NCBI GenBank assembly: GCA_965230895.1
Contig: OZ246394.1
Coordinates: forward strand, 569,316 to 633,315
Length of the DNA: 64,000 nucleotides
Source: an uncultured Gammaproteobacteria bacterium
GTDB taxonomy: Bacteria > Patescibacteriota > Microgenomatia > Levybacterales > UBA12049
Direction: 5' to 3'
Shown here: piece after piece, positions 1-64,000 of the stretch
Numbering within the stretch: position 1 is the first letter of the stretch
Layout of the letters: every line of letters starts with the position of its first letter
Position numbers and translations under genes: made by a program
The notes under the pieces: generated by a model
Told to the model about the DNA's origin: nothing
Seen by the model: only the letters and a program-made list of their open reading frames with translations
Database searches by the model: none

Positions 1-192
1 GGTGATATTAAAGGTTACGTTAATGGCGAACAGGTGAATAATATTTTGGATGTTCGTATTAAACCATATGATAGTACTGTGATATTTGTTGGAGAGCAGC
101 CTGCTGAATCAGATGGTCTTCTTAGTAAAGCTGTTAAAAAAGACGAAATAGTGAAAGCTGAAAAAATGAGCGAGAACTGTGGTTCAAATTAA
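1..192 (+). CDS. 3' end of an upstream gene of unknown function (partial, runs off the left edge)
   Basis: Open frame 1 from the window edge to TAA at 190-192; the next gene starts 6 nt later. Confidence 0.4.
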   Translation, partial: GDIKGYVNGEQVNNILDVRIKPYDSTVIFVGEQPAESDGLLSKAVKKDEIVKAEKMSENCGSN

Positions 193-197
193 GCAAT

Positions 198-863
198 ATG
201 TCAGGTGAAGCAAAAATATTAATAGGAGTAAGTATCGTAACAATTGTTATGGTTATTGGAGCAGCGTTGTTACTTGGCGGCGTGTCTTCTCGAAATACTA
301 CCACTGAAGAAAAGGTGATTCTTACAAGTGAACAACAAAAAAGTCTTGCAAAGGAAGATAGTCAAAAGATTACCGTACCAAATGCTAAAGTAACAATCGT
401 TGAATTTATTGATTACGAATGTGAAGCTTGTGGTGCTGCTCATCCAATTGTTAAGCAAATTTTAGAAGAATATAAGGGTAAAGTGAATTTTGTCGTTCGA
501 AATTTCCCAAATCATAATAATTCCGTACTTGCAGCTAACATAGTAGAAGCTGCTGGTGAGCAAGGCAAATACTGGGAAATGCATAATAAACTTCTTGAAT
601 CACAACAGGAATGGGGAGAGAAAAAAGAACCACAAACAGAACTTTTTCTTAAATATGCTCAAGAATTGAATCTTGATATTGATAAAGTGAGAGCGTCATT
701 AGAAAGTAATAAATTTACTACTAAAATAAACAAAGACAAGGAAGAAGGCATTGCAATCGGCGTAAATGCTACACCCACATTTTTCATAAATGGCGAGATG
801 CAAGTTGGAGGACTTCCTTATGATGAATTTAAACAAAAAATAGAAGAGAAATTGCGCAATTAA
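198..863 (+). CDS. Membrane-anchored DsbA-family thiol:disulfide oxidoreductase (thioredoxin fold, CxxC)
   Basis: N-terminal hydrophobic anchor, then the motif FIDYECEACG (CxxC) in a thioredoxin/DsbA-like context, e.g. ATPTFFINGE near the C-terminus. Confidence 0.75.
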   Translation: MSGEAKILIGVSIVTIVMVIGAALLLGGVSSRNTTTEEKVILTSEQQKSLAKEDSQKITVPNAKVTIVEFIDYECEACGAAHPIVKQILEEYKGKVNFVVRNFPNHNNSVLAANIVEAAGEQGKYWEMHNKLLESQQEWGEKKEPQTELFLKYAQELNLDIDKVRASLESNKFTTKINKDKEEGIAIGVNATPTFFINGEMQVGGLPYDEFKQKIEEKLRN

Positions 864-905
864 AATCCAATATACAAAACATCTCAAAATCGATACAATA
901 AAATA

Positions 906-1505
906 ATGAATCATACACTGCGTAGAAAGGCACTTTTCTTATCTTACTTTACTGTTGGATATAATATAGTAGAAGGACTAGTCTCCATTGGAATAGGTTT
1001 AATGACTGGAAGTACTGCTTTGATTGGATTTGGCTCTGATAGCTTTATTGAATCTCTATCTGGAAGTGTAATGATTTGGAGATTTAGCAAACATATAGAA
1101 AACAAAGAGCATGAGGAGAAAATTGAAAGAAATGCGCAGAAACTTGTAGCCTTTACATTTTTCATCTTAGGATCGTTTGTTTTATATGAATCAGTCAAAG
1201 ATTTATTTCTTCAAGAGGCACCTGAGCCGAGCCTAATTGGCATTGTAATTGCAGTACTGTCGCTTATTATTATGCCGACATTAACCTATTTTAAATATCA
1301 AACGGGCAAGCAACTGAAATCAAAAAGTTTAGTTGCTGATTCAAAACAGACGTTGGTATGTGTGCTTATGTCTGCAGCACTTCTCATAGGATTAAGTTTA
1401 AATTATTTGTTCGGCATTTGGTGGCTTGATCCTATTGTAGGACTTATTTTTGTAGTTATTCTTTATCATGAAGGCTATGAATCTTACAAAGGTGAGGAGG
1501 ATTGA
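906..1505 (+). CDS. Cation diffusion facilitator (CDF) family transmembrane domain protein; lacks the cytoplasmic C-terminal domain
   Basis: TGSTALIGFGSDSFIESLS matches the CDF TM2 signature (TGSxALxxDAxHxLxD-like); about 6 predicted TM helices; only 199 aa. Confidence 0.6.
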   Translation: MNHTLRRKALFLSYFTVGYNIVEGLVSIGIGLMTGSTALIGFGSDSFIESLSGSVMIWRFSKHIENKEHEEKIERNAQKLVAFTFFILGSFVLYESVKDLFLQEAPEPSLIGIVIAVLSLIIMPTLTYFKYQTGKQLKSKSLVADSKQTLVCVLMSAALLIGLSLNYLFGIWWLDPIVGLIFVVILYHEGYESYKGEED

Positions 1506-1513
1506 CATAGAAG

Positions 1514-2395
1514 ATGAGTGGTCGGCATGAAGCTCCAAGCAATCTAGATAACAAATTAAAGCTAGGTATGTTCTTAAATGCCAGTTTTACCCTGTTTGAA
1601 TTTATTATTGGAGTCCTGTCAGGCAGTTTGGCTTTAATATCTGATGCTGGACATAATTTAACAGATTCACTTAGTCTTATTATCACATTTATTGCACAAA
1701 AGATTGCAAAACGGAGTGCAAACATTGAGCATACCTATGGATATGGCAGATCAACAATATTAGCTGCGCTTCTTAATGGTCTAATCTTATTCTTGTTGGC
1801 GTTTTATATCTTTTATGAAGCATACGAGCGTCTACAGAATCCTCAACCCGTTGCAGGAGGTTTGGTAGTCATTGTTGCTGTCGTTGGTGTGGTTATTAAC
1901 TTTAGTGTAGCTTCTTTATTCAGACATGATCGAGATGATCTTAATATACGAAGTGCTTATACCAATATGCTCTTTGATGCATTAGCTTCTGTTGGTGCTG
2001 TTATTGCTGGTATTCTTATAATTATAACTAAGCAGCCATACTTTGATTCATTGATAAGTATACTTATTGGGATACTACTCCTTAGAAGCAGCTGGGGTGT
2101 TGTACGAGACGCAACACATGTACTGTTAGAAGGAGTTCCAGAAGGAGTCAATGTTTCAAAGGTAAAAGAAACTATACTGAATGCACGACATGTTAAAGGT
2201 GCAGATGATTTACATGTTTGGGCAATCTCCTCAAGACACGCTGCTTTAAGTTGTCATATTGTAATCGAGGATTGTGATGTAGAGAAAAGCAGCCGAATTG
2301 TGAAAGAAATTAAGGAAAAACTTAAGAATAAATTTTCTATAGAGCATGCCACTATTGAAACAGAACTTGTTGCATGCGACCCAAAAAATGAGTAA
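1514..2395 (+). CDS. CDF family divalent cation efflux transporter (CzcD-like), full length with C-terminal domain
   Basis: LSGSLALISDAGHNLTDSLSLII and HTYGYGR motifs; TM domain followed by a cytoplasmic domain. Confidence 0.8.
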   Translation: MSGRHEAPSNLDNKLKLGMFLNASFTLFEFIIGVLSGSLALISDAGHNLTDSLSLIITFIAQKIAKRSANIEHTYGYGRSTILAALLNGLILFLLAFYIFYEAYERLQNPQPVAGGLVVIVAVVGVVINFSVASLFRHDRDDLNIRSAYTNMLFDALASVGAVIAGILIIITKQPYFDSLISILIGILLLRSSWGVVRDATHVLLEGVPEGVNVSKVKETILNARHVKGADDLHVWAISSRHAALSCHIVIEDCDVEKSSRIVKEIKEKLKNKFSIEHATIETELVACDPKNE

Positions 2396-2963
2396 AAAAC
2401 CAAATATAATAAAATTAGTAGCTTCTATTATTCTCTTACTATTTTTTGTTATACCCCCGAACGCGTTTGCTCATGATGGACAGAGTCAATTAATTGGAAA
2501 ATACTGGGTTAGTATCGAACAATACCCCCTATCACCTTTTGTAGATGAGAATGAGCAAATCTCATTCGATTTAGAAACTGTAACCCGTAAACCAGCTGAA
2601 GGGGTAAAAGGTAAGCTAATTATTAAAGAAACAACATCTGATCAGTTTGTTGGTAAAGAATCAGTAGTTGGTAGTAAGATCATTCATGAAGAAGAGGGAG
2701 TTACAGATGCCAGCGGGAGCGTTGGGATTTCCTATACATTTCAGAAAGAGGGAGTTTATGATATTGAATATGTTTGGGGTGACAATGAGGATGCAGAAAG
2801 TGCGGGATTACAAATTTTTGTTAGAGAACCGACTTCTTATTTTCTACCGCAAGAGTTAGAAAAGCGGATATGGCTATTTATAGGAATTGCGATGGCTGGA
2901 ATGGCAGCAGGGACATTTTTTACATTTGTATTACTAACAACTACTTTACATCCAAAACGATAA
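2388..2963 (+). CDS. Exported hypothetical protein with signal peptide and C-terminal TM anchor
   Basis: Internal ATG at 2388 gives MSKKPNIIKLVASIILLLFFVIPPNAFA, a Sec signal. The ORF-track start at 2346 overlaps the CDF gene. C-terminal hydrophobic helix FIGIAMAGMAAGTFFTFVLL. Confidence 0.5.
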   Translation: MSKKPNIIKLVASIILLLFFVIPPNAFAHDGQSQLIGKYWVSIEQYPLSPFVDENEQISFDLETVTRKPAEGVKGKLIIKETTSDQFVGKESVVGSKIIHEEEGVTDASGSVGISYTFQKEGVYDIEYVWGDNEDAESAGLQIFVREPTSYFLPQELEKRIWLFIGIAMAGMAAGTFFTFVLLTTTLHPKR

Positions 2964-3042
2964 GTTAAAAAAATAACTCAGGCTACTGGTCATGATTTCA
3001 TTTGCACTTTGAGGCTAGACTTCTGGAAAGCTTTGCGGTACC

Positions 3043-3231
3043 TTGTACCTGATGAATAAAGAATTACCAGAAGAAAAGATCGAAGAAACAGTCAATATGC
3101 TTGAACTATGTGCGTTAGTATTGAAGTTCTATACATCCACAAGGGAATTGAAGTATATTATTGAATTGAATACAGCAGTAAATAGACTCCACTCCCTATT
3201 CCCACGAAAGGAAAAAAATGAGTCCTGTTGA
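3043..3231 (+). CDS. Small hypothetical protein immediately upstream of, and overlapping, the recombinase; possible accessory or directionality factor
   Basis: 62-aa ORF, 14-nt overlap with the recombinase start; no recognisable motif. Confidence 0.2.
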   Translation: MYLMNKELPEEKIEETVNMLELCALVLKFYTSTRELKYIIELNTAVNRLHSLFPRKEKNESC

Positions 3232-4519
3232 GTATTGCTTGTATGCACGAAAATCAACAGAGGATGACGAGCGTCAAGCCATGTCAATCGACTCTCAGAT
3301 TAAAGAAATGACTGATTTGGCTATCAGAGACAATCTTTTCATTAAAGAAGTACGAACTGAGAAACATTCTGCTAAAGCATCTGGAAACCGCCCTGTCTTT
3401 GCCAAGCTCCTCGAAGACATTCGAAGCGGTGAATTTAGCGGTATTCTGACTTGGGCACCTGATCGACTAAGTCGTAACGCAGGAGATTTGGGTATGCTTG
3501 TCGACATGATGGATCAAGAAAAACTCCATCAGATACGAACATTCTCACAGTCATTCTCAAATAACCCAAATGAGAAGTTTTTGTTGATGATCCTTTGTTC
3601 TCAAGCAAAGCTAGAGAACGATAATCGGGGCATCAATGTAAAAAGAGGCATGCGAGCAAGATGTAGTATGGGTTGGCGACCGACAGTACCTCCTCTAGGA
3701 TATCTAAGTCAACTTGATAAATCAAACCCTCAGCTTATTATTATTGATCCTGAGCGAGCGTTTATTGTCAAACAGATATTTGATAAAGTTGCAAATCAAG
3801 GACAAAGTGGAAGAACAGTTAAACGGTGGCTTGATAGAATTGGCTTTGAGACCAGAACAGGTAAAAAGCTTGCACTTGGCAATATCTATACCATCCTCAA
3901 AAACTCCTTCTATTACGGCAAATTTGAATACCTTGTAAATAGTGGCACATGGTATGAAGGGAAACATGAACCACTGATTACAAAAGAATTATTCGATAAA
4001 GTACAAATCCAACTGCAAGTACCACCAAAAACATGGAGAAAAAACATTTTTCCTTTCAAAAAGATCTTTATTTGCGGAGGATGCAATGGAGGCATCACAG
4101 CTGAAGTAAAGCAAAAGAAATTAAAATTGGGAGGATATACAAAACACGTTTATTATCATTGCGCCAGATCAGTTGATTATGAGTGTGATGAACCCTACCT
4201 AACTGAAGAAGAACTTATCAGACAACTTATCTTTAATATTGATCAGATTAGCTTTAATCTTTCAGGAATGACAAGAAAAATTCAGGAAGATATTGAAAGA
4301 TATCATAGGCTCAAATTAGAAGTTCTAAATATGGAATATTTAACTGGAAATTTACAAGAATTAAGACCAAGGGTAGATAATGAAGAAAGACAAATAATGA
4401 TGAAGAATTATCTTAAACATATTCTAACAATTGGAACTTCAGAAGAAAGACAAGAAATCCTCACATTTATTAAAACCAAGTTCATTCTTCAAGATAGGCA
4501 CATAGTCATATCGAAATAG
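3218..4519 (+). CDS. Large serine recombinase (resolvase/invertase catalytic domain, recombinase domain and zinc ribbon)
   Basis: N-terminal YARKSTEDD with catalytic Ser and the RLSRN motif of serine recombinases. C-terminal CGGCNGG...HC zinc-ribbon-like segment. 433 aa. Confidence 0.85.
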   Translation: MSPVEYCLYARKSTEDDERQAMSIDSQIKEMTDLAIRDNLFIKEVRTEKHSAKASGNRPVFAKLLEDIRSGEFSGILTWAPDRLSRNAGDLGMLVDMMDQEKLHQIRTFSQSFSNNPNEKFLLMILCSQAKLENDNRGINVKRGMRARCSMGWRPTVPPLGYLSQLDKSNPQLIIIDPERAFIVKQIFDKVANQGQSGRTVKRWLDRIGFETRTGKKLALGNIYTILKNSFYYGKFEYLVNSGTWYEGKHEPLITKELFDKVQIQLQVPPKTWRKNIFPFKKIFICGGCNGGITAEVKQKKLKLGGYTKHVYYHCARSVDYECDEPYLTEEELIRQLIFNIDQISFNLSGMTRKIQEDIERYHRLKLEVLNMEYLTGNLQELRPRVDNEERQIMMKNYLKHILTIGTSEERQEILTFIKTKFILQDRHIVISK

Positions 4520-4699
4520 CCTCAGAAACCGCAATTTAATCTAAAGGACTCCGCAATATTTACGAATAATTTACGTTCTACGGGGCTATTACTTACGGGA
4601 TGTAAAATAGAATATGTCAGAATCGAGAGAAATTTTAGCAAGTACCAGCAAGCTAATCAAGGATAGCAGCATAGTCAATACTGAACACTATAGGATTAG

Positions 4700-4771
4700 T
4701 GAGCCCCTGGGGATTCGAACCCCAAACCAATACCTTAAGAGGGTACTGCTCTACCGTTGAGCTAGAGGCCC
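4700..4771 (-). tRNA. tRNA-Lys (anticodon CTT)
   Basis: The reverse complement folds as a cloverleaf: acceptor GGGCCTC/GGGGCTC, D-arm GCTC-AACGGTA-GAGC, anticodon loop CTCTTAA, T-arm TGGGG-TTCGAAT-CCCCA, discriminator A. Confidence 0.85.
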
Positions 4772-4905
4772 AGTTGGAACAGAACTTATTTTACCAAATT
4801 CCGCCTCAAACATCCACTTTTTCTTATTTCCTCTCCAAACTCAGCCTAAACTCACAGTTATCTTGCTTCTCTTCTATAAAACATATACTATAAAATTACG
4901 GATTA

Positions 4906-6123
4906 ATGGAGAAAATTCACATGCATCATAAACGAATTGGAAAGAAACATATACTCATACTCTTTTTCTCTCTTTTTATTCTTATGGGCGGATTAATCCT
5001 GACGCTTAATCAAACACAAATTCGTCAAGATCAAAGAAGTCTCGCAGCTGGAGACTGTACAGTGGACGAAACACAATTACAAACAAAGCCACAAGAGCAA
5101 GCTCTTTTCGATCTCATCAATGCCTATCGAACACAAAATGGATTACCAGTATTGAGTTGGAGTCCAGCATTGAGACGACCAGCAGCTTGGCTTAGTGCAG
5201 ATATGTCTAGGACAAGAAACTTAAGCCACACTGATTCGTTAGGAAGGCTTCCTGAAACAAGACTCCCTGATTGTGGTTTTCCATTGTCAACAAGTTATGG
5301 GGAAAATATTGCGAACGGAGATGCAACAGCACAGTCAATATTGGATGCTTGGAAAACTTCTCCTCCACATAATCAAATAATGTTAAGCGCAAGCTATACA
5401 CAAGGAGCAATTGCCATGGAACTTGATACAACAGGTGTAGCATATTGGACACTCGATGTTGGAGGTACATTTAATACAAATCCTACGACAACAATCAATC
5501 CCACTTCAGGGACAAATCCGACAATAGCGGTGACATCGGCTCTGTCTCCAATGCCTTCAGACATGATTACTCCGACAAAGGGTTCATCAAATGGAAAACT
5601 TCCGACCCCAACACTTGGACCAGAAGGTGTTGATGTCCAATTATCCGTGCGAGTAAAGATCAGTGGTATTGGAAGAGATGGAAATGTCACTCCGAAGAAT
5701 TTGACGAGAAAGGTTTCAGCAGCAATATATGGATTGGGTGAGGCACCTGTTACTACAGGAAATGCATTCTTAACATACGACGGACAAGACTACTTTAGTG
5801 GCATTATACGACTGGGCAAACTTACACAAGGAGTATATTTGGTTAAATTATCGACAGATAATTCTCTTCAGACTTTAGCTCGACCAGAATTCCAGACTAT
5901 TATGATCGATCGAGTCAATGAAATCCCTGCTGTAATGCTCTATCCAGGAGATATGAATAGAGACAATGTACTTAACCTTGCAGATTACAATGAAGTGCTT
6001 CCATGCTTCCAGAATAAGAAATGTGATACTGCAACGGTTATTGATTTCAATGACGATTCAACAACAGATGTTAAAGACTACAACTTATTCCTTCGAAGCT
6101 TTAGTCAGCAACCTGGAAATTAA
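4906..6123 (+). CDS. Secreted or membrane-anchored CAP/SCP (PR-1-like) domain protein with a C-terminal dockerin-like double calcium-binding-loop module
   Basis: N-terminal TM/signal. CAP motifs include GENIANGD and HNQIMLSASYTQGA. The C-terminal segment DMNRDNVLNLAD...IDFNDDSTTDVKDYNLFLRSF fits the DxNxDxxxNxxD dockerin repeat pattern twice. Confidence 0.7.
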   Translation: MEKIHMHHKRIGKKHILILFFSLFILMGGLILTLNQTQIRQDQRSLAAGDCTVDETQLQTKPQEQALFDLINAYRTQNGLPVLSWSPALRRPAAWLSADMSRTRNLSHTDSLGRLPETRLPDCGFPLSTSYGENIANGDATAQSILDAWKTSPPHNQIMLSASYTQGAIAMELDTTGVAYWTLDVGGTFNTNPTTTINPTSGTNPTIAVTSALSPMPSDMITPTKGSSNGKLPTPTLGPEGVDVQLSVRVKISGIGRDGNVTPKNLTRKVSAAIYGLGEAPVTTGNAFLTYDGQDYFSGIIRLGKLTQGVYLVKLSTDNSLQTLARPEFQTIMIDRVNEIPAVMLYPGDMNRDNVLNLADYNEVLPCFQNKKCDTATVIDFNDDSTTDVKDYNLFLRSFSQQPGN

Positions 6124-6136
6124 TACATAAATCAGC

Positions 6137-7771
6137 ATGGTAAAGAAAGAGAGTAAAAAACAGATCATAAAAATAGTAACGCAATATGGTGTCCATATCT
6201 GGGCAATTCTTATCATTGCAAATGCTGCGCTTGCATACGCTTTTCATTTTTCAACCCAAGCAGCTAGTAAGCCTGCGACAACCCTTGAAGAAAGTCTTGG
6301 ACCAAGAACTACCGAAGATGAATTAGATGCAACTCCATCAGCAAAAATCTCGCCTACAAAAGCACCGAAGCCAAAAGGAGGAACTATTGATCTTACTTTC
6401 AGAATTCCAGGTATTGGGAGTGATAGTGCAGTAATGGCACCAAAGCGTTTGGAGAGAAATGTAACTGTATTCCTTTATTCACCGGATAGTAATTCTCTCA
6501 ATAATTCAGTGAAGCCACTCTATACACTGAAGACGACAGCACAATTTGATACCAATACTCTGAGTCCGACATATACAAGTTATCTAGTCAAAGGATTAGA
6601 TTTTGGAACAGATGTGAAAGATGGAAGATATCAAATTGTTTTCCGCACCGATGAATCCCTCCGCACTATTATTAAGGAAAGCCCGACAAATATCGGAGGA
6701 CAATTATTTGAAATCACAAAATCAGCGAAGATCCGTCGAGTACCAACACAGACAGTGTTTATGGGAGATACGCTACCGAAGGAAGGAGATAATGTCGTAG
6801 ATATCAGTGACTATAATGCGTTTGTTAATTGTTTTGGAGAACGCAACTCATCATCATTTTGTATAGGAAATAATTATGGTGATTTCGATGACAATGGTGT
6901 TATTGATGGTGTCGATTATAATTTACTTTTACGTTCATTCCAGGAACTTTTGAAACAAGGCCAATCAATTCCAAAGGTATCTGTAGCTCCAACTTCAGGT
7001 CCACAACGGGTATCAAGATTAACAAGTATTACACCAACTGCAGTTAAAGAGAAAGTCTCACCTACGAAAGCACCTCAACAAACTGTACAAACAAAATCGA
7101 GTGGTAATGTTCTCGGCGGAATCCTCTTCTTTATTTTTCTCTTAATCGTTGGAGCAATACTCTTTATTCTCTTTAAGAAAAATGAAAAATTCCGAAATAC
7201 TATTCTGGCATTGTTACACAAATCTCCTGTCGGACCAACACCACCAGCACAACCAGCAGATCCAAATGCTCCAGTCGATCCAAATACACCTCCAGCAGAT
7301 GGCGCAGCTCAAGCAGATCCGACAACTGTTGCAGGACCCCCTACGGCAGACGCAACAGCAGCAACAGAGGAAACCCAGTCTGATCCAAATGCGGTGGCAG
7401 CCTCTACAGAAATCCCTGTGGAGTCAGTCGCAACGCCAACAGAAACAACACCTCCGCCAGCAGAACCAGCTGCTGATCCTTCAGCTATCGCTGCTTCAAC
7501 TGAAATTCCAGTTGCTGCAACACCTCCTGTAGATCCTGCGCGACCAACCCCTGCGGATGGAGAAACTGTAGAACGAGATTGCTATGTGAAGAAGAAGTTA
7601 CCGGGTGATGCATCTGGTGTATGGCTCACATTAACGGACGACAATGGGGCATTGGAAGCACATTACGCAAAACCTGATGTCGAAGAAGGATTCGCGAAAG
7701 TCAAAGGTGTTATGAAGACGGAAAATGGCAAGACCTATCTTGAAGTTTCAGAAATTATTGGTGAAGGTTAA
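6137..7771 (+). CDS. Membrane protein with dockerin-like module, internal TM helix and Pro/Ala/Thr-rich linker
   Basis: VDISDYNAFVNCFGE...GDFDDNGVIDGVDYNLLLRSF is homologous to the module in the upstream gene. TM at GGILFFIFLLIVGAILFILF. Low-complexity PA-rich stretch 7200-7560. Confidence 0.6.
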   Translation: MVKKESKKQIIKIVTQYGVHIWAILIIANAALAYAFHFSTQAASKPATTLEESLGPRTTEDELDATPSAKISPTKAPKPKGGTIDLTFRIPGIGSDSAVMAPKRLERNVTVFLYSPDSNSLNNSVKPLYTLKTTAQFDTNTLSPTYTSYLVKGLDFGTDVKDGRYQIVFRTDESLRTIIKESPTNIGGQLFEITKSAKIRRVPTQTVFMGDTLPKEGDNVVDISDYNAFVNCFGERNSSSFCIGNNYGDFDDNGVIDGVDYNLLLRSFQELLKQGQSIPKVSVAPTSGPQRVSRLTSITPTAVKEKVSPTKAPQQTVQTKSSGNVLGGILFFIFLLIVGAILFILFKKNEKFRNTILALLHKSPVGPTPPAQPADPNAPVDPNTPPADGAAQADPTTVAGPPTADATAATEETQSDPNAVAASTEIPVESVATPTETTPPPAEPAADPSAIAASTEIPVAATPPVDPARPTPADGETVERDCYVKKKLPGDASGVWLTLTDDNGALEAHYAKPDVEEGFAKVKGVMKTENGKTYLEVSEIIGEG

Positions 7772-9819
7772 GCCGCAAGCTTATCATCAGTATCACCAGC
7801 AAGTACTCTATCAACTTCTCTTTTCGTAGCAGTTAATCCGTCCTCTTTGGCGACTACAGGCATCTTATTATATATTTCTATTACGCCAGTTAGATATGCT
7901 TGCGCTGCAGTAACTTCTGCCTCACTCGTTATCAGTGGAGTTCTCCAATCTTCCCCTGCACTTGTAGGACTATTTGATCCATCAACTTTTTTGCCTAATT
8001 GATAGATGAGACCACTATTTGTATCTTTGTCTGGACCAACCATCTTGGCTGCAACTTCTCGCAATGGAGCTTTAAATTCAATATCCCATACTGGGAATAT
8101 TTGTCGGATCGCATTTCCCCATTCATGCAAACGATTTTTTAATGCCCTTTGGTCTACCTTGATTTCAGGTTTTTTATTCTTTTTATCTTCTTTTGCGATG
8201 AGTTTTGCTTTCATTGCAGCCGCAGATTTTGCTTCAACTTTTGGTTTAACGTCAACTTGAGCATCAATTTTTGCACTTGTTTGCGTAGACGCAATTGCTT
8301 CAACATTGGTCTGTGAGACAGCTATCATTTCTGTATTTGTTTGAGTCACGATCTGCATACGAGGCGCAACTTGCGCTTCTGTTACAATACCTGGCTGAAC
8401 TTTTACTTCAGGCTTCGTCATCAATTCAGGCTCTGTTTTTATCGGCTGCATTTCCACTTTTCCAGTTGTTATTTGCTCTACAATTCGGCCAGTTGCGAGT
8501 TGGTCTGGAGATGTCTGTAAGAACCTATCAACTTTTAACTGAGCCTCTTTGATATTTGGGACAATTCCAGCTCTCAAATATGCTTGCGCTACTCGCTCTC
8601 GTTGCTCTGCTTCTACTTTTTCTTTTTTTTCTTTCGTTTTCTTATCATCTTCAGGAAGAATATCTAAGTATGAAAGGTTGGCAAGTTCTCGAGTATTTAC
8701 AGAAACGGTTTCGATGTGAGCAACTGGGTTTTGCTCTATTATTCGGTCCTCAGGAACAGCTGGCTTTGATACGATTACAGGTTTCAATTCTTCGGCTACA
8801 GAACGTGTCTGTACAACCTGCGCAATTACTTTTTGCACAGGAGCTGCTGGTGCTTCAACTGTCTTGGCAGGCTGCTCAATCACAGCTTGTGTCTCAACAA
8901 CCACTTCTGGTTTGGGTGCAACTGTTGGTTCTATTGACGGACGAATGATAACCGGAGGCTCTTGAATGACAGTTTCAAAAACTTTCATTTCAGGTTTCGC
9001 AGTTGGTTCAACGATTGCCTCAGTCGGAGTTGAGATTACTTCGGTTGGGACTATTTTTTCGACAGGTACGTTTACTTTTTCTTCTAAATCTACTTTTGAC
9101 TGTGTAACTTCTTTTGGTTGTGTTTGTACTTCTGGTTGATTCACTTTTTCTAAGGAAACAACGGGTGAAACGACTTTCTCTACAGCAATATCTGATTTTT
9201 GCTCTACGTTAGCATCTGGTTGAGGTGCTTTGGATTCTGGAAGCTTTACTTGAGCATCTTTAACATGGTTATTATTTATCTCATTATTGAAAGGAGCAGA
9301 TTGCGAAACATTTTCTTTTGAAACCAGACTTTTCGGAGTGGCTTCAGCATGAGGTTTAAACTCTGGTAGTTTATCTAGTCTCGTATTTGCACTTGATTGT
9401 GGGATAACTGCAGCTACTTCAATATTTCCTTTTTTAGCTCCATTGGATGAAGTTGCTTCGGGAGCTTTTGATTTAGGAGTGTTTTCTTTTACCAAAGAGA
9501 CCGCTGGAGAAGATTCTGTAAGTGAATCCATCCGAGGTGTTCTTGCCGAAGATTCCATAAATCCTCCAGTTTTGTTACCAACTGATCGGCTTGATTGGAA
9601 TTTGCTTCCTTCGAGAGAAAGTGAAGGTTTTGATACAGAACCGAGGGAAGGTCTGCTTTCAGAACTTTTACCAAATGATGCAAGTCCTCGTGAAGAAAAT
9701 GAAGAAGTCATTCCAGATCCGGATCCTCGTTCTATACCACCACCGAAGCCGCGTCCTCCACTTAATGTGGCTGTTCCGCCGCCTCGTGATCCTCCTGATA
9801 TTCCACCTGTTTTTGCCAT
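7768..9819 (-). CDS. Large (683 aa) predominantly disordered protein with Gly/Arg-rich (RGG-like) N-terminus and a small folded C-terminal domain
   Basis: Uninterrupted ORF with a typical K/E/P/V/T-rich low-complexity body. No signal peptide or TM. N-terminus GGSRGGGTATLSGGRGFGGG. Confidence 0.55.
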   Translation of the reverse strand: MAKTGGISGGSRGGGTATLSGGRGFGGGIERGSGSGMTSSFSSRGLASFGKSSESRPSLGSVSKPSLSLEGSKFQSSRSVGNKTGGFMESSARTPRMDSLTESSPAVSLVKENTPKSKAPEATSSNGAKKGNIEVAAVIPQSSANTRLDKLPEFKPHAEATPKSLVSKENVSQSAPFNNEINNNHVKDAQVKLPESKAPQPDANVEQKSDIAVEKVVSPVVSLEKVNQPEVQTQPKEVTQSKVDLEEKVNVPVEKIVPTEVISTPTEAIVEPTAKPEMKVFETVIQEPPVIIRPSIEPTVAPKPEVVVETQAVIEQPAKTVEAPAAPVQKVIAQVVQTRSVAEELKPVIVSKPAVPEDRIIEQNPVAHIETVSVNTRELANLSYLDILPEDDKKTKEKKEKVEAEQRERVAQAYLRAGIVPNIKEAQLKVDRFLQTSPDQLATGRIVEQITTGKVEMQPIKTEPELMTKPEVKVQPGIVTEAQVAPRMQIVTQTNTEMIAVSQTNVEAIASTQTSAKIDAQVDVKPKVEAKSAAAMKAKLIAKEDKKNKKPEIKVDQRALKNRLHEWGNAIRQIFPVWDIEFKAPLREVAAKMVGPDKDTNSGLIYQLGKKVDGSNSPTSAGEDWRTPLITSEAEVTAAQAYLTGVIEIYNKMPVVAKEDGLTATKREVDRVLAGDTDDKLAA

Positions 9820-10121
9820 ATATGTATATCTCCTTTAAAGTTACAGTTTGTAATCATTTCTTTATTTCTTGATAAGTTGCACATGCAAACTGTATCTTCA
9901 ATGAGGAGTATAACGCTGGAGGCTAAGTTACACTTGATACTAACCTTACAAAATCCTTACAACACACAAGTCTTTTCCTTTACGATGAAACGAAAATAAA
10001 CAAAAAAATGCTAGATTTAGCCTTTGAATTCATTCAGAAACTATTTTCATTCGTTTTATAAGGTATATATCAAGTGAGTTTCCTGATTCTGCATATACTG
10101 TAACCAGAAGGAGAAACAATT

Positions 10122-10376
10122 ATGACATTCAAAATGCTATTTGGAAAGCCAGAGACAAAAGCAGCAAACGCTTGGAAAAAGAAAATGGAAGAACGAGAAA
10201 TTGAAAAGAATATTTTCCATACTACGGGAAGACTCCAAGAATCTCGAGCATTTGCTGAGACAGCAATGGAAGAAATTACTTTACCTATGCAAACGCCTGA
10301 AGTAGCTATCAAACCAATTGTAGTCTTTTCAAGAGATTTACTAACGCCAATGGATTTTATCAAGATGGCAATGTAA
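10122..10376 (+). CDS. Small hypothetical protein (84 aa)
   Basis: Strong Shine-Dalgarno GAAGGAGA 7 nt upstream of the ATG; convergent 17-nt overlap with the rnhB stop. Confidence 0.4.
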   Translation: MTFKMLFGKPETKAANAWKKKMEEREIEKNIFHTTGRLQESRAFAETAMEEITLPMQTPEVAIKPIVVFSRDLLTPMDFIKMAM

Positions 10377-10980
10377 ATTTGGATAAGTTAAATGAAGTCC
10401 TGTGTAAATCACATAAACCAAATTGTTTGATTGCTTCGCGATGCTTCTTTGTCCCGTACCCTTTATTTGTGAAGAAATCATATTTTTCATATTGTGAATG
10501 CAGTTTTTCCATTAGCTCATCTCTATACACCTTTGCAATAATGGATGCAGCGGCAATTGAGATACTGATGCTATCTCCTTTGATTATTGGCGTTTGCATT
10601 TTTGGTGTTATTGATTGGATCAGAAAAGCATCCATAAGAATATGTTGAGGTTCGTGCTTTAAATTTTTAACTGCTTGTGTAAATGCCATTTGTGCAGCTT
10701 TTCCCACTCCAATCTTATTAATGACTGGAACTGAGATTTCAGCGATAGAATAACTAAGCGCATGCTCTTTAATAATGGCAGATAATTCTTTACGGACTTT
10801 TGCTGAAAGCTTTTTGGAATCATTAATCTTATCTGTAGCCTTAAAATTTGAAGGAAGTACTACTGCAGCTGCTACAACCGGACCAGCAAAACATCCTCTT
10901 CCCACTTCATCAACCCCAGCGACATGCTGTATTCCAGCATCCCAATATTTTCTTTCATGTTCAAATGTTGGTAATATCAT
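10360..10980 (-). CDS. rnhB: Ribonuclease HII
   Basis: Motif GVDEVGRGCFAGPVVAAAVVL typical of the RNase HII N-terminus (DEVGRG); length 206 aa. Confidence 0.9.
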   Translation of the reverse strand: MILPTFEHERKYWDAGIQHVAGVDEVGRGCFAGPVVAAAVVLPSNFKATDKINDSKKLSAKVRKELSAIIKEHALSYSIAEISVPVINKIGVGKAAQMAFTQAVKNLKHEPQHILMDAFLIQSITPKMQTPIIKGDSISISIAAASIIAKVYRDELMEKLHSQYEKYDFFTNKGYGTKKHREAIKQFGLCDLHRTSFNLSKFTLPS

Positions 10981-10989
10981 AAAACAAAT

Positions 10990-11065
10990 GTCATCCTAAG
11001 TCCCTGTAAGGGAGAACTTGTTTCAGGATCTTTAATGAAAGATTCCGAAATAAATTCGGAATGAC
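10990..11065 (+). repeat. Two-hairpin interspersed intergenic repeat, copy A (76 nt, with a 16-nt hairpin insertion)
   Basis: gtcatcct[aagtccctgtaaggga]gaacttgtttcaggatc tttaatgaaa gattccgaaataaattcggaatgac; related copies at 12368, 42611 and 52921. Confidence 0.7.
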
Positions 11066-11072
11066 AATAAAA

Positions 11073-12290
11073 TTATTCCAGTAAACTTTCCTGCTCTCCT
11101 CCTTCAGAAAGAAGTGTCGAAGCCTCCAAGCTTGGAAGCGATGGCAAAGAAGATCCTAGAATCCCTTGGAGCTCTCCATACATTGAGGCTGTATTCCCCA
11201 TTAACCTGTTTAATTGCATTTCCCGTTTCTTCCAGATCCGTACTGTCGAACGTTTTTCAGTTTCTAAATCCTGCGACAATGCGATCAAACTTTCAACTTG
11301 GGTTTCAAATTTATTTCGGAATCCATCTTTTGTTAGATAATTAAACAATGCTTCCAATCGCTCATCTTTATGTGCTGCCGTTGCCCGGGCGATAGCGACT
11401 TCCATCAAACCTGTACGAACGACACTCGCCAAAGGAATCGCATATTTATAACTTGTCACCCAAACACCTTCATAAAATTTGAATGTATCTATTCCTTCCG
11501 GCAAAACATCACTGACAATGATTGCGACACTTGCATCGACCCTCCTTTTATCATCACGCAATTTTGTTGTCCATGAACCACTCCATGCTTTGGTTCTTTT
11601 CGTTTCCCAAAGAATCATTCCAGCCATATTGCCAAATTTATTCTTCACTTTTTGCATCAGATCAGCACCATCAATTCCTTTTGGAACAGGGACAATTTCA
11701 TCAGTTGCAAAGACTTCACGCAATTGATTCTCTAGATCTAATTCCAGGACTTCTCCTTGCAATTGCTGAGAACCTTGTTGTGCTTTTCTTTGCGCATCTT
11801 CCAAAGCCTTTTGCGTATCTTCAAGTTTTTTCTGCAACTCAAGTTCCTTTAGCCGAGATTCTTCTTTAACTGCTTTTGAAACTTCAAGTTCAATTGATTC
11901 CCGCTCTTTCAAAAGTTTCTTTTGCATCTCAAGCTCACGCTCTTTATCTTTTTGTGTTAAGCTACGAATGTCTTTTGTTAATTCAAGAATTTGTTCTTGC
12001 AGTTCCTTATTTCGTTTGCTCGCTTCTTCCGCTTCGTTTTGAGAGTTTTTTAATTGTAACTCCAGCGTCTCTTTGGCACGCTTCATAGCACGTTCTTCGG
12101 CTTCAAGTTTTGCTTTTTCAAGCGCTTCTTTATGTTCTGCTGCTTGCTTCTCTGCTTCAAGTTGGATCTTTTCAAGTTCTGCTTTATGCGTTGCAGTCTG
12201 CTCTTCACGGATGGTCTCACGCATCTGATGAGTAAAGGCTTCGGAGAGTTCAACTGGCTTACCACAATGAGGACATTTAACGTTATTCAT
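11073..12290 (-). CDS. DUF2130-like protein: N-terminal zinc ribbon, long coiled coil, conserved C-terminal domain
   Basis: CPHCGKPV zinc-ribbon start and an E/K/Q-rich coiled coil. The C-terminal block MILWETKRTKAWSGSWTTKLRDD...IIVSDVLPEGI resembles the DUF2130 family. Confidence 0.55.
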   Translation of the reverse strand: MNNVKCPHCGKPVELSEAFTHQMRETIREEQTATHKAELEKIQLEAEKQAAEHKEALEKAKLEAEERAMKRAKETLELQLKNSQNEAEEASKRNKELQEQILELTKDIRSLTQKDKERELEMQKKLLKERESIELEVSKAVKEESRLKELELQKKLEDTQKALEDAQRKAQQGSQQLQGEVLELDLENQLREVFATDEIVPVPKGIDGADLMQKVKNKFGNMAGMILWETKRTKAWSGSWTTKLRDDKRRVDASVAIIVSDVLPEGIDTFKFYEGVWVTSYKYAIPLASVVRTGLMEVAIARATAAHKDERLEALFNYLTKDGFRNKFETQVESLIALSQDLETEKRSTVRIWKKREMQLNRLMGNTASMYGELQGILGSSLPSLPSLEASTLLSEGGEQESLLE

Positions 12291-12367
12291 AGGAATACCA
12301 TAATAAACCTAGAAAGAATATTGCGCAAGTATCGACACACCGTACAGAATAAAAAACTATATTTGGG

Positions 12368-12392
12368 GATCCTGAAACAAGTTCAGGATGAC
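12368..12392 (-). repeat. Interspersed hairpin repeat, copy B (first hairpin only, reverse orientation)
   Basis: gatcctgaaacaagttcaggatgac is the reverse complement of gtcatcctgaacttgtttcaggatc. Confidence 0.65.
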
Positions 12393-12418
12393 AGCGATAT
12401 TTATGCTAAAATAACTGT

Positions 12419-12820
12419 ATGAAAACGGTGCTTCGATCAATTGCAATTTACCTCTTTGCACTTTATTTCTTACCTCAAATGATTCCAGGATTTACCCTTG
12501 AAGGAGGATTTTGGACGCTTGTTATCGGTGCAACGACATTAGCTCTCATGTTCTTAATATTAAAACCAATATTGAACATTATCAGTTTTCCTGTGAACCT
12601 TATCACGCTCGGACTTTTTTCAATCGTCATCAATGCGTTTATCCTTTATTTGCTAACAATTGTTGTTCCTGAAATTACTGTCCAACCATTTAGTTATCCA
12701 AGAACAGAACTTTCTGGATTTATACTTCCAAAGACTGAGTTTAATACGTTCTTTGCATATGCTTATTCTGCTTTTGTTTTAGCAACAATTAATTCTGTCA
12801 TCCGTTGGCTTATAAAATAG
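12419..12820 (+). CDS. Small 4-TM membrane protein of the Phage_holin_4_2 / YvlD-like family
   Basis: GFWTLVIGATTLALMFLILKPILNIISFPVNLITLGLFSIVINAFILYLL matches the family pattern of repeated ILKP/LTLG helices. Confidence 0.5.
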   Translation: MKTVLRSIAIYLFALYFLPQMIPGFTLEGGFWTLVIGATTLALMFLILKPILNIISFPVNLITLGLFSIVINAFILYLLTIVVPEITVQPFSYPRTELSGFILPKTEFNTFFAYAYSAFVLATINSVIRWLIK

Positions 12821-12821
12821 T

Positions 12822-13778
12822 ATGTCAAAACACCTCAAAATAGTTTGCCTCGGTGGAGGCAAAGGAACCAGTAGCCTGATCCAAGGATTAAAAGACTTTG
12901 ATCCCGAACTTACGGTCATTACCTCAATGGCTGATGATGGTGGCTCTTCAGGAAGATTACGAAAAACATACAACATCATGCCACCTGGCGATATTGTCGC
13001 TTGTATCGCTGCTTTAATACCTGATAAGGAAATGTCAGCATTATTGACGCATAGGTTTCCTGGTAACAATAAAACTTCAAAGGAATTAGGCGGACACAAA
13101 CTTGGGAATCTCATGATGCTAGCAGAAATCCAACGGACAGGAGACTTTTATAAAGCCCTTGATGCTGTGAAACAGATCTTTGGTGTCACAGCCGATATCC
13201 TCCCTGCAACAGATGAGAGGACAAGACTAAGTGCTTTTACAATTGATGGTCGAAGACTCCATAGTGAGACAACAATGGATTTGGCATTGTATGCAGAGCC
13301 TTATGGCATCAAAAAGATATATCTTACACCCAAAACACCAAAGGTTAATCCACTCGTTGTCAAAAAACTTATGGATGCAGATGTTATTATCAGTGGACCT
13401 GGAGATCTTTATACTAATCAATTACCCGTGCTAATCGTTCCTCAAATTAAAGATGCATTATTTAAAAGTAAAGCTAAAAAGTTATTTGTACTCAATATTG
13501 CGAATAAACCTTTTGAGACAAAGGATTTTACGTTGGACAGTTTTGTCAAAGCTTTTGAAGAACATCTAGGGGATTTTCCATTTGATACTGTAATTGCAAA
13601 CCGAAACAGTTCAATACCTATTCCTAAAAAATATCGTTATGCGTATATACCTTTGGATTCAAAAGAAGAGAGGAAACGACAATATAAGCTTGAGACAGAT
13701 GATCTGGTGAATCGAGATTTTCCACTCTACCATGATTCCCACAAACTTGCTCAGCTGGTCATGAAGTCAATTGGATAA
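12822..13778 (+). CDS. YvcK/CofD-like (UPF0052) gluconeogenesis-factor family protein
   Basis: N-terminal KIVCLGGGKGTSSLIQGLK (glycine-rich loop) and SMADDGGSSGRLR motif characteristic of the YvcK/CofD family. Confidence 0.8.
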   Translation: MSKHLKIVCLGGGKGTSSLIQGLKDFDPELTVITSMADDGGSSGRLRKTYNIMPPGDIVACIAALIPDKEMSALLTHRFPGNNKTSKELGGHKLGNLMMLAEIQRTGDFYKALDAVKQIFGVTADILPATDERTRLSAFTIDGRRLHSETTMDLALYAEPYGIKKIYLTPKTPKVNPLVVKKLMDADVIISGPGDLYTNQLPVLIVPQIKDALFKSKAKKLFVLNIANKPFETKDFTLDSFVKAFEEHLGDFPFDTVIANRNSSIPIPKKYRYAYIPLDSKEERKRQYKLETDDLVNRDFPLYHDSHKLAQLVMKSIG

Positions 13779-13813
13779 ATTTAAGTTTGTAAATCAAACC
13801 TGTCTGGTATATA

Positions 13814-14047
13814 ATGCTAAGTATGGATATGGCTCTTTCAATCATCCAAATTTTGATCTCAGTTCTGCTTGTTGCAGCAATTTTGCTTCAGGCTCCGGGA
13901 ACAGGTCTTTCACCAGTATTTGGTGGAGGTGGAGAAGCGTACCGAAGTAAAAGAAGTGCGCAAAAATTCCTCGTTATCGCAACTATTGGTCTTTCAGCCG
14001 CTTTAGTCCTTCTATCAATTACACTTCTGGTACTACAAAACAGATAA
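13814..14047 (+). CDS. secG: Preprotein translocase subunit SecG
   Basis: 77 aa, two TM helices, the LLQAPGTGLSPVFGGGGEAYRSKRS signature (LLQ...FGGG...R.KRG-like). Confidence 0.65.
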   Translation: MLSMDMALSIIQILISVLLVAAILLQAPGTGLSPVFGGGGEAYRSKRSAQKFLVIATIGLSAALVLLSITLLVLQNR

Positions 14048-14063
14048 AAAAGAAAAGAGTACT

Positions 14064-15446
14064 ATGGCAGTTATTCGTAAACGACTCATATTCTGGCTAA
14101 TCAAAGCTTACATCAAAAAGTCTGGAAAGGTGCTTCTTCTTGCTTTTGTAGGAATTACACTTCTTTTCGGAGGATTATTTTTTGCTTCCCGATACTTTTC
14201 CTATTTCTCCCAGATTACGATTCCATTTGCAAAAAAGGAAACAATTGGTTTAGTTGGAGCGTACACCCAAGATACTCTCCCGAGAGAAGTCGTTTCAAAG
14301 CTTTCATCTGGACTTACAACACTTGGTGAGGATGGAAGTATTAAACCTGGATTGGCAGAGACTTGGGAGACACTTGATAATGGAAAAACATATAAATTCA
14401 ATTTAAAGAAAGATCTTAAATTTAATAATGGTAAAGAGATTACTTCGGAAACAATTAACTATAATTTCGCTGATGTTACTGTAGAAAAACCTGATAAGTA
14501 TACAATTATCTATAAATTAAAAGATGCCTATTCACCGTTTCTGGTAACTGCTTCTCGACCGGTATTTGATAAAGGGTATGCTGGAGTTGGAGATTATAGG
14601 ATTGAAAAAGTGGACCTAAATGGTAATTTCGTTCAATCGTTAACACTTGCTTCGGTCAAAAACAGACAGGATACAATTCACTATGAATTTTACCCAAGTG
14701 AGGAAGCGTTGAAAATGGCATTTCTTTTGGGAGAAGTTTCTGAGGTTCGAGGGCTTGTAACGAATCACTATCAGGAAGCATCATTCAAAGCTTTTCCAAA
14801 TGTGACGGTACAAGAAAGTGCAAATTATGATAGACTTGTCACCCTCTTTTTTAATACTACTGATGGAACTCTGTCTGATAAAAAGATCCGTATCGCTTTA
14901 AGTTATGCAATCCCTGATACTTTCCCTGAAGGACAACGCGCATACTTACCGTATTCACCAAGATCCACTTTTTATAATGCCGAAGTTGAAACAAGAAAGC
15001 ACGATATTAATCGGGCAAAGCTCCTTTTACTCCCGGCTGAAGGCGCGAGTGCAAGTGCTCAGACCACTGCACCAAAGGAATTAACAATTCAAACATTGCG
15101 AAAGTATAAGCCGACAGCTGATGCAATCTCAGCTTCCTGGAAGGAACTAGGTATTAATACTAAAGTTGAAGAAGTTGATGGAATACCAAATGGCTACCAA
15201 ATTTTCCTTGGTGATTTCAGTGTTCCACGCGATCCTGATCAGTACACGATCTGGCATAGTGATCAGAGAAACAATATTACTCGATACAAAAATTTGAGAA
15301 TTGATAAGCTTCTTGAAGATGGAAGAAAGACTGTCGATCCAGCACAACGAAAACAACTTTATGCTGATTTTCAAAAATACTTAATGGAAGATGCACCAGC
15401 CGCTTTTCTCTATTTCCCTACAGAATATAGTGTTGTAAGAAAGTAA
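14064..15446 (+). CDS. Membrane-anchored solute-binding protein, family 5 (peptide/nickel ABC SBP-like), orphan
   Basis: N-terminal TM anchor; overall SBP_bac_5-like architecture and length (460 aa); no adjacent permease or ATPase genes. Confidence 0.5.
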   Translation: MAVIRKRLIFWLIKAYIKKSGKVLLLAFVGITLLFGGLFFASRYFSYFSQITIPFAKKETIGLVGAYTQDTLPREVVSKLSSGLTTLGEDGSIKPGLAETWETLDNGKTYKFNLKKDLKFNNGKEITSETINYNFADVTVEKPDKYTIIYKLKDAYSPFLVTASRPVFDKGYAGVGDYRIEKVDLNGNFVQSLTLASVKNRQDTIHYEFYPSEEALKMAFLLGEVSEVRGLVTNHYQEASFKAFPNVTVQESANYDRLVTLFFNTTDGTLSDKKIRIALSYAIPDTFPEGQRAYLPYSPRSTFYNAEVETRKHDINRAKLLLLPAEGASASAQTTAPKELTIQTLRKYKPTADAISASWKELGINTKVEEVDGIPNGYQIFLGDFSVPRDPDQYTIWHSDQRNNITRYKNLRIDKLLEDGRKTVDPAQRKQLYADFQKYLMEDAPAAFLYFPTEYSVVRK

Positions 15447-15448
15447 GC

Positions 15449-16267
15449 TTATTTTTGAGCCTTAAGAAATGCTAACGTTCCAGCATCATAAAGCTCATTG
15501 GTGAATAATAATTCGAACGGTTCTTGCTTCTCCTGAACGTCATCGGCATGTCCGACAAATACAAAAGTTACTTTATGACTCAAAGTAAATAATTCTTCAC
15601 CCATTTCTAAATCTGATGGACTATCTCCGAAGATATAGAATTTCTCTGGAACAATATTCTTTTCACTCATCCAACGTATGTATTGCCTGATAGCATGACG
15701 TTTGTTTGCATCCTTGTGTTTGATATTTATACCAATGCGGTCGTATGATGCAGTCAAGTACGCATAATCTTTAATTTCATCACGAAATACAGCAACTATT
15801 TCATTTCCTCCATCTCTAAAGTAATCTTTGCCACTATTTGCTTCCATTGTAAATTGTGTATGCTTTTCGTGTTCAACAGATCCGATATTATGGAATTTCT
15901 CTGCAACCTTGTTTAATCTTTTCCGCAAGTCTTTTGGGATAGAAAATTCTGGGTTGTAACGAATTTCTCTTCGACCACCCTTATGAAACGCATATGCTCC
16001 ACTAAACTCACCAGAGACATATAAATTGTTAAGCATATTCTTATCCATTCGAGGATGTTCTTCCAAATATAGCTCAAGCACAGAGATAACTTGCTGGTGT
16101 AGCCAACCTATCCCTCTCCCACTAATAAGAGCAACAGGTGTACCATCAGCTAGCATTTGAGTTATTCTTTCGATAAGCTCTGGCTTTGTGATTTTCTTTT
16201 CGATTGGACTTGTGATGACTCCATCTACATCAAAGATATATGCATTCATGGGAACATTGTAGTACAA
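15449..16267 (-). CDS. HAD-superfamily hydrolase/phosphatase
   Basis: N-terminal FDVDGVIT (DxDG HAD motif I) and C-terminal GDSPSD (motif IV). Confidence 0.6.
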   Translation of the reverse strand: MYYNVPMNAYIFDVDGVITSPIEKKITKPELIERITQMLADGTPVALISGRGIGWLHQQVISVLELYLEEHPRMDKNMLNNLYVSGEFSGAYAFHKGGRREIRYNPEFSIPKDLRKRLNKVAEKFHNIGSVEHEKHTQFTMEANSGKDYFRDGGNEIVAVFRDEIKDYAYLTASYDRIGINIKHKDANKRHAIRQYIRWMSEKNIVPEKFYIFGDSPSDLEMGEELFTLSHKVTFVFVGHADDVQEKQEPFELLFTNELYDAGTLAFLKAQK

Positions 16268-16326
16268 AGCACCAATGAACTCTAGAGCATTTTGACAGCC
16301 CGGAGGATTTTTATTATAATTCCGGG

Positions 16327-17184
16327 ATGAGCAATGTTGAATCAGGACAAGGAGCCCGAAGAAAAAACAGAATGACAGAACTCCTAAAAAAGAGACCTGC
16401 TGTGGACAGAAAAATGCGTTCTGTTACTAGTGCAATAAGCGCGACAGATACGGCAATTAGAGAAAGAACCGCAAATACACAAGTGGATTTAGCAGATCAT
16501 CGAGCAAACGCTGCATACCATGAAAGAGCTGCTGCAGAACATAGAGCAGGAGCTGCTGCTGCTGAAAAAAGAATAGGAGAAGAAAGTATAGATCTCCAAT
16601 CAGAAAGAGATGCACAGACTGCAGCTTTGCGTCCGTTAGAAGACGAAAGGATAGTTATTGATGCCAATCTTGCTGAGTATCGCAAAGTAGCAGATAAGAT
16701 TGGAGTACTATCAAGAGAATCTACAACTGAAAGAGAACGAGCAGAAATAGTAGAATTTTTCGTATCTGATAAGGGACACGAAATGCTAACTGATCTGAGA
16801 GAAGTAGAAGGTGTTGATTTCGCGGGGCCAGAGACATTTCGCGCAAGACAAGATCCATCTGTTATTGCAGAACAAACTGCTGGACCCGATGCTACAGAAA
16901 AGGCACGATTACGTGCGCTTGCACGAGCCGGCGATCCAGATGCAATTATTTCTTATTTTGTTGGTACAGAATCTGAAGAGAAGATCCGAAGACGACTCGA
17001 TATCTATGGATTTGGCAACGAAGAGTATATGGATAAACTTGATAATGAAATCAACAAGCGACTGGAAAGAGATGCAGTTTCAGATAATCCTTCACAATTG
17101 CTTAGGGCAGTCTATCCAGAAAGATTTACACAGGTTGTAACAGATGGAGTTCCTCGCCAAATTTATAGTGCTGACACCAAGTAA
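16327..17184 (+). CDS. Hypothetical protein, charged and alanine-rich, encoded by a locally GC-richer segment
   Basis: 285-aa ORF without recognisable motifs; nucleotide composition visibly more GC-rich than its neighbours. Confidence 0.4.
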   Translation: MSNVESGQGARRKNRMTELLKKRPAVDRKMRSVTSAISATDTAIRERTANTQVDLADHRANAAYHERAAAEHRAGAAAAEKRIGEESIDLQSERDAQTAALRPLEDERIVIDANLAEYRKVADKIGVLSRESTTERERAEIVEFFVSDKGHEMLTDLREVEGVDFAGPETFRARQDPSVIAEQTAGPDATEKARLRALARAGDPDAIISYFVGTESEEKIRRRLDIYGFGNEEYMDKLDNEINKRLERDAVSDNPSQLLRAVYPERFTQVVTDGVPRQIYSADTK

Positions 17185-17185
17185 T

Positions 17186-18634
17186 TTATTTTGAGGGAAG
17201 AGCTGCTTTACTCCTCAATTTTCGATGATACGTAATTGCAAATCTATGAGCCTCATTTCGTAATCTTTGGATCAAGAACAGTGATGGAGAATTTTTTGGT
17301 AAAGAAATCTCAGTAAAATGCTCTTCATTGACAATGATTGTTTTGTTCTTTTCAGAATGTGTCCCTGCAAAACGAAGATTGAGAAGTTCTTGATATGTCC
17401 GGACCATTGGCGTGTCAGAATCCATCGATCCCTTCTCTCCTCCTTGCATTCCCCCAAGGGTTGGGACGACAATTGTTTCTTCTCTTTTTGCCAATCCAAC
17501 CAATGGAATAGACATCCCGCATTCAACGAGAGCAACTAGCGCACTTGAAACTTGCCCTTTCCCTCCATCAACAATAATCAAATCCGGCATATTCCAGTCA
17601 TCATGCTTGAGGCGTCTTTTCAACACTTCCTGCATCATTGCAAAATCGTTTGGCAAATCTTTTGTTGAGCGCTTATCCCATTCCCTTTTAATCTTAAACT
17701 TACGGTATTGTGAAGATTCTTTTTCACCGTTTACAAACACAACCATAGAACCAACAGCATTGGTTCCTTGAATATTGGACATATCATAGCATTCAATTCG
17801 TTCTAACTTTTCAAGCCCCATCCCTTGTTCATTAAGAACTTGCATCAATCCATCTAATTCCTGCTGCCTTTTATCTTCACGCAAGTTTGGATTGACATCG
17901 TATTCAAATGGCTTATGGAAAGGTGTGGTAATCAAACTCATGGCATTAATTCTTTTTTGAAAAATTAACGCTTTCTCAAAATCTTCAACTTTACTCGCTT
18001 TATCACGTTCTTTCTCAAGTTCAGTCATAATCTTTTTTGATTCGCCTTCAAGCATGCGGATAATGCCTTTAATATTCTTTTTGTATTCTTTACGCAGTTC
18101 TGGCGAATCGTTCACTGGAGGACATGGACAAAGACCTAAATGATTGTAGAGACAAATTCGTTTCGGATGATTTGGAGTTGAAACAAACGGAAAGATTCGA
18201 CGCATTGTTTTCAGAACAAGTTTTAGTGCTCCAGAACTTGGATACGGCCCAAAATATAATGAATGCTTATCATCTTCACGTCTAGATAATAATACCTCAG
18301 GATAATCTTTATTGACTGTAATTCGGATCTTTAAATACTGTTTATTATCAGTGAGTTTGATGTTGTACTTTGGATTATATTTCTTGATGTAAAACGCTTC
18401 GAGAAGTAATGCTTCAAGTTCCGATTCAACGATGGTGATGTTAATCTTGTCAATTTGAGAAACAAGAACTTGAGTCTTTGCACCCAGATTTGCGCTTTTA
18501 ACAAAGTATGAGGAAACTCTCGATTTGAGGTCTTTGGCTTTTCCAACATAAATAACCGTTCCGTTTTTATCTAAATAGACGTAAACCCCGGCTTCTGATG
18601 GCAATGATAAGTATTGTGAACGCGAGAATACCAA
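17186..18634 (-). CDS. uvrC: Excinuclease ABC subunit C (short form)
   Basis: N-terminal GIY-YIG (GVYVYLDKNGTVIYVGKAKDLKSRVSSYF), UvrBC-interacting region and RNase H-like endonuclease region. 482 aa. Confidence 0.85.
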   Translation of the reverse strand: MVFSRSQYLSLPSEAGVYVYLDKNGTVIYVGKAKDLKSRVSSYFVKSANLGAKTQVLVSQIDKINITIVESELEALLLEAFYIKKYNPKYNIKLTDNKQYLKIRITVNKDYPEVLLSRREDDKHSLYFGPYPSSGALKLVLKTMRRIFPFVSTPNHPKRICLYNHLGLCPCPPVNDSPELRKEYKKNIKGIIRMLEGESKKIMTELEKERDKASKVEDFEKALIFQKRINAMSLITTPFHKPFEYDVNPNLREDKRQQELDGLMQVLNEQGMGLEKLERIECYDMSNIQGTNAVGSMVVFVNGEKESSQYRKFKIKREWDKRSTKDLPNDFAMMQEVLKRRLKHDDWNMPDLIIVDGGKGQVSSALVALVECGMSIPLVGLAKREETIVVPTLGGMQGGEKGSMDSDTPMVRTYQELLNLRFAGTHSEKNKTIIVNEEHFTEISLPKNSPSLFLIQRLRNEAHRFAITYHRKLRSKAALPSK

Positions 18635-20381
18635 CTGCTATACCTCCTCCCAATGGTGTTAAGAAAAATGGAGCTGATTTAACTTGATAGACGTTTGAAG
18701 CTCCAGCTACACGTATTGTATATTCGCCTTCAGTGTTTGTCAAAAATGATGTTGGATTAAACTTCGCTTGGACTTCAGCAGTTCCAAATGGCGGAATTCC
18801 TGTCGTAGCAATGGTTTGTGTATTTGGTGAGAAGGTATTTGATGATAAGTAAAGAATTTGCGGAGATAAATACGTCGATCCTGTGTTCATCACTTTTATC
18901 GAACCTGTAATCGGTAATCCTGCAATTGCAAGCTCTGGGATAGTACTGTTTGTATCAATACTTTGTCTTGGCTGGAAAGGTTCAGTAGTAAATTCAACTT
19001 GCACATCTTTTGATGCAGCCTGATCTGTATATTTGTAACCTCCGGCAGGAATAGGATATTCACTGTTTACACCTTTAATGACCAGTGCCATGTGTGAAAA
19101 ATCCATAACACTGAAGTAATCCACTCCACCAGTTGTACTTCCCCATGTAGGATCTACCATTACCCATGTCTTTTTATCTTTATCATAATATTCTGGCCAA
19201 ACATGAAGAATATCTTTTTCTTTAGAAAGCGGTCGTTGTTTTGCATTCTCTGTATATGCATACCCATCAACTTCTCGAGCTGGGATGCCTGCTGCTCGTG
19301 CTAAAGCAATAAAGAGATCTGTGAACTCTCGACAAACGGCTGAGTTTTGATTCTGTAGTGAACCTAGCGCGCCCAACCGAGGTTTTTCTTCAGTTACTCG
19401 CGAGAAATCATAATCTAAAGCATCTACTACATAATCGTAAATTCGTTCAGGGGTTTTTAATTCATCCGCTAACTCACGGATCTGATCATTAGATGATTCC
19501 CAATACTTTTGTTGCAACGTGTAAGTCTGTAATTGCTCTGGTGTTAACTCCACAGGCTTTGGCGTTAAATGTACTTGTGTTTTCCCTGCGACAACGACAT
19601 CCATATTTTGTGCTGATTTCAACTTATATTGTGCGAGCCAATTGCCATCTTTGTCTTGGATAACATTTTCAGGCGCAGGGACAATAGCATCTATCGAAAC
19701 TTCCTGATAATTTGTATCTGGTGGCAAGGCAATTTCGGTAGTTATCGGATAAAGATTTGGATTTCGGAGATGGTAGGTCAAGTTATATTTGTAGACCTGT
19801 GTATTTCCAAATGCAATTGAAATCCCTGATCTACCTAGTGTATCTTTCGTAAACGTTAAGGCATTCGTTGGTTGCTTTGGCTTTGTATATGCTGGCTGAC
19901 CAAATGAGGGAGGAACTTTTAGTTCCACAACAAACGATTTAAAGTCATTGGGATTGGATATCCCAGGGATATCAATTTCCCAGATCTTACCATAATGCCG
20001 TGCAATAGTGGGCGTATCAAAGGTTATCTGGAACTGTTGCTTGCTATTCAAGCCAACCGCTTTATTGTTAAACTTCACATCAATGATATGCCCTGTCTCA
20101 TTTTTGATAACCCCAGCTTGAATTTCTCCCCCACTATCTCGAGCTCTGACGTTAGAAATCTCACTGAAACCAAGCTGCATTTTATATGAAGGTGCATAAT
20201 ATTGAGAAGTCGTATTAGTAAGCGTAATGTCAATGACAGAATGCGCCACACCCGTCTCATCGATTGTATAGGTAACTTTATAATCAGTATCGAAATTAGC
20301 CGCCGCTTGAGCAGGCTTGGTTGGGACGAAACTAAACAAGAGCACGAAGAGTAAAACTATTGAGAGCAGTTTTCGAATCAT
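18567..20381 (-). CDS. Exported transglutaminase-like cysteine protease domain protein with C-terminal TM anchor
   Basis: Signal peptide MIRKLLSIVLLFVLLFSFVPTKPAQA. Transglutaminase core NSAVCREFTDLFIALARAAGIPAREVDGY (Cys), later HVWPEYYD (His) and MVDPT (Asp). Confidence 0.7.
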   Translation of the reverse strand: MIRKLLSIVLLFVLLFSFVPTKPAQAAANFDTDYKVTYTIDETGVAHSVIDITLTNTTSQYYAPSYKMQLGFSEISNVRARDSGGEIQAGVIKNETGHIIDVKFNNKAVGLNSKQQFQITFDTPTIARHYGKIWEIDIPGISNPNDFKSFVVELKVPPSFGQPAYTKPKQPTNALTFTKDTLGRSGISIAFGNTQVYKYNLTYHLRNPNLYPITTEIALPPDTNYQEVSIDAIVPAPENVIQDKDGNWLAQYKLKSAQNMDVVVAGKTQVHLTPKPVELTPEQLQTYTLQQKYWESSNDQIRELADELKTPERIYDYVVDALDYDFSRVTEEKPRLGALGSLQNQNSAVCREFTDLFIALARAAGIPAREVDGYAYTENAKQRPLSKEKDILHVWPEYYDKDKKTWVMVDPTWGSTTGGVDYFSVMDFSHMALVIKGVNSEYPIPAGGYKYTDQAASKDVQVEFTTEPFQPRQSIDTNSTIPELAIAGLPITGSIKVMNTGSTYLSPQILYLSSNTFSPNTQTIATTGIPPFGTAEVQAKFNPTSFLTNTEGEYTIRVAGASNVYQVKSAPFFLTPLGGGIAVGILAFTILIIAIRSRGLRLFR

Positions 20382-20397
20382 ATATTAAACACTTATT

Positions 20398-23316
20398 CTA
20401 TTTTAATATATTCTTGAGGAATTTGCCTGTCCAGGAATTTGGATTATCTGCAATCTCTTGAGGAGTTCCTGTAGCCACAACTTGCCCACCCTTTTCTCCA
20501 CCTTCAGGACCAAGATCGATGATGTGATCCGCATTTTTAATCATATCGAGGTTGTGTTCGATAACAATGACTGAGTTTCCAACATCAACCAATCTTCGTA
20601 ATACATACAAAAGTTTTTCAAGATCAGCAAAATGCAGACCAGTTGTCGGTTCGTCCAAAACATAGAGAGCATTTCGTCCTTTTTTGGAAAGTTCTGTAGC
20701 AAGTTTAATTCTTTGAGCTTCACCACCTGAAAGTGTTGGAGCTGGTTGGCCTAGTTTAATATACGATAAGCCAACATCTTGAAGAGTCTTCAACCGATGA
20801 TGCAATCCAGGCACAAAAGCAAAGAAATCTGAAGCTTCAGCTACACTCATATCGAGAACATCGGCAATACTTTTGTCGTTAAACAAGATCTCTAATGCTT
20901 CGTTATTGTATTGCTTACCATCACAAACCTCACATGTTATGTAGACATCAGGCATAAATTGCATTTCAATTTTGATTTGTCCTTCTCCTTCACATGCTTC
21001 GCATCGTCCACCTTTGACATTAAATGAGAATCGTCCTGGACCGTAGCCTCGGATTTTCGCTTCCTTCGTACTAGCGAAAATCTGTCGGATGTAAGTAAAC
21101 GCACCAGTGTATGTTGCGGCATTACTTCGCGGTGTTCGTCCAATTGGCGATTGATCAATTGCGAAAACACTCTTTAATGCTTCGTGGCCTTGCATTTCAG
21201 TAAACTTTCCAGGTTTTTGTGGATGGTACGCATTTTTCTTTTGCATCAATGCATGGTACAAAATATCATTCACCAATGTCGATTTACCGCTTCCTGAAAC
21301 GCCTGTTACAACGACAAACTTGTGCAATGGAAATTCTACAGTAATATCTTTCAGATTATTTTCTGTCGCACCGATTACTTTGACACTTTTGTTACCCATG
21401 TCGGCAAGATCCACAACCTCAGGATCTTCATCTGATTTCATTGCTCGCTTTACTTTGATTTTCTTTCTTCCTGACAAATAATTTCCCGTCAAAGATTCTT
21501 TATTTGCTTTTACTTCTTCAATTGGTCCATGCGCGATAATGTGTCCACCATTTTCCCCAGCTCCTGGTCCAAAATCATACAGATAATCGGATGCTTCCAT
21601 TGTATCTTGATCATGCTCGACTACTAAAACAGTATTCCCAAGATCACGAAGCTTCTTCAATGTCTCGATCAATTTTGTATTATCTCTTTGATGCAAACCA
21701 ATTGAAGGCTCATCAAGAACATATAAAACACCAGTCAATCCAGATCCAATTTGTGACGCCAAACGAATACGTTGTGCTTCTCCACCAGAAAGTGTTGATG
21801 CGGTTCGTGCAAGTGTCAGATATTCAAGTCCAACATCATTAAGGAACTTTAACCGCTCACGAATTTCCCGAAGAATCATTTTCCCGATTTCCTGTTCGCG
21901 ACCGGAGATAACATTTGGTAATGTATCAACAAATTGAAGCGTTCGCTCGATAGACATAGTAGAGACATCAACAATAGATTTATCATTTAATGTAACTGAT
22001 AATGCTTCCTTTTTCAGTCTTCCACCTTTACATGCTGGACAGACATCATATCGCATGAACTTATCAATTTGCGTTTTGAGGAATTGTGATTCTGATTCGT
22101 TATACTTCTTGCGAAGTTCATAGGCAATGCCACGATATGGTTCACGAATTGCTGTTTCTCGACCAAATCGGTTTTCGCCTTCAACATAATATTCTTTCTC
22201 ACCAGTGCCAAAAAGCAAAAGATCCTTTTGTTCTTTCGACAGATCACTAATACGGACATCCATTGGAATATGATTTTCTTCACAAAAAGTTTTAAATGTT
22301 CGAGAGAACCAGGTGTCATTTGAAGTAATATTAAAGAACGGTACAATACCACCTTCATTAATAGTCAAATTGTTATTAAAAATTAAATCAGGGTCTGCAT
22401 TTAACACACGACCTAAACCGGCACATGCTGGACATGCTCCATGTGGTGTGTTAAAAGAAAAGATACGAGGTTCAATATCAGGAAGAGAAATATTGCAAAC
22501 TGGACATGCAAATTTCTCAGAGAATAATTGATCTTCCATATCTTGCGGTTTTTCAGGAATTGAGAAAGAAGCATCTTTAATAATTGAAACTATCATTTCT
22601 CCATCACCAAATTGCAATGCTTGCTCAACATCGGTTGCGAGACGTGTTCGTTCGGTTTCCGCATTGAGAAGCATGACGTCGATAATTAATTCAATGCTGT
22701 GCTTATTTGTTTTGATCAAAACAAAATCGTCAGTTAAGTTATACACAGAACCATCAATTCGAACTTTTGTATAACCACGCTTTTTCAAACTTGTAAACAA
22801 ATCGGTATATTCTCCTCTTCGATCTTTTACCAATGGCGCCATGATCATGACACGCATTTCTTTTTGTCCGAAATCCTTTTTGGTTTGCTCCAGTTTATAT
22901 ATTGCATCAACGATCTGTTCTTTGGATTGGCGTGCAATTTCGCGACCACAATTTGGACAATGAGGATGTCCTACACGCGCAAAAAGAAGACGCATGTAAT
23001 CATAGATTTCAGTAACTGTACCAACTGTTGATCGAGGATTGTGTGAAGTTGATTTCTGGTCAATAGAAATTGCTGGAGATAATCCTTCAATTAAATCAAC
23101 ATCGGGCTTTTTCATCGTGCCAAGAAATTGTCGCGCATAAGACGACAAACTTTCGACGTATCTTCTTTGACCTTCTGCATACACAGTATCGAATGCCAAC
23201 GAAGACTTACCGCTTCCGGATAATCCAGTCAAAACAACCAATTTGTTCTTTGGGATTTCCAAATCTAAATTCTTGAGGTTGTGCTCACGAGCACCTTTAA
23301 TCTTAATTTTATCCAT
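20398..23316 (-). CDS. uvrA: Excinuclease ABC subunit A
   Basis: 972 aa; two ABC ATPase modules (GLSGSGKSSLAFDT and GVSGSGKSTLVNDIL Walker A; LSGGEAQR signatures) and zinc-finger Cys clusters. Confidence 0.95.
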   Translation of the reverse strand: MDKIKIKGAREHNLKNLDLEIPKNKLVVLTGLSGSGKSSLAFDTVYAEGQRRYVESLSSYARQFLGTMKKPDVDLIEGLSPAISIDQKSTSHNPRSTVGTVTEIYDYMRLLFARVGHPHCPNCGREIARQSKEQIVDAIYKLEQTKKDFGQKEMRVMIMAPLVKDRRGEYTDLFTSLKKRGYTKVRIDGSVYNLTDDFVLIKTNKHSIELIIDVMLLNAETERTRLATDVEQALQFGDGEMIVSIIKDASFSIPEKPQDMEDQLFSEKFACPVCNISLPDIEPRIFSFNTPHGACPACAGLGRVLNADPDLIFNNNLTINEGGIVPFFNITSNDTWFSRTFKTFCEENHIPMDVRISDLSKEQKDLLLFGTGEKEYYVEGENRFGRETAIREPYRGIAYELRKKYNESESQFLKTQIDKFMRYDVCPACKGGRLKKEALSVTLNDKSIVDVSTMSIERTLQFVDTLPNVISGREQEIGKMILREIRERLKFLNDVGLEYLTLARTASTLSGGEAQRIRLASQIGSGLTGVLYVLDEPSIGLHQRDNTKLIETLKKLRDLGNTVLVVEHDQDTMEASDYLYDFGPGAGENGGHIIAHGPIEEVKANKESLTGNYLSGRKKIKVKRAMKSDEDPEVVDLADMGNKSVKVIGATENNLKDITVEFPLHKFVVVTGVSGSGKSTLVNDILYHALMQKKNAYHPQKPGKFTEMQGHEALKSVFAIDQSPIGRTPRSNAATYTGAFTYIRQIFASTKEAKIRGYGPGRFSFNVKGGRCEACEGEGQIKIEMQFMPDVYITCEVCDGKQYNNEALEILFNDKSIADVLDMSVAEASDFFAFVPGLHHRLKTLQDVGLSYIKLGQPAPTLSGGEAQRIKLATELSKKGRNALYVLDEPTTGLHFADLEKLLYVLRRLVDVGNSVIVIEHNLDMIKNADHIIDLGPEGGEKGGQVVATGTPQEIADNPNSWTGKFLKNILK

Positions 23317-23735
23317 TGAAATACTTTTTCCCTGCCTATGTTGCTGAAGCTATTCGAGCAGTTGGGGAACGAAATCCAATCCATTATAAACCAAAATGCA
23401 AGCATTAGCAAACCCCTAATATCTATTGCTCATCTTTTGGGTTTTTAAAGAAATATATTGCAAAACTCATCCATATTTATTACAATCCAATCAGTTTTTT
23501 ATCCTATATTATGGCTATACATGAGTACCATAGACCGAGTGGCTCTGAATCCGGTTCAGCTTCTTTTAGAAGATTGCCAGAATCAGGTCCTCCACCCAGA
23601 ACCCGCGTACAATCACCAACTCTTGCGGGAACAGAAGTAACTCGACCAAGAGTTGTTCCGCTGCCTTCAGGATTACCTCCAGAGAGAAGCTTTACTGTCA
23701 GATCACTCGATACAGATGCTCAGGAAATTTCTTCC

Positions 23736-24815
23736 ATGGCTCCGGTTCCACAGAGTGAAGTGGACCAAGCAGCCAAAGAATCCCGCTGGACAAAGCGCAT
23801 ATTTAGAGGACGAAGAGAAGAAGATACTATTGATCCTGGAAGAAGAGCGCTTCTTAAAGGAATTGTAGCAACTTCGGGAACCTTATTAGTAGCAAAGACA
23901 GGATTGGAGGGATTGAAGTTTGTCATGGATATTGATGAACAGCAAACAGAAAAGCATTTGGTTCCTCGTGAAGGAAATGTCCAATTTGTAAATAGAGATA
24001 CACGAGACAAATTTCCTCTTACAACTTCTCTTTTCTATCGAGGATTTAATGTTGACCAAATTGATAATGCAGCACAAGCAATGGCACCATATGTATCAAG
24101 GTATGGACAGGTTGCTGCGATAGATTACGGTAATCAAACATTTGATTTAGGAGAAATAACTGAGAGAACAATAGATTTTTGTAAAAAGAATAATATCTAT
24201 AGAGTAAATATTTGGGGTAAAAGTATGGGAGGAATGGTCGGACTTGAAATGGTTGAACCACTCCGTGAAGCACGAATAAAGGTTGAAAGTGTACTTTTTG
24301 ATAGTACACCTGCCTCCAGTAAAGAAGTCATTGGAGCACGAGACAGCGACGCTTATTTCATCGAACTTTATAATAATATGGTGAAATTAGGATATGCATC
24401 ATATGGTGGAGATAGAGTTAGAAACTTTGTTGAAAAACGTGTGAATGATGTAATGCGAGATAGAGATCCAAGAAAAGAAGCGATTGGGAGAAAGAGCGAA
24501 AATGAATTACCAAATAACATTGTTTTACAGCAGGCTGGATTCATCGGAACATTCGATGTAAATCCTACTATGGCAAAGCTTTTGGAGGGAGTGCCAGTAG
24601 GATACTTTGGAGCAGAAAAAGGGATTGGTGATACAACAGTAGATGTCTTACGATCATGTGATCATTTACGAGAACGATTACCAGGATGCAACGTCAAACT
24701 CTATGAGCTTCCAGGGATTTGGCATGCAAGTTCAGGAGATCATCCAGATATTTACGGACCAGCTGCAATAAAATTCAGAGAAGATTTCAAGCTTCCTCTT
24801 GAACCCGCTGCATAA
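23736..24815 (+). CDS. Putative Tat-exported alpha/beta hydrolase (lipase/esterase-like)
   Basis: Twin-arginine motif PGRRALLKGIVATSGTLLVA. GKSMGGMVG (GxSxG) nucleophile elbow. The start is taken at internal ATG 23736; the ORF-track start 23511 would put 110 aa before the Tat motif. Confidence 0.5.
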   Translation: MAPVPQSEVDQAAKESRWTKRIFRGRREEDTIDPGRRALLKGIVATSGTLLVAKTGLEGLKFVMDIDEQQTEKHLVPREGNVQFVNRDTRDKFPLTTSLFYRGFNVDQIDNAAQAMAPYVSRYGQVAAIDYGNQTFDLGEITERTIDFCKKNNIYRVNIWGKSMGGMVGLEMVEPLREARIKVESVLFDSTPASSKEVIGARDSDAYFIELYNNMVKLGYASYGGDRVRNFVEKRVNDVMRDRDPRKEAIGRKSENELPNNIVLQQAGFIGTFDVNPTMAKLLEGVPVGYFGAEKGIGDTTVDVLRSCDHLRERLPGCNVKLYELPGIWHASSGDHPDIYGPAAIKFREDFKLPLEPAA

Positions 24816-24849
24816 TTCCTTTTTACTATTTTTCTGTTTATAATAAAGT

Positions 24850-24981
24850 ATGCCAAAGGAATTACGTCCTGATCTTCGAACGCAAAATTGTATTATTTGT
24901 GAAACACCTATGGGAGATATGCCAGGGACACGCGATGCATATTGTCCAAACTGTGGATATAAAGACCCTTGTTGCGAATAG
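24850..24981 (+). CDS. Small zinc-ribbon protein (43 aa), not in the ORF track
   Basis: MPKELRPDLRTQNCIICETPMGDMPGTRDAYCPNCGYKDPCCE with a CxxC...CxxC pattern; fills the gap between two genes. Confidence 0.35.
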   Translation: MPKELRPDLRTQNCIICETPMGDMPGTRDAYCPNCGYKDPCCE

Positions 24982-25569
24982 TTAGATCTTTGGTTCGTTT
25001 TCTAGACTTCTCCACAAATACCAACAAGCAGTCGATCGATAAGGTTTCCATTTTTCAGACAAATCGAGCATCTCTTTTTGATCAGTAATGCCATACAATT
25101 TCGTAATAGCATTCCGTAATCCCAAATCACCAATTGAGAATACATCTGGACGTTGTAATGTAAAAATTAAAATCATTTCAGCTGTCCATCGACCTATTCC
25201 TTTTATTTGTGTTAATTCAGCAATTACTTCTTCGTCTGATTGCTTGCGTACTTTCTCAATATCAATTAAGTCACTGACAAATGCATTTGCGACAGACTTT
25301 ACATACTTTATTTTTGAATAAGACAAACCAGCACTGCGGATCATTTCATCATCCATTTCCAGAACTTCATTTGCTGAAGGAAAATCTTCATTTTGGAACA
25401 AAGCGATAAATCTTTTATAGATAGCGTCTGCTGCTTTTACCGATAACTGTTGAGAGATAATAGATTTCATTAATGACTGCATTAATGTGGCACTTCTATC
25501 CTCAAATTGTGGTACAGGATACTTCTTTTCTAAACTGTGCATTATTGGTTCTGTAAACATATTAATCAC
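24982..25569 (-). CDS. HhH-GPD superfamily DNA glycosylase (AlkA/3-methyladenine glycosylase II-like, no Fe-S cluster)
   Basis: Helix-hairpin-helix IKGIGRWTAEMILIFTL followed by the catalytic Asp region PDVFSIGDLGLRNA. No C-terminal Cys cluster. Confidence 0.7.
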   Translation of the reverse strand: MINMFTEPIMHSLEKKYPVPQFEDRSATLMQSLMKSIISQQLSVKAADAIYKRFIALFQNEDFPSANEVLEMDDEMIRSAGLSYSKIKYVKSVANAFVSDLIDIEKVRKQSDEEVIAELTQIKGIGRWTAEMILIFTLQRPDVFSIGDLGLRNAITKLYGITDQKEMLDLSEKWKPYRSTACWYLWRSLENEPKI

Positions 25570-25915
25570 ATTCTGCTGAAAATTCAGCGCCTCTAGTTCG
25601 CGGATCTACTCGAAAACTGTATGTGGCACCATCAGCGTGCACTGACAAAGACTTTTTTTCGGCTCCACCATTTCGAAACGATCCTTTGGCTGGTTTCCAT
25701 ACCACAACTTCATTTCCTGCTCTAAATGAGAAGTAACTTTTTTCCACAGATGCAGGCGAGACAAGACCTACATATTCTCCACCGCCACCGTTACAACTAA
25801 TTGTTATATCACGATCCACCGATCCATCATTCCCACAAGCAGTTAATCCAAGTACTCCGGCAACTGCTATGCGACGAGAATATTTCTTCAATCTAAAAGA
25901 TATGTTCTCTTTCAT
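25562..25915 (-). CDS. Small lipoprotein, hypothetical
   Basis: Lipobox LGLTACGN after a short signal peptide; 117 aa. Confidence 0.45.
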   Translation of the reverse strand: MKENISFRLKKYSRRIAVAGVLGLTACGNDGSVDRDITISCNGGGGEYVGLVSPASVEKSYFSFRAGNEVVVWKPAKGSFRNGGAEKKSLSVHADGATYSFRVDPRTRGAEFSAECD

Positions 25916-25956
25916 AAATTTCAGGCACTATATCATGTCAGAAAACGTTTCGCAAA

Positions 25957-27660
25957 TTATCTTTTAAACATTTTATTAATTGTAGAAAGATCCACTAATA
26001 TTTTGGTTGGTCGGCCGTGAGGACAAGTAGCATTATTCTCTGTCTTTTCTAACTGATTAATCAGATCTAAACTTTGTTTTTTTGTTAATATATCCCCTGC
26101 TTTGACTGCACCACGACAAGCCAAAAATGCAATAATTTTCTGGCTAACTGCATCAACGGAATCGTTCTGACCTTCTGTTCTCAAATTCTCCAGAATATCG
26201 GATATCAAGTCTTTTGGATCTCTATCTTTCATCAATTCTGGCACTGCTCGTAATAAAAAACTTCTGCCTTTAAAATGTTCAATTATAAATCCAAGTTGTG
26301 TAAAAGTTTCTAGATGTTCTTCCAAAAGCTCCTGTTCTTGTATACTTAATTCAAATAGTTTGGGTTTTGAAAAGGCGTAATGATTATCTTTCTTCTTTTG
26401 TTTTTTAAACTCATTTTGTAGCTGTTCATATCGTATCCTTTCATGTGCAGCATGCTGATCAATTAATACAAAACCTTGTTTTGTATCCGCTAAGATATAC
26501 AGATTATGGATTTGTATGGTGTTTTGAATATTTACTTTCAAAGGTTGAGATAAACTCCAAGGCAAACTTTGATCACGCAATACTTTACCAGTAAATGAAT
26601 TTGTACTCGATTTGAATTGCTCATCTTCAGAATAGATTGATTCTTGCCATAATGAATTACGATAAACGATATCGTGCTTTGCTAAAGTTTGCGTGACAGC
26701 ACGCTTAATAATTTCATGAATTTCTGATTGATTAACGAAACGCACCTCTTCTTTACGCGGATGAACATTTATATCGACAACTTCAGGAAGTATTTTAAGA
26801 AAAAGCAAACTGATAGGATATACTTGTTTCTCAATAAGATTCCCATACGCTGCTTTTATCGCAGAAGCAATCCCTTTATCGCCGATCGTGCGTTTATTTA
26901 CAAATAAATATTGTTTTTGAGAATTTCGTGTAGTCATTTGGGGACGTGCTACAAAGCCGCTTATTTGTATATAACTATCTTCATATTCGATTGGTAATAA
27001 ACTTGCATAGAGCTCTTTTCCCAAAAGAACATTAATTCGATCAAGCGATTCACTCGTTCTCGGCAAATCAAATATTGTCTTCTTATCATGCGTTAAAAGA
27101 AAATGAATATCAGGATGAACAAATGCAAATTGCATAATTGTTTCAATAATATGGCGGAATTCTGTCCTTGCGGACTTTAAAAACTTTTTTCTTCCTGGAG
27201 TAGCATGAAAAAGATTTTCGACAGTAACTTGCGTTCCAAATGGCATACCTACTGAAGAAGTACGTACTAATTTTCCATCTTTTATCTCGACAGAGAATCC
27301 TGCCTGCTCACCTTTTATTCTACTTTGCACTGTCAATTTACTTATTGCGGCGATACTTGCAAGTGCTTCTCCACGAAATCCCAAGGTTTCAATTATTGTA
27401 AGATCTTCTATTGATAACAATTTACTTGTTGCATGAGGTTTCCAACATTCCTGTAAGTCAATTTCATTCATCCCTTCACCGTTATCAATAACCGTGATTC
27501 TTTTTAAACCACTCTCTTCAATATTTATAATAATTGATTCTGCTTTAGCATCAATTGCATTCTCTACTAATTCTTTAACAGCGTAGACAGGTCTCTCTAT
27601 AACTTCACCGGCAGCAATTTTTGCAATAACGTCTTGAGATAAATGTTGGATCTTAGGCAT
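25957..27660 (-). CDS. mutL: DNA mismatch repair protein MutL
   Basis: GHKL ATPase N-terminus (AVKELVENAIDA, IDNGEGM); 567 aa; immediately downstream of mutS. Confidence 0.9.
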   Translation of the reverse strand: MPKIQHLSQDVIAKIAAGEVIERPVYAVKELVENAIDAKAESIIINIEESGLKRITVIDNGEGMNEIDLQECWKPHATSKLLSIEDLTIIETLGFRGEALASIAAISKLTVQSRIKGEQAGFSVEIKDGKLVRTSSVGMPFGTQVTVENLFHATPGRKKFLKSARTEFRHIIETIMQFAFVHPDIHFLLTHDKKTIFDLPRTSESLDRINVLLGKELYASLLPIEYEDSYIQISGFVARPQMTTRNSQKQYLFVNKRTIGDKGIASAIKAAYGNLIEKQVYPISLLFLKILPEVVDINVHPRKEEVRFVNQSEIHEIIKRAVTQTLAKHDIVYRNSLWQESIYSEDEQFKSSTNSFTGKVLRDQSLPWSLSQPLKVNIQNTIQIHNLYILADTKQGFVLIDQHAAHERIRYEQLQNEFKKQKKKDNHYAFSKPKLFELSIQEQELLEEHLETFTQLGFIIEHFKGRSFLLRAVPELMKDRDPKDLISDILENLRTEGQNDSVDAVSQKIIAFLACRGAVKAGDILTKKQSLDLINQLEKTENNATCPHGRPTKILVDLSTINKMFKR

Positions 27661-27709
27661 AGAAAAGCTGTCTCATCATAATATATGTGAGGAAATAAAA
27701 GCAAGCAGA

Positions 27710-30376
27710 CTAGTCAGCATCTAGAAATTTTTTGTTTTCGAGACGAAAGAGTTTTAATTTCTCTTTAAGATCTGCGAGTCTATTTAATGCTTCCAATGGA
27801 GTCATCTGTGATATATCAAGTTTTTCAAGTTCTTTGCTAATTAAATGATCTATTATATTTATCTGTGTAGAAACGGCTGTACTCTTTTGTTTTGTAACAT
27901 TCAACTGTTTTTCTTCAACACTTGATGATCTACTTTCGAGTTCTTCTAAAAGGTTTTTTGCTCGTGCAACAACCTCAGACGGTATTCCTGCAAGTTTTGC
28001 TACTGCAATACCAAAACTATGTGACGCACCTCCAGTAATAATCGTATGCAAAAATACTGGCTCCCCTTTTTCTTCTGTCACTGACATATGGAAATTACGT
28101 ATTTTCTTAGGAAATAATTCTTCTAAAACTTGAAGCTCATGATAATGAGTAGCAAATAATGTCTTTGGATTACTTTTTTGTGAGACCAAGTATTCTGCAA
28201 CTGCCCATGCAATACTAATCCCATCGTACGTACTTGTTCCTCGACCTATTTCATCCATAATAATCAAACTTTTTTCTGTCGCATTATGCAGAATATTCGC
28301 AGTCTCGACCATTTCAACCATAAATGTAGACAAACCAGAAGTAATAACGTCAGACGCTCCAGACCGAACAAATATCTGGTCTACTGGTGTTATCTTTGCA
28401 GAGTCTGCTGGAACGAAACATCCGATTTGAGCCATCAAGACAATCAACGCGGTTTGACGGATGTAGACAGATTTTCCTGCCATATTTGGTCCTGTTATAA
28501 GCATCAATTGTTGTGAGCTTTTGTCCAGACGGACATCATTGGGGACAAATTTTCCTGATCCAAGTAACATTTCGACAACAGGATGTCTTCCCGATTCTAT
28601 ATATAATGATCCATCCGAAACTAATTCAGGTCTGACATATCTATTTTTTTCGGCCAGAAATGCAAATGCCAATAAACAATCAAAAGCAGCAATACTTTGT
28701 GCAGCTTCTTGGATAGTCGATGCTTGTGACAAAACGTCAGTGAGAATGTCTTGAAATAATTTATACTCAATATCATTTATTTTCTCTTCCGCACTGAGAA
28801 TAATTTCTTCTTGTTCTTTTAATTCTGGAGTTATAAACCGTTCAGCATTTACCAGTGTTTGTTTTCTCATGTAATGATTTGGTACTGATGATAAATTTGA
28901 TTTGCTCACTTCAATATAAAATCCAAATACTTGATTAAAACGTACTTTTAGGGATGATATGCCAGTTTCTCTTCGCTCTTTTGCTTCCATTTCCACGATC
29001 CATTCACGGCCTCCACCAACAATTTCTCGCAAGCGATCAAGCTCTTCATCTATTTTTGAAGCAATCATTCCTCCTTCACGAATACTAATGGGTGGTTCGG
29101 CAACAATTACTTTATCTATTTGATGGATAATATTCTTAATTGTTTTTGTATCAATTCGTTTAGAAATTTTTTGTAAAGATTTACTCTCAAAATTATTAAG
29201 ATGCGTTTGAATTTCTATAATTGTAATAAGTGAACTTTTGAGATTTACTAAATCACGTGCATTTCCCAGTCCTACAGACAGGCGGGAGAATAATCGCTCA
29301 ATATCACTTACCTTCTCTATAGTTATTCGAAGTTCATTTCTTTTTCTTTGTTGCTTAAACAGTTCTTCGACAGCGTTATGTCGACCTGAAATTTCTGTTT
29401 CAGAGACTAAAGGTTTTTTAATCCACTCTTTCAGAAGTCTTCCGCCCATTGCCGTCACTGTTTGATCTAAAACAGAAAGCAATGTTCCTTTTGAATCATG
29501 TTCTCGAATAGTAGAAAAAAGTTCGAGGTTAATCATCGTTGAACGATCGAGAGCAACAACATCTTCGCTTGAATAAACTGAAATTTTTTTAATGTGATGA
29601 ACTGGTCTCTTTTGTGTTTGTTGTAAATATCCTAGAAGTGCTGCGGCTGTTCTTTTTGCATTGAATTGATCATTGATACCGAATCCAGCCAAAGTTGTTG
29701 TCCCAAAATGTTTCGTCAACGTTTGCTCTGCATCATTAGCATATAAATCCCATTCATTAAAAGGAAATATATTAATATCCTTCTCTATTCTCAAAATCTT
29801 GAGAATATTGGAGTTATTGTATAAATCTGGATGAAGGATACATTCTTTAGGAAGCAATCTTGCAAATTCATCTTGTACTATTTGTTCAAAATTGATTGAT
29901 TTAAATTCTGTTGTAGCGAAATAGCCTGTTGAAACATCAGCGACAGAGAGTGCAAAAATATTCTTATCAAGACTCAACGCAACTATATAGTTATTGTCTT
30001 TTTTCTCGAGTGCTTTTTCATCTAGCATTGTCCCTGGAGTAACTATACGAACGACGTCTCGTTCAACAAGTCCTTTTTTGTTTGGAGGAGATAACTGCTC
30101 ACAAATTGCCACTTTATAGCCTGCTTTTACTAATTTTGCTAAATAAGAATCTACAGCGTGATATGGGACGCCTGCCATTGGAATCCGTCCGCCTTTACCA
30201 TTTGCTTTTCCAGTTAGCGTAATATTTAAGACGCGCGCACCGATATGAGCATCATCAAGAAAAAGCTCGTAAAAATCTCCCATCCGGTAAAACAGTAAAC
30301 AATCCTGATACTGTTTTTTAACAGTTTCATATTGTTTCATCATTGGTGTACTGAAGTTTTCTTGCATAGACAGCAT
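27710..30376 (-). CDS. mutS: DNA mismatch repair protein MutS
   Basis: 888 aa; mismatch-binding N-terminus, Walker [14 protein letters not shown], motif ATHYHEL. Confidence 0.95.
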
Positions 30377-30448
30377 GTACTACTATACAAGTTTTAAATA
30401 GTTTTTTGAAGTATTACAAGATTTACCTTTTATCTATTTATTTGCATA

Positions 30449-30477
30449 TTGTCAGTCATTGTTGTTTGGATTATAAT
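30449..30477 (+). promoter_or_regulatory. Near-consensus sigma70-type promoter (TTGTCA-17-TATAAT) upstream of the tyrosinase gene
   Basis: ttgtca at 30449-30454, a 17-nt spacer, tataat at 30472-30477, 19 nt before the ATG at 30497. Confidence 0.45.
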
Positions 30478-30496
30478 CTCGCTGTTCTAGTATTTT

Positions 30497-31531
30497 ATGA
30501 AAAAGTTAATCTTCTTAATTAGTTTCCTTTTACTTGCCCTCTTCACAACTTTCAATACCACTCCAACATATGCTCAAGTAGTCCCAACCAATTGTGATCA
30601 ACAAATGAATATGGATGGGATGAATATGCCACAACCGTCTTGTCCTCCAGCACCAACTCCAACAGTTGCGATAAATCCTGATGCTGCAAATACACCAGTT
30701 GTCCGCAAAAATATCTATAGTATGACACCAGATGAGTTAAATAGATTTATCAATGCGTTAAATACAGTTCGAGCAAATGGTTCGTATAATCGATTTATGG
30801 ATGAGCATATGCAAGCGATGATGATGAGAACTCCCGCAGATGACACTTCTACATTAAGAAATGCCGCACATCGAGGACCAATATTTTTGCCTTGGCATAG
30901 AGCATTTGTATGGGAATTCGAACAACTATTAAGAACTGTTGATCCAACTGTATCCATCCCATACTGGGCTTTCGAAAATGAAACTCCAGGAACTATACCT
31001 ATGGTATTCTCTGCAAACTATTTTGGTGGCGATGGAAACATTGCGCAGGGTGATAGAGTTACTGATGGACCTTTCGCTTCATGGGGAATTACGAGGAGAA
31101 TAGGCCGAGACGCACAAGGTCAACCAACACTTCCAACCGCGGGAGATATTGCAACAGTATTACAGATCAATGATTATGATACCCCACCATACAATGAATC
31201 TTCACAAGGTTTTAGAAACGCACTAGAGGGATGGATTGGGACAAATGCTCCATGGGGAGTTCATAATAGAGTTCACGGATATATCGGTGGAGATATGCTC
31301 CCTGATGGCATGAGTGGTAATGCTGTTAACGATCCTATCTTTTGGGTTGTTCATACAAACATTGATCGAATCTGGTGGCAGTGGCAACAGACTCATGGAA
31401 TAACAAATTACCAACCTGTTGTCGGTGGACCTGAAGGACATAATCTTAATGATGTGATGTTTATCCTCCCAAGTCAGGGAACAGCGTCAAATACTTTAGA
31501 TATAAATCAGATGAACTACACGTATAACTAA
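30497..31531 (+). CDS. Secreted tyrosinase / type-3 copper polyphenol oxidase
   Basis: Sec signal MKKLIFLISFLLLALFTTFNTTPTYA. CuA motif HRGPIFLPWHRAF. CuB motifs HNRVHGYIGGDM and DPIFWVVHTNIDRIWWQWQ. Confidence 0.85.
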   Translation: MKKLIFLISFLLLALFTTFNTTPTYAQVVPTNCDQQMNMDGMNMPQPSCPPAPTPTVAINPDAANTPVVRKNIYSMTPDELNRFINALNTVRANGSYNRFMDEHMQAMMMRTPADDTSTLRNAAHRGPIFLPWHRAFVWEFEQLLRTVDPTVSIPYWAFENETPGTIPMVFSANYFGGDGNIAQGDRVTDGPFASWGITRRIGRDAQGQPTLPTAGDIATVLQINDYDTPPYNESSQGFRNALEGWIGTNAPWGVHNRVHGYIGGDMLPDGMSGNAVNDPIFWVVHTNIDRIWWQWQQTHGITNYQPVVGGPEGHNLNDVMFILPSQGTASNTLDINQMNYTYN

Positions 31532-31534
31532 TAG

Positions 31535-32413
31535 CTAAACGATTTTATCTGTTTCTTTTTCCTCGGCTTTTTCGATATCAAATCCTCTTTGCTCCAGTTT
31601 TGAACCAATTTCATCCATAAGGACTTTATATAAACGCACTGTTAAAACAAAGCTTCCAGGTCGGTATGGATGATCGAAATCCTCAATAATAATTAAGACG
31701 CCATAAGCAAGTAGCGCTAAAACAATTGTAAAATAATAGTTATAACCAAGATAATTGAATGGAACAAACAATGACCCAACAACAACCGAGTATGTAGCGA
31801 GATTTACATAAATCTTTATTCCTCTTGGCAGACGCTGATTTGTATATTGAATTTTCTTTTCTCGATATTCCATTGCTCGCGTTAAATAATTAAAAACCAT
31901 TTGTCCTACATCTGGATATTTTTTAGAAGCATTAAAGACACTATCTTCAATTTTAATAAGAGCATTATCAACTTCTTTGGATCGTGTCACAAGCATTCGA
32001 TCACTTTTGGTATCAGATGCATCTATATATGTCTTAAGGTAACTATAAATATGGAAACGAATTTCATTCATTTCTGCTTTTGGAAAATGATGCGCTAATA
32101 TAAATAACTGCCGAAGCATATTAATCTCACCACGATTAGCATCAATCAGTCTATCCCATTTAGTCCACTGCGCCTGGATAATAAAAGCAGAGATAATACT
32201 GAAGATGAGGTTCCCTGCACCGAAAAGAGCGGGAATAGCAAAACGGTCAGCCTCTAATTTATAGTCTGGAAGAAGATTTGATGTACGTACATAAAAGAAC
32301 ACCGCAGAAAAAATAATAGTGAAAAGTAATACTTTAATAACAATTGATCTTATGTATAAACGCTCGTAAAGTTTACCTGTAGTTGCTAATAATTCAGTTT
32401 TAACAAGTTCCAT
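31535..32413 (-). CDS. Hypothetical membrane protein (TM helices at both ends, central soluble region)
   Basis: 292-aa ORF; hydrophobic segments LLFTIIFSAVFFYV, LIFSIISAFIIQ, VVVGSLFVPF, IVLALLAYGVLIII. Confidence 0.4.
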   Translation of the reverse strand: MELVKTELLATTGKLYERLYIRSIVIKVLLFTIIFSAVFFYVRTSNLLPDYKLEADRFAIPALFGAGNLIFSIISAFIIQAQWTKWDRLIDANRGEINMLRQLFILAHHFPKAEMNEIRFHIYSYLKTYIDASDTKSDRMLVTRSKEVDNALIKIEDSVFNASKKYPDVGQMVFNYLTRAMEYREKKIQYTNQRLPRGIKIYVNLATYSVVVGSLFVPFNYLGYNYYFTIVLALLAYGVLIIIEDFDHPYRPGSFVLTVRLYKVLMDEIGSKLEQRGFDIEKAEEKETDKIV

Positions 32414-32471
32414 AATACTATCGTATCAAAAATAATCATACATTTAAAGGAATATTTGGTAAAATATATTA

Positions 32472-33074
32472 ATGAAAATTGCTATACTTGGCGGAAGTTT
32501 TGATCCACCTCATCTTGGACATTTCTTTATTGCGCAACAAGTCCAAGAGTTGCTGAAAATGGATCAAGTCTGGTTAATGCCTGCATATCATCATCCGTTC
32601 AATAGAAATCTCTCTGATATATCTCATCGTGTAGCAATGACAAGATTGTTGGAGACTGATCATATTAAGCTTTCAGCATATGAACAGAAACATAATCCAA
32701 CAAGCTTTACAATTGATACATTAAACGGTTTAAAAAGTGATTATCCTGAAAATGACTATTACTGGATTACAGGCAGTGATCAATTAGAACATTTTCAAAA
32801 GTATAAAGATTGGCAAGAGATTATCAAGAAGCATAATCTTATTATATTTCCAAGAGAATGGATGCTTCCTCACTTAAAAGAAACTGTGAAAGAAAAGCTC
32901 ATGTTGAAAACAATTCCTGAAAATGTTATTGTTCTACAGTCAGATGATCTTTTTCTAACGAACATATCATCGACAAAGATCCGTGAAAGAGTTAAAAATA
33001 ATGCATCAATAAAATTTTTTGTTCCCGTCGGAGTTGAAGATTACATTAGAGAAAATAAACTTTATGCCGAATGA
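32472..33074 (+). CDS. nadD: Nicotinate-nucleotide adenylyltransferase
   Basis: GGSFDPPHLGHF (HxGH nucleotidyltransferase motif) and SSTKIRE near the C-terminus. Confidence 0.85.
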   Translation: MKIAILGGSFDPPHLGHFFIAQQVQELLKMDQVWLMPAYHHPFNRNLSDISHRVAMTRLLETDHIKLSAYEQKHNPTSFTIDTLNGLKSDYPENDYYWITGSDQLEHFQKYKDWQEIIKKHNLIIFPREWMLPHLKETVKEKLMLKTIPENVIVLQSDDLFLTNISSTKIRERVKNNASIKFFVPVGVEDYIRENKLYAE

Positions 33075-33840
33075 TTTTTTAACGATAGATCCTGAGCAAG
33101 AGAAAAAGCGTATTCAATCGTTTTTGAGAAAAACATTTGAAGAGCAAAATATCAATCATGCAGTCATTGGACTTTCCGGAGGTATCGACTCAACAGTTTC
33201 TTTCTTTTTGCTCAAAGATATTCTCCCCGCTGAAAATATTCACGTCACCCATATGTATTACTTTCAACCAGTCTTTGCAGAAGTAGAAAAGTCTGTTCTT
33301 GATGCGCAAATCCCCCAAGAGAATATTCATGTTGTCTCAATCAAAGATGCTGTTGATGCCGCAGCAAAAATTAATAATGTAGGCTCCAGTGAAGAAGATA
33401 AAATCAGAATTGGAAATATTGCAGCACGAATGAGAATGATTGCTCTCTTTGATCTTGCAAAGAAACATAAGGCACTTGTTGTTGGTACAGAGAATCATAC
33501 AGAGTATTTATTAAGTTACTTTACTCGATTTGGGGATCAAGCATCGGATATCGAACCAATCGAGCATTTATATAAAACGCAGGTGTATCAATTAGCAAAG
33601 CATTTAGGTATACCTGAAACAATCATCGAACAAAACCCAACAGCAGGTTTATGGCAAGGACAAACTGATGAAGGAGAATTTGGATTTAGTTATGAAGAAG
33701 CAGATAAAGTACTTTTCTTAGCAACTGAGAAAGCTATGCCAACTGAAGAAATCGTGAAACAAGGATTTAAGAATGCGGAAAGGATACTCGAATGGAAACA
33801 AAGAAACTGGTTTAAGCACGAAACCCCTTATACAGTTTAA
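33064..33840 (+). CDS. nadE: NH3-dependent NAD+ synthetase
   Basis: PP-loop GLSGGIDSTV. The start is taken at ATG 33064, an 11-nt overlap with the nadD stop; the ORF-track start 33019 gives a 56-nt overlap. Confidence 0.85.
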   Translation: MPNDFLTIDPEQEKKRIQSFLRKTFEEQNINHAVIGLSGGIDSTVSFFLLKDILPAENIHVTHMYYFQPVFAEVEKSVLDAQIPQENIHVVSIKDAVDAAAKINNVGSSEEDKIRIGNIAARMRMIALFDLAKKHKALVVGTENHTEYLLSYFTRFGDQASDIEPIEHLYKTQVYQLAKHLGIPETIIEQNPTAGLWQGQTDEGEFGFSYEEADKVLFLATEKAMPTEEIVKQGFKNAERILEWKQRNWFKHETPYTV

Positions 33841-34583
33841 CTTATTTGGAGACGAAACATTATGCTTCTACTTTTCCCTGGATAAATCATACTCTCTTCT
33901 GAACCAAAAAAATCACTATTTGGATCTCGTTCAACTGGCTCAATACAAATATATGTTTTATCAATTTCTTTGGATTCTGGATTTTTACCAACCCACACCA
34001 TTGCCTTTTGTAACCCATTCTGTGTAAGATTTATTTCAGGTTTTCCAGGAATTTGGATTGTATTGTTTTCTTGCAAATCAATCGCTATACCGTCCCAATT
34101 ATTTTCGATAAGACTGGTTATATCCCTTCCGTTGATTGTAGTTCCTTCATACCCTTGAGGTGCATCAAAATAACAATGTTCACCGGAGTTTACGGCTGCC
34201 TTTTCGTCTCCCGCATTTGTATGGACAACTGCACATGAAAATGAGCCATCTTTAATATGCATTATTTGTTTGACTTTCATTCCCCTTGGATAACCTTCAT
34301 CCGAAATAGTATGAGTCACAATAACACTATCTTCAACTTCTAATACTTCACAATCCTCATTCCGCATATTTCCGTGTTGCTTTAATCCATATATGTTTTT
34401 TCCATCGGGACCGAATATAGGAGTACATGGGTGTGTCATTCCAATCTTTCCATCACCGCGATTAAAAGAGCCAAAGATAAGAGTACCTTTTAATGTAAGA
34501 TTTATTTTTGCACCAGATGGATCTACAAGAAGCTGATCTTTCGTGGGAGTACTCAGTGTAATAATATTCTTCCTTTCGCTCAT
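33837..34583 (-). CDS. Aldose 1-epimerase family protein (glucose-6-phosphate 1-epimerase / D-hexose-6-phosphate mutarotase-like)
   Basis: Size, conserved His and Asp positions and the MVWVGKNPE / CIEPV motifs resemble the YeaD-like mutarotase family. Confidence 0.5.
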   Translation of the reverse strand: MSERKNIITLSTPTKDQLLVDPSGAKINLTLKGTLIFGSFNRGDGKIGMTHPCTPIFGPDGKNIYGLKQHGNMRNEDCEVLEVEDSVIVTHTISDEGYPRGMKVKQIMHIKDGSFSCAVVHTNAGDEKAAVNSGEHCYFDAPQGYEGTTINGRDITSLIENNWDGIAIDLQENNTIQIPGKPEINLTQNGLQKAMVWVGKNPESKEIDKTYICIEPVERDPNSDFFGSEESMIYPGKSRSIMFRLQIS

Positions 34584-34620
34584 TGCGTAATAATAGCTTA
34601 TTTATTGGAACTTTGCCATC

Positions 34621-35604
34621 TCATTCTTCATTACGAATAGATTCAAGCAGAGCAAGAATTACTTCACTTGTCCTGTGTGCATGGTCTTTGTTAAAAAGCA
34701 AAGACATATGAGTACTTTCTGGTACTGTAATGCGGGTACTTTCAGAAGACAAGTTGAGTAAATCTCCCTGCAAAACATTCCAGTCCTCGTTCGCTTGATC
34801 AGATGAAATGACTCGGAGTGGAATCCCTCCAAGACTGCTTAATTCTTGCGATTGTTTAAGGATAGTTTCGGATTGATTATTTTCATTTGCAACGCTAGAG
34901 AAATATTCAGGTGATACCCAAAAATATTTATACTCGTTTAGCTCTCTTTCAGGTAGTGAACTGAATGCGACTGAACCACCCAAAGAAATAAAAGCTCTCA
35001 TGATGCCAATTCGTGCAAGATACGAATACAATGTAAAATTATTTGCTGTATTCTTTGCTTGGATCCCATATTCAGGATAATTCGTAATTTGATATGGATG
35101 AGAAGAATCAACTAAAACTAAACCTATAACCTCATCAGGATATAATTCTTGATATTTACGAATATATATACCTCCAAGGGAATGTCCAACCAGAATATAT
35201 TTATCGTTAAGTTGAGCACCTGTAAGAGCAGTATGCAAGTCTTTGGCAACTGCTTCAAGATTACCCTCAACATTTTGTCCGGTACTCCATCCTCTTCCTT
35301 GCCTATCATATGAACAGACACGTGTTTCTTTGGTCAGTTCAGGTTGGATCCAACCCCATGATGAAGATAATTCGCCAGCTGCAGCTTCTAAAATTATGGT
35401 AGGACTACCGCTTCCTGTACATTTGAGATGCAAACTATAATCATTTGCCTTAATAAGCTTTCCAGGCATTTCTACTTTGGAACGATCCTGTTCTGTTGAA
35501 ATCGTTTGATATAAATAGCCAACGATAATAACGGCAAGCAGAGAGTATCCTACAATCAGTACAATCTTTTTAACTCTTTCGATTATTGGGGGAAGATCAA
35601 TCAC
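34621..35604 (-). CDS. Membrane-anchored alpha/beta hydrolase
   Basis: N-terminal TM, nucleophile elbow GHSLGG, later Asp and His. Confidence 0.6.
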   Translation of the reverse strand: MIDLPPIIERVKKIVLIVGYSLLAVIIVGYLYQTISTEQDRSKVEMPGKLIKANDYSLHLKCTGSGSPTIILEAAAGELSSSWGWIQPELTKETRVCSYDRQGRGWSTGQNVEGNLEAVAKDLHTALTGAQLNDKYILVGHSLGGIYIRKYQELYPDEVIGLVLVDSSHPYQITNYPEYGIQAKNTANNFTLYSYLARIGIMRAFISLGGSVAFSSLPERELNEYKYFWVSPEYFSSVANENNQSETILKQSQELSSLGGIPLRVISSDQANEDWNVLQGDLLNLSSESTRITVPESTHMSLLFNKDHAHRTSEVILALLESIRNEE

Positions 35605-35643
35605 TTCTGTAGTATAGCGAATACAATAAAAGAATGCATATTT

Positions 35644-36072
35644 CTATTTCTTCCATTTACCAACTGCTCGGACAAGTTCTTTTCTCCGCTTTTCTGTGTC
35701 TTCACTCAATTGATCGGCGAAAGATTGTTCATCATCTGTTTCGGCACGCTCTGTAGCGATGGCAGTAGTTACCCAATTGTTATAAAACCTGATAAGTAAT
35801 TCAAAGACATTACTTTCAATACTTTCAAGATAATTGAGGAGCTGATGAATCTTTTTATCGTCTTCTGGTAATTTTGTATATTTTGAAGCTTGTGCTTCAG
35901 CACACAAGTCAAGAATTTTATTTGCTAATTTTCTCTTATCTGCATTTGCAAATCGCCATCGTTCGAACAAGGCGTCAATGGAATTGCCGAAGAATTTAAA
36001 TAATAAATTCGCGACAAAAGTCCCAATTGCTGATCCAGCCACAACAATCCAACTTATAAACTCAGGTGTCAT
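35644..36072 (-). CDS. Small hypothetical protein with N-terminal TM helix
   Basis: 142-aa ORF; WIVVAGSAIGTFVANLLF hydrophobic start; acidic C-terminus. Confidence 0.35.
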   Translation of the reverse strand: MTPEFISWIVVAGSAIGTFVANLLFKFFGNSIDALFERWRFANADKRKLANKILDLCAEAQASKYTKLPEDDKKIHQLLNYLESIESNVFELLIRFYNNWVTTAIATERAETDDEQSFADQLSEDTEKRRKELVRAVGKWKK

Positions 36073-36170
36073 ACCCTATTATACCATAATATGGTTATTT
36101 TCGTGGCTAAAATTGACTAATATGGGTCCTTCTACTTTTCGATCTTCTATCTATTAAAAGCTCTGTACAT

Positions 36171-36860
36171 TTACGCTTTTGGAGACTCTTGCGATTTTTT
36201 AAACTTCTGTAAAGTGTCTAGAAACCTTCTAGCATCTTTATCAGTAAAATATCCATTTACTGTTCTTGTATCTTCTTGCCCATTCCACTTAGGAAACCCT
36301 AATGAAGTCATCTCATCATTGAATTGCGTAAGATAATCTGCGCTCTTAGGAGGTAGATATGTAATTTCGTAGGCAATACTATTATCCTCAAGTATACCCA
36401 CAAGCAACATCGCACCACGAAGACGTGGGTCACCAAATTTTTCTTGTGATCCTATCTCTAAATGCATATGTGAAATTGCACGTTTTCCACTATCTCCACC
36501 GACGTTTCGAAAGGTATCAGCTTTTACTATGCTTTCTCCAATAGTACATATATTAAGAATTCCCGATAAATTATCATCTAAAGCAGCATATCCCTCAAAT
36601 TTTCTCCCAACTCGGTCTCCAGAAGATATCTCTCCTTGTAGCTCGGCAGTTAAAAATTCACTATCGTAAGCAGTAGCAATAGATGATCCATGACCATTTG
36701 TAATGTTTACACTTGTGTAAAGCATATCTGTCCAAGTTGAGACTCGCAAATTATCCTTTTTCTCACTTTCTATAGATACAATCTTTCGAAGTTTTGGAAC
36801 CTCGTGAGATTGATCAGAAAACGATTTCGCCTTGTGTTGATATTCATTGAATTCTTTCAT
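36171..36860 (-). CDS. Hypothetical protein (229 aa)
   Basis: Clean ORF with no recognisable motif. Confidence 0.35.
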   Translation of the reverse strand: MKEFNEYQHKAKSFSDQSHEVPKLRKIVSIESEKKDNLRVSTWTDMLYTSVNITNGHGSSIATAYDSEFLTAELQGEISSGDRVGRKFEGYAALDDNLSGILNICTIGESIVKADTFRNVGGDSGKRAISHMHLEIGSQEKFGDPRLRGAMLLVGILEDNSIAYEITYLPPKSADYLTQFNDEMTSLGFPKWNGQEDTRTVNGYFTDKDARRFLDTLQKFKKSQESPKA

Positions 36861-36910
36861 ATAACGTTGCTCTTGACTATACGTCTTATAGCATGGTAGA
36901 ATTCTAAACT

Positions 36911-37735
36911 ATGACGCAAAGTGAAAGTCAAGTTAAGGTTTTAAACATCAAAAAGTTCGCGGAGATCTGTCACACAACGCCAAGAACGTTACGGTTTTAT
37001 GAGCAAAAAGGATTGATTAGGCCGTATGCAATTGATCCTTTTACAAAATACCGGTCATATGATGCACGCCAAGCACGAGATTTCCTACGTATTAAATTGC
37101 TGCAAAATTTCGGAATTCCTCTCAATGAATTACAAGAACTTGTAAAGAATAAACAGTTACAACACAAGCTTGAACAACAATTAAAGCAAGTGAAAGAAGA
37201 TCTTGAGGAGAAGCAAAGGGAGTATACGTTTTTAAATGCAATGAATTCATTTCTCTTTGAAGAAGATATGAGCAATGTTTTTACGAAAGAGCTATTTCCT
37301 CAACGTAAACTTTTCTGCATGGAAGTTAAAGATGCGGATTATAAAGATATGGCTTTGTACCAAAAACAATTACTTGATGAAGCAAATCGACTCCATCTGT
37401 CCTTTGGAAAGGAACAATATACGTTCTATCACACAACTCGATATGAACCAAAAGGGACGAAGTTAGAACTTGCAGTAGCGTGTGATCAAAATCGTAAAAA
37501 TCTAACCTTCGCTTCAGGATTCTCTTTCAAACAATTCCCAAAAACTGAAGCACTTGTTTATACCTACGAAGGACCATATGAGTACTTTAGCGTTATTTAC
37601 CAAAAACTTTATAGTTATATTGAGCAGCACAAGATCAAATTAACAGGAAATGTATTTGATGTGTATGACCTTTCGTATAAACAAAAATCGAAATATGCAA
37701 TGAAGACAAAACTAGTATTCCCTGTGAAGCACTAA
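36911..37735 (+). CDS. MerR-family transcriptional regulator with GyrI-like effector-binding domain (BmrR-like architecture)
   Basis: N-terminal HTH FAEICHTTPRTLRFYEQKGLIRP, a coiled-coil linker, and a C-terminal roughly 150-aa GyrI-like domain. Confidence 0.7.
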   Translation: MTQSESQVKVLNIKKFAEICHTTPRTLRFYEQKGLIRPYAIDPFTKYRSYDARQARDFLRIKLLQNFGIPLNELQELVKNKQLQHKLEQQLKQVKEDLEEKQREYTFLNAMNSFLFEEDMSNVFTKELFPQRKLFCMEVKDADYKDMALYQKQLLDEANRLHLSFGKEQYTFYHTTRYEPKGTKLELAVACDQNRKNLTFASGFSFKQFPKTEALVYTYEGPYEYFSVIYQKLYSYIEQHKIKLTGNVFDVYDLSYKQKSKYAMKTKLVFPVKH

Positions 37736-37736
37736 A

Positions 37737-38147
37737 CTAAGAGGCGAGGTTTAATTGCCAAGAAACACCATATCGATCAGAAATCCATCCAAATTTTTTG
37801 CTAAATCCATAATTGTCCAGAGGCATCATAACTGTACCATCTTGTGAAAGCTTTTGGAACAGTAACTCAAGTTCTTTTTCGTCCTCACAATTGACATATA
37901 TAGACATCGATGGCGTGAAGCTAAAGCCATGCTCAAAGGTGTTTTCGCTTGCCATATATTCAAGGCCATCAATGGTAAAGGTAGCCTGCTTTACGAGACC
38001 TTCTTTTCCACCCGGTTCACCATTCTTCCAATACTCAATGTGTTTTATCTCTGAATTCTTGAAAAGCGAAGTATAAAATTTTATTGCTTCCTCAGCTTTT
38101 CCGCATTGTTCTCCTACAAACATTAAAAAGGTTGTCGTTTTTTGCAT
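37737..38147 (-). CDS. PhnB-like / 3-demethylubiquinone-9 3-methyltransferase-domain protein (VOC/glyoxalase fold)
   Basis: MQKTTTFLMFVGEQCGKAEEAIKFYTSLFKNSEI... and C-terminal WISDRYGVSWQLN match the PF06983-type family. Confidence 0.6.
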   Translation of the reverse strand: MQKTTTFLMFVGEQCGKAEEAIKFYTSLFKNSEIKHIEYWKNGEPGGKEGLVKQATFTIDGLEYMASENTFEHGFSFTPSMSIYVNCEDEKELELLFQKLSQDGTVMMPLDNYGFSKKFGWISDRYGVSWQLNLAS

Positions 38148-38181
38148 AATATTATGAAGAAAGTCTATGAAATCCGTATTG

Positions 38182-38253
38182 TGAGCCGACCGGGATTCGA
38201 ACCCGGGACCAAGAGCTTAAAAGGCTCCTGCTCTACCGCTGAGCTATCGGCCC
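38182..38253 (-). tRNA. tRNA-Lys (anticodon TTT)
   Basis: Reverse complement GGGCCGATAGCTCAGCGGTAGAGCAGGAGCCTTTTAAGCTCTTGGTCCCGGGTTCGAATCCCGGTCGGCTCA folds as a cloverleaf; anticodon loop CTTTTAA. Confidence 0.85.
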
Positions 38254-38323
38254 AATTGATAGCTGTAAAACAGACAAACTTAATTATACCAACCCGTGAG
38301 GCTATTGACAAGTAAAGCGTATC

Positions 38324-39010
38324 ATGGGATACTCTCATATAATAAACATGGTCCCCGAAGTTGCAGATACACTATTGGATTCATTGAACAGAGGGCTGCT
38401 AACAGCCGCTTCTTTTGTGCCTAATTTACTCTCTGGAACTGTCATCCTCCTCATTGGTATCGTCATTGGCGCAGTGGTCAAAAGACTTATTTTGGGTATC
38501 TTTGGCGCGATGAAAATCGAAGCGTATTTGAAACGATATGGTATTCCTGAGGCAAATAAGGAATTCAGTTGGAGTAATATCCTTTCAGAAATTGCTCGTT
38601 GGTTTGTCGTAGTGCTCTTTCTTATCCCAACAGCTGAGATCTGGGGATTGCCACAGGTTGCAACTATTTTAAATACATTCCTTTTGTACCTTCCAAATGT
38701 TTTCGTCGCAGCGATTATCGGATTGGTAGGGCTTGTATTTGCTAGACTCGCATCTGATGTCGTAGCTGCTTCAACAAGAGAATTAAATCCGGGAGTTTCG
38801 AAGACTGTTGCTTCAGTTGTCCGAATTGCCTTAACTATTTTCGTACTTCTCGCTGTTCTTAATCAACTTGGCGTTGCACAGGATCTTATCCGAATTCTCT
38901 TTACTGGATTTGTAGCGATGATCGCTCTTGCTGGAGGAATTGCATTTGGATTGGGTGGTAAAGATTTCGCTAAAACACTTCTCGATAGCCTCAAGAAAAA
39001 AGTTAAGTAG
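38324..39010 (+). CDS. Membrane protein with repeated MscS-type conserved TM-helix motifs (small mechanosensitive-channel-like)
   Basis: Several hydrophobic helices with repeated ...LL.G.V...IGxV.. patterns; 228 aa; Lys-rich C-terminus. Confidence 0.45.
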   Translation: MGYSHIINMVPEVADTLLDSLNRGLLTAASFVPNLLSGTVILLIGIVIGAVVKRLILGIFGAMKIEAYLKRYGIPEANKEFSWSNILSEIARWFVVVLFLIPTAEIWGLPQVATILNTFLLYLPNVFVAAIIGLVGLVFARLASDVVAASTRELNPGVSKTVASVVRIALTIFVLLAVLNQLGVAQDLIRILFTGFVAMIALAGGIAFGLGGKDFAKTLLDSLKKKVK

Positions 39011-39034
39011 TACTCACTGAATAGAGCTGAAGTC

Positions 39035-39991
39035 TTAATTAAGGAAATTCTTTATCAACTCACTTACTTCTTCTGTACTTTCAAATAACACTGCATGTCC
39101 TGAATTCGGTATGATATGTAATTGTGAATTCTTAATAAGGTTATGTACTTTCTTGGCATTTCGCACATCTGTGAATTCATCTCGTTCTCCTGTAATCAGC
39201 AACGTTGGAGCTGAAATATTCTTAAGATTATTATATCTTTTATTCTCTGCCGTTTGATCCGCGAAGGCTAATTGCTGCGCAATCTTGGCATTGAGACTTT
39301 CCCCCAATCCATGTGGGACTTCATTGCTTTGCTTTGCAAGCTTTAACTCATCAAGATATTCATCTTTTTGGTCTTGATCCTCAAACATCATTGGGACGTA
39401 GAATTCTTCCCAGTTTGCTGCGATATTCTGCTGCACACTATCTTGAATTCGCTTCGGCGCAGGGTAGATTTCTTTGCCTCCTGGCGTCGTTGAAACAAGG
39501 ATCAATTTATTGACCTTGTGAGGATAATCTTCTGCTATATTTTGTGCGACAAAGCTACCAAGCGACCAACCTAAGATATCCGCCTTTTCAATCTTTAAAG
39601 CATCCATAAGTTCTATGACATCTTCAGCCATTTGATGCTGAGTCATGCCTTGTACATCACCAGTTGATTGTCCAACGCCTCGATAATCATAGACAATAAT
39701 CTTGTGTCCTTTTGAGAGCTCCCGAAGAAGTTCTGGATCCCAATGTTGCATGGTCATACCAAAACCTGGTATTAAAATAATTGGATCCCCTTCTCCCCGA
39801 GTATAATACGCGATATCCGCCCGTTTGATATGTGCATGTTCTACATCCACAGTAAACTTGGGTGCAGAATAGACGGTATAAGCTAAAACACTAAAATAGG
39901 ATGCGAAGACTACTGTGTAGACGATAATAATCAGATGGAGTACTGGAAGTTTTAGTAATTTGCGACGCCAAACACGGATTTTCCTCTTCAT
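39035..39991 (-). CDS. Membrane-anchored alpha/beta hydrolase (proline iminopeptidase/esterase-like)
   Basis: N-terminal TM; GWSLGSF nucleophile elbow; HGXP-like oxyanion GFGMT; C-terminal SGHAV. Confidence 0.6.
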   Translation of the reverse strand: MKRKIRVWRRKLLKLPVLHLIIIVYTVVFASYFSVLAYTVYSAPKFTVDVEHAHIKRADIAYYTRGEGDPIILIPGFGMTMQHWDPELLRELSKGHKIIVYDYRGVGQSTGDVQGMTQHQMAEDVIELMDALKIEKADILGWSLGSFVAQNIAEDYPHKVNKLILVSTTPGGKEIYPAPKRIQDSVQQNIAANWEEFYVPMMFEDQDQKDEYLDELKLAKQSNEVPHGLGESLNAKIAQQLAFADQTAENKRYNNLKNISAPTLLITGERDEFTDVRNAKKVHNLIKNSQLHIIPNSGHAVLFESTEEVSELIKNFLN

Positions 39992-40069
39992 AAGAACGCA
40001 TTATAGCATTTCTACTTAAGATGACAAATGAGCTTGTTTTTGGTAAAATACAGTTTAGTCAGATATTCT

Positions 40070-40144
40070 GGCCCCTTCTTCTATCGGTTAGGAAATCGGG
40101 CTTTCATCCCGGGAAGACGAGTTCGACTCTCGTAGGGGTCACCA
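40070..40144 (+). tRNA. tRNA-Glu (anticodon TTC), CCA encoded
   Basis: GGCCCCT-TC-TTCT-ATCGGTTA-GGAA-A-TCGGG-CTTTCAT-CCCGG-GAAG-ACGAG-TTCGACT-CTCGT-AGGGGTC-A-CCA folds as a cloverleaf. Confidence 0.8.
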
Positions 40145-40152
40145 ACAAAGAC

Positions 40153-40175
40153 AGCTCCGCAAGGAGCTTTTTTTG
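40153..40175 (+). terminator. Rho-independent terminator after tRNA-Glu
   Basis: agctcc-gcaa-ggagct stem-loop followed by a T7 run. Confidence 0.6.
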
Positions 40176-40232
40176 TACTTTCTCAAAAGTAAGTAGTGTA
40201 CGTTATAATATAAAACATGCTACCATCGCTAT

Positions 40233-40811
40233 ATGTTAAAGCTTCACGTTATCATCGGTAGTACTCGTCCAGGCAGAGTTGGATTACCTATCGGAGAATG
40301 GATCTACGAACAAGCAAAGAAGAATACAGAGTTTGAGACAAAGCTCGTAGATCTCGCAGAAATTAACCTCCCGTTCTTGGATGAACCAAATCATCCTCGT
40401 TTTCAACAATATACAAAAGAACACACGAAGCAATGGAGTGCTCTGATAAATGAAGCTGATGCATATATTTTTGTAACTCCTGAGTACAATTTCTCAATGC
40501 CAGCACCTCTTAAAAATGCTATTGATTACCTCCATCATGAATGGAAATACAAACCAGCGGGTATTACATCCTATGGTGGTGTCTCAGCAGGGACACGTTC
40601 TGCACAGATGCTTAAACAAGTATTAACGGGCGTTGGAATAATGCCAATTCAAGAAGGGATTTATATGCCAATGATTCGAGATCATATAGGTGAAAAAGGT
40701 GAGTTTATCAATACCGAGCGATATGAGCATTCTGTACAAGTACAACTTGAACAGTTAGCAATCTGGGGAAAACATCTTAAAAGCCTTCGTGAAGAATTAC
40801 AGCAGAAATAA
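40233..40811 (+). CDS. NAD(P)H-dependent FMN reductase (flavodoxin-like)
   Basis: LHVIIGSTRPGRVG start, FVTPEYNFSMPAPLKNAIDY motif typical of the YieF/SsuE-like family. Confidence 0.75.
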   Translation: MLKLHVIIGSTRPGRVGLPIGEWIYEQAKKNTEFETKLVDLAEINLPFLDEPNHPRFQQYTKEHTKQWSALINEADAYIFVTPEYNFSMPAPLKNAIDYLHHEWKYKPAGITSYGGVSAGTRSAQMLKQVLTGVGIMPIQEGIYMPMIRDHIGEKGEFINTERYEHSVQVQLEQLAIWGKHLKSLREELQQK

Positions 40812-40814
40812 TGT

Positions 40815-42584
40815 TTAATAGATATCGAATTTCTCCAAAAGTTTCTTATTTCCTTCAACTTGGTAATGAAGAAGTTCTGAATAAATACCCTTCTTCTGTG
40901 ACAATGCTTTTGGAGTACCACTTTCGACAATCTTTCCTTCGCTAACTACCAAAACAGTATCAACATTTTGGATTGTACTGAAACGATGTGCGATGATAAT
41001 AACCAATTTATTCTTCATCAATTGCTCCAACGCATCCTGCACTTCTTTCTCAGATTTTGCATCAAGACTTGAGGTTGCTTCATCAAGGATAAGGATTGGA
41101 GCATTTTTGAGAATTGCTCGAGCAATTTGGATTCTTTGCTTCTGTCCGCCAGACAATCGGACACCACGTTCTCCAACTTCACTATCAATTTGCTTTGGTA
41201 GCTTCATCACGAAATCATAGGCATTTGCGAGCTTTAATGCTTTGACTACTTCAGCATCAGTTGCATCAGGTCGACCATATGCGACATTTTCTTTGATTGA
41301 TGTAGAGAACAATTCATTATTTTGGAAAACCAAAGAAATATTATTTCGGACAAATGCATGATCAAGCTCAGTATATTCTTTGTCTTTGAGGAGAATCTTT
41401 CCACTTGTTGGATCATAAAACTTCAAAATTAAATTGATGATTGTCGACTTACCAGCACCACTATGTCCAACGAGAGCTACAGATTCGTTCTTCTTAATGG
41501 TAAAGCTTACATTATGTAACACTTTTCCTTCATCGTTATAACTAAATCCAACATCTTGGAAAGTAATTGTCGGATCTTTCACCTTTGCTTCTTTTGATTT
41601 CTTTGTATAGTCCTCTTTTGATTCGAGATCCAGCACTTCAAGATATTCTTTGGAACCTGCTTCTGCCATTTGGAGTTGTGTCAGAATAAATGACATCGCA
41701 AACAATGGAATTCTCGCCTGGTTGACCAATTGCAAAATCAAAACCATTTCACCGATAGAAAGTCGGCCTACAAATGTTTCATAGAAGACGATTATGTTAA
41801 TGATAAAAAGAATGATATTGAGTGATAAACCACGGAAGAAATCAAAGATGTGGAATGTCTGACTTTGTCGAGCATAGATCTTATTAATATCAGTCAAGTC
41901 TTTTGAGGCTGTGTCATATTCAATCTTTTCGCTTGTGAAACTCTTTACCAAACTAATATTGGCAATCACTTCCTGCATTCTCCCACGATTACGATCTTCA
42001 ATCGCATTCTTAAGAACTTCTTCTTTACCCCATTTCACGGTCGAGTAATATGAAATTGTTAAATAAACTGGAAACAAAATGAAAGTGAAGAACGCGATTG
42101 GCAAATTATAGTAAGCAAGAACCACAATGGTAAAAATACTTTGGACAAAGGTCGGCAAAATGAAATTGGTTGCAGTATTAAGGAAACCTTGAGTGGATGT
42201 AATTCCTCGAGAAAGTTGATTAACAACCTTCCCTGAGATTTCGGAATCGAAGTAAGATTGTGGAAGTCGTAAAACTTTATCATAAAACTTTTCAGTTAAG
42301 AACTGCCGCATTCTTCCAGCGAAATGATCACCAATTCGCTCAGAAACTGAATTGGTTACCAATCCAAGTAAGTTCATTCCAAATGAAATGATAATTAACG
42401 TAATGAGCCACTGTACATTCCCGCGGCCCCCTGAGACTTGTGCCACAATTTCATCGACAATGAATTTTGAAAGGATAGGAGCTATCAAACCGAGAATCGC
42501 ACCAAACAAGATAAGCAGCGCTAAAATGATAACCAAATGGTGGAGCGGTCTTGATATCTTAATAATCTTTGCCAGATTTTTCAT
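40815..42584 (-). CDS. ABC transporter, fused permease and ATP-binding subunit (MsbA/multidrug exporter-like)
   Basis: Six TM helices N-terminally; Walker A GHSGAGKST, signature LSGGQKQR, Walker B ILILDEATS. Confidence 0.9.
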   Translation of the reverse strand: MKNLAKIIKISRPLHHLVIILALLILFGAILGLIAPILSKFIVDEIVAQVSGGRGNVQWLITLIIISFGMNLLGLVTNSVSERIGDHFAGRMRQFLTEKFYDKVLRLPQSYFDSEISGKVVNQLSRGITSTQGFLNTATNFILPTFVQSIFTIVVLAYYNLPIAFFTFILFPVYLTISYYSTVKWGKEEVLKNAIEDRNRGRMQEVIANISLVKSFTSEKIEYDTASKDLTDINKIYARQSQTFHIFDFFRGLSLNIILFIINIIVFYETFVGRLSIGEMVLILQLVNQARIPLFAMSFILTQLQMAEAGSKEYLEVLDLESKEDYTKKSKEAKVKDPTITFQDVGFSYNDEGKVLHNVSFTIKKNESVALVGHSGAGKSTIINLILKFYDPTSGKILLKDKEYTELDHAFVRNNISLVFQNNELFSTSIKENVAYGRPDATDAEVVKALKLANAYDFVMKLPKQIDSEVGERGVRLSGGQKQRIQIARAILKNAPILILDEATSSLDAKSEKEVQDALEQLMKNKLVIIIAHRFSTIQNVDTVLVVSEGKIVESGTPKALSQKKGIYSELLHYQVEGNKKLLEKFDIY

Positions 42585-42610
42585 ACCCTTATTTTACAAC
42601 AAACGCATCT

Positions 42611-42670
42611 GTCATGCTGAACTTGTTTCAGCATCTTTAATTAAAGATCCCGAAATAAATTCGGGATGAC
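42611..42670 (+). repeat. Two-hairpin interspersed intergenic repeat, copy C (canonical 60-nt form)
   Basis: gtcatgctgaacttgtttcagcatc tttaattaaa gatcccgaaataaattcgggatgac: two 8-bp-stem/5-nt-loop hairpins flanked by gtcat...atgac. Confidence 0.7.
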
Positions 42671-42720
42671 ATTTAAATCTATTACGCAATCTATACTATA
42701 TACTGCTATACTAGCAGTAT

Positions 42721-43206
42721 ATGACTGAAGAGAAATACATCCGAGACGAATTAGTTTTCCACCTGACGCAAGGTCATGCACACATGCCTTTTGTGGAAGC
42801 AGTCGCTAATTTCCCAGAAGAACATTATAATACCGTTTTTACAAATGGTGACTACACCTTTTGGCATTTGCTTGAACATATCCGACGGACACAAAAAGAT
42901 ATTTTGGATTTCATGACTGATCCAGACTATAAAGAACCTTCATGGCCACGGGATTACTGGCCAGCAAAAGATGCAAAAGCGACAAAGGCTGATTGGGAGA
43001 AAACAGTTCATAGTTTTAAAGCCGATCAAGAGAAATTAAAAGCATACATTGAAGATCCAAAGACAGATTTATACGAAAAGATTGCAAGAGGCACCGGTCA
43101 AACAGTATTCCGGGAAATTAGGGTAATCGTTGATCACAATGCTTACCACATTGGAGAGTTTGCAATTATGCGACAAGTCCATGATACATGGGGGAAGAAT
43201 CACTAG
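42721..43206 (+). CDS. DinB/YfiT-like (DinB_2) putative metal-dependent enzyme
   Basis: Four-helix-bundle-family His motifs (WHLLEHIRRTQ, HNAYHIGE); 161 aa. Confidence 0.6.
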   Translation: MTEEKYIRDELVFHLTQGHAHMPFVEAVANFPEEHYNTVFTNGDYTFWHLLEHIRRTQKDILDFMTDPDYKEPSWPRDYWPAKDAKATKADWEKTVHSFKADQEKLKAYIEDPKTDLYEKIARGTGQTVFREIRVIVDHNAYHIGEFAIMRQVHDTWGKNH

Positions 43207-43463
43207 AGAGCCATCCAGAGAGATTTATCTAAGAATGCTTTTAATGCTTGTTTTGTCTCCTGAGGGCTTCGATATTTTCCTTCATTTTCAACAGTAATAG
43301 TTTTTCTTTTGGAAATCCGCTCAGTACCATAGACGACATGGACCTTAAAACTTCCATCATCAGTTCCCAACCTTTTTGAAACTTCCAAGGCTTTGTCAGG
43401 ATTTATTCCTTTATATTGTTTTCTATTAATAGTGAGATAGACTTTGGGTTCGATCTTTTTCAT
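43203..43463 (-). CDS. Small basic hypothetical protein (86 aa)
   Basis: ORF only; weak resemblance to a SUI1/YciH-like fold is not supportable. Confidence 0.3.
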   Translation of the reverse strand: MKKIEPKVYLTINRKQYKGINPDKALEVSKRLGTDDGSFKVHVVYGTERISKRKTITVENEGKYRSPQETKQALKAFLDKSLWMAL

Positions 43464-43521
43464 AACAAAACCCTATTGTAAGGATTTGTGGCTAAAATGC
43501 AAGTACTAAATCAAATTTCGT

Positions 43522-43932
43522 TTATACGTGACTTTCTCGTCGGGCATTAAAGAAGGTTTGGAAGAATGATGGTTTTGCTTCCTTTGGTTCAACCTCATGA
43601 GCATTTTCTACATGCTGCTCTCTTTGAGCAAGGAGTTGGGCGTTTTCTGTTTCAAGACTTTGTACTTTATCTTGGAGAGCGTGAATCTCTTCTTGATCAT
43701 GTGCAATAACTTTTTCTTTGCCGCGGAGCTTTTGATATGCTTCAAGCGAATTCATACCACTGATAATAGAAGATAATAATACTCCAAGAACAATTGATGA
43801 AATGATAACAAAGTAAAGTGGAACGTTTGCAATAACATTATTTGCAACGACCAGTGTGACACCGATGGTGTTTTGGATTGCAAAATATGCAACTGCTAAA
43901 GCGAAAAGCATTACAACTATTAAACTTAACAT
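43522..43932 (-). CDS. Membrane protein with two N-terminal TM helices and C-terminal coiled coil (LapA/DUF1049-like)
   Basis: Two TM helices then EEIHALQDKVQSLETENAQLLAQREQ coiled coil. Confidence 0.4.
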   Translation of the reverse strand: MLSLIVVMLFALAVAYFAIQNTIGVTLVVANNVIANVPLYFVIISSIVLGVLLSSIISGMNSLEAYQKLRGKEKVIAHDQEEIHALQDKVQSLETENAQLLAQREQHVENAHEVEPKEAKPSFFQTFFNARRESHV

Positions 43933-43997
43933 AACTCTATGTTAAAGGATGGGATTGAGAAAGAAGTTAAAAAAGAGTAAGGTCTCTGCAAGAAGAA

Positions 43998-44960
43998 TTA
44001 GAGATTTGCTTTATAATCTGTAAGAACAGATTTGAGGTCTTCAATCTTCTTCGTTTCCATCAACTTAACTCGTAATTCAGAAGCCTCAGGGAAATTACTA
44101 ATGTATGTTTTCGCAAACTTTTTCAAATTCGCGAAATTCCGCTCTCCACCCCAGGTTTTGATAAAGATATTAATATGATAAAGGAAAAGATCAACACGTT
44201 GTAACACTGTTATGTCTTCCATACGAACATTTGGATTAAACATCCAAGGGTTAGCAAAAATTCCTCGACCAACCATATATCCATCAGCATTATATTGAGT
44301 AAACTTATCTTGAATATCTGTTAATGAAGTAATATCACCATTGCCTATCAATGTTGTCTCAGGCGCAATCTCATCACGCATCTTTTTAACTGCAGGCATG
44401 TATTCCCAATGTGCTGGGACTTTGGACATTTCCCGGACAGTTCTAAGATGGACTGTTAATGCAGCAATTTTTTGTTCGAGCAAAAAAGTAATCCATTCTT
44501 CCTTTTGGTCATGATCAAAACCCACGCGTGTCTTCACACTTACAGGCAAATCACCTGCTCCTTTCTTCGTCGCTTCAATGATTTCTCCCGCCAAACTCGG
44601 ATTCTTAATTAATGCAGAACAAGCTCCACCTTTAATAACCGTCCTGTCAGGACAGCCCATATTGATATCGATTCCATCAAATCCGAGCTCAACCAATTCC
44701 TGTGCCGTACGATAAAAGAAATCTGGTTTTGTACCCCAAATCTGCGCAATGATTGGACGCTGCGCCGGCAAATATTGAAAGTTCTCTAAAACTTTTTGAC
44801 GCCCATGCGAAAATAAACCTTCAGTCATCGTAAATTCTGTAAACAAGACATCGGGCTTGCCTATCTCAGATATAACCTGTCTGAAAACAACATCTGTCAC
44901 CCCGTCAAGTGGCGCAAGAACTGTAAAAGGTCTCGGTAAATCTTTCCAAGCAAATTTCAT
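43998..44960 (-). CDS. dus: tRNA-dihydrouridine synthase
   Basis: VLAPLDGVTDVVFR N-terminus, catalytic Cys in NMGCP, FMN-binding TIM-barrel motifs. Confidence 0.85.
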   Translation of the reverse strand: MKFAWKDLPRPFTVLAPLDGVTDVVFRQVISEIGKPDVLFTEFTMTEGLFSHGRQKVLENFQYLPAQRPIIAQIWGTKPDFFYRTAQELVELGFDGIDINMGCPDRTVIKGGACSALIKNPSLAGEIIEATKKGAGDLPVSVKTRVGFDHDQKEEWITFLLEQKIAALTVHLRTVREMSKVPAHWEYMPAVKKMRDEIAPETTLIGNGDITSLTDIQDKFTQYNADGYMVGRGIFANPWMFNPNVRMEDITVLQRVDLFLYHINIFIKTWGGERNFANLKKFAKTYISNFPEASELRVKLMETKKIEDLKSVLTDYKANL

Positions 44961-45062
44961 AGACCTATATTTTACTACAAATTGAGGAACTAGTATATCT
45001 TCACTGAACGAAACACAGTTGCGTTGAAGTGTCTAGTCTTCGACTGCGCTCAGGCAATAAAA

Positions 45063-46175
45063 CTATTTTGCAGTATCACTTCCGATGGTCACAACAACAT
45101 CGGTTGCTTGAGAAGCTGGAGCTGGAGCAGATGAAACTTTAACAACGAAATCTTTTTCAAGTTCTGCTTTGAGCTTATCGATATATGCTTGCTCAACATC
45201 TTTCTTTGCTGAGATTTCGGTCTCAGTGAAGTTACTGTTTGCCGCATTTCCTGTAGTACCAACTTTAAATCCAGCAGTGGTCAAAGAAGTTTTTACTTCA
45301 GCAGCTTTACCTTTAATACCACTTCCATTCAAAACAGAAACAGTATATGCTGCCAAATCAACTGGCTTTTCTGTAGGAGCAACTGTTGGTTGGACGGCTG
45401 TTGTAGGAACAGCTGTTGGCTGTGCCACTGGCGGCTGGACAGCTTTCCCTATTTCAGAAACAAATGGAAGTTCTTTTGGAATTGAGACACCTGGAAGAAT
45501 TCCAGAACTGAGTACAGCCATCGCACCAAGTCCGAGAATAAATGAGAATAATGCGATAACAAGGAAGTAAACGAGGAAATGACGCTTTTTACCACCGGCT
45601 TCTCCGGTATCGTCATTTTCATCTTGAATACTAAAAGCACTTGGCGGTGGTGTTGAAGAAAGCTCTTCACCATTTGAACTACTTAATTCTGAAGTTTCGG
45701 ATTTGGATTCTGTTCCTGTTTCTGGTTCAACGACTGGAGACAAAACATCTGTGGTACTTGCTTCTGGCTCTTTATCTTCTTCGCTTGCTTTTTCATCAAC
45801 TGCTTTTGAAGCATCAGTATCAATTACAAAATTATCTGAAGAGATAACCTTTTCTTCTTCTTTTTCTTCAGATTTATCAGTGGATGTAGGCTCTTCACTT
45901 GAGAGAGTTGAGGAGAGATCCGAAGAAAGTTCTTTTTCACTTTCTTCAATTGCCATTATTTTCTTTGCGGCTTCTGTTGGTTCTGCTGGCTCAACAGGTT
46001 CGCTTAATTCTGGAGTTTCTTTCACTTCTTCAGTCTTTTTCGGTTCTTCTGATACTTTTGGTTTTTCTTCAGTAGGAGCTACTACCTTCTCTTCTTCGGC
46101 AGCTTTTGGTTTTACTTCTTCTTCTTTCTTTGGTTTACCAAATGTTATAGATTTGGCACGTTTTCGTGTCTGCAT
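45063..46175 (-). CDS. Membrane protein with acidic disordered N-terminal region and C-terminal LytR_C (cell-envelope-related) domain
   Basis: TM helix HFLVYFLVIALFSFILGLGAMAVL. C-terminal TVSVLNGSGIKGKAAEVKTSLTTAGFKVGTTGNA matches the LytR_C pattern. Confidence 0.5.
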   Translation of the reverse strand: MQTRKRAKSITFGKPKKEEEVKPKAAEEEKVVAPTEEKPKVSEEPKKTEEVKETPELSEPVEPAEPTEAAKKIMAIEESEKELSSDLSSTLSSEEPTSTDKSEEKEEEKVISSDNFVIDTDASKAVDEKASEEDKEPEASTTDVLSPVVEPETGTESKSETSELSSSNGEELSSTPPPSAFSIQDENDDTGEAGGKKRHFLVYFLVIALFSFILGLGAMAVLSSGILPGVSIPKELPFVSEIGKAVQPPVAQPTAVPTTAVQPTVAPTEKPVDLAAYTVSVLNGSGIKGKAAEVKTSLTTAGFKVGTTGNAANSNFTETEISAKKDVEQAYIDKLKAELEKDFVVKVSSAPAPASQATDVVVTIGSDTAK

Positions 46176-46237
46176 AATTATTAACCTACTTTAATTAAAA
46201 AGCATAGAAAAGCGTTTGTCAATCGAAAATATTGAGG

Positions 46238-46825
46238 CTAATTAGCCAAACTCTTTTTGATCTTAACTGTCGAGTAATAAATTGGATCACGGAATAAAAA
46301 GTAAAAGAAATTACAGAACAATCCGAAAAGGATTGTTAAACCAATCAGTTCTGCTGACGTCAGTAACGATATTACGGCATCTACTATTTTATATGGTGCT
46401 GCAAAGACATCCCAAGAATTTACTCGTTCAACTCTTCCCAAAACGATTCCGAAAGCAATAATAAAATTAAACAGAATAATTGCCCACACTTTTTCTACTT
46501 TTTTATAACGCATCCAACTTAAAATATGCTCAAATGGGCGGAAACCAAGAATATAGGCAACAAAGCCAATGAGTTGTAAAATGACAAACTGCATGACGAC
46601 CACAAGCCGTTCAATTCCACCCACTCTTCCCCATTGATGGATAAGATGTATCATGTCTGTGAGTAAGTAAATAGAATTGGGCAAAAAAAGTAGCCACAGG
46701 ATACCTGTCACAACTTGTACAACTTTATTGTGGGATCGAATAAAAAAGTAAGCAAATAAAACTGGGAGTATCGCGAGGAAGATATTAAATGCCATCCACG
46801 AGATATTAAAAAGGATAATGGGCAT
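46238..46825 (-). CDS. Polytopic membrane protein, DUF1361-like
   Basis: 195 aa, about 6 TM helices, conserved LPNSIYLLTD-type motif. Confidence 0.45.
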   Translation of the reverse strand: MPIILFNISWMAFNIFLAILPVLFAYFFIRSHNKVVQVVTGILWLLFLPNSIYLLTDMIHLIHQWGRVGGIERLVVVMQFVILQLIGFVAYILGFRPFEHILSWMRYKKVEKVWAIILFNFIIAFGIVLGRVERVNSWDVFAAPYKIVDAVISLLTSAELIGLTILFGLFCNFFYFLFRDPIYYSTVKIKKSLAN

Positions 46826-46899
46826 TACCCTATTCTACCGATTCCAAAGGTTTGGGTCAAACCTTGCTTCCGTTCTACGTTTTCATTATAATCCTGAGT

Positions 46900-49103
<2,204 letters not shown>

Positions 49104-49148
49104 ACCTTTCAATTTGAACCTCGCAATTCTATTCGTTATAATAAGATA

Positions 49149-50300
49149 ATGTCCAAATGGTTCTTGGGGTGCATTACCGCGGTTTTGTTATTCCTCTTCC
49201 TTCCAAACCAGACAGCACTTGCAGCAGAAAACCCTGTCGCTGTCGCCAACAATAAAGTCGGAATTCATATTCTTTCCGGACTTGAATTGCCGCAGGCCGC
49301 AGAACTCGTCAATAGTAAAGGCGGTGACTGGGGGTATGTTATTGTACCAATCCAATCTGGAGATAAAGACCTCATCAAATGGCAAAAATTCATGGATGAT
49401 TGCAAGAAATATCGCGTTATACCTGTTATTCGATTAGCAACAGAAGGAGATTATTTCAATACTTCAGTATGGAGAGAGCCTACCCCATCCGATATTATCG
49501 ATTTTGCAAATTTTTTGAACTCCCTTGATTGGCCGACAAAGAACCGATACGTCATTGTATTTAATGAAGTGAATCGTGGTGACGAATGGGGTGGGGCAGC
49601 GAATCCAAAAGAATATGCAGAGATTCTGAGTTTTGCAGTCAGTGTTTTTAAGTCAAAGACACCTGATTTCTTTATGATCAGCGCCGGCTTAGATAATGCT
49701 GCACCTGAAGAAGGAACAAAATACATGAATCAATACAGTTATCTGAAACGGATGAATGAGGCTGTGCCAGGCATATTTAATCAACTCGATGGTCTGAGTA
49801 GTCATTCATATCCAAATCCAGGCTTTTCGCAACCACCGGATGACAAGGGCCAAATGGGTATATCGAGTTTTGTTTATGAACGGACACTTGTCAAAAGTAT
49901 GAGCAATAAATTACTTCCTGTATTTATTACAGAAACAGGTTGGGTTTCAGATAAGGTCAGTGATGATCAGCGCGCAGAGTATTATAAAAAAGCTTTTGCA
50001 ACAGTATGGAACGATCCTGGAGTTGTAGCAGTCATGCCATTTTTACTGCAGGCAGGTGCTGGTCCATTTGAAAAATTCACGTTTATTAAAGGTAATGGAG
50101 AAAAGACAAAGCAATATCAAGTCATCCAGGAGATGCCAAAAGTAAAAGGTGTCCCGAGCTACCCTACTCGCCGAGTTCTTGCGGCCAAGACAAGCCGCGA
50201 AGCCGAGATGAAAGATTTTTCATACTATCAGAGAGACCAGCGATCATTTTCTTTGAGCGCAGTGATGCAGGATGTCTTTAATTACTTAATAAACAAGTAA
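49149..50300 (+). CDS. Secreted TIM-barrel glycoside hydrolase, clan GH-A-like
   Basis: Signal peptide. VIVFNEVN (candidate acid/base NE) and VFITETGW (candidate nucleophile ITE) spaced as in GH-A families. Confidence 0.4.
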   Translation: MSKWFLGCITAVLLFLFLPNQTALAAENPVAVANNKVGIHILSGLELPQAAELVNSKGGDWGYVIVPIQSGDKDLIKWQKFMDDCKKYRVIPVIRLATEGDYFNTSVWREPTPSDIIDFANFLNSLDWPTKNRYVIVFNEVNRGDEWGGAANPKEYAEILSFAVSVFKSKTPDFFMISAGLDNAAPEEGTKYMNQYSYLKRMNEAVPGIFNQLDGLSSHSYPNPGFSQPPDDKGQMGISSFVYERTLVKSMSNKLLPVFITETGWVSDKVSDDQRAEYYKKAFATVWNDPGVVAVMPFLLQAGAGPFEKFTFIKGNGEKTKQYQVIQEMPKVKGVPSYPTRRVLAAKTSREAEMKDFSYYQRDQRSFSLSAVMQDVFNYLINK

Positions 50301-50339
50301 TTCTTGCAATTATATTGTTTAGGCTTTATAAACTACTGT

Positions 50340-51032
50340 ATGCTTACAATTATCCACGGTGCTGATACCGCTGCTTCGCGAAAATATTTCCTTGACCAAA
50401 AACAACCATATGCTGATGCTATCCTTTTGGATGCCGACAAAGTAAATCTTACAGATTTAGCGCAAATATTTGAAGGCGGAGGATTATTTGGCGAAAGCAA
50501 AATTGTTTTTATTGAGCAGCTTATTACCAAAAAGAAAAAAGCTTCTGAATTTAAGGATCTTGTAGCGTATTTAGAAAAGCATGCTGACGAACACACTATC
50601 TTTCTTTGGGAAAGCAAAGAGTTGGAGATAGGTACATTAAAAGCATTCAAGAAGGCGGCGCAGCGTCCCTTCAAATTGCCACAGACCCTTTTTCTCCTCC
50701 TTGATAGTCTGAAACCAGGAAATGGAAAAGCACTTGTCATACTCTTCCATCAAACCCTTGAATCTGCAGAGCTAGAAATGGTCTTTTTTATGCTCATCCG
50801 TCAGATCAGATTACTCCTTGCCCTTCATGAATCATCAGAGAACGAAATAGAAGAAGTGAAACGTATGGCTCCATGGCAAAGAACAAAGCTCGAGAAACAA
50901 GCCAGATTATTTACACGTGAGCAACTACTGTTGATGTATCACAAACTCTTTATCCTCGAACGTGGACAAAAAACAGGTGGACTCACCACATCTTTAAGTG
51001 CTGCAATTGACTTTTTACTTATCGGCATTTAA
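50340..51032 (+). CDS. holA: DNA polymerase III delta subunit
   Basis: Start at ATG 50340. YADAILLDADKVNLTDLAQIFEGGGLFGESKIVFIE resembles the delta N-terminal domain. Confidence 0.65.
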   Translation: MLTIIHGADTAASRKYFLDQKQPYADAILLDADKVNLTDLAQIFEGGGLFGESKIVFIEQLITKKKKASEFKDLVAYLEKHADEHTIFLWESKELEIGTLKAFKKAAQRPFKLPQTLFLLLDSLKPGNGKALVILFHQTLESAELEMVFFMLIRQIRLLLALHESSENEIEEVKRMAPWQRTKLEKQARLFTREQLLLMYHKLFILERGQKTGGLTTSLSAAIDFLLIGI

Positions 51033-51043
51033 AATGGGAGTTA

Positions 51044-52459
51044 TTGTTCAGACATTACTCTGAACCAATGCATATGGCTGATATTGATTCAAAAATCTTC
51101 AAAGCATACGACATCCGCGGTATTTATCCTGAACAACTTAATGAGACAAATATTGTTGATATCGTCCGTGCTATTTATAAATTCTTCCATGATAGTATAG
51201 GCAAAGAGCAGCCTACAATTGTACTTGCATATGATATGCGATTGTCTGGTCCACAACTCTATGCAACTGCGAAAAAGACACTTGTTGATATGGGAGCAAA
51301 GGTTATCGATGCTGGACAGCTCTCTACCCCATCATTTTACTTTACCGTATTCCATTATGCTTACGATTGCGGAATTCAGATTACTGCATCACACAATCCA
51401 AAGGAATATAATGGCTTAAAATTCGTTCGCTACACTCCTGAAGGGCTTATCAAGATTGGTAAGTCTACTGGCATGGAAGATATCAAAACTATGGCAATTC
51501 AAGGAGTTGAATTCACTCCGACAACCACTGGATCGATTGAAGAAAAGACAGGCATCCTTGAAGATGAAGTTGCAAATGCGCTTAAGGTCTTTGGAAATCC
51601 TGAATTAAAGAAGTTCAAGATCGTTGCCGATCCAGCAAATGCTATGGGCGCACAATATATCGGTGCTATCTTTGATAAGGTTCCAGCAGATCTTATCAAG
51701 ATGAACTTTGAACTTGATGGAAGTTTCCCTGCACATCAACCAGATCCACTCGATTTTAATAATTTGAAAGATCTGCAAGCACGAGTTCTTGCAGAAGGAG
51801 CAGATCTTGGATTGGCGCCTGATGGGGATGGAGATCGTTTGTACTTCGTAGATGAAAAAGGTCAGATTACCCCAGCAACACTTATTACAGCACTTGTTGC
51901 TCGAGAAGTTTTGAAAAATAATCCTGGAGCAAGAATCTATGTAGATATTCGATATATTCTCGGAACAAAGAAAATTGTCGAAGAGTTTGGTGGAGTGACT
52001 GAGATTACCAAGGTTGGCCATGCATTCATCACTGAAGCAATGAATAAGACTGGTGGACCGTTCGCTGGAGAGTCATCAGGCCATTTCTACTTCAAGTCTG
52101 CAGGCAACGGTGAGTCACAACTTGCAACGTTAGTCAGTGTCCTTAAAGTGCTTTCTGAATCGGGCAAGCCACTCTCTGAAGTTGTAGAAGAACTTCGAAG
52201 AAGTTTTGAATCTGGTGAATTGAATTTCAAGGTAAGCAATTCAGCAGAAATCCTTGAAGCAATCAAGCAAAAGTATAGCGATGGCGAACTTGAAACCATG
52301 GATGGCGTATCGATCACCTATCCTGATTGGAGAGTAAATGTACGAACTTCCAATACAGAACCATTACTTCGATTGAATCTCGAGAGCTATGACAAAGAAA
52401 CGATGCAACAGAAGTTCGAAGAAGTCAAAGGTCTCATCCAGTCTCTTGCTAAGGAATGA
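51044..52459 (+). CDS. Phosphoglucomutase/phosphomannomutase (archaeal-type)
   Basis: Active-site TASHNPKEYNGLKF; Mg loop DGDGDR. The true start may be at ATG 51068 or 51074. Confidence 0.85.
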   Translation: MFRHYSEPMHMADIDSKIFKAYDIRGIYPEQLNETNIVDIVRAIYKFFHDSIGKEQPTIVLAYDMRLSGPQLYATAKKTLVDMGAKVIDAGQLSTPSFYFTVFHYAYDCGIQITASHNPKEYNGLKFVRYTPEGLIKIGKSTGMEDIKTMAIQGVEFTPTTTGSIEEKTGILEDEVANALKVFGNPELKKFKIVADPANAMGAQYIGAIFDKVPADLIKMNFELDGSFPAHQPDPLDFNNLKDLQARVLAEGADLGLAPDGDGDRLYFVDEKGQITPATLITALVAREVLKNNPGARIYVDIRYILGTKKIVEEFGGVTEITKVGHAFITEAMNKTGGPFAGESSGHFYFKSAGNGESQLATLVSVLKVLSESGKPLSEVVEELRRSFESGELNFKVSNSAEILEAIKQKYSDGELETMDGVSITYPDWRVNVRTSNTEPLLRLNLESYDKETMQQKFEEVKGLIQSLAKE

Positions 52460-52470
52460 TATAATATCTT

Positions 52471-52914
52471 ATGCCTGATTTAAGTAAGTTCGATAAATCC
52501 AAATTCACTACAAAGCCCTACGTAAAACGTGTTGAAAAACCATGGGGTTACGAAATCCATTGGGTTCCTGCCGGCCTCCCATACATGGGGAAAATCCTTC
52601 ATATTGATGCTGGACGACGTCTTTCAATGCAAGTTCATGATCAAAAACAAGAAACATATTGGCTCTTAAATGGAGAATGCAATTTAATTCTTGAGAATGA
52701 GAAAGGTGAACTCGAAACCGTTAAGTTGAAGAAAGGCGAAGGTTATACAACGCAGATTGGGCAGAGACACAGACATCAAGCTGTAACTGATTGTGATATT
52801 GTCGAAGCTTCAACAGCTGAACTTGGAACTACATGGCGATTGGAAGACGACTACAGTAGACCAAACGAAACCGAAGAGTTACGCAAAAAGCCTAATCGAG
52901 GCTGGGATAAATAA
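52471..52914 (+). CDS. Cupin-domain protein (type II mannose-6-phosphate isomerase C-terminal-like)
   Basis: Cupin motifs SMQVHDQKQETYWLLNG and GQRHRHQA; 147 aa. Confidence 0.55.
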   Translation: MPDLSKFDKSKFTTKPYVKRVEKPWGYEIHWVPAGLPYMGKILHIDAGRRLSMQVHDQKQETYWLLNGECNLILENEKGELETVKLKKGEGYTTQIGQRHRHQAVTDCDIVEASTAELGTTWRLEDDYSRPNETEELRKKPNRGWDK

Positions 52915-52920
52915 TGTAAT

Positions 52921-52945
52921 GTCATCCTGAACTTGTTTCAGGATC
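52921..52945 (+). repeat. Interspersed hairpin repeat, copy D (first hairpin only)
   Basis: gtcatcctgaacttgtttcaggatc, 10 nt upstream of the next start codon. Confidence 0.65.
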
Positions 52946-52954
52946 TTTTAATAA

Positions 52955-53995
52955 ATGCTTGATCTCAACAACAAAGAGCACATCCAGGAAATCGATAAGT
53001 TAGATGCCCTCGGCACCACTGAAAATCTTCTTAAGCAATGCGAAGCCGCATGGAATGAATCAACTGCTCTCTCTGTGCCTAAGATAGAAAATGTAACAAA
53101 TATTGTCTTTTGCGGCATGGGCGCTTCCATGTATGGTGGACTTGTCTTAAAATCATTACTCGGTCGAAATGTACCATATCCAGTTGAAATCGTTAGTGAC
53201 TACTATTTGCCTGATTATGTTGGAAAGAATACACTTGTCGTATTAACAAGTTACTCAGGAACAACTGAAGAAGTGCTTTCTTGTGCTGAGGACGCAAAGT
53301 CGAAAGAAGCACAAATGATTGTGGTAACAAAAGGAGGAACGCTTGCTGAATTTGCTCGAGATAACAATGTTCCTGCGTATATATTTGATCCCAAGCTTAA
53401 CCCAAATAATGTTCCTCGGTTGGGCACTGGCTATACAATTCTTGGGATGATTGGTCTGTTAAATAAAACCGGCGTTATAGATATTGAGGAGAAAGAGATC
53501 TCAGATGCACTTGTCCGTATGTATGATAAATTTGATGAGATCAAGCAGCAAGCTTTTGAGGACCACAAGATATTTATCAATAAAATCCCCATTATAGTTG
53601 CTGCAGAACAGCTTACGGGAAATGCTTTAATATTGCGAAATCAACTCAATGAAACCAGCAAGGCATTCTCTGCTTTTTATCTCCTCCCTGATCTAAATCA
53701 CCATCTTATGGAAGGATTGCAATTCCCTGCTGAAGCTCCCCTCCATTTCCTTGCTCTTAGTTCTCCAAATTATTCGGACAAGATTAAAAAGCGCCTAACA
53801 CTAACCGAAGAAGTTATTATACAAAATAAATATCCCGCTCATGAGTTTACGACTAGTGGTCAAACAAGTTATGATGATGTATTAGAGGTGCTATTTTATG
53901 GAAGCTTCCTAACTGTATATCTCGGCTTGGCTTATGAACAGAATCCTGGGACTAATCCTTGGGTAGATTGGTTTAAGAAGGAATTAAATGCTTAA
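52955..53995 (+). CDS. Bifunctional phosphoglucose/phosphomannose isomerase (SIS domain, archaeal type)
   Basis: SIS loop FCGMGASMYGGLVLKS and a second SIS region; 346 aa. Confidence 0.8.
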   Translation: MLDLNNKEHIQEIDKLDALGTTENLLKQCEAAWNESTALSVPKIENVTNIVFCGMGASMYGGLVLKSLLGRNVPYPVEIVSDYYLPDYVGKNTLVVLTSYSGTTEEVLSCAEDAKSKEAQMIVVTKGGTLAEFARDNNVPAYIFDPKLNPNNVPRLGTGYTILGMIGLLNKTGVIDIEEKEISDALVRMYDKFDEIKQQAFEDHKIFINKIPIIVAAEQLTGNALILRNQLNETSKAFSAFYLLPDLNHHLMEGLQFPAEAPLHFLALSSPNYSDKIKKRLTLTEEVIIQNKYPAHEFTTSGQTSYDDVLEVLFYGSFLTVYLGLAYEQNPGTNPWVDWFKKELNA

Positions 53996-54366
53996 GCAAC
54001 AATTGACTTCACTTTATCGACAAGCTGTGCAGGCGTAAAAGAACTCTTCAACATATAGCCATCAGTAAATCCCAAAACATGATCAATGTCTTTTGTCTCA
54101 TCACTATTCGTTAGAAAAAGAATATGCTTAGCAGGCTTCTTCAAGAATGTTTTAACCTGATCCATAATCTGGACACCGGTCATAATGGGTAGAAGTACGT
54201 CTAAAAGAATTAAATCCCATCCTCCAATTTTGATTTTATCCAATGCTTCTTTCCCATCAGCTGCTGTAGTTACATCATATCCAGCACTTGAAAGCGTTTC
54301 GTTATAAATATCACGAAGAAACATATCATCTTCTACTAGGAGTATTTTTATTTTGTTTTCCATCAC
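53992..54366 (-). CDS. Stand-alone response-regulator receiver domain (CheY-like)
   Basis: KILLVEDD (acidic pocket), phospho-acceptor D in LILLDVLLP, conserved T and K later; 124 aa; no output domain. Confidence 0.8.
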   Translation of the reverse strand: MMENKIKILLVEDDMFLRDIYNETLSSAGYDVTTAADGKEALDKIKIGGWDLILLDVLLPIMTGVQIMDQVKTFLKKPAKHILFLTNSDETKDIDHVLGFTDGYMLKSSFTPAQLVDKVKSIVA

Positions 54367-54391
54367 TCTATTCTATCAATAAATCCTTTAA

Positions 54392-54423
54392 AACAAAAGA
54401 AAACCACCAGTTGGTGGTTTTTA
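54392..54423 (-). terminator. Rho-independent terminator downstream of pilin gene 1
   Basis: On the minus strand, aaaaaccaccaactggtggtttt is followed by a T-rich run. Confidence 0.55.
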
Positions 54424-54442
54424 AAACATATGCATTCCCCTA

Positions 54443-54925
54443 TTATCGAGTAACTTGGATTGGTGGAGTATATGCACTTGGTGCTGAAACTGTTATTCTA
54501 TTATTTGTATCTCTTGTAATTGTGTAACCTGTGTTCCATGTTCCTGCGCATTCACCAGCTTCAACTCCTGCCTGATCATTAAGTGTTGGATCCATTGGAA
54601 GTGCTGGCATATAATTTGGTACTAACTGAGCACAAAGAGCACCTAAATCGGCCCCACTTTGCAATGGGGTTGGGTCATTTACATCCAAAGCCTGAACAAG
54701 CGGCGGTAATTGCCCAGTATTTGATGCTGTATATTGTCCGATTGCATTAAGAATCTGAGTAACATCACTTCGACGCTTTGTATCATTTGCTTGGCCAAAT
54801 TGTCGTGCAGGGTTAATAGCGATAAGTGTGATTGCTAAAAGGATAGCGAGGATACCGATTACAACGAGTAATTCGATGAGTGTGAAACCTTTTTGGTCTT
54901 TGTTAAATATTTGTCGGACAGTCAT
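54443..54925 (-). CDS. Type IV major pilin, paralog 1
   Basis: Class III leader and cleavage site NKDQKG|FTLIELLVVIGILAIL with Glu5; about 160 aa; C-terminal Cys pair. Confidence 0.85.
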   Translation of the reverse strand: MTVRQIFNKDQKGFTLIELLVVIGILAILLAITLIAINPARQFGQANDTKRRSDVTQILNAIGQYTASNTGQLPPLVQALDVNDPTPLQSGADLGALCAQLVPNYMPALPMDPTLNDQAGVEAGECAGTWNTGYTITRDTNNRITVSAPSAYTPPIQVTR

Positions 54926-54970
54926 GTTTTGTTTTGATCAAGTTATCTTGATCTGTATCTATTATTGTCA
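54926..54970 (-). promoter_or_regulatory. Conserved pilin 5' leader with perfect 18-nt palindrome gatcaagttatcttgatc (54936..54953)
   Basis: A nearly identical 45-nt stretch precedes both pilin start codons; the second copy is at 56561..56605. Confidence 0.5.
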
Positions 54971-55076
54971 GAGTCGGTATATCCTGTCAATATGTCTAAA
55001 TAGTCAAAAATATATTTAAATAGATCAGTTTACTTTTCAAGAAATTATTTGAATCTAAAAAAGATAATGATGTATT

Positions 55077-55406
55077 TTGATCATCTTGACACAGACTCAA
55101 CCTTTACTTCATTATAGATATATAATGTTGAAACCAACGAAACATCATGAACCACTAAGTAGCGCAAAAGCAATTATTGCAATACTGGTTTTAGGTATCG
55201 CTTTTGTACTCTTTTATAAGTTCATAACAAATCAGGAATTCTTCTTGGATGATCCAGAAGCTCTTCGAAACTACGTCATCTTTACTATTACAGTAAGTGG
55301 GTTCTTAATTGGGCTTCTTTACCTCACAAGCCAGACAAAGCACAAAGCGAAAACAAAATCCAAGTCAATTTCAAAAGCTAAGCCTACTAAAAAGAAGAAG
55401 AAATAA
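55077..55406 (+). CDS. Small membrane protein with Lys-rich C-terminus
   Basis: Two hydrophobic helices and a KKKKK tail; the start is uncertain (ATG 55077 or 55125). Confidence 0.3.
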   Translation: MIILTQTQPLLHYRYIMLKPTKHHEPLSSAKAIIAILVLGIAFVLFYKFITNQEFFLDDPEALRNYVIFTITVSGFLIGLLYLTSQTKHKAKTKSKSISKAKPTKKKKK

Positions 55407-55421
55407 CTTTTAATTTTCTTT

Positions 55422-56042
55422 CTACAATTCCCTTGCAATTACTCTTGTTGGTGCACCATCTGCTTTTAGTTTTATCGGTAGCGCAATAACTTCAAACGCA
55501 TCCACTTCTAATAGTTGTCCCACGTTTGTTAAATTCTCAAGAATAAATATCTCGTTTGTTAAAAGTATCTTATGAACAATCCAAGGTTGATCAGCGTCAG
55601 GACCGGACATATCCATTCCCACTCCACTTATGTTATGTTCCACCATCATTCTTGCAAAGTCTTCAGCAATCACAGGAGCATTACTGAAGTAATCTTCCTG
55701 CCCATACTTTTCACCAAAACCCGTATACAAGAGAACTATCGAACCTTCTTTTAATGCAATTCCATCAAGAACAGATCCATCAATAATATCCTTTCCCTGT
55801 ACATCGAGTACTATTCCATTTCCAATAAACTTCTCTACAGGCAATGCGTCAATTGTTTTGCCTCCAGCAATCATATGCAATGGAGCATCCATGTGTGTCC
55901 CGACATGCATAACAGTCGTAAGCTTATGATCGTTAAAACTATTTTCTTTAATGCTTGCGACCTGTTCTATTTGGGGCTTCGGATCACCAGGAAAGACTGG
56001 TATATCATCAGAGAAAGTATGAGATAAATCAAATAATTTCAT
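55422..56042 (-). CDS. Cyclase-family protein (kynurenine formamidase-like metal-dependent hydrolase)
   Basis: Motif HVGTHMDAPLHM (HxGTHxDxPxH) typical of the cyclase/arylformamidase family. Confidence 0.75.
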   Translation of the reverse strand: MKLFDLSHTFSDDIPVFPGDPKPQIEQVASIKENSFNDHKLTTVMHVGTHMDAPLHMIAGGKTIDALPVEKFIGNGIVLDVQGKDIIDGSVLDGIALKEGSIVLLYTGFGEKYGQEDYFSNAPVIAEDFARMMVEHNISGVGMDMSGPDADQPWIVHKILLTNEIFILENLTNVGQLLEVDAFEVIALPIKLKADGAPTRVIAREL

Positions 56043-56083
56043 AAAGAAGAGTATACAAAAGAATTGTAAAGATTATTGAAGAA

Positions 56084-56560
56084 TTAGCGAGTTACTTGGA
56101 TTGGAGGAGTGTATGCACTTGGCGCTGATACTGTTATTCTATTATTTGCATCTTTTGCAACTGTATATCCAGTGTCCCATGTGCCCGCGCAGTCACCAGC
56201 TTCAACTCCAGCTTGATCGTTAAGAGTTGGATCCATTGGAAGTGCTGGCATATAATTTGGAACTAATTGTCCACAGAGGGATGGGAAATTTGTACTATTG
56301 AGTGCGGCTGAACCACTTGCAAGAGCTTGAACATTTGGAGGCAATTGGCCTGTATTAGATGCTGTGTATTGTCCGATTGCGTTAAGAATCTGTGTTACAT
56401 CACTTCGACGCTTTGTATCGTTTGCTTGTCCGAATTGTCGTGCTGGATTAATTGCGATAAGAGTGATAGCTAAAAGAATAGCGAGGATACCAATTACAAC
56501 GAGTAATTCTATGAGTGTGAAACCTTTTTGATTTTTATTAAATACTTCTCGGACAGTCAT
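56084..56560 (-). CDS. Type IV major pilin, paralog 2
   Basis: MTVREVFNKNQKG|FTLIELLVVIGIL. N- and C-terminal thirds are near-identical to paralog 1. The ORF-track start at 56614 reads through the conserved untranslated leader. Confidence 0.85.
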   Translation of the reverse strand: MTVREVFNKNQKGFTLIELLVVIGILAILLAITLIAINPARQFGQANDTKRRSDVTQILNAIGQYTASNTGQLPPNVQALASGSAALNSTNFPSLCGQLVPNYMPALPMDPTLNDQAGVEAGDCAGTWDTGYTVAKDANNRITVSAPSAYTPPIQVTR

Positions 56561-56660
56561 ATTGTTTTTGATCAAGTTATCTTGATCTGTATCCATTATT
56601 GTCATAATGCTCAACTGTTGTCAATAGAGCAAAAATTGAAAAAAAATCGAAAATTCAAGG

Positions 56661-57800
56661 CTATTTACCTAGGATAATCGTAATATCATTATCGCCTTCT
56701 TGTCTTTCTTCTACAGTGATATTTGGTCTTATTTTTTCAACTTCCTCAAGAATTGCGGTGCGGGTAGATTGAGTTACAGTCCCAGCAAAAAAAATAACTG
56801 ATTCTGAATTTCTAGTACTACTCCTTGTTTGCGTAGTTATGTCTTTGAATTTATATGTTTCAAGAGCGGTCCGTAAAGGCGCAGAACTAGAAGCAGAAGA
56901 ACTGACAATTTGAACGGTAAGATTTTCAAACTGAACTGGTTCAACCGGTGGAACTGTCGGCGGTACAGTTGCTACAGGGGCAGTCTGAGGCATAACAGTT
57001 GGTTGAACCGTAGCTTGGGGCGCTGGTGGTTGCATGCTTTGCATGTAAACGATAACCAGAACAACCAGTAAAATTACTAATATTCCAATCATTCCTATTA
57101 ATCGTTTCTTATTTGTCTTTGGTGGTTCTTTCCCTTGCGCTAATTCTTCCTGAACTTCGTCAACAGATTCTTCCTCTTCTTTTTTTGCCGGAGTAAATGC
57201 AGCTTGGGTCTTAATATCATATTGCTTCAAACTTGGAGTTTTCTGAATTGTCGTATTGATGAGATTCATGTCCATCGGTTTTGCACTCAATTCCCCACCC
57301 AATACCATTCCCGGAAAAACAGAGGCAATAGTAAAGCCAAGCTTTTCAAATGCTCGTTCAATGGTTGCATAGAGATCCTGATTGACTGCACAAACACGTA
57401 TACCATTTTTTAGTGGGAATGTTTTGCTCACCACATTTTCATAAGGAACATGTTCGATAAACATATCAATCTGAGGTTTTAAATCAGCAATTGTTGTTTT
57501 AGGTGTGGCAGTTGGTACAGGCTGTCCAGATTTTACTGGCTGCTGAGCTGATTGCGGAGGAATGATAAAGTCTTTCACGAAATAAGCATTATCTGCGAGT
57601 ACGATAATGAAGTTACTTGGAGGGATTTTGTTATTTGTTACTAAAATCTTTATTTGCTCTTCAAGCTTGTCATCATTTAATACATCCAAGTCCCGCACAA
57701 TATCTGGAGGAAATCGATATTCCACAAGTGATTTTAAATAAGGTGAATATAATTGAAATTTATCTTTTTGGAGATAGATTACTCCTGTTCTTACTGCCAT
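56661..57800 (-). CDS. Bitopic pilus-assembly-like protein (cytoplasmic N-domain, TM, Pro/Thr/Val-rich periplasmic region); PilM/PilN/PilO-like role is inferred
   Basis: TM helix LIGMIGILVILLVVLVIVYM near residue 230; position inside the pilin operon. Confidence 0.3.
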   Translation of the reverse strand: MAVRTGVIYLQKDKFQLYSPYLKSLVEYRFPPDIVRDLDVLNDDKLEEQIKILVTNNKIPPSNFIIVLADNAYFVKDFIIPPQSAQQPVKSGQPVPTATPKTTIADLKPQIDMFIEHVPYENVVSKTFPLKNGIRVCAVNQDLYATIERAFEKLGFTIASVFPGMVLGGELSAKPMDMNLINTTIQKTPSLKQYDIKTQAAFTPAKKEEEESVDEVQEELAQGKEPPKTNKKRLIGMIGILVILLVVLVIVYMQSMQPPAPQATVQPTVMPQTAPVATVPPTVPPVEPVQFENLTVQIVSSSASSSAPLRTALETYKFKDITTQTRSSTRNSESVIFFAGTVTQSTRTAILEEVEKIRPNITVEERQEGDNDITIILGK

Positions 57801-57801
57801 A

Positions 57802-58224
57802 TTAGAAAGCCTCTTTCTCTGACGTAACCGTCAGTTGATTATTTATATACGTTGCTCGGACCTCAACAGTTCTTTTGAAATTACCGACTGTTCCAGTTGA
57901 TGTAATAATATACGGACTCCCCGATGTGCCACTCCCTCCTACGGTTATAACTGCCTGACCTTGACCGATTGTCAAAGTTTCACCCGTATACGTTGTGGGT
58001 GTACGAAGTAGTCGCAATAATCCGTTCTCTGCCCCACTCTGCGCAACTTGATACGCAACTTCTCCCTGTTGTTGTCTTGTTCCACTATTTGAATTTATCA
58101 AGATCATAACAATTGCCGCAGACGTAATCGTTAGTCCAATAATCATAAAGAACAATAGCGTTATAAGCGCTTGCCCTCGTTGATATGAGAGCGATAATTT
58201 CTTAATTACTTTACCACTTCTCAT
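57802..58224 (-). CDS. Minor pilin / pseudopilin-like protein (non-canonical +1/+5 residues)
   Basis: QRG|QALITLLFFMIIGLTI prepilin-like N-terminus lacking Glu5; 140 aa. Confidence 0.5.
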   Translation of the reverse strand: MRSGKVIKKLSLSYQRGQALITLLFFMIIGLTITSAAIVMILINSNSGTRQQQGEVAYQVAQSGAENGLLRLLRTPTTYTGETLTIGQGQAVITVGGSGTSGSPYIITSTGTVGNFKRTVEVRATYINNQLTVTSEKEAF

Positions 58225-58775
58225 TGTCTTGCTAAAGTTGTCTGGAACGACCTTGATTCTGCACCCGACGGCTGCTGAATCCTACTCACCACAGTGAAAT
58301 TCACCCGAATTGTATCATTACTATCTCCTGCTCCAATCCGTTGGAAAGATAAACCTGTAAGGTATGAGTTAGCTCCGTTTAATTTATTTACTTCTCCGGT
58401 TGATCCATTTGTGAGGAGAAGATTTCCCCCACTATCAAGGCTATAGGTATAGTTTATAGAATTTACCCGTATTTGCAAAGTAGACGAAGTCACTCCTGGA
58501 GATGCTGGAGTAGTTATACGATCACCTGATGGAGAAGCACTTATGGATTTCATATCATAAAACAACTTGCCCATGATATATCTTCCATCCTGATCAACAA
58601 CGGATGTTGATTCTGATTCCAACTGAACTTCAACAATCTGTCCAAACATCGTACTCATAATACCAACGAGTATTGAAAGAATTCCTACATACAAAACTAA
58701 TTCGATAAGTGTAAATCCTTTTTGCCTTTTTTGAGAGGATACCTTGGCAGCAAAAAACTTCTGAAAAAATTTCAT
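58221..58775 (-). CDS. Minor pilin / pseudopilin
   Basis: KRQKG|FTLIELVLYVGILSILVG with Glu5; 184 aa. Confidence 0.7.
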   Translation of the reverse strand: MKFFQKFFAAKVSSQKRQKGFTLIELVLYVGILSILVGIMSTMFGQIVEVQLESESTSVVDQDGRYIMGKLFYDMKSISASPSGDRITTPASPGVTSSTLQIRVNSINYTYSLDSGGNLLLTNGSTGEVNKLNGANSYLTGLSFQRIGAGDSNDTIRVNFTVVSRIQQPSGAESRSFQTTLARQ

Positions 58776-58829
58776 ACCTACATTGAGCGTACTGGTTTAT
58801 GTGAGGATATTCAAGAGGAAGATAATTAT

Positions 58830-61073
58830 TTACGAACCACCATTGGATCCACCTGAACCGGACCCGCCGTTTTGATCTCCTTGAAGTTGATTAATCAAGC
58901 TTGTAATATCAGTGTACAATAAATTATATCCTTCAACTGTTATACTCTTCCCTTTTTGTTTATTGAGTTCCACAAGCATAGCTTTCAAAGTTATAATTGC
59001 GAGCTTATTTCCCAATGGTTGTCTGTTGATTAATGTAGCTCTTTCTGCAACTTCAGCTTGCACTTTGAGTGCTGTATAAAATATAACGTTTTTAATTTGC
59101 TTCTGCTGGTAGAGTTTCTTGATGTCATCTTTTAGAATATTAAAGGTAATTTCACGGATAGGTTCTGTTTTAATATTATTTATATTTTCTTTATCATATG
59201 AAAGTTTATATACAGCCTCTGTTTCAGGAGTTAGATTACCCGTATAGGAAGCGGTTTTCATTTCCCCTTCCTCAGTAAATATATACTCATCCAATTGATA
59301 ATCTGGATCGGTTGCGGAGTAAAGTTCTACTCTATAATTGCTTGATTCTGGCTTTGCAAAATAGAATACCTTTACAGCTGATGTATTTGTATTAAATGGT
59401 TCTTCTACAAGTTGTGCAGGACTGTACTCCAAATAACTTTCCCCATACGTAGCTCCATTCTCATCACGAACAGTTATATAAACATCTTTATCAGCGACAT
59501 AAACCATGTAAGATAGATCAGTATGTGAAGGAATATATCTTCTAACCGATACTGCTTGGTTATTATATGAGGCAAGGGTTGTTCTATTAAATAGCGGATC
59601 ATTTATTTCAAAAGTATTGCCAGTTTTACCTTTCGCCACAACGAAATGCATACCAGGAGCATTTACTTGTAAAATATTAGGAATACCTTGATTTAAATCA
59701 TTTGTTAAAGTCGTTGTATTGAAGTACATATCAGGATTATACTCGAGAGCATCATATTGAAAGTTTGGGTTCTGCGACTTTGCTTTTTTAGCTAGATTCC
59801 CCACAGCGGACCATATAACTCCTAAATTACGATTATAGCCCTTATTTTCTTTCAACCATTTGTTTACGGTTCCTGGATTAACATCACTTCCGTCTGGCAT
59901 TTTGTTAATCCCATGATATCTTAAAATCATTGCAATTGAACTTGTAGCGCATCCACACTGCGTCATAGTCCTTCCACAGACAAACTGCCCAGCATTAGCG
60001 TGATCAAATTCTTCTGCCTCCCATGCAGGATTATTGTCATTATATGGAGCAACTCCTTGCTTAAATAAAGGTACATTTAAACTTGCTCCACCTATTGGAG
60101 GGGTTGGGATCATAGAAGGGAGAGGATTTGTAATTGTTTTTGGGTCAAAAGTACTAATTTTATCAAATTGTGCAAACCAAATATTACCGTCTGGGCCAGA
60201 AGTTATGTCATACACTGCACCTGAAGTATCGTATTCAATTACGTCTCCATTTTGTTGAAATTTTCCAATTATTTTTGTATTAGATCGTGTATACCATAGA
60301 GCATCATCTGATCCTAAAGTGAGTTGATCGACGTTTGGTTTAAATATTGGGTATTCAGTTATATCTCCGTGGTAAGTTATATTAGCGATTTTATTTCCAC
60401 CGTATTCTGTAAACCAAATATTATTGTTTGGGCCAAGAGCTATTCCTGTTGGGGAGCTTGAAAGAGTAGGTATTGTAAATTCAGTAATAACCCCTGTTGG
60501 AGTTATTCTTCCTATCTGATTGTCATTTGACTCAGTGAACCAAATATTGCCATCAGAACCACTAACAAGACGGACCAGTCCGATAAATGATGACGCTGGC
60601 AACTCAAAGTACATAACTGAACCACTACTGGATATTCTACCAATCTTATTTGTATTCCCAGAAGAAAACCACATATTATTATCTGGACCTAAAATAATAT
60701 CATCAGGAGCAAAATTATTATCAAGTTGATATTCAGTTATTGAACCATTTATTGTAGACCTTGCTACTTTATGAGAATTAAACTCAGTAAACCAGACATT
60801 ACCATTATTATCGCTAACAATCGAATTCGGCCTACTATATGGAGATGGTATTGTGTACTCTGTCACTATACCGGATATAGTAACTTTTCCTATCTTATTT
60901 GTTTCTATTGCAGTATACCAAATATTTCCGTCAGGACCTGATGTAATACTGGACACATTACTTCCATAAGGTAGTTGATAATCCTTGATACTAGAAGCCT
61001 CTGCAGTAGAACTAGCAAATAAAAAAAGTATAAACAAAGAAGTCACTAGACTAAAACGAAAAAAATTAATCAT
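58830..61073 (-). CDS. Secreted multidomain protein: 7-bladed Vgb-lyase-like beta-propeller, papain-like peptidase_C39-like domain and C-terminal beta/helical region
   Basis: Sec signal. Seven repeats of the form GPDGNIWFTE...NKIGRIT. Then QFVCGRTMTQCGCATSSIAM (Cys), GMHFVVAKG (His) and INDP (Asp/Asn). Gly/Ser tail. Confidence 0.6.
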   Translation of the reverse strand: MINFFRFSLVTSLFILFLFASSTAEASSIKDYQLPYGSNVSSITSGPDGNIWYTAIETNKIGKVTISGIVTEYTIPSPYSRPNSIVSDNNGNVWFTEFNSHKVARSTINGSITEYQLDNNFAPDDIILGPDNNMWFSSGNTNKIGRISSSGSVMYFELPASSFIGLVRLVSGSDGNIWFTESNDNQIGRITPTGVITEFTIPTLSSSPTGIALGPNNNIWFTEYGGNKIANITYHGDITEYPIFKPNVDQLTLGSDDALWYTRSNTKIIGKFQQNGDVIEYDTSGAVYDITSGPDGNIWFAQFDKISTFDPKTITNPLPSMIPTPPIGGASLNVPLFKQGVAPYNDNNPAWEAEEFDHANAGQFVCGRTMTQCGCATSSIAMILRYHGINKMPDGSDVNPGTVNKWLKENKGYNRNLGVIWSAVGNLAKKAKSQNPNFQYDALEYNPDMYFNTTTLTNDLNQGIPNILQVNAPGMHFVVAKGKTGNTFEINDPLFNRTTLASYNNQAVSVRRYIPSHTDLSYMVYVADKDVYITVRDENGATYGESYLEYSPAQLVEEPFNTNTSAVKVFYFAKPESSNYRVELYSATDPDYQLDEYIFTEEGEMKTASYTGNLTPETEAVYKLSYDKENINNIKTEPIREITFNILKDDIKKLYQQKQIKNVIFYTALKVQAEVAERATLINRQPLGNKLAIITLKAMLVELNKQKGKSITVEGYNLLYTDITSLINQLQGDQNGGSGSGGSNGGS

Positions 61074-61119
61074 AGGCCTATGTATATTTATATAATACTT
61101 TTGTATTATATTTCAATAC

Positions 61120-63624
61120 CTATTGTGAGTAATTCCATTTAATATCATTTAGAACCGGAGTAACTCTTTGATCAGTTAAGGATTCCAATGTAACCTTATA
61201 TCTAAAGCATCTTTCTGGATTAATATACTCATTATTTACATAACTTCCAAAAGGTATTTTATCTTCGATAACTGAGGATTCTGAAGTATAATAGGTGCTT
61301 TCACTCCCATCAGGGCCTACATATTTATAACCGGATGTTGGACAGTTTCCATTTATCTGAGCATGTACCGCTACTTGAATTTTTACGGAAGTATTAGAGG
61401 GTTGAGTAACATTCGCCAAAAGCCTGTTGAGCGTTCTAGCAATTGTACTTCCATCAGCGGTGGCTGTATCAAACACTTGTGATTCGAAAGTTCCACTTGG
61501 CATAAAAATCGCATTATCAGGACCCCCCTGAATAATTTTTAATTCATTCAATTGGTTATTTGCGACCATATAGACATAGTTGTCATAATCCGCTTCTGAT
61601 ACAGATGTTAGGTCATTAAAACCGTCAGAGAAATCCACTCCAGAACAATACGTTGGGGTTGCTTCTGTCTCAGTATTGAGGACCTGGTATTCCTGAGCAT
61701 TTCCCCCACCAGATACACCATCCTTTCCCACAAGTACTGCGCGTTGGCCATTGAGTACGGTCAGAGATCGTCGTGGGTATAATTCTGAAGCTCCAGCTGG
61801 TGCTGGAGACGCTCCATTATAAAATCCAGAAGATGGGGTACTTGATCCTGTCAAAAATGTCGGAGAGGTTTTAGATGTAGTATTAAGGATATAGAATTGC
61901 TTACTATCGCTTCCTCCATTTGAGGAGATATATGCTCTCGTGCCATCTGCATTTGCAAATACTGAATTTGATGCCTCCTCTGTCCCTGATCCAGTATTAA
62001 AATCTTTACTTCCGCTGACCCTCCATGTAGACGCTCCTCCAGAAATTCTTCCACAACTATTTCCTGTTAACGAAGTTCCACTCGTTGGAGCCGTTGTGAC
62101 ATTCACAATTTCAAATTCCGGATTTGTCACTCCACCGACAGCAACATAAACATAGGTATTGTTTCCCACTTTCACTGGATAAATGTCATTTGTAGCACGC
62201 AATTCGATATTTCCTCCATCCGAACAATCATTATGAATTGGAGAAGTTGTGTCGCTCCAGCTTGTCCCTGATTGGCCAGAATCATACTTCGCAGCAGTTC
62301 CCGTTGTTCCGGGCTTACACTCATAGCCATCCAATTCAATCCTACAGCCATACATATCCAAACCACTCGAGGTCGATTTACTATCAATATTTGCCAGATT
62401 GAAAACATACAGATATCCGCCTGATGCGACATATCCCCGATCGCCTAATACAGCTACGGACGAAGCACCATAGCCATATGGTGATTGATCATTACTGGAA
62501 CTTGCGATACCATTATATCTTCGTGTATTAAAAAAAGTTTTATATTTATACAGCTTATTAACCGGATCTTGGTATTCTCCACTTGTTGTATTATCGTTGG
62601 CATCATTACCGTCATTTACCCACACTGCAATCACTTCTTTATCAGGAAGATCCGTCCCAATAATTGCATAAGTATTGCCCCCTGAGGATTTATAATACTT
62701 TACGTCCGTGGTTGAAAAGCTATTTGTAAGCCCTGTACCAGATTGAGGCGAATACCCTGAGGCATATTCTGAAGAATTCATTGAAAACCGTCCACGCAAA
62801 GTTGTCGTAGGCGTTTCTGAATTTGCAGTAACATTTATATAAGCTAACTTTGAAGAACTGGTTGCGTATGGAGCAGTTGCAACAAACACATCATTTGGCT
62901 GTGCAGTAGTAGCACTAGCCGTGGCTGCAACAGCAACAGGTGGTCCATCAGGTAAATCAATCGTTGCTTCCCCTCCAAGGCTATTTAAAGCAAATGCTGG
63001 AGAACACCATTTGGCTTTATTATTATTAGCAAGTTTTATTTCTCCACCCGTATCACTCGTGTACTGAACATTAACACCTGTTCCTGCTTCAAATTGAGCT
63101 TTTGTCGTGTGTTCGGCACTTAGATTGGACGTTCTGGTCAGGAAAATGGTTGAGGTGATTGAAGATGCAATTGGCCTGGTCCAGGAAACTGTAATATTAG
63201 CTTTCCGTGTCGAAGGATCAAGTGTATTTCCTGCAGAGGTTGATGCAATTGCTCCTGAGGAATCTCTGTATACACTTGATAATACAACTTGTTGCGTAAA
63301 ACCGGCAGCATTTGATGCAGTTCCTGAAGCCATCGTCCATCGGTTATTTGAAATAACTGGATGATAAGAAGCTCCAATGGTTAAATTAGAAAGCGCTGTC
63401 CAATCACTATCCCGCACGTTTTTAACTGCAGTTTCGGTTTCTTTCATCAAAGCAATCCCTTGCAATCGTTGTTCTTGTTGCGGCTTGCCATCACGCGATG
63501 CGAGCAAACTTAACACCAAACCAGGCAAGATCAACGCTGCCAATCCTATGGTTAAAACTAATTCTACTAATAATTGTCCTCGCTGTAGCTTCTTCATCTT
63601 ATTGCATACTTGAAATAACTCCAT
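61120..63624 (-). CDS. Giant pilin-like protein (834 aa) with prepilin-type N-terminus and a large Ser/Thr/Gly/Asn-rich extracellular domain; candidate tip adhesin
   Basis: KKLQRG|QLLVELVLTIGLAALILPGLVL has Glu5; the rest is a beta-rich domain dominated by S/T/G/N/Y. Confidence 0.55.
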   Translation of the reverse strand: MELFQVCNKMKKLQRGQLLVELVLTIGLAALILPGLVLSLLASRDGKPQQEQRLQGIALMKETETAVKNVRDSDWTALSNLTIGASYHPVISNNRWTMASGTASNAAGFTQQVVLSSVYRDSSGAIASTSAGNTLDPSTRKANITVSWTRPIASSITSTIFLTRTSNLSAEHTTKAQFEAGTGVNVQYTSDTGGEIKLANNNKAKWCSPAFALNSLGGEATIDLPDGPPVAVAATASATTAQPNDVFVATAPYATSSSKLAYINVTANSETPTTTLRGRFSMNSSEYASGYSPQSGTGLTNSFSTTDVKYYKSSGGNTYAIIGTDLPDKEVIAVWVNDGNDANDNTTSGEYQDPVNKLYKYKTFFNTRRYNGIASSSNDQSPYGYGASSVAVLGDRGYVASGGYLYVFNLANIDSKSTSSGLDMYGCRIELDGYECKPGTTGTAAKYDSGQSGTSWSDTTSPIHNDCSDGGNIELRATNDIYPVKVGNNTYVYVAVGGVTNPEFEIVNVTTAPTSGTSLTGNSCGRISGGASTWRVSGSKDFNTGSGTEEASNSVFANADGTRAYISSNGGSDSKQFYILNTTSKTSPTFLTGSSTPSSGFYNGASPAPAGASELYPRRSLTVLNGQRAVLVGKDGVSGGGNAQEYQVLNTETEATPTYCSGVDFSDGFNDLTSVSEADYDNYVYMVANNQLNELKIIQGGPDNAIFMPSGTFESQVFDTATADGSTIARTLNRLLANVTQPSNTSVKIQVAVHAQINGNCPTSGYKYVGPDGSESTYYTSESSVIEDKIPFGSYVNNEYINPERCFRYKVTLESLTDQRVTPVLNDIKWNYSQ

Positions 63625-64000
63625 ACCTATTTAATCGTAGAACTTTCTGATCATTATTCATACTGTCATGAATCGTAATAACAGCTGACGTACTTGCATA
63701 ATTTGTAACTTCTCCACTCCCTTTTGTAAATGTTATCGATGAACTTGCGGAAGCTGTTGTTATAGTTAATGTGTTCGGATATGATACTGCGAAATTAGCT
63801 GAAGCAGTGGCTACATATGTACCTTTATATAGTATATATCGATGATTTGCCGAATCAAATTGGATACCATAATTATCAGCAGTTGTTGTACCACTTGTGT
63901 CACCAGACATAGCTTTTGCTTGTTGATCTTTCAGATCTGCCATAAATGTATTTAAGGTAGAATTAAGCTGTGATTCATTTTGGAACCTGAACAAGCTAAC
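63599..64000 (-). CDS. Pilin-like or pilus-associated protein, 3' part (the N-terminus lies beyond the window edge)
   Basis: The ORF is open to the window end and Ser/Thr-rich like its neighbour; the first Met in the track is probably not the true start. Confidence 0.35.
   Translation of the reverse strand, partial: VSLFRFQNESQLNSTLNTFMADLKDQQAKAMSGDTSGTTTADNYGIQFDSANHRYILYKGTYVATASANFAVSYPNTLTITTASASSSITFTKGSGEVTNYASTSAVITIHDSMNNDQKVLRLNRYGVISSMQ

Follow-up and report, generated by a model that had tools for sequence, protein, structure and literature searches.

Two adjacent genes, A and B, in the 64,000-nucleotide stretch of bacterial DNA that we analysed (the window) share a module that we identify with high confidence as a dockerin homologue, and in both proteins this module follows an X-module, the two together forming an X-module-dockerin (XDoc) dyad. 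The product of A is predicted to be a CAP-domain protein, either secreted or anchored in the membrane, that ends in an XDoc, whereas that of B is predicted to be a conserved envelope protein with two transmembrane (TM) segments; its XDoc would lie outside the cell, its acidic Pro/Ala-rich tether in the cytoplasm, and its C-terminus would form an OB fold. By analogy, such a plug module suggests a modular surface apparatus built like the scaffolds of cellulose degraders; surface assembly mediated by a cohesin is plausible, if unproven, in the source genome. The two genes lie on the same strand with 13 nt between them, and their boundaries are exactly those given in an earlier description of this DNA by a model that saw the sequence and nothing else (the sequence-only reading). 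Coordinates of all features are collected in Table 1.

Table 1. Features of genes A and B and of the neighbouring gene, in window coordinates.
Feature	Position (nt)	Strand	Residues	Basis and remarks
Gene A	4906..6123	+	405 aa	ORF
A N-terminal hydrophobic segment	4942..5016	+	13-37	Signal peptide or signal anchor, basic residues before; Kyte-Doolittle scan and flanking charges
A CAP / SCP / PR-1-like domain	5107..5457	+	68-184	Pfam PF00188
A X-module-like Ig-type beta-sandwich	5614..5925	+	237-340	AF2 model (eight strands) and Foldseek
A dockerin module	5926..6120	+	341-405	PDB profile matches, AF2 helices, family conservation
A Ca loop 1	5950-5985	+	349-360	DMNRDNVLNLAD; helix after loop
A Ca loop 2	6043-6078	+	380-391	DFNDDSTTDVKD; helix after loop
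Gene B	6137..7771	+	544 aa	ORF
B N-terminal TM segment or signal anchor	6188..6253	+	18-39	Basic N-terminus; hydropathy and charge
B X-module-like beta-sandwich	6365..6736	+	77-200	About 20 residues longer than that of A; alignment with A, XDoc HMM
B dockerin module	6737..6949	+	201-271	Pfam Dockerin_1 below threshold, family dockerin HMM
B second TM helix	7109..7177	+	325-347	Hydropathy 3.19; followed by KKNEKFR; positive-inside rule
B acidic Pro/Ala/Thr-rich linker	7202..7561	+	356-475	Net charge -14; predicted cytoplasmic from composition and topology
B C-terminal domain, predicted OB fold	7562..7768	+	476-544 (69 residues)	AF2 and Foldseek; conserved among B-type proteins
Neighbour gene, convergent to B	7768..9819	-	683 aa	Low-complexity, without signal peptide; conserved C-terminal region

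The sequence-only reading had described a homologous block of about 55 residues, which reads DYNEVLPCFQNKKCDTATVIDFNDDSTTDVKDYNLFLRSF in A and DYNAFVNCFGERNSSSFCIGNNYGDFDDNGVIDGVDYNLLLRSF in B, and had read this block as a dockerin-like module. The homology is real, but the unit is larger: BLASTP aligns residues 191-401 of A with residues 44-270 of B, some 170-200 residues, at E=2e-15, a similarity far beyond chance. Specifically, the shared unit comprises two domains, a seven- or eight-strand Ig-like beta-sandwich followed by a dockerin with two calcium-loop/helix repeats, and is thus not a bare dockerin but a dyad of about 165-200 aa resembling a type-II XDoc. The sandwich in both proteins is one of three features absent from the earlier description, the others being the N-terminal TM or signal segment of B and the predicted C-terminal OB fold of B. 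Within the window the motif of the block occurs only in ORFs A and B, as determined by a regular-expression scan of all six frames.

A check against Pfam Dockerin_1, proposed earlier, gave a divided answer. A has no match and B reaches only 16.1 bits against a cutoff of 22.9, whereas 31 of 91 XDoc relatives match the model at E<=1e-3 (best, 2.4e-12). Since A and B themselves miss the curated threshold, profiles and the predicted fold are what support their assignment. Built from the dockerin half of the family, a profile aligned over its full length with about 25 solved dockerin chains (2b59_B, 2y3n_B, 3kcp_A, 2yik_A, 4fl4_A and some 20 more), the best at E=6e-7. Searched as a single sequence with phmmer, A found the XDoc of CipA at about 1e-3, and its alignment to 4wi0_B/4u3s_B, which is weak (E=0.03), spans both domains. 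The two calcium loops that had been likened to those of dockerins are canonical D-x-N-x-D-x3-[DN]-x2-D loops, both of them intact in A. In B, loop 2 (DFDDNGVIDGVD) is canonical and loop 1 (GDTLPKEGDNVVDISD) carries a three-residue insertion, because of which it lacks the Asp at canonical position 1. About half of the XDoc family has a loop 1 insertion of this type, and the solved ScaA dockerin of A. cellulolyticus, with a four-residue insertion in loop 1, provides a precedent (PMC5141474).

Structure prediction points the same way. The AF2 model of the XDoc unit of A (pLDDT 92.7, pTM 0.87) is a single body with an eight-strand sandwich and, at module positions 122-132 and 153-164, two helices. 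Foldseek returned nine matches to this model at E<=1e-3, all of them X-module and type-II dockerin dyads of cellulosome scaffoldins (162-186 aligned columns; TMq, the query-normalised TM-score, 0.51-0.60), and it superposes sandwich and dockerin together on 5k39_B, 4u3s_B, 5g5d_B, 3kcp_A, 4wi0_B, 4fl4 and 2b59_B. The next matches are Ig/transthyretin-like domains, including that of carboxypeptidase D, and an Ig/transthyretin-like fold is what the literature assigns to X-modules (PMC5141474). A profile of the beta-sandwich alone gave no sequence match in the PDB. The model predicts, for A, a type-II-like XDoc in which the X-module would be packed on the dockerin as one rigid unit. We also considered whether the sandwich might itself be the missing cohesin and rejected this candidate: the Pfam cohesin of relatives is N-terminal and apart from the sandwich and dockerin, the sandwich profile has no cohesin match, and the fold matches X-modules and transthyretin-like domains rather than the nine-stranded cohesin jelly roll.

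We compared the dyad with the cellulosomal XDocs of C. thermocellum ScaA/CipA and CipB and of A. cellulolyticus ScaA (2b59, 3kcp, 5g5d, 5k39, 4u3s, 4wi0). Like these it spans about 165 aa, with a seven- or eight-strand Ig-like sandwich of about 100 aa packed on a two-F-hand dockerin; it shares with the CipA dockerin a Cys that ends helix 1 (VIRCFNATKG vs VLPCFQNKKC), and B-type proteins share the loop 1 insertion with A. cellulolyticus ScaA. Cellulosomal XDocs are the only significant fold matches, yet the identity in the Foldseek structural alignments is just 14-18%. Unlike them, the family of A and B has a second conserved Cys, which probably closes the linker with a disulfide, and a near-invariant DYN after both loops; the organism is a CPR bacterium and not a cellulolytic Firmicute, and the dyad sits on CAP, VWA or lectin-type cargo or on a TM OB-fold protein in place of a multi-cohesin scaffoldin. 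With type-I dockerins (PF00404, Dockerin_1) the module shares duplicated 22-residue loop-helix segments and a C-terminal position on secreted cargo, and with dual-binding-mode dockerins an internal symmetry, DYN...L..F recurring in both helices; type-I dockerins stand alone, whereas here a preceding X-module is obligatory, and the Cys pair is a further difference. The sole NCBIfam dockerin signal of A and B is to NF041540 ("GC-type dockerin domain-anchored protein"), a curated dockerin variant that serves as a C-terminal anchor, and since their scores of 16.0 and 15.7 bits fall short of its cutoff of 29, they are not members.

A word-indexed homology search with the module of A returned no match, so an exhaustive search of representative sequences was needed. 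With a profile of the shared unit this search found 1763 cluster representatives (clusters at 50% identity), 604 of them at E<=1e-10, and the module is therefore not private to A and B, as the sequence-only reading had allowed that it might be. A and B match the XDoc family HMM at E=2e-50 and E=9e-72, respectively, and B matches the family dockerin HMM at E=7e-31. The Cys pair noted earlier (C367/C373 in A, C232/C242 in B) holds family-wide, being present in 141 (99%) and 132 (92%) of 143 sequences, where helix 1 ends and in the linker between the repeats; both loops conserve calcium-ligand positions 1, 3, 5, 9 and 12. Of 150 representatives, 87 have the XDoc at the C-terminus and 52 are of the B type. 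Among 91 relatives, 23 carry a CAP domain, the architecture of A, and seven a Cohesin; further cargo domains are VWA, GH5, CBM4_9, ricin and PG-binding. Those members whose names we looked up (the B orthologues and two further family proteins) are mostly from Candidatus Levybacteria. We place the XDoc of A and B in a divergent family, predicted to be disulfide-stapled, that abounds among CPR bacteria of the Levybacteria/Microgenomates group; for A and B the disulfide, the Ca2+ binding and the topology are predictions.

The CAP domain that had been suspected in A is borne out by a match to Pfam PF00188 that spans model positions 1-116 of 117 and scores 58.4 bits (cutoff 21.1; E=1.6e-15), and the same region has a match to the NCBIfam YkwD family that falls below threshold. 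Orthologues of A occur in the closest genome, L001 (81% identity), and in the more distant L009 (37%), and in both a B orthologue adjoins.

B has 72 orthologues, several of them named Candidatus Levybacteria/Levyibacteriota, and its synteny is kept in L001 and in L007, L008 and L009, where the neighbourhood is one of housekeeping genes. Both its internal TM helix and its Pro/Ala/Thr-rich stretch (27 A, 27 P and 16 T per 120 residues) are present, as described earlier, but the stretch had been taken for a surface stalk; because a TM helix flanked by KKNEKFR precedes it, it is predicted instead to be cytoplasmic and to tether the OB-fold domain. A sequence profile of the C-terminal domain gave nothing but noise against the PDB (neuropilin, E=0.16), and the fold was therefore taken from AF2 (pLDDT 93.6, five strands). 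The top Foldseek matches to that model are all OB folds (RecO, RPA32, and anticodon-binding and N-domains of aaRS; TM 0.6-0.78), with E-values of only 8e-3 or weaker, and an HMM of the domain matches every B orthologue. Tethers of the ZipA type consist of a TM helix, a Pro-rich flexible linker and a small cytoplasmic binding domain. The cytoplasmic half of B is laid out likewise, with a TM helix, a Pro/Ala-rich linker of about 120 residues and a small globular domain, a likeness of layout for which we claim no homology; unlike ZipA, B has a predicted OB fold as its globular domain and a large extracellular XDoc besides. In the literature searched we found no description of this combination of extracellular XDoc, TM helix, cytoplasmic tether and OB fold.

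That the source organism is a CPR bacterium is supported by orthologues named Candidatus Levybacteria. B orthologues from conventionally submitted MAGs bear this name, and the label "uncultured Gammaproteobacteria" on L001 seems doubtful, as do the labels "Acidoferrales" and "Sulfotelmatobacter" on proteins from TPA MAGs. The 683-aa product of the gene convergent to B has no Pfam or NCBIfam match; a gene in its position and orientation lies beside B in L001, L007, L008 and L009, and of these only the genes of L001 (36% identity) and L007 (the C-terminal ~120 aa) proved to be similar in sequence. Elsewhere in the window, at 198-863, is a gene for a DsbA-like oxidoreductase, compatible with extracytoplasmic disulfide formation.

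We think it probable that the XDocs of A and B serve a surface assembly of the cellulosome type, though non-cellulosomal, through Ca2+-dependent cohesin docking. On this account the XDoc would act as the rigid unit, an Ig-like sandwich with two F-hands, that cellulosomal scaffoldins use for high-affinity Ca2+-dependent docking to type-II cohesins. A would be exported, its CAP domain displayed at the cell surface and its XDoc docked on an envelope protein with a cohesin whose gene lies elsewhere in the genome. B would be a core envelope protein with its XDoc exposed outside, its second TM helix and its flexible acidic Pro/Ala tether, arranged as in ZipA, holding the OB fold in the cytoplasm, and so would link a cohesin-dockerin assembly on the outside with a partner inside the cell. 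The most plausible task of such a system in an episymbiotic CPR cell would be to organise the envelope or to attach the cell to a host. We note, against this reading, that B is itself membrane-anchored, whereas in cellulosomes the anchored partner is the cohesin. Type-II XDocs are borne by scaffoldins; A is a CAP protein and B a membrane protein, and neither contains a cohesin. Cohesin-XDoc adaptors and a TM-anchored cohesin do exist elsewhere in the lineage: at the Levybacteria MAG locus L011, three adjacent genes encode a VWA-SdrD_B-XDoc protein, a TM-anchored single cohesin of 189 aa (Pfam Cohesin, 30.4 bits against a cutoff of 24.1) and a cohesin-XDoc protein.

No cohesin gene had been seen near A and B, and our searches agree. 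The 64 kb window yielded none, nor did the 8 kb of short Logan contigs that extend it on the right (about 72 kb in all); the Pfam cohesin search covered essentially all window ORFs of 120 aa or more, and two lineage-specific cohesin HMMs (from seven, then nine CPR cohesins) were run on six-frame ORFs. A cohesin sequence used as a probe also had no match in the window, and no cohesin was found within 10 kb of the B orthologues in L001 and L007-L009. This lack of a cohesin near A, B or the B orthologues in five genomes is what would be expected if the XDoc instead bound a non-cohesin or non-protein component of the envelope (peptidoglycan, S-layer, host glycan), as a generic Ca2+-dependent anchor or adhesion module of dockerin ancestry. 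Consistent with this possibility, which we regard as rather unlikely without dismissing it, Cohesin is found in just seven of the 91 relatives against 1763 XDoc clusters, a near-invariant DYN motif in so diverse a family fits one common ligand better than many co-evolving cohesins, and Wang et al. speculate that a Saccharibacterial dockerin protein targets glycans (PMC10633639). An anchoring role would, however, be redundant for B, which already has a membrane anchor; the adjacency at L011 of an anchored cohesin, a cohesin-XDoc and a cargo-XDoc is the layout expected for cohesin-dockerin pairing; and XDocs solved with their cohesins superpose on the entire dyad, cohesin-contacting helices included.

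Less likely still is that A and B pair directly through their XDocs, as a heterodimer of X-modules or of dockerins, B being the membrane receptor for A and no cohesin being needed. The close spacing of the two genes on one strand would suit such a pair, as would the recurrence of their adjacency in L001 and, at a B identity of just 35%, in the distant L009, and the fact that B has no room for an extracellular domain besides the XDoc. B is nevertheless present without an adjacent A in L007 and L008, the XDoc occurs on many unrelated cargo proteins, B-type proteins are far more conserved than A, and we found no report of dockerin-dockerin pairing as a mechanism in the literature surveyed. It is very improbable that the block is just a calcium-binding repeat of the general EF-hand kind, devoid of any docking function: a few weak PDB matches to EF-hand proteins at the bottom of the list (sarcoplasmic Ca-binding protein, S100, SCaMC; E 0.0085 to 0.21) are outranked by the full-length alignments to some 25 dockerin chains, the fold search gives XDoc dyads alone at significant E-values, and the module is joined to a conserved Ig-like domain and occupies the C-terminal "cargo tag" position typical of dockerins.

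A role for such modules at the CPR envelope has a parallel in SEML1_0315, an essential dockerin-domain envelope protein that the cultivated Saccharibacterium Southlakia epibionticum requires to grow on its host (Wang et al. 2023, PMC10633639). Likened to A and B by description, as a CPR envelope protein with a dockerin-type domain, it suggests an envelope or host-interaction role; unlike them, it is encoded by a gene of 2784 nt and has several Ig/FN3-like domains.

The XDoc family is invisible to curated models, A and B having no Pfam or NCBIfam dockerin match at threshold, and proteins of this kind are therefore annotated "hypothetical". Cohesin-dockerin docking, the reading that we favour, could be followed directly, as such pairs lend themselves to expression and in vitro assay, and disulfide-stapled XDoc units could serve as orthogonal parts for designer scaffolds. 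Going further, we tentatively suggest, as a possibility well short of even chances, that Levybacteria/Microgenomates possess a cellulosome-like, non-cellulolytic surface system of anchored single cohesins, cohesin-XDoc adaptors and dozens of XDoc cargoes, in which the universally conserved B-type proteins would be a new kind of envelope-spanning coupler, leading from the scaffold through a disulfide-stapled XDoc to a cytoplasmic OB fold. The ligand of that fold might be a nucleic acid or else a protein of the cytoplasm, perhaps the 500-680-aa product of the gene that always adjoins B, and, if this coupler reading is true, the system would be part of the host-attachment or envelope-organising machinery of episymbionts. 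A large part of bacterial diversity belongs to the CPR/Patescibacteria, which are thought to live attached to host cells and whose surface proteins are organised in ways that are almost unknown; a large family of XDocs that tags CAP, VWA, lectin and glycosidase domains would, with the anchored cohesins of the lineage, give them a concrete and testable logic of surface assembly.

Genes A and B, which encode a CAP-domain protein and an envelope protein with two transmembrane (TM) segments, lie on the same strand 13 nt apart, where the sequence-only reading had placed two open reading frames. The motif block quoted in that reading is present in both genes and, as assessed by a six-frame regular-expression scan, in A and B only within the 64 kb window. 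Comparison of A with B by BLASTP (E=2e-15) gave an alignment spanning A 191-401 and B 44-270, indicating that the shared unit comprises ~170-200 residues; the ~55-residue homologous block reported earlier is real but constitutes just the C-terminal third of it. With respect to this unit, neither A nor B is captured at threshold by the curated libraries (Pfam, NCBIfam). An exhaustive HMMER search with a profile built from A and B nevertheless identified 1763 cluster representatives at E<=1e-3 and 604 at E<=1e-10, so the module is not confined to A and B, contrary to the scenario set out earlier as a refutation. Of the 150 best of the 1763 representatives, 87 have the unit at the extreme C-terminus, as in A, and 52 are B-type proteins with the unit close to the N-terminus (TM segment, unit, TM segment, Pro/Ala-rich region, conserved C-terminal domain). 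Pfam analysis of 91 relatives that are not B-type detected Dockerin_1 in 31 (best 2.4e-12), CAP in 23 and Cohesin in 7, together with VWA, GH5 cellulase, CBM4_9, ricin lectin, PG-binding, SdrD_B, phosphoesterase and other domains.

The Pfam check for Dockerin_1 and CAP in the pair itself gave a divided outcome: the CAP domain expected in A is present (PF00188, E=1.6e-15, aa 68-184), but A has no Dockerin_1 match and B matches this model only below threshold (16.1 bits against a cutoff of 22.9). When the C-terminal 169 residues of A were searched as a single sequence against all PDB sequences, they matched the X-module plus type-II dockerin region of C. thermocellum CipA (3kcp_A/2b59_B, E about 1e-3), and the A. 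cellulolyticus chains 4wi0_B and 4u3s_B, which carry the same dyad of X-module and dockerin (XDoc), aligned over both domains. A profile of the unit's C-terminal third (33 sequences) matched, over its own full length, ~25 solved dockerin chains, type I and type II alike (best E=6e-7); a profile of the N-terminal two-thirds had zero matches to PDB sequences. AlphaFold2, given a 34-sequence family alignment, modeled the unit of A (pLDDT 92.7, pTM 0.87) with eight beta-strands and, after them, two helices (module positions 122-132 and 153-164). Searching the PDB with this model using Foldseek returned nine matches at E<=1e-3, each of them an X-module plus type-II dockerin dyad (5k39_B, 4u3s_B, 5g5d_B, 3kcp_A, 4wi0_B, three chains of 4fl4, and 2b59_B), with 162-186 aligned columns and query-normalised TM-scores of 0.51-0.60. 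Matches ranked after these nine cover the sandwich alone and come from Ig/transthyretin-like domains, among them carboxypeptidase D. According to Brás et al. (PMC5141474), XDoc consists of a 98-residue, seven-strand X-module resembling carboxypeptidase D domain II, joined to a dockerin with two F-hands. Taken together with the Foldseek matches, this description identifies the unit of A and B as an XDoc-like dyad. We thus hold with high confidence that the module is homologous to dockerins, as the sequence-only reading had proposed, and that it has a two-domain, XDoc-like fold; that it is a mere EF-hand repeat is highly improbable.

Both calcium loops of A are canonical (DMNRDNVLNLAD, aa 349-360, and DFNDDSTTDVKD, aa 380-391), as is loop 2 of B. 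Loop 1 of B contains a three-residue insertion (GDTLPKEGDNVVDISD) that is common to about half of the XDoc family. The solved type-II dockerin of A. cellulolyticus ScaA has a four-residue insertion in loop 1 (PMC5141474), so the insertion in B is no argument against calcium binding. The Cys pair noted earlier proved to be conserved family-wide, with the first Cys present in 141 and the second in 132 of 143 sequences. The first is located at the C-terminal end of helix 1, where the CipA dockerin likewise has a Cys, and the second lies 6-10 residues further on in the linker between the repeats; the obvious reading is that the two form a disulfide, as yet a predicted one, closing the linker loop. 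The window also contains a DsbA-like gene. A D-Y-N motif directly after each calcium loop is near-invariant in the family, a feature not seen in classical dockerins.

Hydropathy analysis of B revealed an N-terminal TM/signal segment (aa 18-39) behind a basic N-terminus and a strong second TM helix (aa 325-347) followed by KKNEKFR. Because the XDoc unit between them is predicted to depend on calcium and a disulfide, it is placed outside the cell, and the region past the second helix is accordingly predicted to be cytoplasmic. This region consists of a ~120-residue acidic Pro/Ala/Thr-rich linker (net charge -14) and a 69-residue domain that is kept in all B-type proteins. AlphaFold2 modeled this domain as a five-strand barrel (pLDDT 93.6), for which the top Foldseek matches are exclusively OB folds (RecO, RPA32 and aaRS anticodon-binding domains; TM 0.6-0.78, E 8e-3 or weaker). 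The internal TM helix and Pro/Ala/Thr-rich stretch described earlier are thus present, but the predicted cytoplasmic location and the OB-like end domain indicate that the supposed stalk is probably an intracellular tether and that B is probably an envelope-spanning protein with a predicted binding module on each side of the membrane.

Coordinates of features in the window and of the L011 gene set
Feature	Location	Strand	Description
DsbA-like gene	198-863		
205-aa protein	2346-2963	+	signal peptide, beta-rich domain of ~120 aa, C-terminal TM anchor; directly 3' of two cation-efflux (CDF) genes
Large serine recombinase	3218-4519	+	Resolvase, Recombinase and Zn-ribbon; 180 nt from tRNA-Lys(CTT)
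tRNA-Lys(CTT)	4699-4771	-	immediately upstream of gene A
A	4906-6123	+	405 aa; CAP domain, C-terminal XDoc
B	6137-7771	+	544 aa; XDoc between two TM segments
Convergent neighbour of B	7768-9819	-	683 aa; overlaps B by 4 nt
Tyrosinase-domain protein	30497-31531	+	PF00264, E=2e-37
Type-IV pilus/pseudopilin cluster	54443-63994	-	several N_methyl prepilin-like genes; unannotated 834 aa and 379 aa proteins; one 747-aa protein combining a Vgb_lyase beta-propeller with a peptidase C39-like part
L011, three adjacent genes	839-5772		Levybacteria MAG GCA_016204425.1
L011 cargo			VWA-SdrD_B-XDoc, 774 aa; Dockerin_1 28.5 bits, above cutoff
L011 anchor			N-terminal TM and single cohesin, 189 aa; 30.4 bits vs 24.1 cutoff
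L011 adaptor			cohesin-XDoc, 640 aa

B has 72 close orthologues, and the conventionally submitted MAGs among them are named Candidatus Levybacteria/Levyibacteriota. The remainder of the window is that of a small-genome bacterial chromosome (UvrABC, MutSL, NAD synthase, type-IV pilus genes). At four related loci (L001, L007, L008 and L009) B is accompanied by a convergent gene for an unknown protein (500-680 aa), by RNase HII and by DUF2130; CofD is located downstream in L007-L009, and Holin-like, SecG and SBP_bac_5 genes come further on in some of these three. A adjoins B in the window and at two of the four loci, L001 (81% identity in A) and the distant L009 (37%), but is missing from this position in L007 and L008, from which we conclude that B is the core gene and A an accessory cargo gene. 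The N-terminus of the convergent neighbour is rich in Gly and Ser, its middle is long and of low complexity, and its C-terminal ~120 aa are conserved; the protein lacks a signal peptide and matches neither Pfam nor NCBIfam. A gene of the same position and orientation is found beside B at all four loci, with sequence similarity confirmed in L001 and, for the C-terminal part only, in L007; it evolves fast, its identity to L001 being 36% where RNase HII has 91% and B 77%. The protein is a candidate for a cytoplasmic partner of the OB domain of B.

L001 (CAZDOJ010000001.1), the closest relative in the genome collection, bears the label "uncultured Gammaproteobacteria". This label looks wrong, since L001 matches the Levybacteria-type window in synteny, in GC content (38%) and in its orthologues of A and B; the same appears to hold for the labels Acidoferrales and Sulfotelmatobacter on several TPA MAG proteins. 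The tRNA-Lys is placed in L001 as in the window, but the 10 kb upstream lack the recombinase and the block of DsbA, cation-efflux and unknown genes (window 198-4519); the genome of the window may thus have acquired an integrated element, or undergone a rearrangement, at the tRNA. The pilus cluster, which continues beyond the window in L013 with PilB/PilC-like genes just past its end, represents another envelope apparatus, typical of CPR bacteria. The tyrosinase-domain protein is unusual for a reduced CPR genome.

Dockerin-like modules would imply a cohesin partner, and the earlier observation that none is encoded nearby stands: neither Pfam, run on nearly all ORFs of at least 120 aa, nor two HMMs from CPR cohesins detected one in the window. 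The 8 kb past its right end and the stretches up to 10 kb from the B orthologues at L001 and L007-L009 likewise yielded none. Three representatives from the family search (P0103, P0140 and P0050), however, combine an N-terminal Pfam cohesin with a C-terminal XDoc, and P0140 is from Candidatus Levybacteria (locus L011). Cohesins thus occur in the lineage and in the protein family of the XDoc units of A and B. A ligand other than a cohesin for these units, although no cohesin was detected near them, is unlikely. Still less probable is a direct heterodimer of A and B through their XDocs: the two genes are adjacent in the window, but B occurs without A beside it in L007 and L008. Docking onto a cohesin is the reading we prefer.

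The three genes of L011 form a minimal cellulosome-like set, repeating the anchor, adaptor and cargo logic of the cellulosome without cellulases. L010 encodes a similar small cohesin protein (204 aa) after a 724-aa Asn/Thr-rich repeat protein. The 205-aa protein of the window, whose predicted mature end starts at His, resembles these membrane-anchored cohesins in size and layout, but it has no family match and gives no score with the cohesin HMMs. It could be a metal-binding protein of the envelope instead.

Cohesin- and dockerin-like modules have been noted before outside cellulosomes. Literature pairing dockerin with CPR, Patescibacteria or Microgenomates yielded incidental mentions only, and none of the titles or abstracts returned points to an account of an XDoc family, of its paired Cys residues or of proteins built like B. 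In a Saccharibacterium, one of the envelope proteins that Wang et al. list as essential has a dockerin domain (PMC10633639). For the Levybacteria-type organism studied here, we propose with moderate confidence that A would be displayed by docking of its XDoc onto a cohesin-bearing envelope protein, and that B would present its XDoc outside the cell while holding its OB fold inside.

Follow-up and report, generated by a model that had tools for sequence, protein, structure and literature searches.

A predicted Sec-exported tyrosinase with a methionine-rich N-terminal tail and no adjacent caddie gene in a Patescibacteria-like genome

Results and Discussion

A stretch of 64 kb of DNA (in the following called the window, by which the whole analyzed stretch is meant) was found to encode a tyrosinase which would be exported by the Sec pathway and whose mature N-terminus carries a methionine cluster bracketed by two cysteines, with no gene for a caddie protein beside it. 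The gene appears to be monocistronic and to encode a short-type bacterial tyrosinase with a TyrBm/MelC2-like core in a small-genome, Patescibacteria-like host. That the encoded protein belongs to this enzyme type and does not depend on a caddie is very likely. The complete reading, in which a Sec-exported, caddie-independent tyrosinase possesses an accessory tail capturing Cu(I), is put forward tentatively, as it may prove wrong somewhat more readily than right, and the same or slightly greater reserve applies to its part that concerns the tail, namely that this segment, with putative copper binding, serves as a built-in Cu(I)-capturing arm. The features on which the analysis is based are the following (positions in the window):

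30449..30477, + strand: sigma-70-type promoter match (TTGTCA at 30449-30454, 17-nt spacer, TATAAT at 30472-30477)
30497..31531, + strand: tyrosinase gene, 344 codons followed by a TAA stop
30497..30574, + strand: predicted Sec signal peptide, residues 1-26 (MKK, hydrophobic core, TPTYA|Q)
30575..30697, + strand: mature N-terminal tail, residues 27-67 (41 aa), consisting of a Cys/Met element and a Pro/Thr/Ala-rich linker, predicted to be disordered
30593..30643, + strand: Cys-bracketed Met cluster C33-DQQ-M37-N-M39-DG-M42-N-M44-PQPS-C49, containing MxMxxM and MxxMxM
30698..31528, + strand: type-3 copper catalytic core, residues 68-344 (277 residues), lacking a C-terminal lid domain (from AF2, Foldseek and alignment)
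30806..30898, + strand: CuA site, H104, H125 and H134
31226..31354, + strand: CuB site, H256, H260 and H286, plus N257 (HisB1+1) and E244

Catalytic core and copper sites

The ORF matches Pfam profile PF00264 at positions 2-213 of 214 (E 2e-37, 130.1 bits against a cutoff of 22.6), and sequence matches in the PDB comprise the tyrosinases of Streptomyces castaneoglobisporus and Bacillus megaterium with E-values of about 1e-51 to 1e-52. In the AF2 model (mean pLDDT 88) the core is mostly above 90, and a Foldseek comparison with solved tyrosinases gave a probability of 1.0 and TM-scores of 0.88-0.90, pointing to the four-helix-bundle tyrosinase fold. A preliminary description of this DNA had stated that both type-3 copper sites are intact, and this holds: the three motifs quoted there contain H125/H134 and H256/H260/H286, and the sixth ligand, H104, which had not been quoted, is also present. 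The six copper-binding histidines are invariant in the clade and map onto H42/60/69/204/208/231 of the B. megaterium enzyme (TyrBm) and H38/54/63/190/194/216 of Streptomyces MelC2, while E244 and N257 align with E195/N205 of the former and E182/N191 of the latter. Among 91 homologues, no exception was seen at H256, N257, H260, or H286 and hardly any at E244; the asparagine and the glutamate are both residues tied to monophenolase activity (for the role of HisB1+1, see PMC11608171). In addition, a second methionine cluster (M101/M105/M108/M109/M110) surrounds H104. By family, ligand set and fold, the ORF is an intact tyrosinase, with catalysis as predicted from its sequence and model.

The best structural match is TyrBm (Bacillus/Priestia megaterium, PDB 3NM8 and others), with TM-scores of 0.88-0.90, an rmsd of 1.9 Å and 36-38% identity. 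The alignment covers the whole core up to the C-terminus and includes the same six histidines, the HisB1+1 asparagine and the glutamate, and both enzymes lack a lid domain as well as a caddie gene. In contrast to the window enzyme, which has a signal peptide and a tail, TyrBm (P0067) begins at the core and has neither. TyrBm residues M61, M184, R209, and V218 correspond to R126, E234, G261, and S273 of the window enzyme. Streptomyces MelC2 (PDB 1WX2) also aligns closely (E 1e-52, TM 0.87-0.88) and has the HRxPxFLPWHR and HNRVH motifs in common with the window enzyme. However, melC1 precedes the MelC2 genes, as seen in two loci (L010 and L011), and not the window gene, and the window enzyme has its own Sec-type signal devoid of an RR motif, whereas MelC2, which itself bears no signal peptide, exits the cell together with its Tat-signal-bearing caddie (PMC11608171).

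Since the sequence does not reveal the substrate range, the enzyme might, instead of being a strict tyrosinase, act as a catechol oxidase or as an o-aminophenol oxidase of the GriF/NspF/BagH type on a small metabolite. Matches to o-aminophenol oxidases were indeed obtained (PDB 9t62, E 1.8e-31; NCBIfam BagH/FevF, 120 bits), but they are weaker ones, with the BagH/FevF score lying far under its cutoff of 630 bits and tyrosinases matching much better in both the PDB sequence search and Foldseek. As the enzyme also has both the HisB1+1 asparagine and the glutamate, and no biosynthetic gene cluster surrounds the gene, such a divergent specificity is considered unlikely.

Promoter, translation start and export

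The near-consensus promoter that had been described ahead of the gene was recovered at 30449-30477, where TTGTCA-17-TATAAT scores 11/12 against the sigma-70 consensus and is the sole match of that quality within positions 30000-32600. The 64-kb window contains eight sigma-70 sites scoring at least 11/12, compared to 4.2 expected from shuffles, and seven of these eight sit immediately 5′ of a gene or tRNA. In the orthologous tyrosinase loci, a strong promoter match was not found at the threshold used. Only 19 nt separate the end of the -10 box from the ATG, with no visible Shine-Dalgarno sequence ahead of this codon, so that the leader would be very short.

The encoded N-terminus (MKK, LIFLISFLLLALFT, TFNTTPTYA|QV) shows canonical n-, h-, and c-regions with a mean hydropathy of 2.9 and contains neither an RR motif nor a lipobox, in agreement with the Sec signal proposed earlier. 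The putative cleavage site after Ala26 was deduced from the sequence; the A|Q junction is aligned across all eight short orthologues. Nearly all homologues outside the clade begin right at the core, while every one of the 16 clade members has kept a signal peptide. Taken together, these features suggest that the tyrosinase takes the Sec route and is cleaved at this junction.

The ATG at 30497 is the only possible ATG start, since an in-frame TAG is located 9 nt 5′ of it. Translation might nevertheless begin at an internal ATG in the methionine cluster, which would give rise to a cytoplasmic enzyme and leave the "signal peptide" untranslated: the cluster offers four in-frame ATGs, and the database copy of a relative's gene (P0122, 308 aa, on the 1.32-Mb NCBI contig CAZDOJ010000001.1) begins with MNMDGMSM. 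However, the frame upstream is open, a canonical signal peptide persists throughout the clade despite high divergence, the promoter match is located 5′ of the first ATG, and the internal ATGs are not preceded by a ribosome-binding site. An internal start is therefore regarded as highly improbable.

Gene neighborhood and absence of a caddie

The caddie protein of Streptomyces is the textbook answer to the question of how bacterial tyrosinases are loaded with copper. Out of a genome that measures 1.6 Mb or more, the 64-kb window was searched for helper genes, together with the orthologous loci. Using two genuine MelC1 proteins (L010, L011) as queries, phmmer detected no MelC1 (PF06236) in six-frame translations of the 64-kb window and of the loci L001, L002, L007, and L008, with the best match reaching an E-value of 0.12 on a 42-aa fragment, and among about 45 window ORFs scanned against Pfam there was neither a MelC1 nor a copper chaperone. 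The earlier statement that no caddie gene is adjacent hence applies to the entire window. Its being considered remarkable, on the other hand, could not be upheld: caddie-independent bacterial tyrosinases are well documented for B. megaterium, V. spinosum, and B. thailandensis (PMC10526336), TyrBm is the closest structure, and the score obtained with the NCBIfam MelC2 equivalog NF047834 (201.9 bits) lies under the 450-bit cutoff. The absence of a caddie is ordinary for bacterial tyrosinases. Similar to the window enzyme, the pro-tyrosinases of Verrucomicrobium spinosum and Burkholderia thailandensis are exported without a caddie (PMC10526336), but these are equipped with a Tat signal and, at the C-terminus, an inactivating (lid) domain, whereas the window enzyme bears a signal of the Sec type, has its tail at the N-terminus and is not extended at the C-terminus.

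The tyrosinase gene is flanked by a divergent mutS upstream and a convergent Bestrophin-like gene downstream. It adjoins mutS in the orthologous loci as well, with different, unrelated genes in the spacer between the two. The tyrosinase gene is vertically conserved next to mutS. Several ORFs were considered as possible helpers and rejected. In the 84% relative, the gene is preceded by a 267-aa ORF (L002:7118-7921) which, tried as a caddie analogue, contains neither a signal peptide nor a Pfam match and has no homologue in the window, and the other orthologous loci carry different genes at that place. The small ORFs found 3′ of long-form tyrosinases are mutually dissimilar and lack a window counterpart, which speaks against a conserved partner, and a 107-aa Tat-like ORF 3′ of a Modestobacter tyrosinase, tried as a divergent caddie, gave no significant similarity in BLASTP and Pfam searches. 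The short-form orthologues P0003 and P0008, in which a ligand-free tail coincides with the lack of a conserved partner gene, suggest that the core may take up copper unaided.

Sequence of the methionine-rich tail

As had been supposed, the methionine-rich segment belongs to the mature protein, since it begins after the predicted signal peptide and not inside it. M37, M39, M42, and M44 lie 11-18 residues past the predicted cleavage site and are flanked by C33 and C49, the sole cysteines of the tyrosinase. Among 57 window proteins, the tyrosinase is the only one with at least four methionines in nine residues; shuffles lead to the expectation of 0.15 such proteins per set, and of 0.003 with the exact spacing M.M..M.M. 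In human Ctr1, MxMxxM is known to be selective for Cu(I)/Ag(I) (PMC9117721). The tail resembles the Mets motifs of human Ctr1 and of CopC/PcoC/CueO/CopA in that exact MxMxxM/MxxMxM sequences are found in a part of a copper protein that is predicted to be flexible and extracytoplasmic, but differs from these proteins in having no sequence or fold homology to them and in the two cysteines that bracket the motif. Residues 27-67 are matched by neither Pfam nor NCBIfam families and show no similarity to any copper-protein family, and the 42-residue tail, when used by itself as a database query, yielded no matches. According to AF2, the tail is disordered (pLDDT about 51-54 for residues 21-60) and not docked on the core. 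As a DsbA-like protein is encoded in the window (198-863), a C33-C49 disulfide is plausible, which would take the thiols away as ligands.

The tail across relatives

The preliminary description had named absence of the segment from orthologues as evidence against its proposal, and in this respect the picture is divided: the segment is missing from P0003, P0008, and the long forms, but the Cys/Met element is kept in the three closest relatives. P0001 has all four methionines and both cysteines, and in P0123 the element is shortened to C-NS-MDGMDM-GQPQS-C, with both cysteines and three of four methionines retained. Compared to the 84% orthologue, 7 of 41 tail residues are changed (pN 0.11, against 0.062 for the core) and 16 of 26 in the signal peptide (pN 0.42); since synonymous sites are near or at saturation, omega for the tail is imprecise. 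The three closest relatives show purifying selection on the tail, a constraint seen in three closely related sequences only. In a sister sublineage (P0002/5/6/7), the mature N-terminus begins with Q-[H/M]-x-[H/D]-[M/T] at the same place. The tails of P0003 and P0008, short forms from two further sublineages, consist of a Pro/Thr linker with no Met, His or Cys at all, and the long forms have a folded, Cys-rich four-Cys domain of 65 aa in the place of the tail. The first residues of this domain, (R)LGGMNLDGYC, lie equally far from the cleavage site, and its end, W-x-C-Y, is followed by a PT linker. A metagenome scan returned 80 loci, almost all of them distant signal-less homologues, and added no close orthologue.

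Beyond the clade, the idea that Sec-exported tyrosinases as a rule carry soft-ligand tails was tested and does not hold, with the unrelated Sec-signal tyrosinases P0289, P0291, P0361, P0374, and P0383 having no tails of the Met/His/Cys type. Since such tails are missing there and the tails of P0003 and P0008 are free of ligands, the core evidently does not need a tail.

Possible functions of the tail

To our knowledge, metal acquisition by exported copper enzymes is well worked out in few systems only. For the window enzyme, the following sequence of events can be envisaged. The tyrosinase would be exported unfolded via Sec, its signal peptide would be removed after Ala26, and the 277-residue core would fold outside the cytoplasm, where it would have to acquire two copper ions. 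Among the roles considered here, the likeliest for the Cys-bracketed Met cluster at the start of the tail is that of a flexible arm which would capture Cu(I), raise the local copper concentration and pass the metal to the nearby active site, with either the thioethers alone or the thioethers together with the two thiols as ligands. The tail would thereby be an accessory metallation aid and not an obligatory chaperone. The loaded enzyme would then form quinones from phenols or catechols, either free or in the side chains of tyrosine residues. In this scheme, the substrate, the loading of copper outside the cytoplasm and the binding of copper by the tail are deduced and are proposed with the corresponding caution.

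An appreciable minority of our belief goes to a simpler explanation, according to which the tail is a mere Pro/Thr-rich spacer, its Cys/Met element a leftover of the long-form four-Cys domain with no role in metal binding, and the core loads copper by itself like the B. megaterium tyrosinase. The element may be a domain remnant because the MNMDG of the window tail (QQMNMDGM...SC-PPAPTPT) is similar to the long-form start GGMNLDGYC and because the long forms are basal in the NJ tree, in which one of them (P0004) stands beside the window group; the resemblance includes the start and end pattern of the domain and its distance from the cleavage site. The hypervariability of the tails in the clade, two of which contain no ligand-type residues, and the disorder predicted by AF2 are also in line with a spacer. 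A remnant would, however, be expected to drift like the signal peptide, yet few of its positions have changed at saturated synonymous divergence. Moreover, the methionine count has risen from one in the putative ancestral motif to four, and the cysteine pair is kept in all three close relatives, both of which speak against a mere remnant.

A function other than copper capture is also conceivable. As a pro-peptide or placeholder, the tail could keep the active site closed up to its own cleavage; alternatively, quinones made by the enzyme, or oxidants, could react with the thiols and thioethers of the tail, which would tether the enzyme to a surface or protect it. Control of type-3 copper sites by lids or placeholders is common, with lid domains and Tyr98 of the caddie as examples (PMC10526336; PMC11608171), the only cysteines of the protein are those in the tail, and long-form relatives carry putative binding modules that suggest surface action. 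AF2 nevertheless leaves the tail undocked (pLDDT about 52), the tail is short and offers no aromatic side chain such as usually serves as a placeholder, and most orthologues lack its key residues, all of which renders a regulatory or anchoring role improbable.

Wider context

Patescibacteria/CPR have small genomes, and the general view of them is that they live by fermentation and rely on host cells. The source contig of 1.61 Mb and the naming of the relatives as Patescibacteria bear out the small genome assumed earlier, and a secreted, vertically maintained, O2-dependent and quinone-forming oxidase falls outside the usual picture of these organisms. As relatives of the enzyme are fused to putative binding modules, its site of action could be a surface, either the bacterium's own or that of a host. 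Detoxification, cross-linking or defence had been suggested earlier as possible roles of such an oxidase. Recombinant tyrosinases are often underloaded with copper; if the proposed function of the tail is true, its 17-residue Met/Cys loop would constitute a minimal, portable metallation aid of use in recombinant tyrosinase production. If the tail is inert, what remains is a divergent tyrosinase that is new but belongs to a well-known enzyme family.

A more far-reaching view, which in its entirety we hold to be rather unlikely, would combine three elements. The Cys-bracketed Met loop would capture Cu(I) and hand it off as MelC1 does in Streptomyces, thus replacing the caddie; the clade, frequently fused to a four-Cys module that had not been described before, would provide reduced, host-dependent bacteria with O2-dependent quinone formation at surfaces; and the Met tails, the H/M starts, the CxCGPxC tails and the fused caddie-like segments would represent a recurring, convergent solution. 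The latter two kinds of extension occur in other lineages, where either CxCGPxCxCGPxCxCG tails (in PEP-CTERM tyrosinases) or fused caddie-like segments are found N-terminal to tyrosinases.

Identity, copper sites and fold

The gene under study is the following; an in-frame TAG, nine bases ahead of its start codon, rules out an earlier start:

30497-31531, + strand: tyrosinase open reading frame, 344 residues

Its product matches the Pfam family PF00264 (Tyrosinase; E 2e-37, 130 bits, cutoff 22.6), and the PDB sequence matches are the tyrosinases of Streptomyces castaneoglobisporus and Bacillus megaterium (E ~1e-51 to 1e-52). H104, H125 and H134 as well as H256, H260 and H286 align one-to-one with the ligands of the B. 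megaterium enzyme (TyrBm) and of Streptomyces MelC2, and in the same mapping N257 and E244 are the counterparts of the Asn/Glu pair beside CuB. The six histidines, N257 and E244 are invariant across a 17-sequence alignment of the clade; in a 91-sequence family alignment H104 and E244 are nearly invariant (at least 90%) and the others fully so. The preliminary description had called both type-3 copper sites intact on the basis of three motifs; these were found, and H104, which it had not quoted, completes the set of six ligands. An AlphaFold2 model built with 91 homologues has a mean pLDDT of 88, with most of the core (residues 68-344) above 90. The best Foldseek matches to this predicted model are B. 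megaterium tyrosinase structures (TM 0.88-0.90, rmsd 1.9 A), closely followed by the Streptomyces tyrosinase (TM 0.87-0.88). Activity on catechols or o-aminophenols and not on monophenols is improbable, and this question is separate from, and compatible with, any reading of the N-terminus.

A methionine cluster, MDEHMQAMMM (residues 101-110, window 30797-30826), encloses the CuA ligand H104. All members of the CPR clade have M108 and M109, and most have M105 (Leu, Ile or Phe in the rest), whereas TyrBm and MelC2 carry different residues there. A link of this cluster to copper entry is possible.

Predicted export and copper loading

Residues 1-26 display the n/h/c layout of a Sec-type signal peptide, with MKK, a 14-residue hydrophobic core (mean hydropathy 2.9) and TPTYA followed by Gln, and the search of the protein for a twin-arginine motif, a lipobox and a C-terminal sorting signal was negative. 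The Ala-Gln junction is aligned in all eight short-form orthologues (signal peptide, tail and core), and cleavage would take place between Ala26 and Gln27. The Sec signal proposed earlier is therefore well in line with the sequence. Nearly all homologues outside the clade begin directly at the core and have no N-terminal extension. While the Streptomyces and V. spinosum tyrosinases are exported by the Tat pathway, the window enzyme carries its own Sec-type signal, and, as far as sequence can tell, its export route is what is unusual about it. From the established properties of the Sec pathway we infer that the enzyme is exported unfolded and that copper is inserted outside the cytoplasm. Overall, the enzyme is very likely an exported tyrosinase that needs no caddie and acquires its copper outside the cytoplasm.

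That translation instead begins internally, at an ATG of the N-terminal Met cluster, is very improbable. P0122, a 308-residue database copy of the 84% orthologue (gene L001:10001-11032), does start at an internal Met of that cluster and has thus lost its signal peptide, so that automated annotation would miss the export.

Absence of a caddie gene from the window

In the Streptomyces and Kitasatospora comparison loci, melC1 (PF06236), encoding the caddie, lies directly upstream of melC2. A phmmer search with these two MelC1 sequences (L010, L011) against stop-to-stop fragments of at least 40 residues from the window and four related loci yielded nothing above noise (best match E 0.12, a 42-residue fragment), and Pfam scans of about 45 window ORFs found no MelC1, copper chaperone or copper ATPase. 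The stated lack of an adjacent caddie gene consequently extends to the whole 64-kb window. The spacer between mutS and the tyrosinase gene, empty in the window, is occupied at orthologous loci by unrelated genes, hence there is no conserved neighbouring partner:

L002:7118-7921: 267-residue cytoplasmic protein without Pfam match
L008:8163-8858: 231-residue protein, opposite strand
L096:3244-4447: 70-residue ORF and short-chain dehydrogenase

The suggestion that a missing caddie is remarkable proved weak. The B. megaterium tyrosinase is caddie-independent and has no accessory domain, and those of V. spinosum and B. thailandensis are caddie-independent with a C-terminal lid (PMC10526336, PMC11608171); furthermore, the window protein scores 202 bits against the NCBI MelC2 equivalog model, whose cutoff is 450.

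Small ORFs lie directly 3' of more distant tyrosinases (L007:11474-11968, L013:2979-3548, L014:7753-7919, L012:3900-4223). At loci of long forms, which carry one or two four-Cys domains before the core, they encode membrane-anchored proteins, one with TMNHES and GTMDHTE motifs; they were rejected as a conserved partner, since the complete pair (L007, L013) is mutually dissimilar. A Modestobacter locus has a 107-residue downstream ORF with a Tat-like RRRF signal. Neither the long-form nor the Modestobacter downstream ORFs matched MelC1 significantly.

The Met/Cys-containing tail

The segment with M37, M39, M42 and M44 starts 11 residues past the predicted Ala-Gln junction and therefore belongs, as had been proposed, to the mature protein and not to the signal peptide. 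C33 and C49, which bracket it, are the protein's sole cysteines. Among the 57 window proteins (19,466 residues, 1.9% Met), the tyrosinase alone contains at least four Met in nine residues, with two such dense stretches, one in the tail (residues 27-67) and one at residues 101-110; shuffling predicts 0.15 Met-dense proteins per set, or 0.003 if the exact pattern M.M..M.M is required. The tail also contains the MxMxxM pattern, which in the N-terminus of human Ctr1 binds Cu(I)/Ag(I) selectively and through methionines alone (PMC9117721). With pLDDT values of ~51-54 for residues 21-60, the tail is predicted to be disordered and undocked on the core.

Comparison with the 84% orthologue gave synonymous sites near saturation (pS 0.57-0.71) and the following differences at nonsynonymous sites.

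Divergence of the tyrosinase from its 84% orthologue
Signal peptide: pN 0.42, 16/26 residues changed
Tail: pN 0.11, 7/41 residues changed
Core: pN 0.062, 31/277 residues changed

The tail value, set against that of the signal peptide, points to purifying selection on the tail in the window sublineage, unlike a freely drifting linker. P0001 retains the complete set of four Met and two Cys; a third close relative, P0123, reads C-NS-MDGMDM-GQPQS-C and retains both Cys and three Met. The window also encodes:

198-863: DsbA-like thioredoxin-fold protein (PF13462, E 7e-31)

Such a protein implies that disulfides are formed outside the cytoplasm, a point relevant to whether C33 and C49 exist as free thiols. 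A C33-C49 disulfide shaping a 17-residue Met loop is reasonable; alternatively, both Cys might serve as ligands.

Readings of the tail

It had been suggested that the Met-rich segment acts as a built-in copper tail. In our reading, the Cys-bracketed Met loop would capture Cu(I) and help metallation while being dispensable in principle, which we put forward tentatively, as possible but short of probable. The idea is half supported: the element is kept and constrained in close relatives, but farther orthologues do not conserve it. P0002, P0005, P0006 and P0007, one sublineage in the NJ tree, have Q-[H/M]-x-[H/D]-[M/T] at the predicted mature N-terminus (QHVHT, QHADM, QMADM) in its place, and the Pro/Thr/Ser-rich tails of P0003 and P0008 contain no Met, His or Cys. 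Copper-ligand-type residues thus occur at the tail position in two of four short-form sublineages, and their absence from the other two indicates that the core evidently works without them.

Almost as likely is that the tail is a constrained spacer, or the remnant of a domain, and plays no part in metal handling. At the tail position, long forms have a 65-residue four-Cys domain, single or in duplicate, followed by a Pro/Thr linker. This domain starts with (R)LGGMNLDGYC, eight to ten residues past the signal-peptide cleavage site, and ends with W-x-C-Y before the PT linker; the window tail, QQMNMDGMNMPQPSC-PPAPTPT, resembles its start. In the NJ tree, which has no support values, long forms are basal, and one of them, P0004, clusters with the sublineage of the window gene. 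From this likeness and the tree, the Cys/Met element (C33 to C49) may be what is left of a four-Cys domain after internal deletion; in that case its Met count would have increased from one to four, in part via a 9-bp direct repeat, ATGAATATG, present twice in the window gene. Such an origin would be a non-adaptive route compatible with a present-day function, whereas the far lower divergence of the tail than of the signal peptide argues against a freely drifting linker. A regulatory or anchoring tail is unlikely; that the enzyme works at a cell surface or on some polymer is speculation based on the binding-module-like domains of relatives.

The four-Cys domain (RLGGMNLDGYC...W.CQSG..IN...ACQWQY...NPYTW.CY, ~65 residues) occurs in P0004, P0009-P0016, P0249 and P0251 (loci L007, L013, L014, L015). 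It is modelled with a pLDDT of 95, matches no Pfam family or PDB fold, and could be a small binding module not described so far. Some long forms contain additional domains; in P0249-P0251 (proteins of 780-961 residues) the core is preceded by N-terminal extensions of ~500-680 residues.

Other tyrosinases also carry N-terminal additions. P0075, P0098, P0108, P0117 and P0275 combine a signal peptide, CxCGPxCxCGPxCxCG, the core and a PEP-CTERM-like C-terminus; one such gene (L095:4570-5739) has planctomycete-like neighbours (N_methyl and SBP_bac_10, PEP_exosort protein). In P0281, P0288, P0297 and P0268, some with a Tat signal, a caddie-like segment (...VDGxxLHLM...HxxF...) appears, by eye, to be fused before the core, which would place caddie and enzyme in one polypeptide. 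The MelC1 from L010 contains a His/Met-rich stretch, GGHTGHGGMDHTGHD. By analogy, these ligand-rich or chaperone-like segments would make a built-in copper arm plausible. Soft-ligand tails as a rule for Sec-signal tyrosinases were rejected, as at least five (P0289, P0291, P0361, P0374, P0383) have none.

Host, gene neighbourhood and promoter

The tyrosinase gene lies on a 1,610,123-bp NCBI contig, and its 84% orthologue on the 1.32-Mb contig L001 (CAZDOJ010000001.1), the only related genome among the species representatives. Over 120 relatives share 60-82% identity with the adjacent MutS; the few that are named are mostly Candidatus Levybacteria, Roizmanbacteria, Saccharimonadales and 'Patescibacteria group', with two labelled otherwise. 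The title of L001, 'uncultured Gammaproteobacteria bacterium', conflicts with these relatives and is probably wrong; we take the host, with moderate confidence, for a small-genome bacterium resembling Patescibacteria (CPR). Type IV pilin genes and a CAP-domain protein are also encoded in the window.

The tyrosinase has ~17 non-redundant close relatives (54-84% identity), all metagenomic, followed after a gap, at ~45%, by actinobacterial enzymes, e.g., of Modestobacter and Kineococcus. At readable loci the order mutL-mutS-[variable]-tyrosinase-Bestrophin-like-nadD-nadE-epimerase-hydrolase is kept (the short P0002 contig spans only mutS-[variable]-tyrosinase), which points to vertical inheritance within a sublineage; the base composition of the gene is that of its surroundings. 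Searches of the available literature collection returned nothing relevant on tyrosinases in Patescibacteria or the candidate phyla radiation, nor on tyrosinases with methionine-rich N-terminal segments. The enzyme adds a new and divergent member to a family that is very well known, and its CPR context is mildly surprising; the architecture of the clade (Sec signal and variable N-terminal tails or modules, without caddie or lid) is absent among the characterised bacterial tyrosinases listed in the reviews consulted.

By layout the gene is monocistronic, with a divergent mutS upstream and a convergent Bestrophin-like gene (PF14023) three bases from its stop codon. The near-consensus promoter reported before was recovered:

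30449-30477, + strand: sigma-70-type promoter match TTGTCA-17-TATAAT, 11/12 consensus positions

Its -10 box is separated by 19 nt from the ATG, which has no visible Shine-Dalgarno sequence, and the same consensus scan found no strong match kept at orthologous loci. Looser 9/12 matches occur at no higher frequency than after shuffling, whereas eight sites with at least 11/12 are present in the 64 kb (window 16292, 18743, 30449, 38311, 40027, 46222, 54990, 56624) and shuffles give 4.2. Seven of these sites immediately precede a correctly oriented gene or tRNA, tRNA-Lys among them, and from this placement the class is probably functional in this organism. At three of the sites, just 6-19 nt separate the -10 box from the annotated start codon, suggesting that leaders in this organism are very short or missing.

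Near one end of the window, the following features were observed:

3218-4519: serine recombinase
4699-4771: tRNA-Lys(CTT), beside the recombinase
4906-6123: CAP-domain secreted protein
6137-7771, + strand: large ORF without Pfam match
7768-9819, - strand: large ORF without Pfam match

This region (3218-9819) may represent an integrated element at a tRNA gene.

What the first reader, a model, noticed from the sequence alone, without database searches (positions are those of the whole stretch)
42611..42670. Interspersed two-hairpin intergenic repeat family with compensatory base changes (four or more copies)
The canonical 60-nt unit gtcatGctgaacttgtttcagCatc-tttaattaaa-gatCccgaaataaattcggGatgac consists of two 8-bp-stem/5-nt-loop hairpins that are near inverse copies of each other. 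It is bounded by gtcat...atgac. Related copies are at 10990..11065 (full length, with an insertion), 12368..12392 (first hairpin, inverted), and 52921..52945 (first hairpin). Between copies, stem positions change in pairs: atCctgaa/ttcagGat versus atGctgaa/ttcagCat, and atTccgaa/ttcggAat versus atCccgaa/ttcggGat. That pattern argues for selection on the secondary structure (RNA or cruciform) rather than neutral decay. Copies occur downstream of stop codons, in a divergent promoter region, and 10 nt upstream of a start codon. This resembles REP/BIME- or MITE-like elements. It could act as a terminator or mRNA stabiliser, a binding site for a REP-associated transposase-like protein, or a small structured RNA.
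Basis: seen in the sequence. Interest (0 to 1): 0.6.

Follow-up and report, generated by a model that had tools for sequence, protein, structure and literature searches.

The report
CGTC-tagged hairpin repeats (REP-like) in CPR
The repeats are real copies of an already described family of small tagged DNA hairpins (CGTC-type REPs, the kind cut as single-stranded DNA by small Ssn nucleases), here found for the first time in a Levybacteria-like ultra-small bacterium.

Summary
The window has four loci with six copies of one 28-nt module: TGTC tag, 8-bp stem starting AT, 5-nt loop, C-led tail. Two loci are inverted "tags-out" dimers (A, C) and two are singletons (B, D); none is expected by chance.

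On 446 modules from 240 foreign loci, three stem positions covary through Watson-Crick pairs only. G·T wobble is not enriched, which points to a DNA hairpin or a both-strand constraint rather than an RNA.

The module fits the CGTC-tagged REPs of Di Nocera et al. 2013, family CGTC-2. These are not linked to RAYT transposases. Their CGTC-1 relatives (Neisseria dRS3/NTS) are the ssDNA targets of small GIY-YIG nucleases, the Ssn family (Chenal et al. 2025).

In foreign loci, this CTGAA hairpin type directly flanks Ssn-like genes (4 of 6 within 30 nt, p=6e-4). Hairpin type also tracks nuclease clade.

A syntenic relative (~79% nt identity) has empty sites at A, B and D and a decayed remnant at C. 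The copies are therefore insertions, not conserved regulators.

No Ssn gene lies in the window, and the rest of the genome could not be searched. Verdict: a known kind, a new host, modest interest.

The parts
42610..42637 (+). Module C1: tag TGTC, stem ATGCTGAA/TTCAGCAT, loop CTTGT, tail CTT
   Evidence: CM R1 scores 46.8 bits, E=9e-11.
42635..42646 (.). Dimer spacer CTTTAATTAAAG. It is palindromic and forms a third small hairpin in the DNA fold.
   Evidence: the DNA minimum-energy fold is a three-way structure of -15.6 kcal/mol, z=-6.4.
42644..42671 (-). Module C2: tag TGTC, stem ATCCCGAA/TTCGGGAT, loop TTTAT, tail CTT. With C1 it forms a tags-out (HH) heterodimer.
   Evidence: CM scores 44.2 bits. 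[quoted passage not shown]
10989..11032 (+). Module A1: TGTC-ATCCT[insert]GAA-CTTGT-TTCAGGAT-CTT, interrupted in its 5' stem arm
   Evidence: The CM detects only the fragment 11014-11024.
10998..11013 (+). 16-nt insert AAGTCCCTGTAAGGGA inside module A1. It is a 5-bp hairpin and does not recur in any fetched locus.
11039..11066 (-). Module A2: TGTC-ATTCCGAA-TTTAT-TTCGGAAT-CTT. With A1 it forms an HH heterodimer that fills the 92-nt gap between two minus-strand genes.
   Evidence: CM scores 42.8 bits. The orthologous gap in the relative L306 is 6 nt.
12366..12393 (-). Module B, a singleton: TGTC-ATCCTGAA-CTTGT-TTCAGGAT-CCC, in a divergent gap
   Evidence: CM scores 46.3 bits. The relative's gap is 63 nt against 128 nt here and has no module.
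52920..52947 (+). Module D, a singleton: TGTC-ATCCTGAA-CTTGT-TTCAGGAT-CTT, in a 40-nt gap between two plus-strand genes
   Evidence: CM scores 47.6 bits. The relative's gap is 20 nt and has no module.

Best explanation
These are CGTC-tagged REP elements of the CGTC-2 (CTGAA-stem) type. Each is a short DNA hairpin with an unpaired (C/T)GTC tag 5' of an 8-bp stem and an unpaired C 3' of it. They occur singly or as inverted tags-out dimers.

They are dispersed, insertion-like DNA, not conserved regulators of the neighbouring genes.

The hairpin most likely matters as single-stranded DNA. By homology of architecture with the Neisseria NTS/dRS3 repeats, it is the recognition and cleavage site of a small single-domain GIY-YIG nuclease of the Ssn family. 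That enzyme binds the folded palindrome plus the following C and cuts near the GTC tag, on the forward strand only. A tags-out dimer puts one cuttable module on each strand.

Shown here: family membership, covariation, insertion polymorphism, and linkage of this hairpin type to Ssn-like genes in other genomes.

Inferred: that an Ssn enzyme acts on these copies in this genome, and that such an enzyme, or the module-ssn-module unit, is what spreads them.
For: **Anatomy.** The six modules carry a TGTC tag, an AT-first 8-bp stem, a 5-nt loop and a C-led tail. Both dimers are tags-out. This matches the CGTC family definition in PMC3733652. That paper's supplement lists a CGTC-2 insert in Sulfurovum encoding RHSELVSGS. 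That peptide is consistent with CGT CAT TCT GAA CTT GTT TCA GGA TC, my own back-translation.

- Tag -1 base: C 232, T 174.
- Tails: CCA 110, CTC 103, CTT 78.
- Dimers: 100 tags-out, 22 tags-in, 19 tandem.

**Covariation.**
- Stem position 2: T-A 372, C-G 62.
- Stem position 3: C-G 203, G-C 153, T-A 60.
- Stem position 5: T-A 345, C-G 83.
- G·T wobble occurs only 1-5 times per position.
- The invariant unpaired bases are GTC and, in at least 90% of modules, the C after the stem. SsnA needs those same positions for cleavage and binding (PMC11893778).

**Enzyme link.**
- Small GIY-YIG genes (PF01541, about 95 aa) lie within 30 nt of CTGAA modules in 4 of 6 cases. The background rate is 8%, giving p=6e-4.
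- One is a clean module-gene-module unit in Pedobacter (L083). One is in a CPR bacterium (L051).
- Searching from the protein side, 15 of 17 close homologs (tblastn E <= 1e-16) in viral contigs are flanked by (C/T)GTC-tagged hairpins, most of the canonical NTS type.
- Hairpin type tracks nuclease clade in a rough tree.

**Mobility.** The syntenic relative (~79% nt identity) has no module at sites A, B or D. At site C it has an internally deleted remnant.
Against: - No Ssn-like or other GIY-YIG small ORF is in the 64-kb window. The remaining ~1.5 Mb of the genome could not be searched.
- The modules do not match the published degenerate SRM search pattern: 0 matches in the window, and only 3 of 449 CTGAA modules elsewhere. 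Assigning them to Ssn therefore goes beyond what the paper tested.
- No enzyme has been shown to insert such hairpins. Ssn is known only to cut.
- The 'close' relative is a different species (~79% nt identity), so empty sites could reflect loss as well as gain.
- The nuclease tree is a small neighbour-joining tree with one exception (L114).
- In this genome the tails are CTTT-rich, and the modules pass a loose terminator scan.
Confidence: 0.7

Rival explanations
1. RNA-level elements: weak intrinsic terminators or 3' mRNA-stabilising hairpins placed after stop codons.
For: - Four of the five intact modules are followed by CTTT(T/A/C)A tracts and pass a loose terminator scan.
- A and D start 6 nt after a stop codon.
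- PMC3733652 argues that many REPs are transcribed.
Against: - B and C lie between divergent gene starts.
- A and D were inserted into junctions that are 6 and 20 nt long in the relative, that is, inside likely operons.
- G·U pairs are not enriched.
- Singletons in co-directional gaps elsewhere show no orientation preference: 26 same, 41 opposite, p=0.09.
- The unpaired GTC tag is invariant, which a terminator does not need.
- No Rfam family matches.
Confidence: 0.12
2. Inert relics: hairpins left by a past invasion, with no enzyme and no function in this genome today.
For: - No nuclease or transposase gene is in the window.
- One module is disrupted by an insert.
- The relative's copy at site C is decaying by internal deletion.
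- PMC3733652 raises extinction of CGTC elements as a possibility.
Against: - Five of the six modules have perfect stems and intact tags.
- Three sites differ from the relative.
- 81% of genomes with more than 200 SRM repeats carry an ssn gene (PMC11893778).
Confidence: 0.15
3. REPINs mobilised by a RAYT (a domesticated IS200/IS605-type tyrosine transposase).
For: They are inverted dimers of short palindromes with an unpaired tag, as in REPINs. Their hairpins also look like single-stranded DNA structures.
Against: - The tag is (C/T)GTC, not GTAG.
- RAYT genes are never flanked by CGTC repeats in PMC3733652.
- No HUH-Y1 motif pair occurs in any window ORF.
- No recurrent gene lies between module pairs among ORFs of at least 100 aa, a cut-off that misses the ~95-aa GIY-YIG genes.
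- The genes actually flanked by the modules are GIY-YIG.
Confidence: 0.03

Closest known systems
CGTC-tagged REPs, family CGTC-2 (Di Nocera, De Gregorio & Rocco 2013, BMC Genomics 14:522)
   Same: - The tag is CGTC, 'changed to TGTC in many repeats'.
- The stem is 8 bp and begins with complementary A/T then T/A, and the loop is 5 nt.
- There is a short unpaired C-led tail.
- Tags-out (HH) dimers predominate, and CGTC-2 dimers are mostly heterodimers.
- Sub-families differ by complementary stem changes.
- They are mostly intergenic.
- They have no RAYT.
- A listed CGTC-2 insert encodes a peptide (RHSELVSGS) consistent with the same DNA motif.
   Different: [quoted passage not shown] This window is from a Levybacteria-like CPR bacterium.
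- My scan also hits Melainabacteria, Nitrospirota, Elusimicrobia, several CPR groups, a Nanoarchaeota MAG and viral contigs.
- The tail here is CTT or CCC rather than CCA.
- The paper's consensus figure is not held, so the match rests on its text and supplement.
NTS/SRM hairpins and Ssn nucleases (Chenal et al. 2025, Nat Commun 16:2388)
   Same: - Layout CGTCAT-palindrome-ATC-tail.
- The conserved unpaired positions are the ones SsnA needs.
- The hairpin is read on one strand only.
- The repeat-gene-repeat unit is seen with CTGAA modules too (L083, L114).
- Homologs of the flanked small GIY-YIG protein are themselves flanked by canonical NTS-type hairpins.
   Different: - The stem is CTGAA/CCGAA rather than CCCGC, and the loop is 5 nt rather than 4.
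- The modules fail the published SRM search pattern.
- No ssn gene was seen in the window.
- No biochemical test exists for this hairpin class.
GTAG REPs / REPINs / BIMEs with RAYT transposases (E. coli, Pseudomonas)
   Same: They are short tagged palindromes in many intergenic copies, often as inverted pairs, with a likely single-stranded DNA substrate and a domesticated nuclease or transposase partner.
   Different: The tag, the sequence and the enzyme superfamily all differ (HUH-Y1 against GIY-YIG). GTAG families are usually specific to a genus, whereas this 25-mer is nearly identical across phyla.

Membership tests
CGTC-tagged REP superfamily (CGTC-2) | Unpaired CGTC (or TGTC/CCTC) tag at one end of the palindrome | tested here: met
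   TGTC precedes all six window modules. In 453 foreign hairpins the base before GTC is C 232 and T 174.
CGTC-tagged REP superfamily (CGTC-2) | 8-bp stem starting with complementary A-T then T-A, and a 5-nt loop | tested here: met
   One search finds an 8-bp stem and 5-nt loop with 0 mismatches in the five intact modules. One search gives the pair counts.
CGTC-tagged REP superfamily (CGTC-2) | Short unpaired tail, consensus CCA | tested here: inconclusive
   The first tail base C is kept. The window's tails are CTT (five modules) and CCC (one). Elsewhere CCA is commonest (110), followed by CTC and CTT.
CGTC-tagged REP superfamily (CGTC-2) | Mostly tags-out (HH) dimers; heterodimers in CGTC-2 | tested here: met
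   Both window dimers are HH heterodimers. In foreign loci there are 100 HH, 22 TT and 19 HT dimers.
CGTC-tagged REP superfamily (CGTC-2) | Many dispersed copies per genome | not testable with these tools
   There are four loci in 64 kb, and Logan contigs break at the repeats. The whole genome was not available for a count.
Ssn-related motif (SRM/NTS) with Ssn nuclease | Match to the published SRM pattern HGTCWYN(0-2)YYVSBRHN(0-5)WNVSBRGN(0-2)RNCYNB | tested here: not met
   There are 0 matches in the window, and only 3 of 449 CTGAA modules in foreign loci overlap a match. A canonical NTS matches as a control.
Ssn-related motif (SRM/NTS) with Ssn nuclease | Conserved GTC just 5' of the palindrome and C just 3' of it | tested here: met
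   G2, T3 and C4 are invariant, and C26 is kept in at least 90% of 148 sequences.
Ssn-related motif (SRM/NTS) with Ssn nuclease | The same hairpin type flanks a small single-domain GIY-YIG (Ssn-like) gene | tested here: met
   This holds in other genomes only: L083, L114, L085, L051 and L317.
Ssn-related motif (SRM/NTS) with Ssn nuclease | An ssn gene is present in this genome | not testable with these tools
   None is found in the window by phmmer on six-frame ORFs. The rest of the 1.61-Mb genome could not be fetched.
Ssn-related motif (SRM/NTS) with Ssn nuclease | Strand-specific ssDNA binding and cleavage at the hairpin | not testable with these tools
   This needs biochemistry. Indirect support: the covariation is Watson-Crick only.
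GTAG REP / REPIN with RAYT | GTAG tag and a flanked Y1 (HUH) transposase gene | tested here: not met
   The tag is TGTC. No HUH plus Y motif pair occurs in the window's ORFs. No recurrent gene lies between module pairs, among ORFs of at least 100 aa.
Intrinsic terminator | GC-rich stem followed by a U-run, oriented with transcription at gene ends | tested here: inconclusive
   The modules pass a loose scan. However, the stems have only 3-4 G-C pairs, two loci are in divergent gaps, and no orientation bias is seen elsewhere.
Rfam RNA families | Score at or above a family's gathering threshold | tested here: not met
   Searches return only tRNAs and an S15 leader. One search gives nothing better than E=0.08.

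The most novel reading that the evidence does not exclude
The CTGAA-stem hairpin is a distinct specificity class of the Ssn nuclease/hairpin system that the published SRM search pattern misses. It has its own nuclease clade. Its 25-nt core is nearly identical in many phyla: CPR groups, a DPANN archaeal MAG, Bacteroidota, Sphingomonadales, spirochaetes, Melainabacteria and phage-like contigs. That would imply recent spread between phyla of a small selfish or domesticated module-ssn-module unit. In DNA-scavenging CPR bacteria, such a unit could gate the uptake or recombination of foreign single-stranded DNA.
Probability: 0.4. Interest if true: 0.5.

Novelty: new member of a known kind. Interest (0 to 1): 0.3.

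Why it matters
For this window the answer is mostly tidy. The repeats need no new category, and they should not be annotated as RNA genes, terminators or RAYT-type REPs.

Three smaller points go beyond the literature I could read.
- This hairpin family reaches far more lineages than the five phyla reported in 2013, including CPR bacteria.
- The CTGAA class escapes the 2025 SRM search pattern, yet it is physically linked to Ssn-like genes. Censuses of Ssn/hairpin pairs are therefore probably incomplete.
- Comparison with a syntenic relative shows gain or loss at three sites and decay at a fourth. This gives a natural system for asking how such hairpins spread, which is still unknown.

Tried and rejected
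- **Rfam.** Searched at gathering threshold on the window and on 18 foreign loci, and by E-value on the unit. Only tRNAs, an S15 leader and chance miRNA-like hits came back.
- **Literature by sequence or peptide string.** Nothing relevant.
- **RAYT/HUH search in the window.** No candidates. The Pfam scan of 61 ORFs listed only its top 25 families, and none is a transposase.
- **Recurrent genes between or near modules, using ORFs of at least 100 aa.** Only phage structural genes from prophage-like contigs turned up. This cut-off missed the ~95-aa GIY-YIG genes, which were found later with a lower cut-off.
- **Metagenome scan with the DinB-like protein, looking for empty sites.** The 57 loci were not syntenic. 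They show only that the repeats are not linked to that gene.
- **Half-module look-alike at 11303-11330 inside the DUF2130 gene.** It is conserved coding sequence in relatives, so a chance match.
- **The 16-nt insert of module A1.** It does not recur anywhere.
- **Target-site duplications.** None is convincing at site A.
- **PDB and NCBIfam searches with the flanked GIY-YIG proteins.** No informative match.
- **Supplementary tables of the Ssn paper.** Not held.
- **A second protein-side scan.** It added one full-length homolog, which is also flanked by tagged hairpins.
- **Reaching this genome's 1.61-Mb contig.** Look-ups returned only short Logan contigs.

Full report
**1. Is it there?**

Yes. 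The sequence at 42611-42670 reads GTCATGCTGAACTTGTTTCAGCATC-TTTAATTAAA-GATCCCGAAATAAATTCGGGATGAC. The other three places are as reported. Pattern searches allowing up to three mismatches recover exactly these copies, and shuffled sequence gives none.

The two hairpin types are a single module read on opposite strands. The module is a tag (T)GTC, an 8-bp stem AT.C[CT]GAA, a 5-nt loop [CT]TT[GA]T, the complementary arm, and a tail that starts with C.

- Locus C (42610-42671) and locus A (10989-11066) are inverted dimers with the tags on the outside.
- Locus B (12366-12393, minus strand) and locus D (52920-52947) are single modules.
- In A, the first module is split by a 16-nt insert (10998-11013) that is itself a small hairpin.

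I built a covariance model from 148 module sequences and ran it over the whole window with filters off. It finds the five intact modules at 43-48 bits and nothing else above noise.

**2. Where it sits**

The window has 38% G+C and is tightly packed with genes.

- A fills 76 of the 92 nt between a DUF2130 gene and an RNase HII gene on the minus strand.
- B and C lie between divergently transcribed genes.
- D lies in a 40-nt gap between a cupin gene and a sugar isomerase gene.

Protein matches place the organism among the Candidate Phyla Radiation, close to Levybacteria. Short-read contigs of the same genome begin and end inside the repeats. This is expected of a sequence that is multi-copy in the genome or sample.

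**3. The same module elsewhere**

The hits come from Sphingomonadales, Bacteroidota, Treponema, Melainabacteria, Nitrospirota, Elusimicrobia, Rickettsia, several CPR groups and one Nanoarchaeota MAG. It reached the limit again in viral contigs. About one chance match was expected in the genome collection.

In these 240 loci:

- The base before GTC is C (232) or T (174).
- The commonest tails are CCA, CTC and CTT.
- Neighbouring modules are tags-out in 100 cases, tags-in in 22 and tandem in 19, with spacers of 6-119 nt.

**4. Covariation, and what kind**

I collected 446 modules using an anchor that leaves the tested positions free.

- Stem position 2: T-A 372, C-G 62.
- Stem position 3: C-G 203, G-C 153, T-A 60.
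- Stem position 5: T-A 345, C-G 83.
- The 150 modules that did not match the scan pattern show the same picture.

The formal count gives 98.5% paired cells. It finds 170 double-change cells against 48.7 in shuffles, with 0 of 500 shuffles reaching that value, and pairing collapses when the partners are slid.

Two details matter. G·T pairs (1-5 per position) are no commoner than other mismatches. The unpaired GTC and the C after the stem are the most conserved bases. An RNA hairpin would tolerate wobble pairs and would not need a fixed unpaired tag. The pattern fits a DNA hairpin that has to fold on either strand and is read by a protein.

Loop positions 1 and 4 also covary (C..G 309, T..A 119). 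I cannot explain this.

Folding the dimer as DNA gives a three-way structure: the tags pair with each other, and there are two module hairpins plus a spacer hairpin (-15.6 kcal/mol, z=-6.4). Folded as RNA, it prefers one long imperfect hairpin.

**5. What is known**

Di Nocera, De Gregorio and Rocco (2013) split tagged REPs into GTAG and CGTC super-families. Their CGTC elements have these properties:

[quoted passage not shown] - loops of 4-5 nt;
- a short tail (CCA);
- mostly tags-out dimers, with heterodimers in CGTC-2;
- sub-families that differ by complementary stem changes;
- presence in five phyla;
- no associated transposase.

Their supplement lists a CGTC-2 insert in Sulfurovum encoding RHSELVSGS. 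That peptide is consistent with CGT CAT TCT GAA CTT GTT TCA GGA TC, the module found here; the back-translation is mine, since the DNA is not given. CGTC-1 corresponds to the Neisseria dRS3 repeat, and CGTC-1 and CGTC-4 correspond to Rickettsia RPE-6 and RPE-4.

The second relevant paper is Chenal et al. (2025). The 28-nt Neisseria NTS, CGTCATTCCCGCGMAVGCGGGAATCYRG, contains dRS3. It is bound and cut, as single-stranded DNA only and on one strand only, by SsnA. SsnA is a ~100-aa single-domain GIY-YIG protein (cd10448).

- Binding depends on the palindrome and most of all on the C right after it.
- Cleavage depends on the three bases before it.
- The gene is typically flanked by the repeats.
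- 81% of genomes with more than 200 such motifs carry a homolog.
- In Neisseria the enzyme lowers transformation by NTS-bearing DNA.

**6. Does the Ssn link hold for this hairpin class?**

The window's modules do not match the paper's degenerate SRM pattern, and only 3 of 449 CTGAA-type modules elsewhere do. The published census therefore does not cover them. Three results nevertheless tie them to the same enzyme family.

(a) Among the foreign loci fetched by the hairpin pattern, six small GIY-YIG ORFs of one family occur, and four lie within 30 nt of a CTGAA module. The background rate for ORFs is 8%, giving p=6e-4. In Pedobacter (L083) the gene is bracketed by CGTCACCCTGAATTTATTTCAGGGTC and GATGCTGAAATAAATTCAGCATGACG, with the tags outward. 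In a Kerfeldbacteria contig (L051) the gene starts 11 nt after a module. These proteins match Pfam GIY-YIG only.

(b) Searching from the protein side, 15 of 17 close homologs (tblastn E <= 1e-16) in viral contigs are flanked by (C/T)GTC-tagged hairpins. Most are CGTC-ATTCCCGC-GAAG-GCGGGAAT-CCA, about 42 nt upstream and 32 nt downstream. That is the canonical NTS type. One homolog has CTGAA modules, and a further homolog is flanked likewise. The flanked protein family is therefore the Ssn family by its defining architecture.

(c) In a small neighbour-joining tree, hairpin type follows nuclease clade. Five of the six CTGAA-associated proteins group together.

**7. Conserved regulator or insertion?**

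A syntenic relative (GCA_964507055.1) shares 93-96% protein identity for the genes used and about 79% nucleotide identity overall.

| Site | Gap in this window | Gap in the relative | State in the relative |
|---|---|---|---|
| A | 92 nt | 6 nt | no module |
| B | 128 nt | 63 nt | no module |
| D | 40 nt | 20 nt | no module |
| C | 136 nt | 101 nt | remnant |

At site C the relative keeps TGTCATCCCAATTGAAACAAGTTCAGCATGACA. This is the same dimer with about 29 nt deleted from its middle.

No intact module occurs in the roughly 60 kb of relative DNA that I fetched. More distant relatives carry other palindromes in the same gaps, or CGTC-tagged hairpins with different stems.

The copies are therefore gained, lost and eroded on the timescale of species divergence. 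They are not needed by the neighbouring genes.

**8. Other readings**

The modules with CTTT tails pass a loose terminator scan. But the stems are weak, two loci face gene starts, and A and D sit in what are operon junctions in the relative.

In the foreign loci the elements lie in co-directional gaps 124 times, convergent gaps 40 times and divergent gaps 29 times. The gap-type background is 74%, 13% and 13%. Single modules show no orientation preference.

No HUH-Y1 signature occurs in the window. No Rfam family matches.

**9. Verdict**

The family is already described, however. Its likely partner is a GIY-YIG single-strand nuclease rather than a RAYT, and the selection looks like DNA-level, not RNA-level.

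What is new is the host (a Levybacteria-like CPR genome) and a much wider spread than was reported. The evidence here also links the CTGAA class to Ssn-like genes even though it falls outside the published search pattern.

Whether this genome encodes the nuclease, and how the hairpins are copied to new sites, remain open.

Noticed in passing
window 42698-42725: A perfect 9-bp inverted repeat, ATATACTGC-tagtata-GCAGTATAT, ends in the ATG of the DinB-like gene (42721). It is only partly kept in the relative L311. It may be an operator.
   Followed up: partly
window 1-4771: A large serine recombinase gene (3218-4519) lies beside tRNA-Lys(ctt) (4699-4771). The block to its left carries a DsbA-like gene and two cation-efflux genes and has no synteny with the relative, whose alignment starts at the tRNA. 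This may be an integrated island.
   Followed up: partly
window 54442-55013 and 56083-56647: Two paralogous pilin-like genes (N-terminal methylation motif), together with their upstream regions, are 74-87% identical. This looks like a local duplication.
   Followed up: no
L309 4814-4922: An 83%-identity relative carries an unrelated long palindrome (ATTCTTCGAGCGAAGTCGAGAA ... TTCTCAACTTCGCTCGAAGAAT) in the same gene junction as site A. This gap seems to attract palindromic inserts.
   Followed up: no
L315 7715-7783 and 20370-20395: An 87%-identity relative has CGTC/TGTC-tagged hairpins with CTGG stems. One of them lies inside a 2990-aa ORF.
   Followed up: no
module loop; alignment A2 columns 13 and 16: Loop positions 1 and 4 covary (C..G 309, T..A 119 of 446). 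They behave like a ninth pair closing a two-base loop, with the fifth loop base bulged. I have no explanation.
   Followed up: partly
L311 9948-9973: At site C the relative keeps both tags but has lost about 29 nt from the middle of the dimer. This is an example of palindrome erosion by internal deletion.
   Followed up: yes
L121, L335 (Logan contigs of this genome): Short-read contigs begin and end inside the repeats at sites A, C and D. The repeats are therefore fragmenting assemblies of this organism.
   Followed up: partly
L090, L115, L042, L008 (foreign loci): Some modules elsewhere carry extra hairpins or long inserts in their loop or stem, as module A1 does here. The hairpins may themselves be insertion targets.
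   Followed up: no

Follow-up and report, generated by a model that had tools for sequence, protein, structure and literature searches.

In the T4aP systems of Pseudomonas and Myxococcus, minor pilins and PilY1 form a priming complex that is presumed to lie at the tip, and four minor pilins are encoded together with a large β-propeller protein. The T4P-2 system of Nanosynbacter lyticus TM7x, a CPR bacterium of the Saccharibacteria, comprises PilB, PilC, several T2SS-like minor pilins and small major pilins of the highly expressed type, has no retraction ATPase in its locus, and includes PilX2, a large minor pilin with a C-terminal β-propeller that is an adhesin candidate (PMC11623550, PMC12206443) and is required for host binding in TM7x (PMC11623550). 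The T2SS, with its platform and pseudopilus (GspE-F-L-G-H-I-J-K), is likewise built from an ATPase, a polytopic platform protein, a GspG-like major subunit and a GspH-like minor subunit. Here we analysed a 64,000-nt stretch of DNA (the window), in which positions 53992-64000 had been proposed by a sequence-only reading to hold a T4P-like locus. Our results indicate that this region is very probably the distal two thirds of an ordinary T4P operon conserved across Microgenomates-type CPR bacteria, with a peptidase and a cyclase as add-ons. Judging from the names of homologues, the organism belongs among the Microgenomates/Levybacteria-type CPR bacteria.

According to the ORF list, the locus comprises nine complete minus-strand genes and one truncated at the window edge. 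Four of these genes encode pilins with class III leaders; the others encode a pilin-like protein of 140 aa that lacks Glu+5, an 834-aa protein fronted by a pilin N-terminus, a bitopic protein, a propeller-C39_2 peptidase that is secreted, a cyclase (PF04199) and a receiver. The genes listed earlier proved real, with correct coordinates on the minus strand, but the run is not wholly co-directional, as another gene, at 55077-55406, lies on the plus strand. Pfam searches matched N_methyl three times as well as Cyclase, Peptidase_C39_2 and Response_reg, and gave no match for the 140-aa, 379-aa, 834-aa and edge ORFs. Canonical leaders (G/FTLIE, the slash preceding residue +1) are present in the four pilins, and on reading the sequences the 834-aa (G/QLLVE) and 140-aa (G/QALIT) proteins also show a G-1 leader motif followed by a hydrophobic helix.

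In line with the earlier statement that the window holds no PilB, PilT, PilC or PilD, no T2SSE, T2SSF or Peptidase_A24 domain was found in the 40 ORFs scanned of about 54 (at least 110 aa, positions 1-50000), some of the rest overlapping scanned genes. The metagenomic contig L001, which matches the window at every one of the 1000 overlapping bases aligned, encodes PilC (T2SSF, 1.3e-46), PilB (T2SSE, 1.6e-129; MshEN, 2.9e-14), a receiver and an Hpt protein upstream of the pilin at the edge. The pilin genes, their leaders and this upstream PilB and PilC bear out a type IV pilus-type locus. The prediction that the core machinery lies elsewhere or beyond position 64000 held for PilB and PilC, which are directly upstream; PilT and PilD are absent from the next 8 kb as well. 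Since neither a prepilin peptidase nor PilT was found in the 64-kb window or in this extra 8 kb, processing and retraction are assumed. The partial pilin-like gene at the edge (63599-64000, minus strand) was confirmed as the 3' part of a 161-aa GspH/ComGD-like minor pilin, whose full gene lies at L001:7937-8422; its leader is MKKEQRG/FTLIEF, and NCBIfam-type profiles gave ComGD 2.3e-10, GspH 5.7e-10 and TIGR02532 9.1e-8.

The core pilus gene order is kept in homologous genomes: about 80 related loci share the order [Hpt-RR]-PilB-PilC-pilin-large pilin-pilin-pilin-bitopic protein-major pilin, and a pilin of the 184-aa type directly follows the large pilin in 75 loci. In the window the large minor pilin is encoded at 61120-63624 (minus strand) as an 834-aa ORF, which probably starts nine codons downstream of the annotated position (MKKLQRG/QLLVE, 825 aa), because the orthologue from a sister genome has 825 aa. 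It has more than 120 homologue clusters at 52-87% identity, with numerous invariant Cys, Trp and Gly residues in the family alignment. Its AF2 model (mean pLDDT 80.4) contains a helix at residues 17-73 followed by all-beta structure, in which a pilin helix and sheet are succeeded by a β-propeller and a C-terminal β-sandwich. Foldseek matched this model to generic propellers only and did not single out PilY1, and Pfam found no PilY1/Neisseria_PilC match in the ORFs of the locus. Unlike in T4aP, where PilY1 is a separate protein, the propeller here is fused to a pilin N-terminus. From the model, the protein is thus predicted to be a pilin carrying a β-propeller like the PilX2 adhesin of Saccharibacteria, to which it is likened by architecture, and by this analogy it is a putative tip adhesin. 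Two further minor pilins occupy conserved positions on the minus strand, namely a 184-aa pilin (58221-58775; leader ending KRQKG/FTLIE; N_methyl, 2.3e-7) and the 140-aa pilin of GspK/PilX type (57802-58224; leader ending YQRG/QALIT), which lacks Glu+5 as GspK does and matches the GspK N-terminus weakly (0.031).

The 379-aa bitopic protein (56661-57800, minus strand), earlier described as assembly-like, has a GspL/PilM-like cytoplasmic domain according to its structure model, a TM helix at about residues 231-255 and a Pro-rich linker before a LytR_C-like outer domain; it is accordingly modelled as GspL/PilM-like. TM7x has separate PilM, PilN and PilO, whereas this locus of a Microgenomates bacterium has one GspL-like bitopic protein, and the operon is bracketed by Hpt and receiver genes, unlike in TM7x. 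The major pilin is encoded twice on the minus strand, by pilA1 (54443-54925; 160 aa; leader MTVRQIFNKDQKG/FTLIE; N_methyl, 2.6e-10) and pilA2 (56084-56560; 158 aa; leader MTVREVFNKNQKG/FTLIE; N_methyl, 8.9e-11). The pilA1 product has a GspG-like N-terminal half and two Cys (GspG, 1.7e-8; TIGR02532, 1.9e-8), and the N-terminal 45 residues of the major pilin are near-invariant across relatives. The two copies share 87% DNA identity, with differences clustered in the central loop, and the duplication spans the -35 box to the stop codon. The start of pilA2 is most likely at 56560 (MTVREVF...) rather than 56614, because the upstream part of the ORF appears to be promoter and 5'UTR, duplicated with pilA1. 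On the minus strand, promoter-like sites TTGACA-18-AATAAT precede pilA1 (54961-54990) and pilA2 (56595-56624, duplicated with the gene and probably serving the cyclase too), and a terminator-like hairpin with a T-run, the sole one found on the minus strand, directly follows pilA1 (54400-54421). The pilA2 site, with 11 of 12 matches, is joint best of the region and the two best sites precede the two pilin copies, but both kinds of signal were called by consensus match only, and shuffled sequence is expected to give the same total of promoter-like sites. The plus-strand gene mentioned above (55077-55406), located between pilA1 and the cyclase gene, encodes a conserved small membrane protein (93-109 aa) with two TM helices and a Lys-rich tail; a Pfam search gave no match, and its homologues adjoin pilA in L005, L087, L116, L131, L137, L147, L148 and L153. 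The stand-alone CheY-like receiver (53992-54366, minus strand; Response_reg, 4e-17), with its DD pocket, D56, T and K intact, marks the downstream end of the locus, a feature conserved in the near clade, and has the same place in L005, L087, L093, L137, L148 and L153.

The GspG-like major pilin, the GspH/ComGD-like minor pilin and the GspL-like platform protein would also fit another reading, in which the locus chiefly builds not a long pilus for adhesion or motility but a pseudopilus for competence (DNA uptake) or a T2SS-like piston. PilT is absent from the locus in all of the approximately 80 relatives, dprA is a near neighbour of the operon in L089, and a role in taking up DNA has been suggested for the pili of CPR bacteria (PMC7143001). 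However, a propeller-bearing tip protein that is about 830 aa long and has many conserved Cys suits adhesion better than DNA uptake, the TM7x counterpart is a host-binding pilus that likewise has no PilT in its locus (PMC11623550), and comEC was not seen in the window. Further differences from a T2SS are a monoderm-type cell with no outer membrane, the lack of any secretin, GspC or GspM among the proteins found, a propeller-bearing minor pilin of about 830 aa, and scores below every NCBIfam equivalog cut-off. We therefore regard a competence or T2SS-like function as improbable and favour the pilus interpretation.

Both genes described earlier as embedded in the locus, the cyclase and the propeller-peptidase, are real according to Pfam, but their proposed significance as pilus components was not upheld. 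The cyclase gene (55422-56042, minus strand) encodes a PF04199 cyclase/arylformamidase-like hydrolase with a full-length Pfam match (1.8e-31) and the intact HxGTHxDxPxH metal motif shared by kynurenine/aryl-formamidases and the 'putative cyclase' family (PF04199, TIGR03035). Unlike kynurenine formamidase, it misses the TIGR03035 equivalog cut-off (105.6 against 223 bits), and the window showed no partner genes for tryptophan degradation. The gene follows pilA2 after 41 nt, and as no terminator-like site separates the two, the pilin promoter probably drives it. This arrangement, the intact motif and its retention in the same place in one sister genome at 74% identity would fit an enzyme that alters the pilus or the way it is regulated, for instance through a small molecule that it makes or degrades and that signals via the flanking receivers. 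However, the cyclase occurs in none of the 83 related loci around homologues of the 834-aa gene and is otherwise confined to that sister genome (two genomes in all), other genes lie between the two pilin copies elsewhere (95-aa and 161-aa ORFs in L087), and the protein reads as cytoplasmic, without a signal peptide, and is of unremarkable composition. Such a role is thus highly improbable. The cyclase instead appears, from this distribution, to be a lineage-specific passenger that landed between the two pilin copies, and it probably rides on the pilA2 promoter with no role in the pilus.

The peptidase gene (58830-61073, minus strand) encodes a Sec signal peptide, a Vgb-lyase-type propeller (Vgb_lyase, 9.5e-76), a Peptidase_C39_2 domain (6e-7), a beta-rich region, a helical tail and a Gly/Ser-rich C-terminus. 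The domain relates it to C39/C39_2 papain-like peptidases such as the double-glycine protease LahT150 (PDB 6mpz) and the putative C39-like 3erv, its PF13529 match being above the cut-off; the Cys and His motifs of LahT150 align with it, marginally (E 0.002). Unlike the C39 domains of ABC transporters, it is unfused and exported via its signal peptide, and, in contrast to C39 peptidases, it has a propeller at the N-terminus and about 250 aa of additional sequence at the C-terminus. An earlier study had already recorded a secreted C39 protein in a Microgenomates genome (PMC7143001). Several observations would suit a true pilus partner, in which an exchangeable propeller targets a putative cysteine hydrolase either to the cell's own wall, opening it for the filament, or to the host surface at the contact site. 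Lytic enzymes of type IVb operons, such as BfpH and R64 PilT, are thought to open the wall for the filament. The catalytic-type Cys, His and Asp (GCA, HF and NDP motifs) are invariant in the family alignment, surveys of phage endolysins list Peptidase_C39_2 among the enzymatically active domains, and the gene is flanked within the minor-pilin block by genes 46 and 54 nt away, with no terminator-like site in either gap. The slot is kept in the window, L005, L170, L171 and L172 (C-terminal part 60-73% identical), persisting in a clade whose large pilins are down to about 70% identity, and the peptidase lies among minor-pilin genes in the distant operons L017, L027, L028, L040, L090, L137 and L147. 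The pilus-embedded copies are polyphyletic, falling on at least four separate branches of a rough NJ tree without support values, and this suggests some functional tie rather than pure hitch-hiking.

On the other side, about 72 of 78 distinct genome loci of the peptidase family are away from pilus genes, most members having no pilus neighbours within 10 kb, and the peptidase is present in about 4 of 80 related operons (~5%), that is, missing from about 95%. The slot varies within the near clade, with Vgb, Kelch or Ig-like N-termini and extra LVIVD or TM genes. In L087 the peptidase is deleted with a 3' remnant left and the operon undisrupted, and the flanks, 90% identical to those of the peptidase-carrying L171, suggest that the loss was recent. 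A partnership with the pilus is therefore unlikely. The comparison of loci instead suggests that the peptidase is the occupant of a rapidly changing cargo slot, dispensable for the pilus machine, and at most an accessory extracellular hydrolase, acting on the cell wall or host surface and co-expressed with the pilus.

For the pilus itself, we propose that PilB, as the extension ATPase, would polymerise the major pilin through the monoderm wall, while the GspL-like protein would hold PilB and link the ATPase to the outside. The major pilin would be supplied from a gene duplicated with its own promoter-like site and followed by the second receiver, the Hpt protein and the two CheY-like receivers may tune activity, and the prepilin peptidase and any retraction ATPase would be encoded elsewhere. 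From T4P and T2SS biology, the four-member minor-pilin set (the 161-aa GspH-like, 834-aa propeller, 184-aa and Glu5-less 140-aa pilins) would prime assembly on the platform protein PilC and end at the tip, where the 834-aa protein may present its propeller as an adhesin that binds a host or a surface.

An ORF listing of positions 50000-64000 followed by a Pfam search recovered the minus-strand gene set proposed by the sequence-only reading. The set comprises a receiver of the Response_reg family (53992-54366; Pfam, 4e-17), three N_methyl pilins (54443-54925, 56084-56614 and 58221-58775), a PF04199 cyclase (55422-56042; 1.8e-31) and a 747-aa protein (58830-61073) combining a Vgb-lyase-type propeller (9.5e-76) with a Peptidase_C39_2 domain (6e-7, above its curated cut-off). 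Pfam gave no matches for the ORFs of 140 aa (57802-58224), 379 aa (56661-57800) and 834 aa (61120-63624) or for the edge ORF (63599-64000). Two starts were revised: the second major pilin gene (pilA2) most likely begins at 56560 rather than 56614, and the 834-aa protein probably starts nine codons further downstream than had been proposed. One conserved gene had been missed on the plus strand (55077-55406), between the first major pilin gene (pilA1, 54443-54925) and the cyclase gene. It encodes a small membrane protein with two TM segments, a Lys-rich tail and no Pfam domain; eight or more other loci have a homologue adjoining their major pilin gene. N_methyl or TIGR02532 matches marked four proteins as class III-type pilins. 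Read directly, both major pilins and the 184-aa pilin (58221-58775) have the leader G↓FTLIE, the 834-aa protein has G↓QLLVE, and the 140-aa protein, which lacks Glu5, has G↓QALIT.

Matching the exact sequence of the 834-aa product led to a 15.8-kb metagenomic contig, L001, that extends past 64000 and is identical to the window DNA across the 1000 overlapping bases aligned. The contig occurs in the Logan runs SRR14271365, SRR14271353 and SRR14271372. L001 encodes a PilB/GspE-family assembly ATPase outside the window (L001:5162-6847; T2SSE 1.6e-129, MshEN 2.9e-14) and a PilC/GspF platform protein (L001:6850-7902; T2SSF 1.3e-46, two stretches), and it completes the edge gene as a 161-aa pilin with the leader MKKEQRG↓FTLIEF (ComGD 2.3e-10, GspH 5.7e-10). 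PilC, PilB, a 121-aa receiver and a 129-aa Hpt-like protein are encoded upstream of this pilin, followed still further upstream by unrelated genes (PEP-utilising enzyme, phosphatase, HD, methylase and LexA). The suggestion of core machinery immediately beyond 64000 was borne out for PilB and PilC; no PilT or PilD was found in the 72 kb examined. In 1-50000, ~54 ORFs reach 110 aa or more, and 40 of them were scanned against Pfam; these are housekeeping genes (UvrA, UvrC, MutS, MutL, NadE and others), with no T2SSE, T2SSF or Peptidase_A24 among them. Likewise, no prepilin peptidase PilD (Peptidase_A24) was found on L001, and neither the window, L001 nor the 10-kb surroundings of ~80 related loci showed a second T2SSE-family gene (PilT), which could be encoded elsewhere in the genome.

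A PilB-type ATPase, a PilC platform and class III pilins characterize type IV filament systems, and all three occur in the window plus L001. An actin-like PilM/GspL component tied to a bitopic partner, a further hallmark of these systems, is also present at the window locus. In contrast, type II secretion systems have the outer-membrane secretin GspD and GspC, and the window locus has neither; the window and the annotated flanks of L001, of L005 (the sister genome) and of three related loci (L087, L088 and L089) gave no family match to GspD or GspC.

These three annotated loci, each with a relative of the 834-aa gene, together with the 80 loci from a metagenome scan with the 834-aa alignment, were used to compare gene order, and their ORFs were analysed with phmmer. 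The order is near-invariant: [Hpt-RR], PilB, PilC, 161-type pilin, large pilin, 184-type pilin, 140-type pilin, 379-type protein and major pilin. The large pilin and the 184-type pilin are both found in 75 loci and mostly abut. The nearer relatives (L087, L137, L147, L148 and L153) repeatedly show a downstream receiver, a second copy of the major pilin and the small membrane protein of the opposite strand.

The 834-aa family is strongly conserved, with more than 120 clusters at 52-87% identity, which where named belong to Levybacteria, Microgenomates or Patescibacteria, and many Cys, Trp and Gly residues are invariant in the alignment. Neither Pfam nor NCBIfam matched the 834-aa protein, including the PilY1-type C-terminal propeller profile. 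Its structural model (mean pLDDT 80.4) starts with a helix of 57 residues that, with a small sheet, makes up a pilin fold; a large all-beta region and a C-terminal beta-sandwich come after it. Foldseek searches of this model against the PDB returned generic beta-propellers only, at low TM-scores, the best being DDB1, phage nozzle proteins and a sialidase, and a specific relationship to PilY1 was dropped on this ground. PilY1 and the Neisseria PilC tip adhesins have a C-terminal propeller recognizable by profile, whereas that of the 834-aa protein is seen in the model alone. The closest studied counterpart is PilX2 of Saccharibacteria TM7x, likewise a propeller-bearing minor pilin, whose propeller is C-terminal and which is required for host binding (PMC11623550).

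The two major-pilin copies differ mainly in the central loop, which suggests surface variation. The duplication runs from the -35 box through the stop codon with 87% identity, and the two best promoter-like sites of the region lie one before each copy; a terminator-like hairpin follows pilA1 only, not pilA2. Between the -10 box and the start codon, both copies carry a perfect palindrome, GATCAAG-ATAA-CTTGATC, able to form a hairpin (54926-54960 and 56561-56594). The sister genome L005 also carries it, and paired changes occur in other relatives (GATCAAT...ATTGATC in L087, GATTAA...TTAATC in L137); more distant operons lack the hairpin. A search of 53000-64000 against Rfam gave no match for it at E up to 1. 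It may stabilise the mRNA or serve as an operator to which a protein binds. As for regulators, in Pil-Chp control stand-alone receivers work with a CheA-like kinase and a receptor of their own; here there are two receivers and one Hpt protein. No kinase was found in the window or on L001; histidine kinases adjoin the operon in L088 and L089.

The cyclase gene begins 41 nt after the end of pilA2 and is probably transcribed from the pilin promoter. Its product contains the HxGTHxDxPxH metal motif and lacks a signal peptide. It scores below the cut-off of the kynurenine formamidase equivalog TIGR03035 (105.6 bits, cut-off 223), yet belongs to the broader PF04199 family (109.7 against 23.1). None of the 83 related loci has a cyclase homologue; among the loci compared, only the sister genome (L005/L008, GCA_964507055.1) has one, in the same place with 74% identity, and L087 has unrelated small ORFs between its two pilin copies instead. 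We conclude that the cyclase is a lineage-specific passenger, for which a pilus-related annotation would be unwarranted over-reading. Recent acquisition of the cyclase or peptidase gene as foreign DNA was also considered; their GC and GC3 fall within the range of their neighbours, and composition gives it no support.

All members of the C39_2 family, to which the 747-aa protein belongs (PF13529, 30.6 bits against a 24-bit cut-off), have signal peptides. GCA (Cys), HF (His) and NDP (Asp) motifs are invariant in an alignment of 17 C-terminal parts, and the double-glycine C39 protease 6mpz has catalytic motifs to which the first two align weakly (E 0.002). The papain-like Cys and His motifs are thus shared with the bacteriocin leader peptidases of Peptidase C39. 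However, those peptidases are N-terminal domains of ABC exporters with a double-glycine substrate nearby, whereas the window peptidase stands alone with a Sec signal and a propeller; no ABC transporter was found at the window locus or on L001. Prepilin cleavage is the work of an aspartic protease, a polytopic protein acting on the cytoplasmic side. The C39 peptidase was rejected as a stand-in prepilin peptidase, being extracellular with a cleavable Sec signal. Many C39_2 members end in a Gly/Ser-rich tail after a helical region (...GGSGSGGSNGGS, ...PGGS, ...GGGGS). The tail lies at 58830-58870 in the window, at the C-terminus of the 747-aa protein, and is found in homologues P0002-P0007, P0010, P0020 and P0107 and in the gene remnant of L087; it may be a sorting or anchoring signal.

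A scan of the C39_2 family, with one genome per species, gave 79 loci (78 distinct, as L008 duplicates L005) in Levybacteria, Woesebacteria, Roizmanbacteria and other Patescibacteria, and just L005/L008, L017, L027, L028 and L040 have at least two pilus genes nearby. Conversely, a peptidase copy lies inside the pilus operon in only four of ~80 loci (L090, L113, L137 and L147), at three different positions among the minor-pilin genes, and a rough NJ tree places the embedded copies on at least four branches. In the near clade the gene stays in one slot, which is strikingly variable: the N-terminus is a Vgb propeller in the window and L172, a Kelch propeller in L170 and L171 and a ~165-aa non-propeller region in L005, and extra genes encode a 664-aa LVIVD-repeat protein (L172) or a 269-aa membrane protein (L171). 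L087 and L171 form a natural presence/absence pair for the peptidase cassette. Their DNA is 90% identical on both flanks, with 215 bp in L087 (12493-12707) against 3.3 kb in L171 (7360-10693); this indel carries the Kelch-C39 gene and the 269-aa membrane-protein gene, and the 215 bp still encode the last ~20 residues of the peptidase. The cassette was recently deleted in L087, and therefore is dispensable for the pilus machine. On the synteny counts and this deletion, the peptidase was rejected as a conserved pilus component. An accessory role at the pilus is conceivable, since the peptidase recurs among minor-pilin genes, but we consider it unlikely. In another reading, also unlikely, the interval that separates the large propeller pilin from the minor pilin after it would be an effector slot dedicated to Microgenomates pili and evolving fast. 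Secreted hydrolases would occupy this slot, each joining a conserved C39_2 catalytic module to exchangeable targeting propellers (Vgb-type, Kelch, Ig-like), in some cases accompanied by other propeller proteins; they would be co-expressed with the tip and act on the host surface or wall at contact. If so, the pilus operon would be a combined attachment-and-attack module whose specificity is altered by domain swapping.

With the gene content, leaders, folds and synteny of the pilus locus established, a mechanism can be proposed from knowledge of type IV pili and type II secretion systems. The four minor pilins would prime assembly, cap the filament and present the propeller. PilB, anchored via the GspL-like protein, would drive the two major pilins (158 aa and 160 aa) to polymerise from PilC across a monoderm envelope, which we infer from the failure to find a secretin. 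Modulation of this activity would fall to the Hpt protein and both CheY-like receivers, and a prepilin peptidase encoded elsewhere would be required. Less probably, the locus could form a Com-like pseudopilus for DNA uptake, a function compatible with adhesion.

Elsewhere in the window, 3218-9819 may represent an integrated element: after a large serine recombinase (3218-4519; Resolvase, Recombinase and Zn ribbon) come a CAP-domain protein (4906-6123) and a pair of large ORFs with no Pfam match (6137-7771, plus strand; 7768-9819, minus strand). At 906-2395 on the plus strand, neighbouring Cation_efflux ORFs (199 aa and 293 aa), the first without the dimerisation domain, may represent a duplicated or split transporter gene. 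A tyrosinase-domain protein (30497-31531, plus strand; PF00264, 2e-37) struck us as unexpected in a CPR genome. L005/L008 and many loci of the C39_2 scan come from public MAGs that clearly belong to Patescibacteria and are titled "uncultured Gammaproteobacteria/Pseudomonadales bacterium"; the gene content and homologues of such mistitled MAGs match Levybacteria and Woesebacteria, and record titles of MAGs are unreliable for taxonomy. The exact window proteins are recorded on a 1,610,123-bp NCBI contig, and the sister genome has a 1.32-Mb contig. Because both exceed the size expected for a CPR genome, the label "reduced-genome episymbiont" should be used with care.

Taken together, the window locus is a type IV pilus with a propeller-bearing minor pilin of an already described kind (PilX2, PMC11623550), and the chief attraction of the sequence-only reading, its unusual accessory genes, largely falls away. 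Within a limited literature search, three details appear undescribed, namely a GspL-like protein whose outer domain is of LytR_C type, a ~830-aa pilin family that is very conserved and has no Pfam domain, and the variable peptidase slot; all three are incremental. According to the literature, type IV pili are near-universal in CPR bacteria. They are the best candidates for the means by which these bacteria find and hold their hosts. To our knowledge, experiments on CPR type IV pili have been confined to Saccharibacteria. For the Microgenomates lineage, a clean operon map is now gained, with model-based fold-level assignments proposed for two families lacking Pfam and NCBIfam profiles (the ~830-aa propeller pilin and the GspL-like protein with its LytR_C-type outer domain). 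The conserved machine is now set apart from lineage-specific cargo, and the variable peptidase slot offers a modest, testable lead on host-interaction enzymes.
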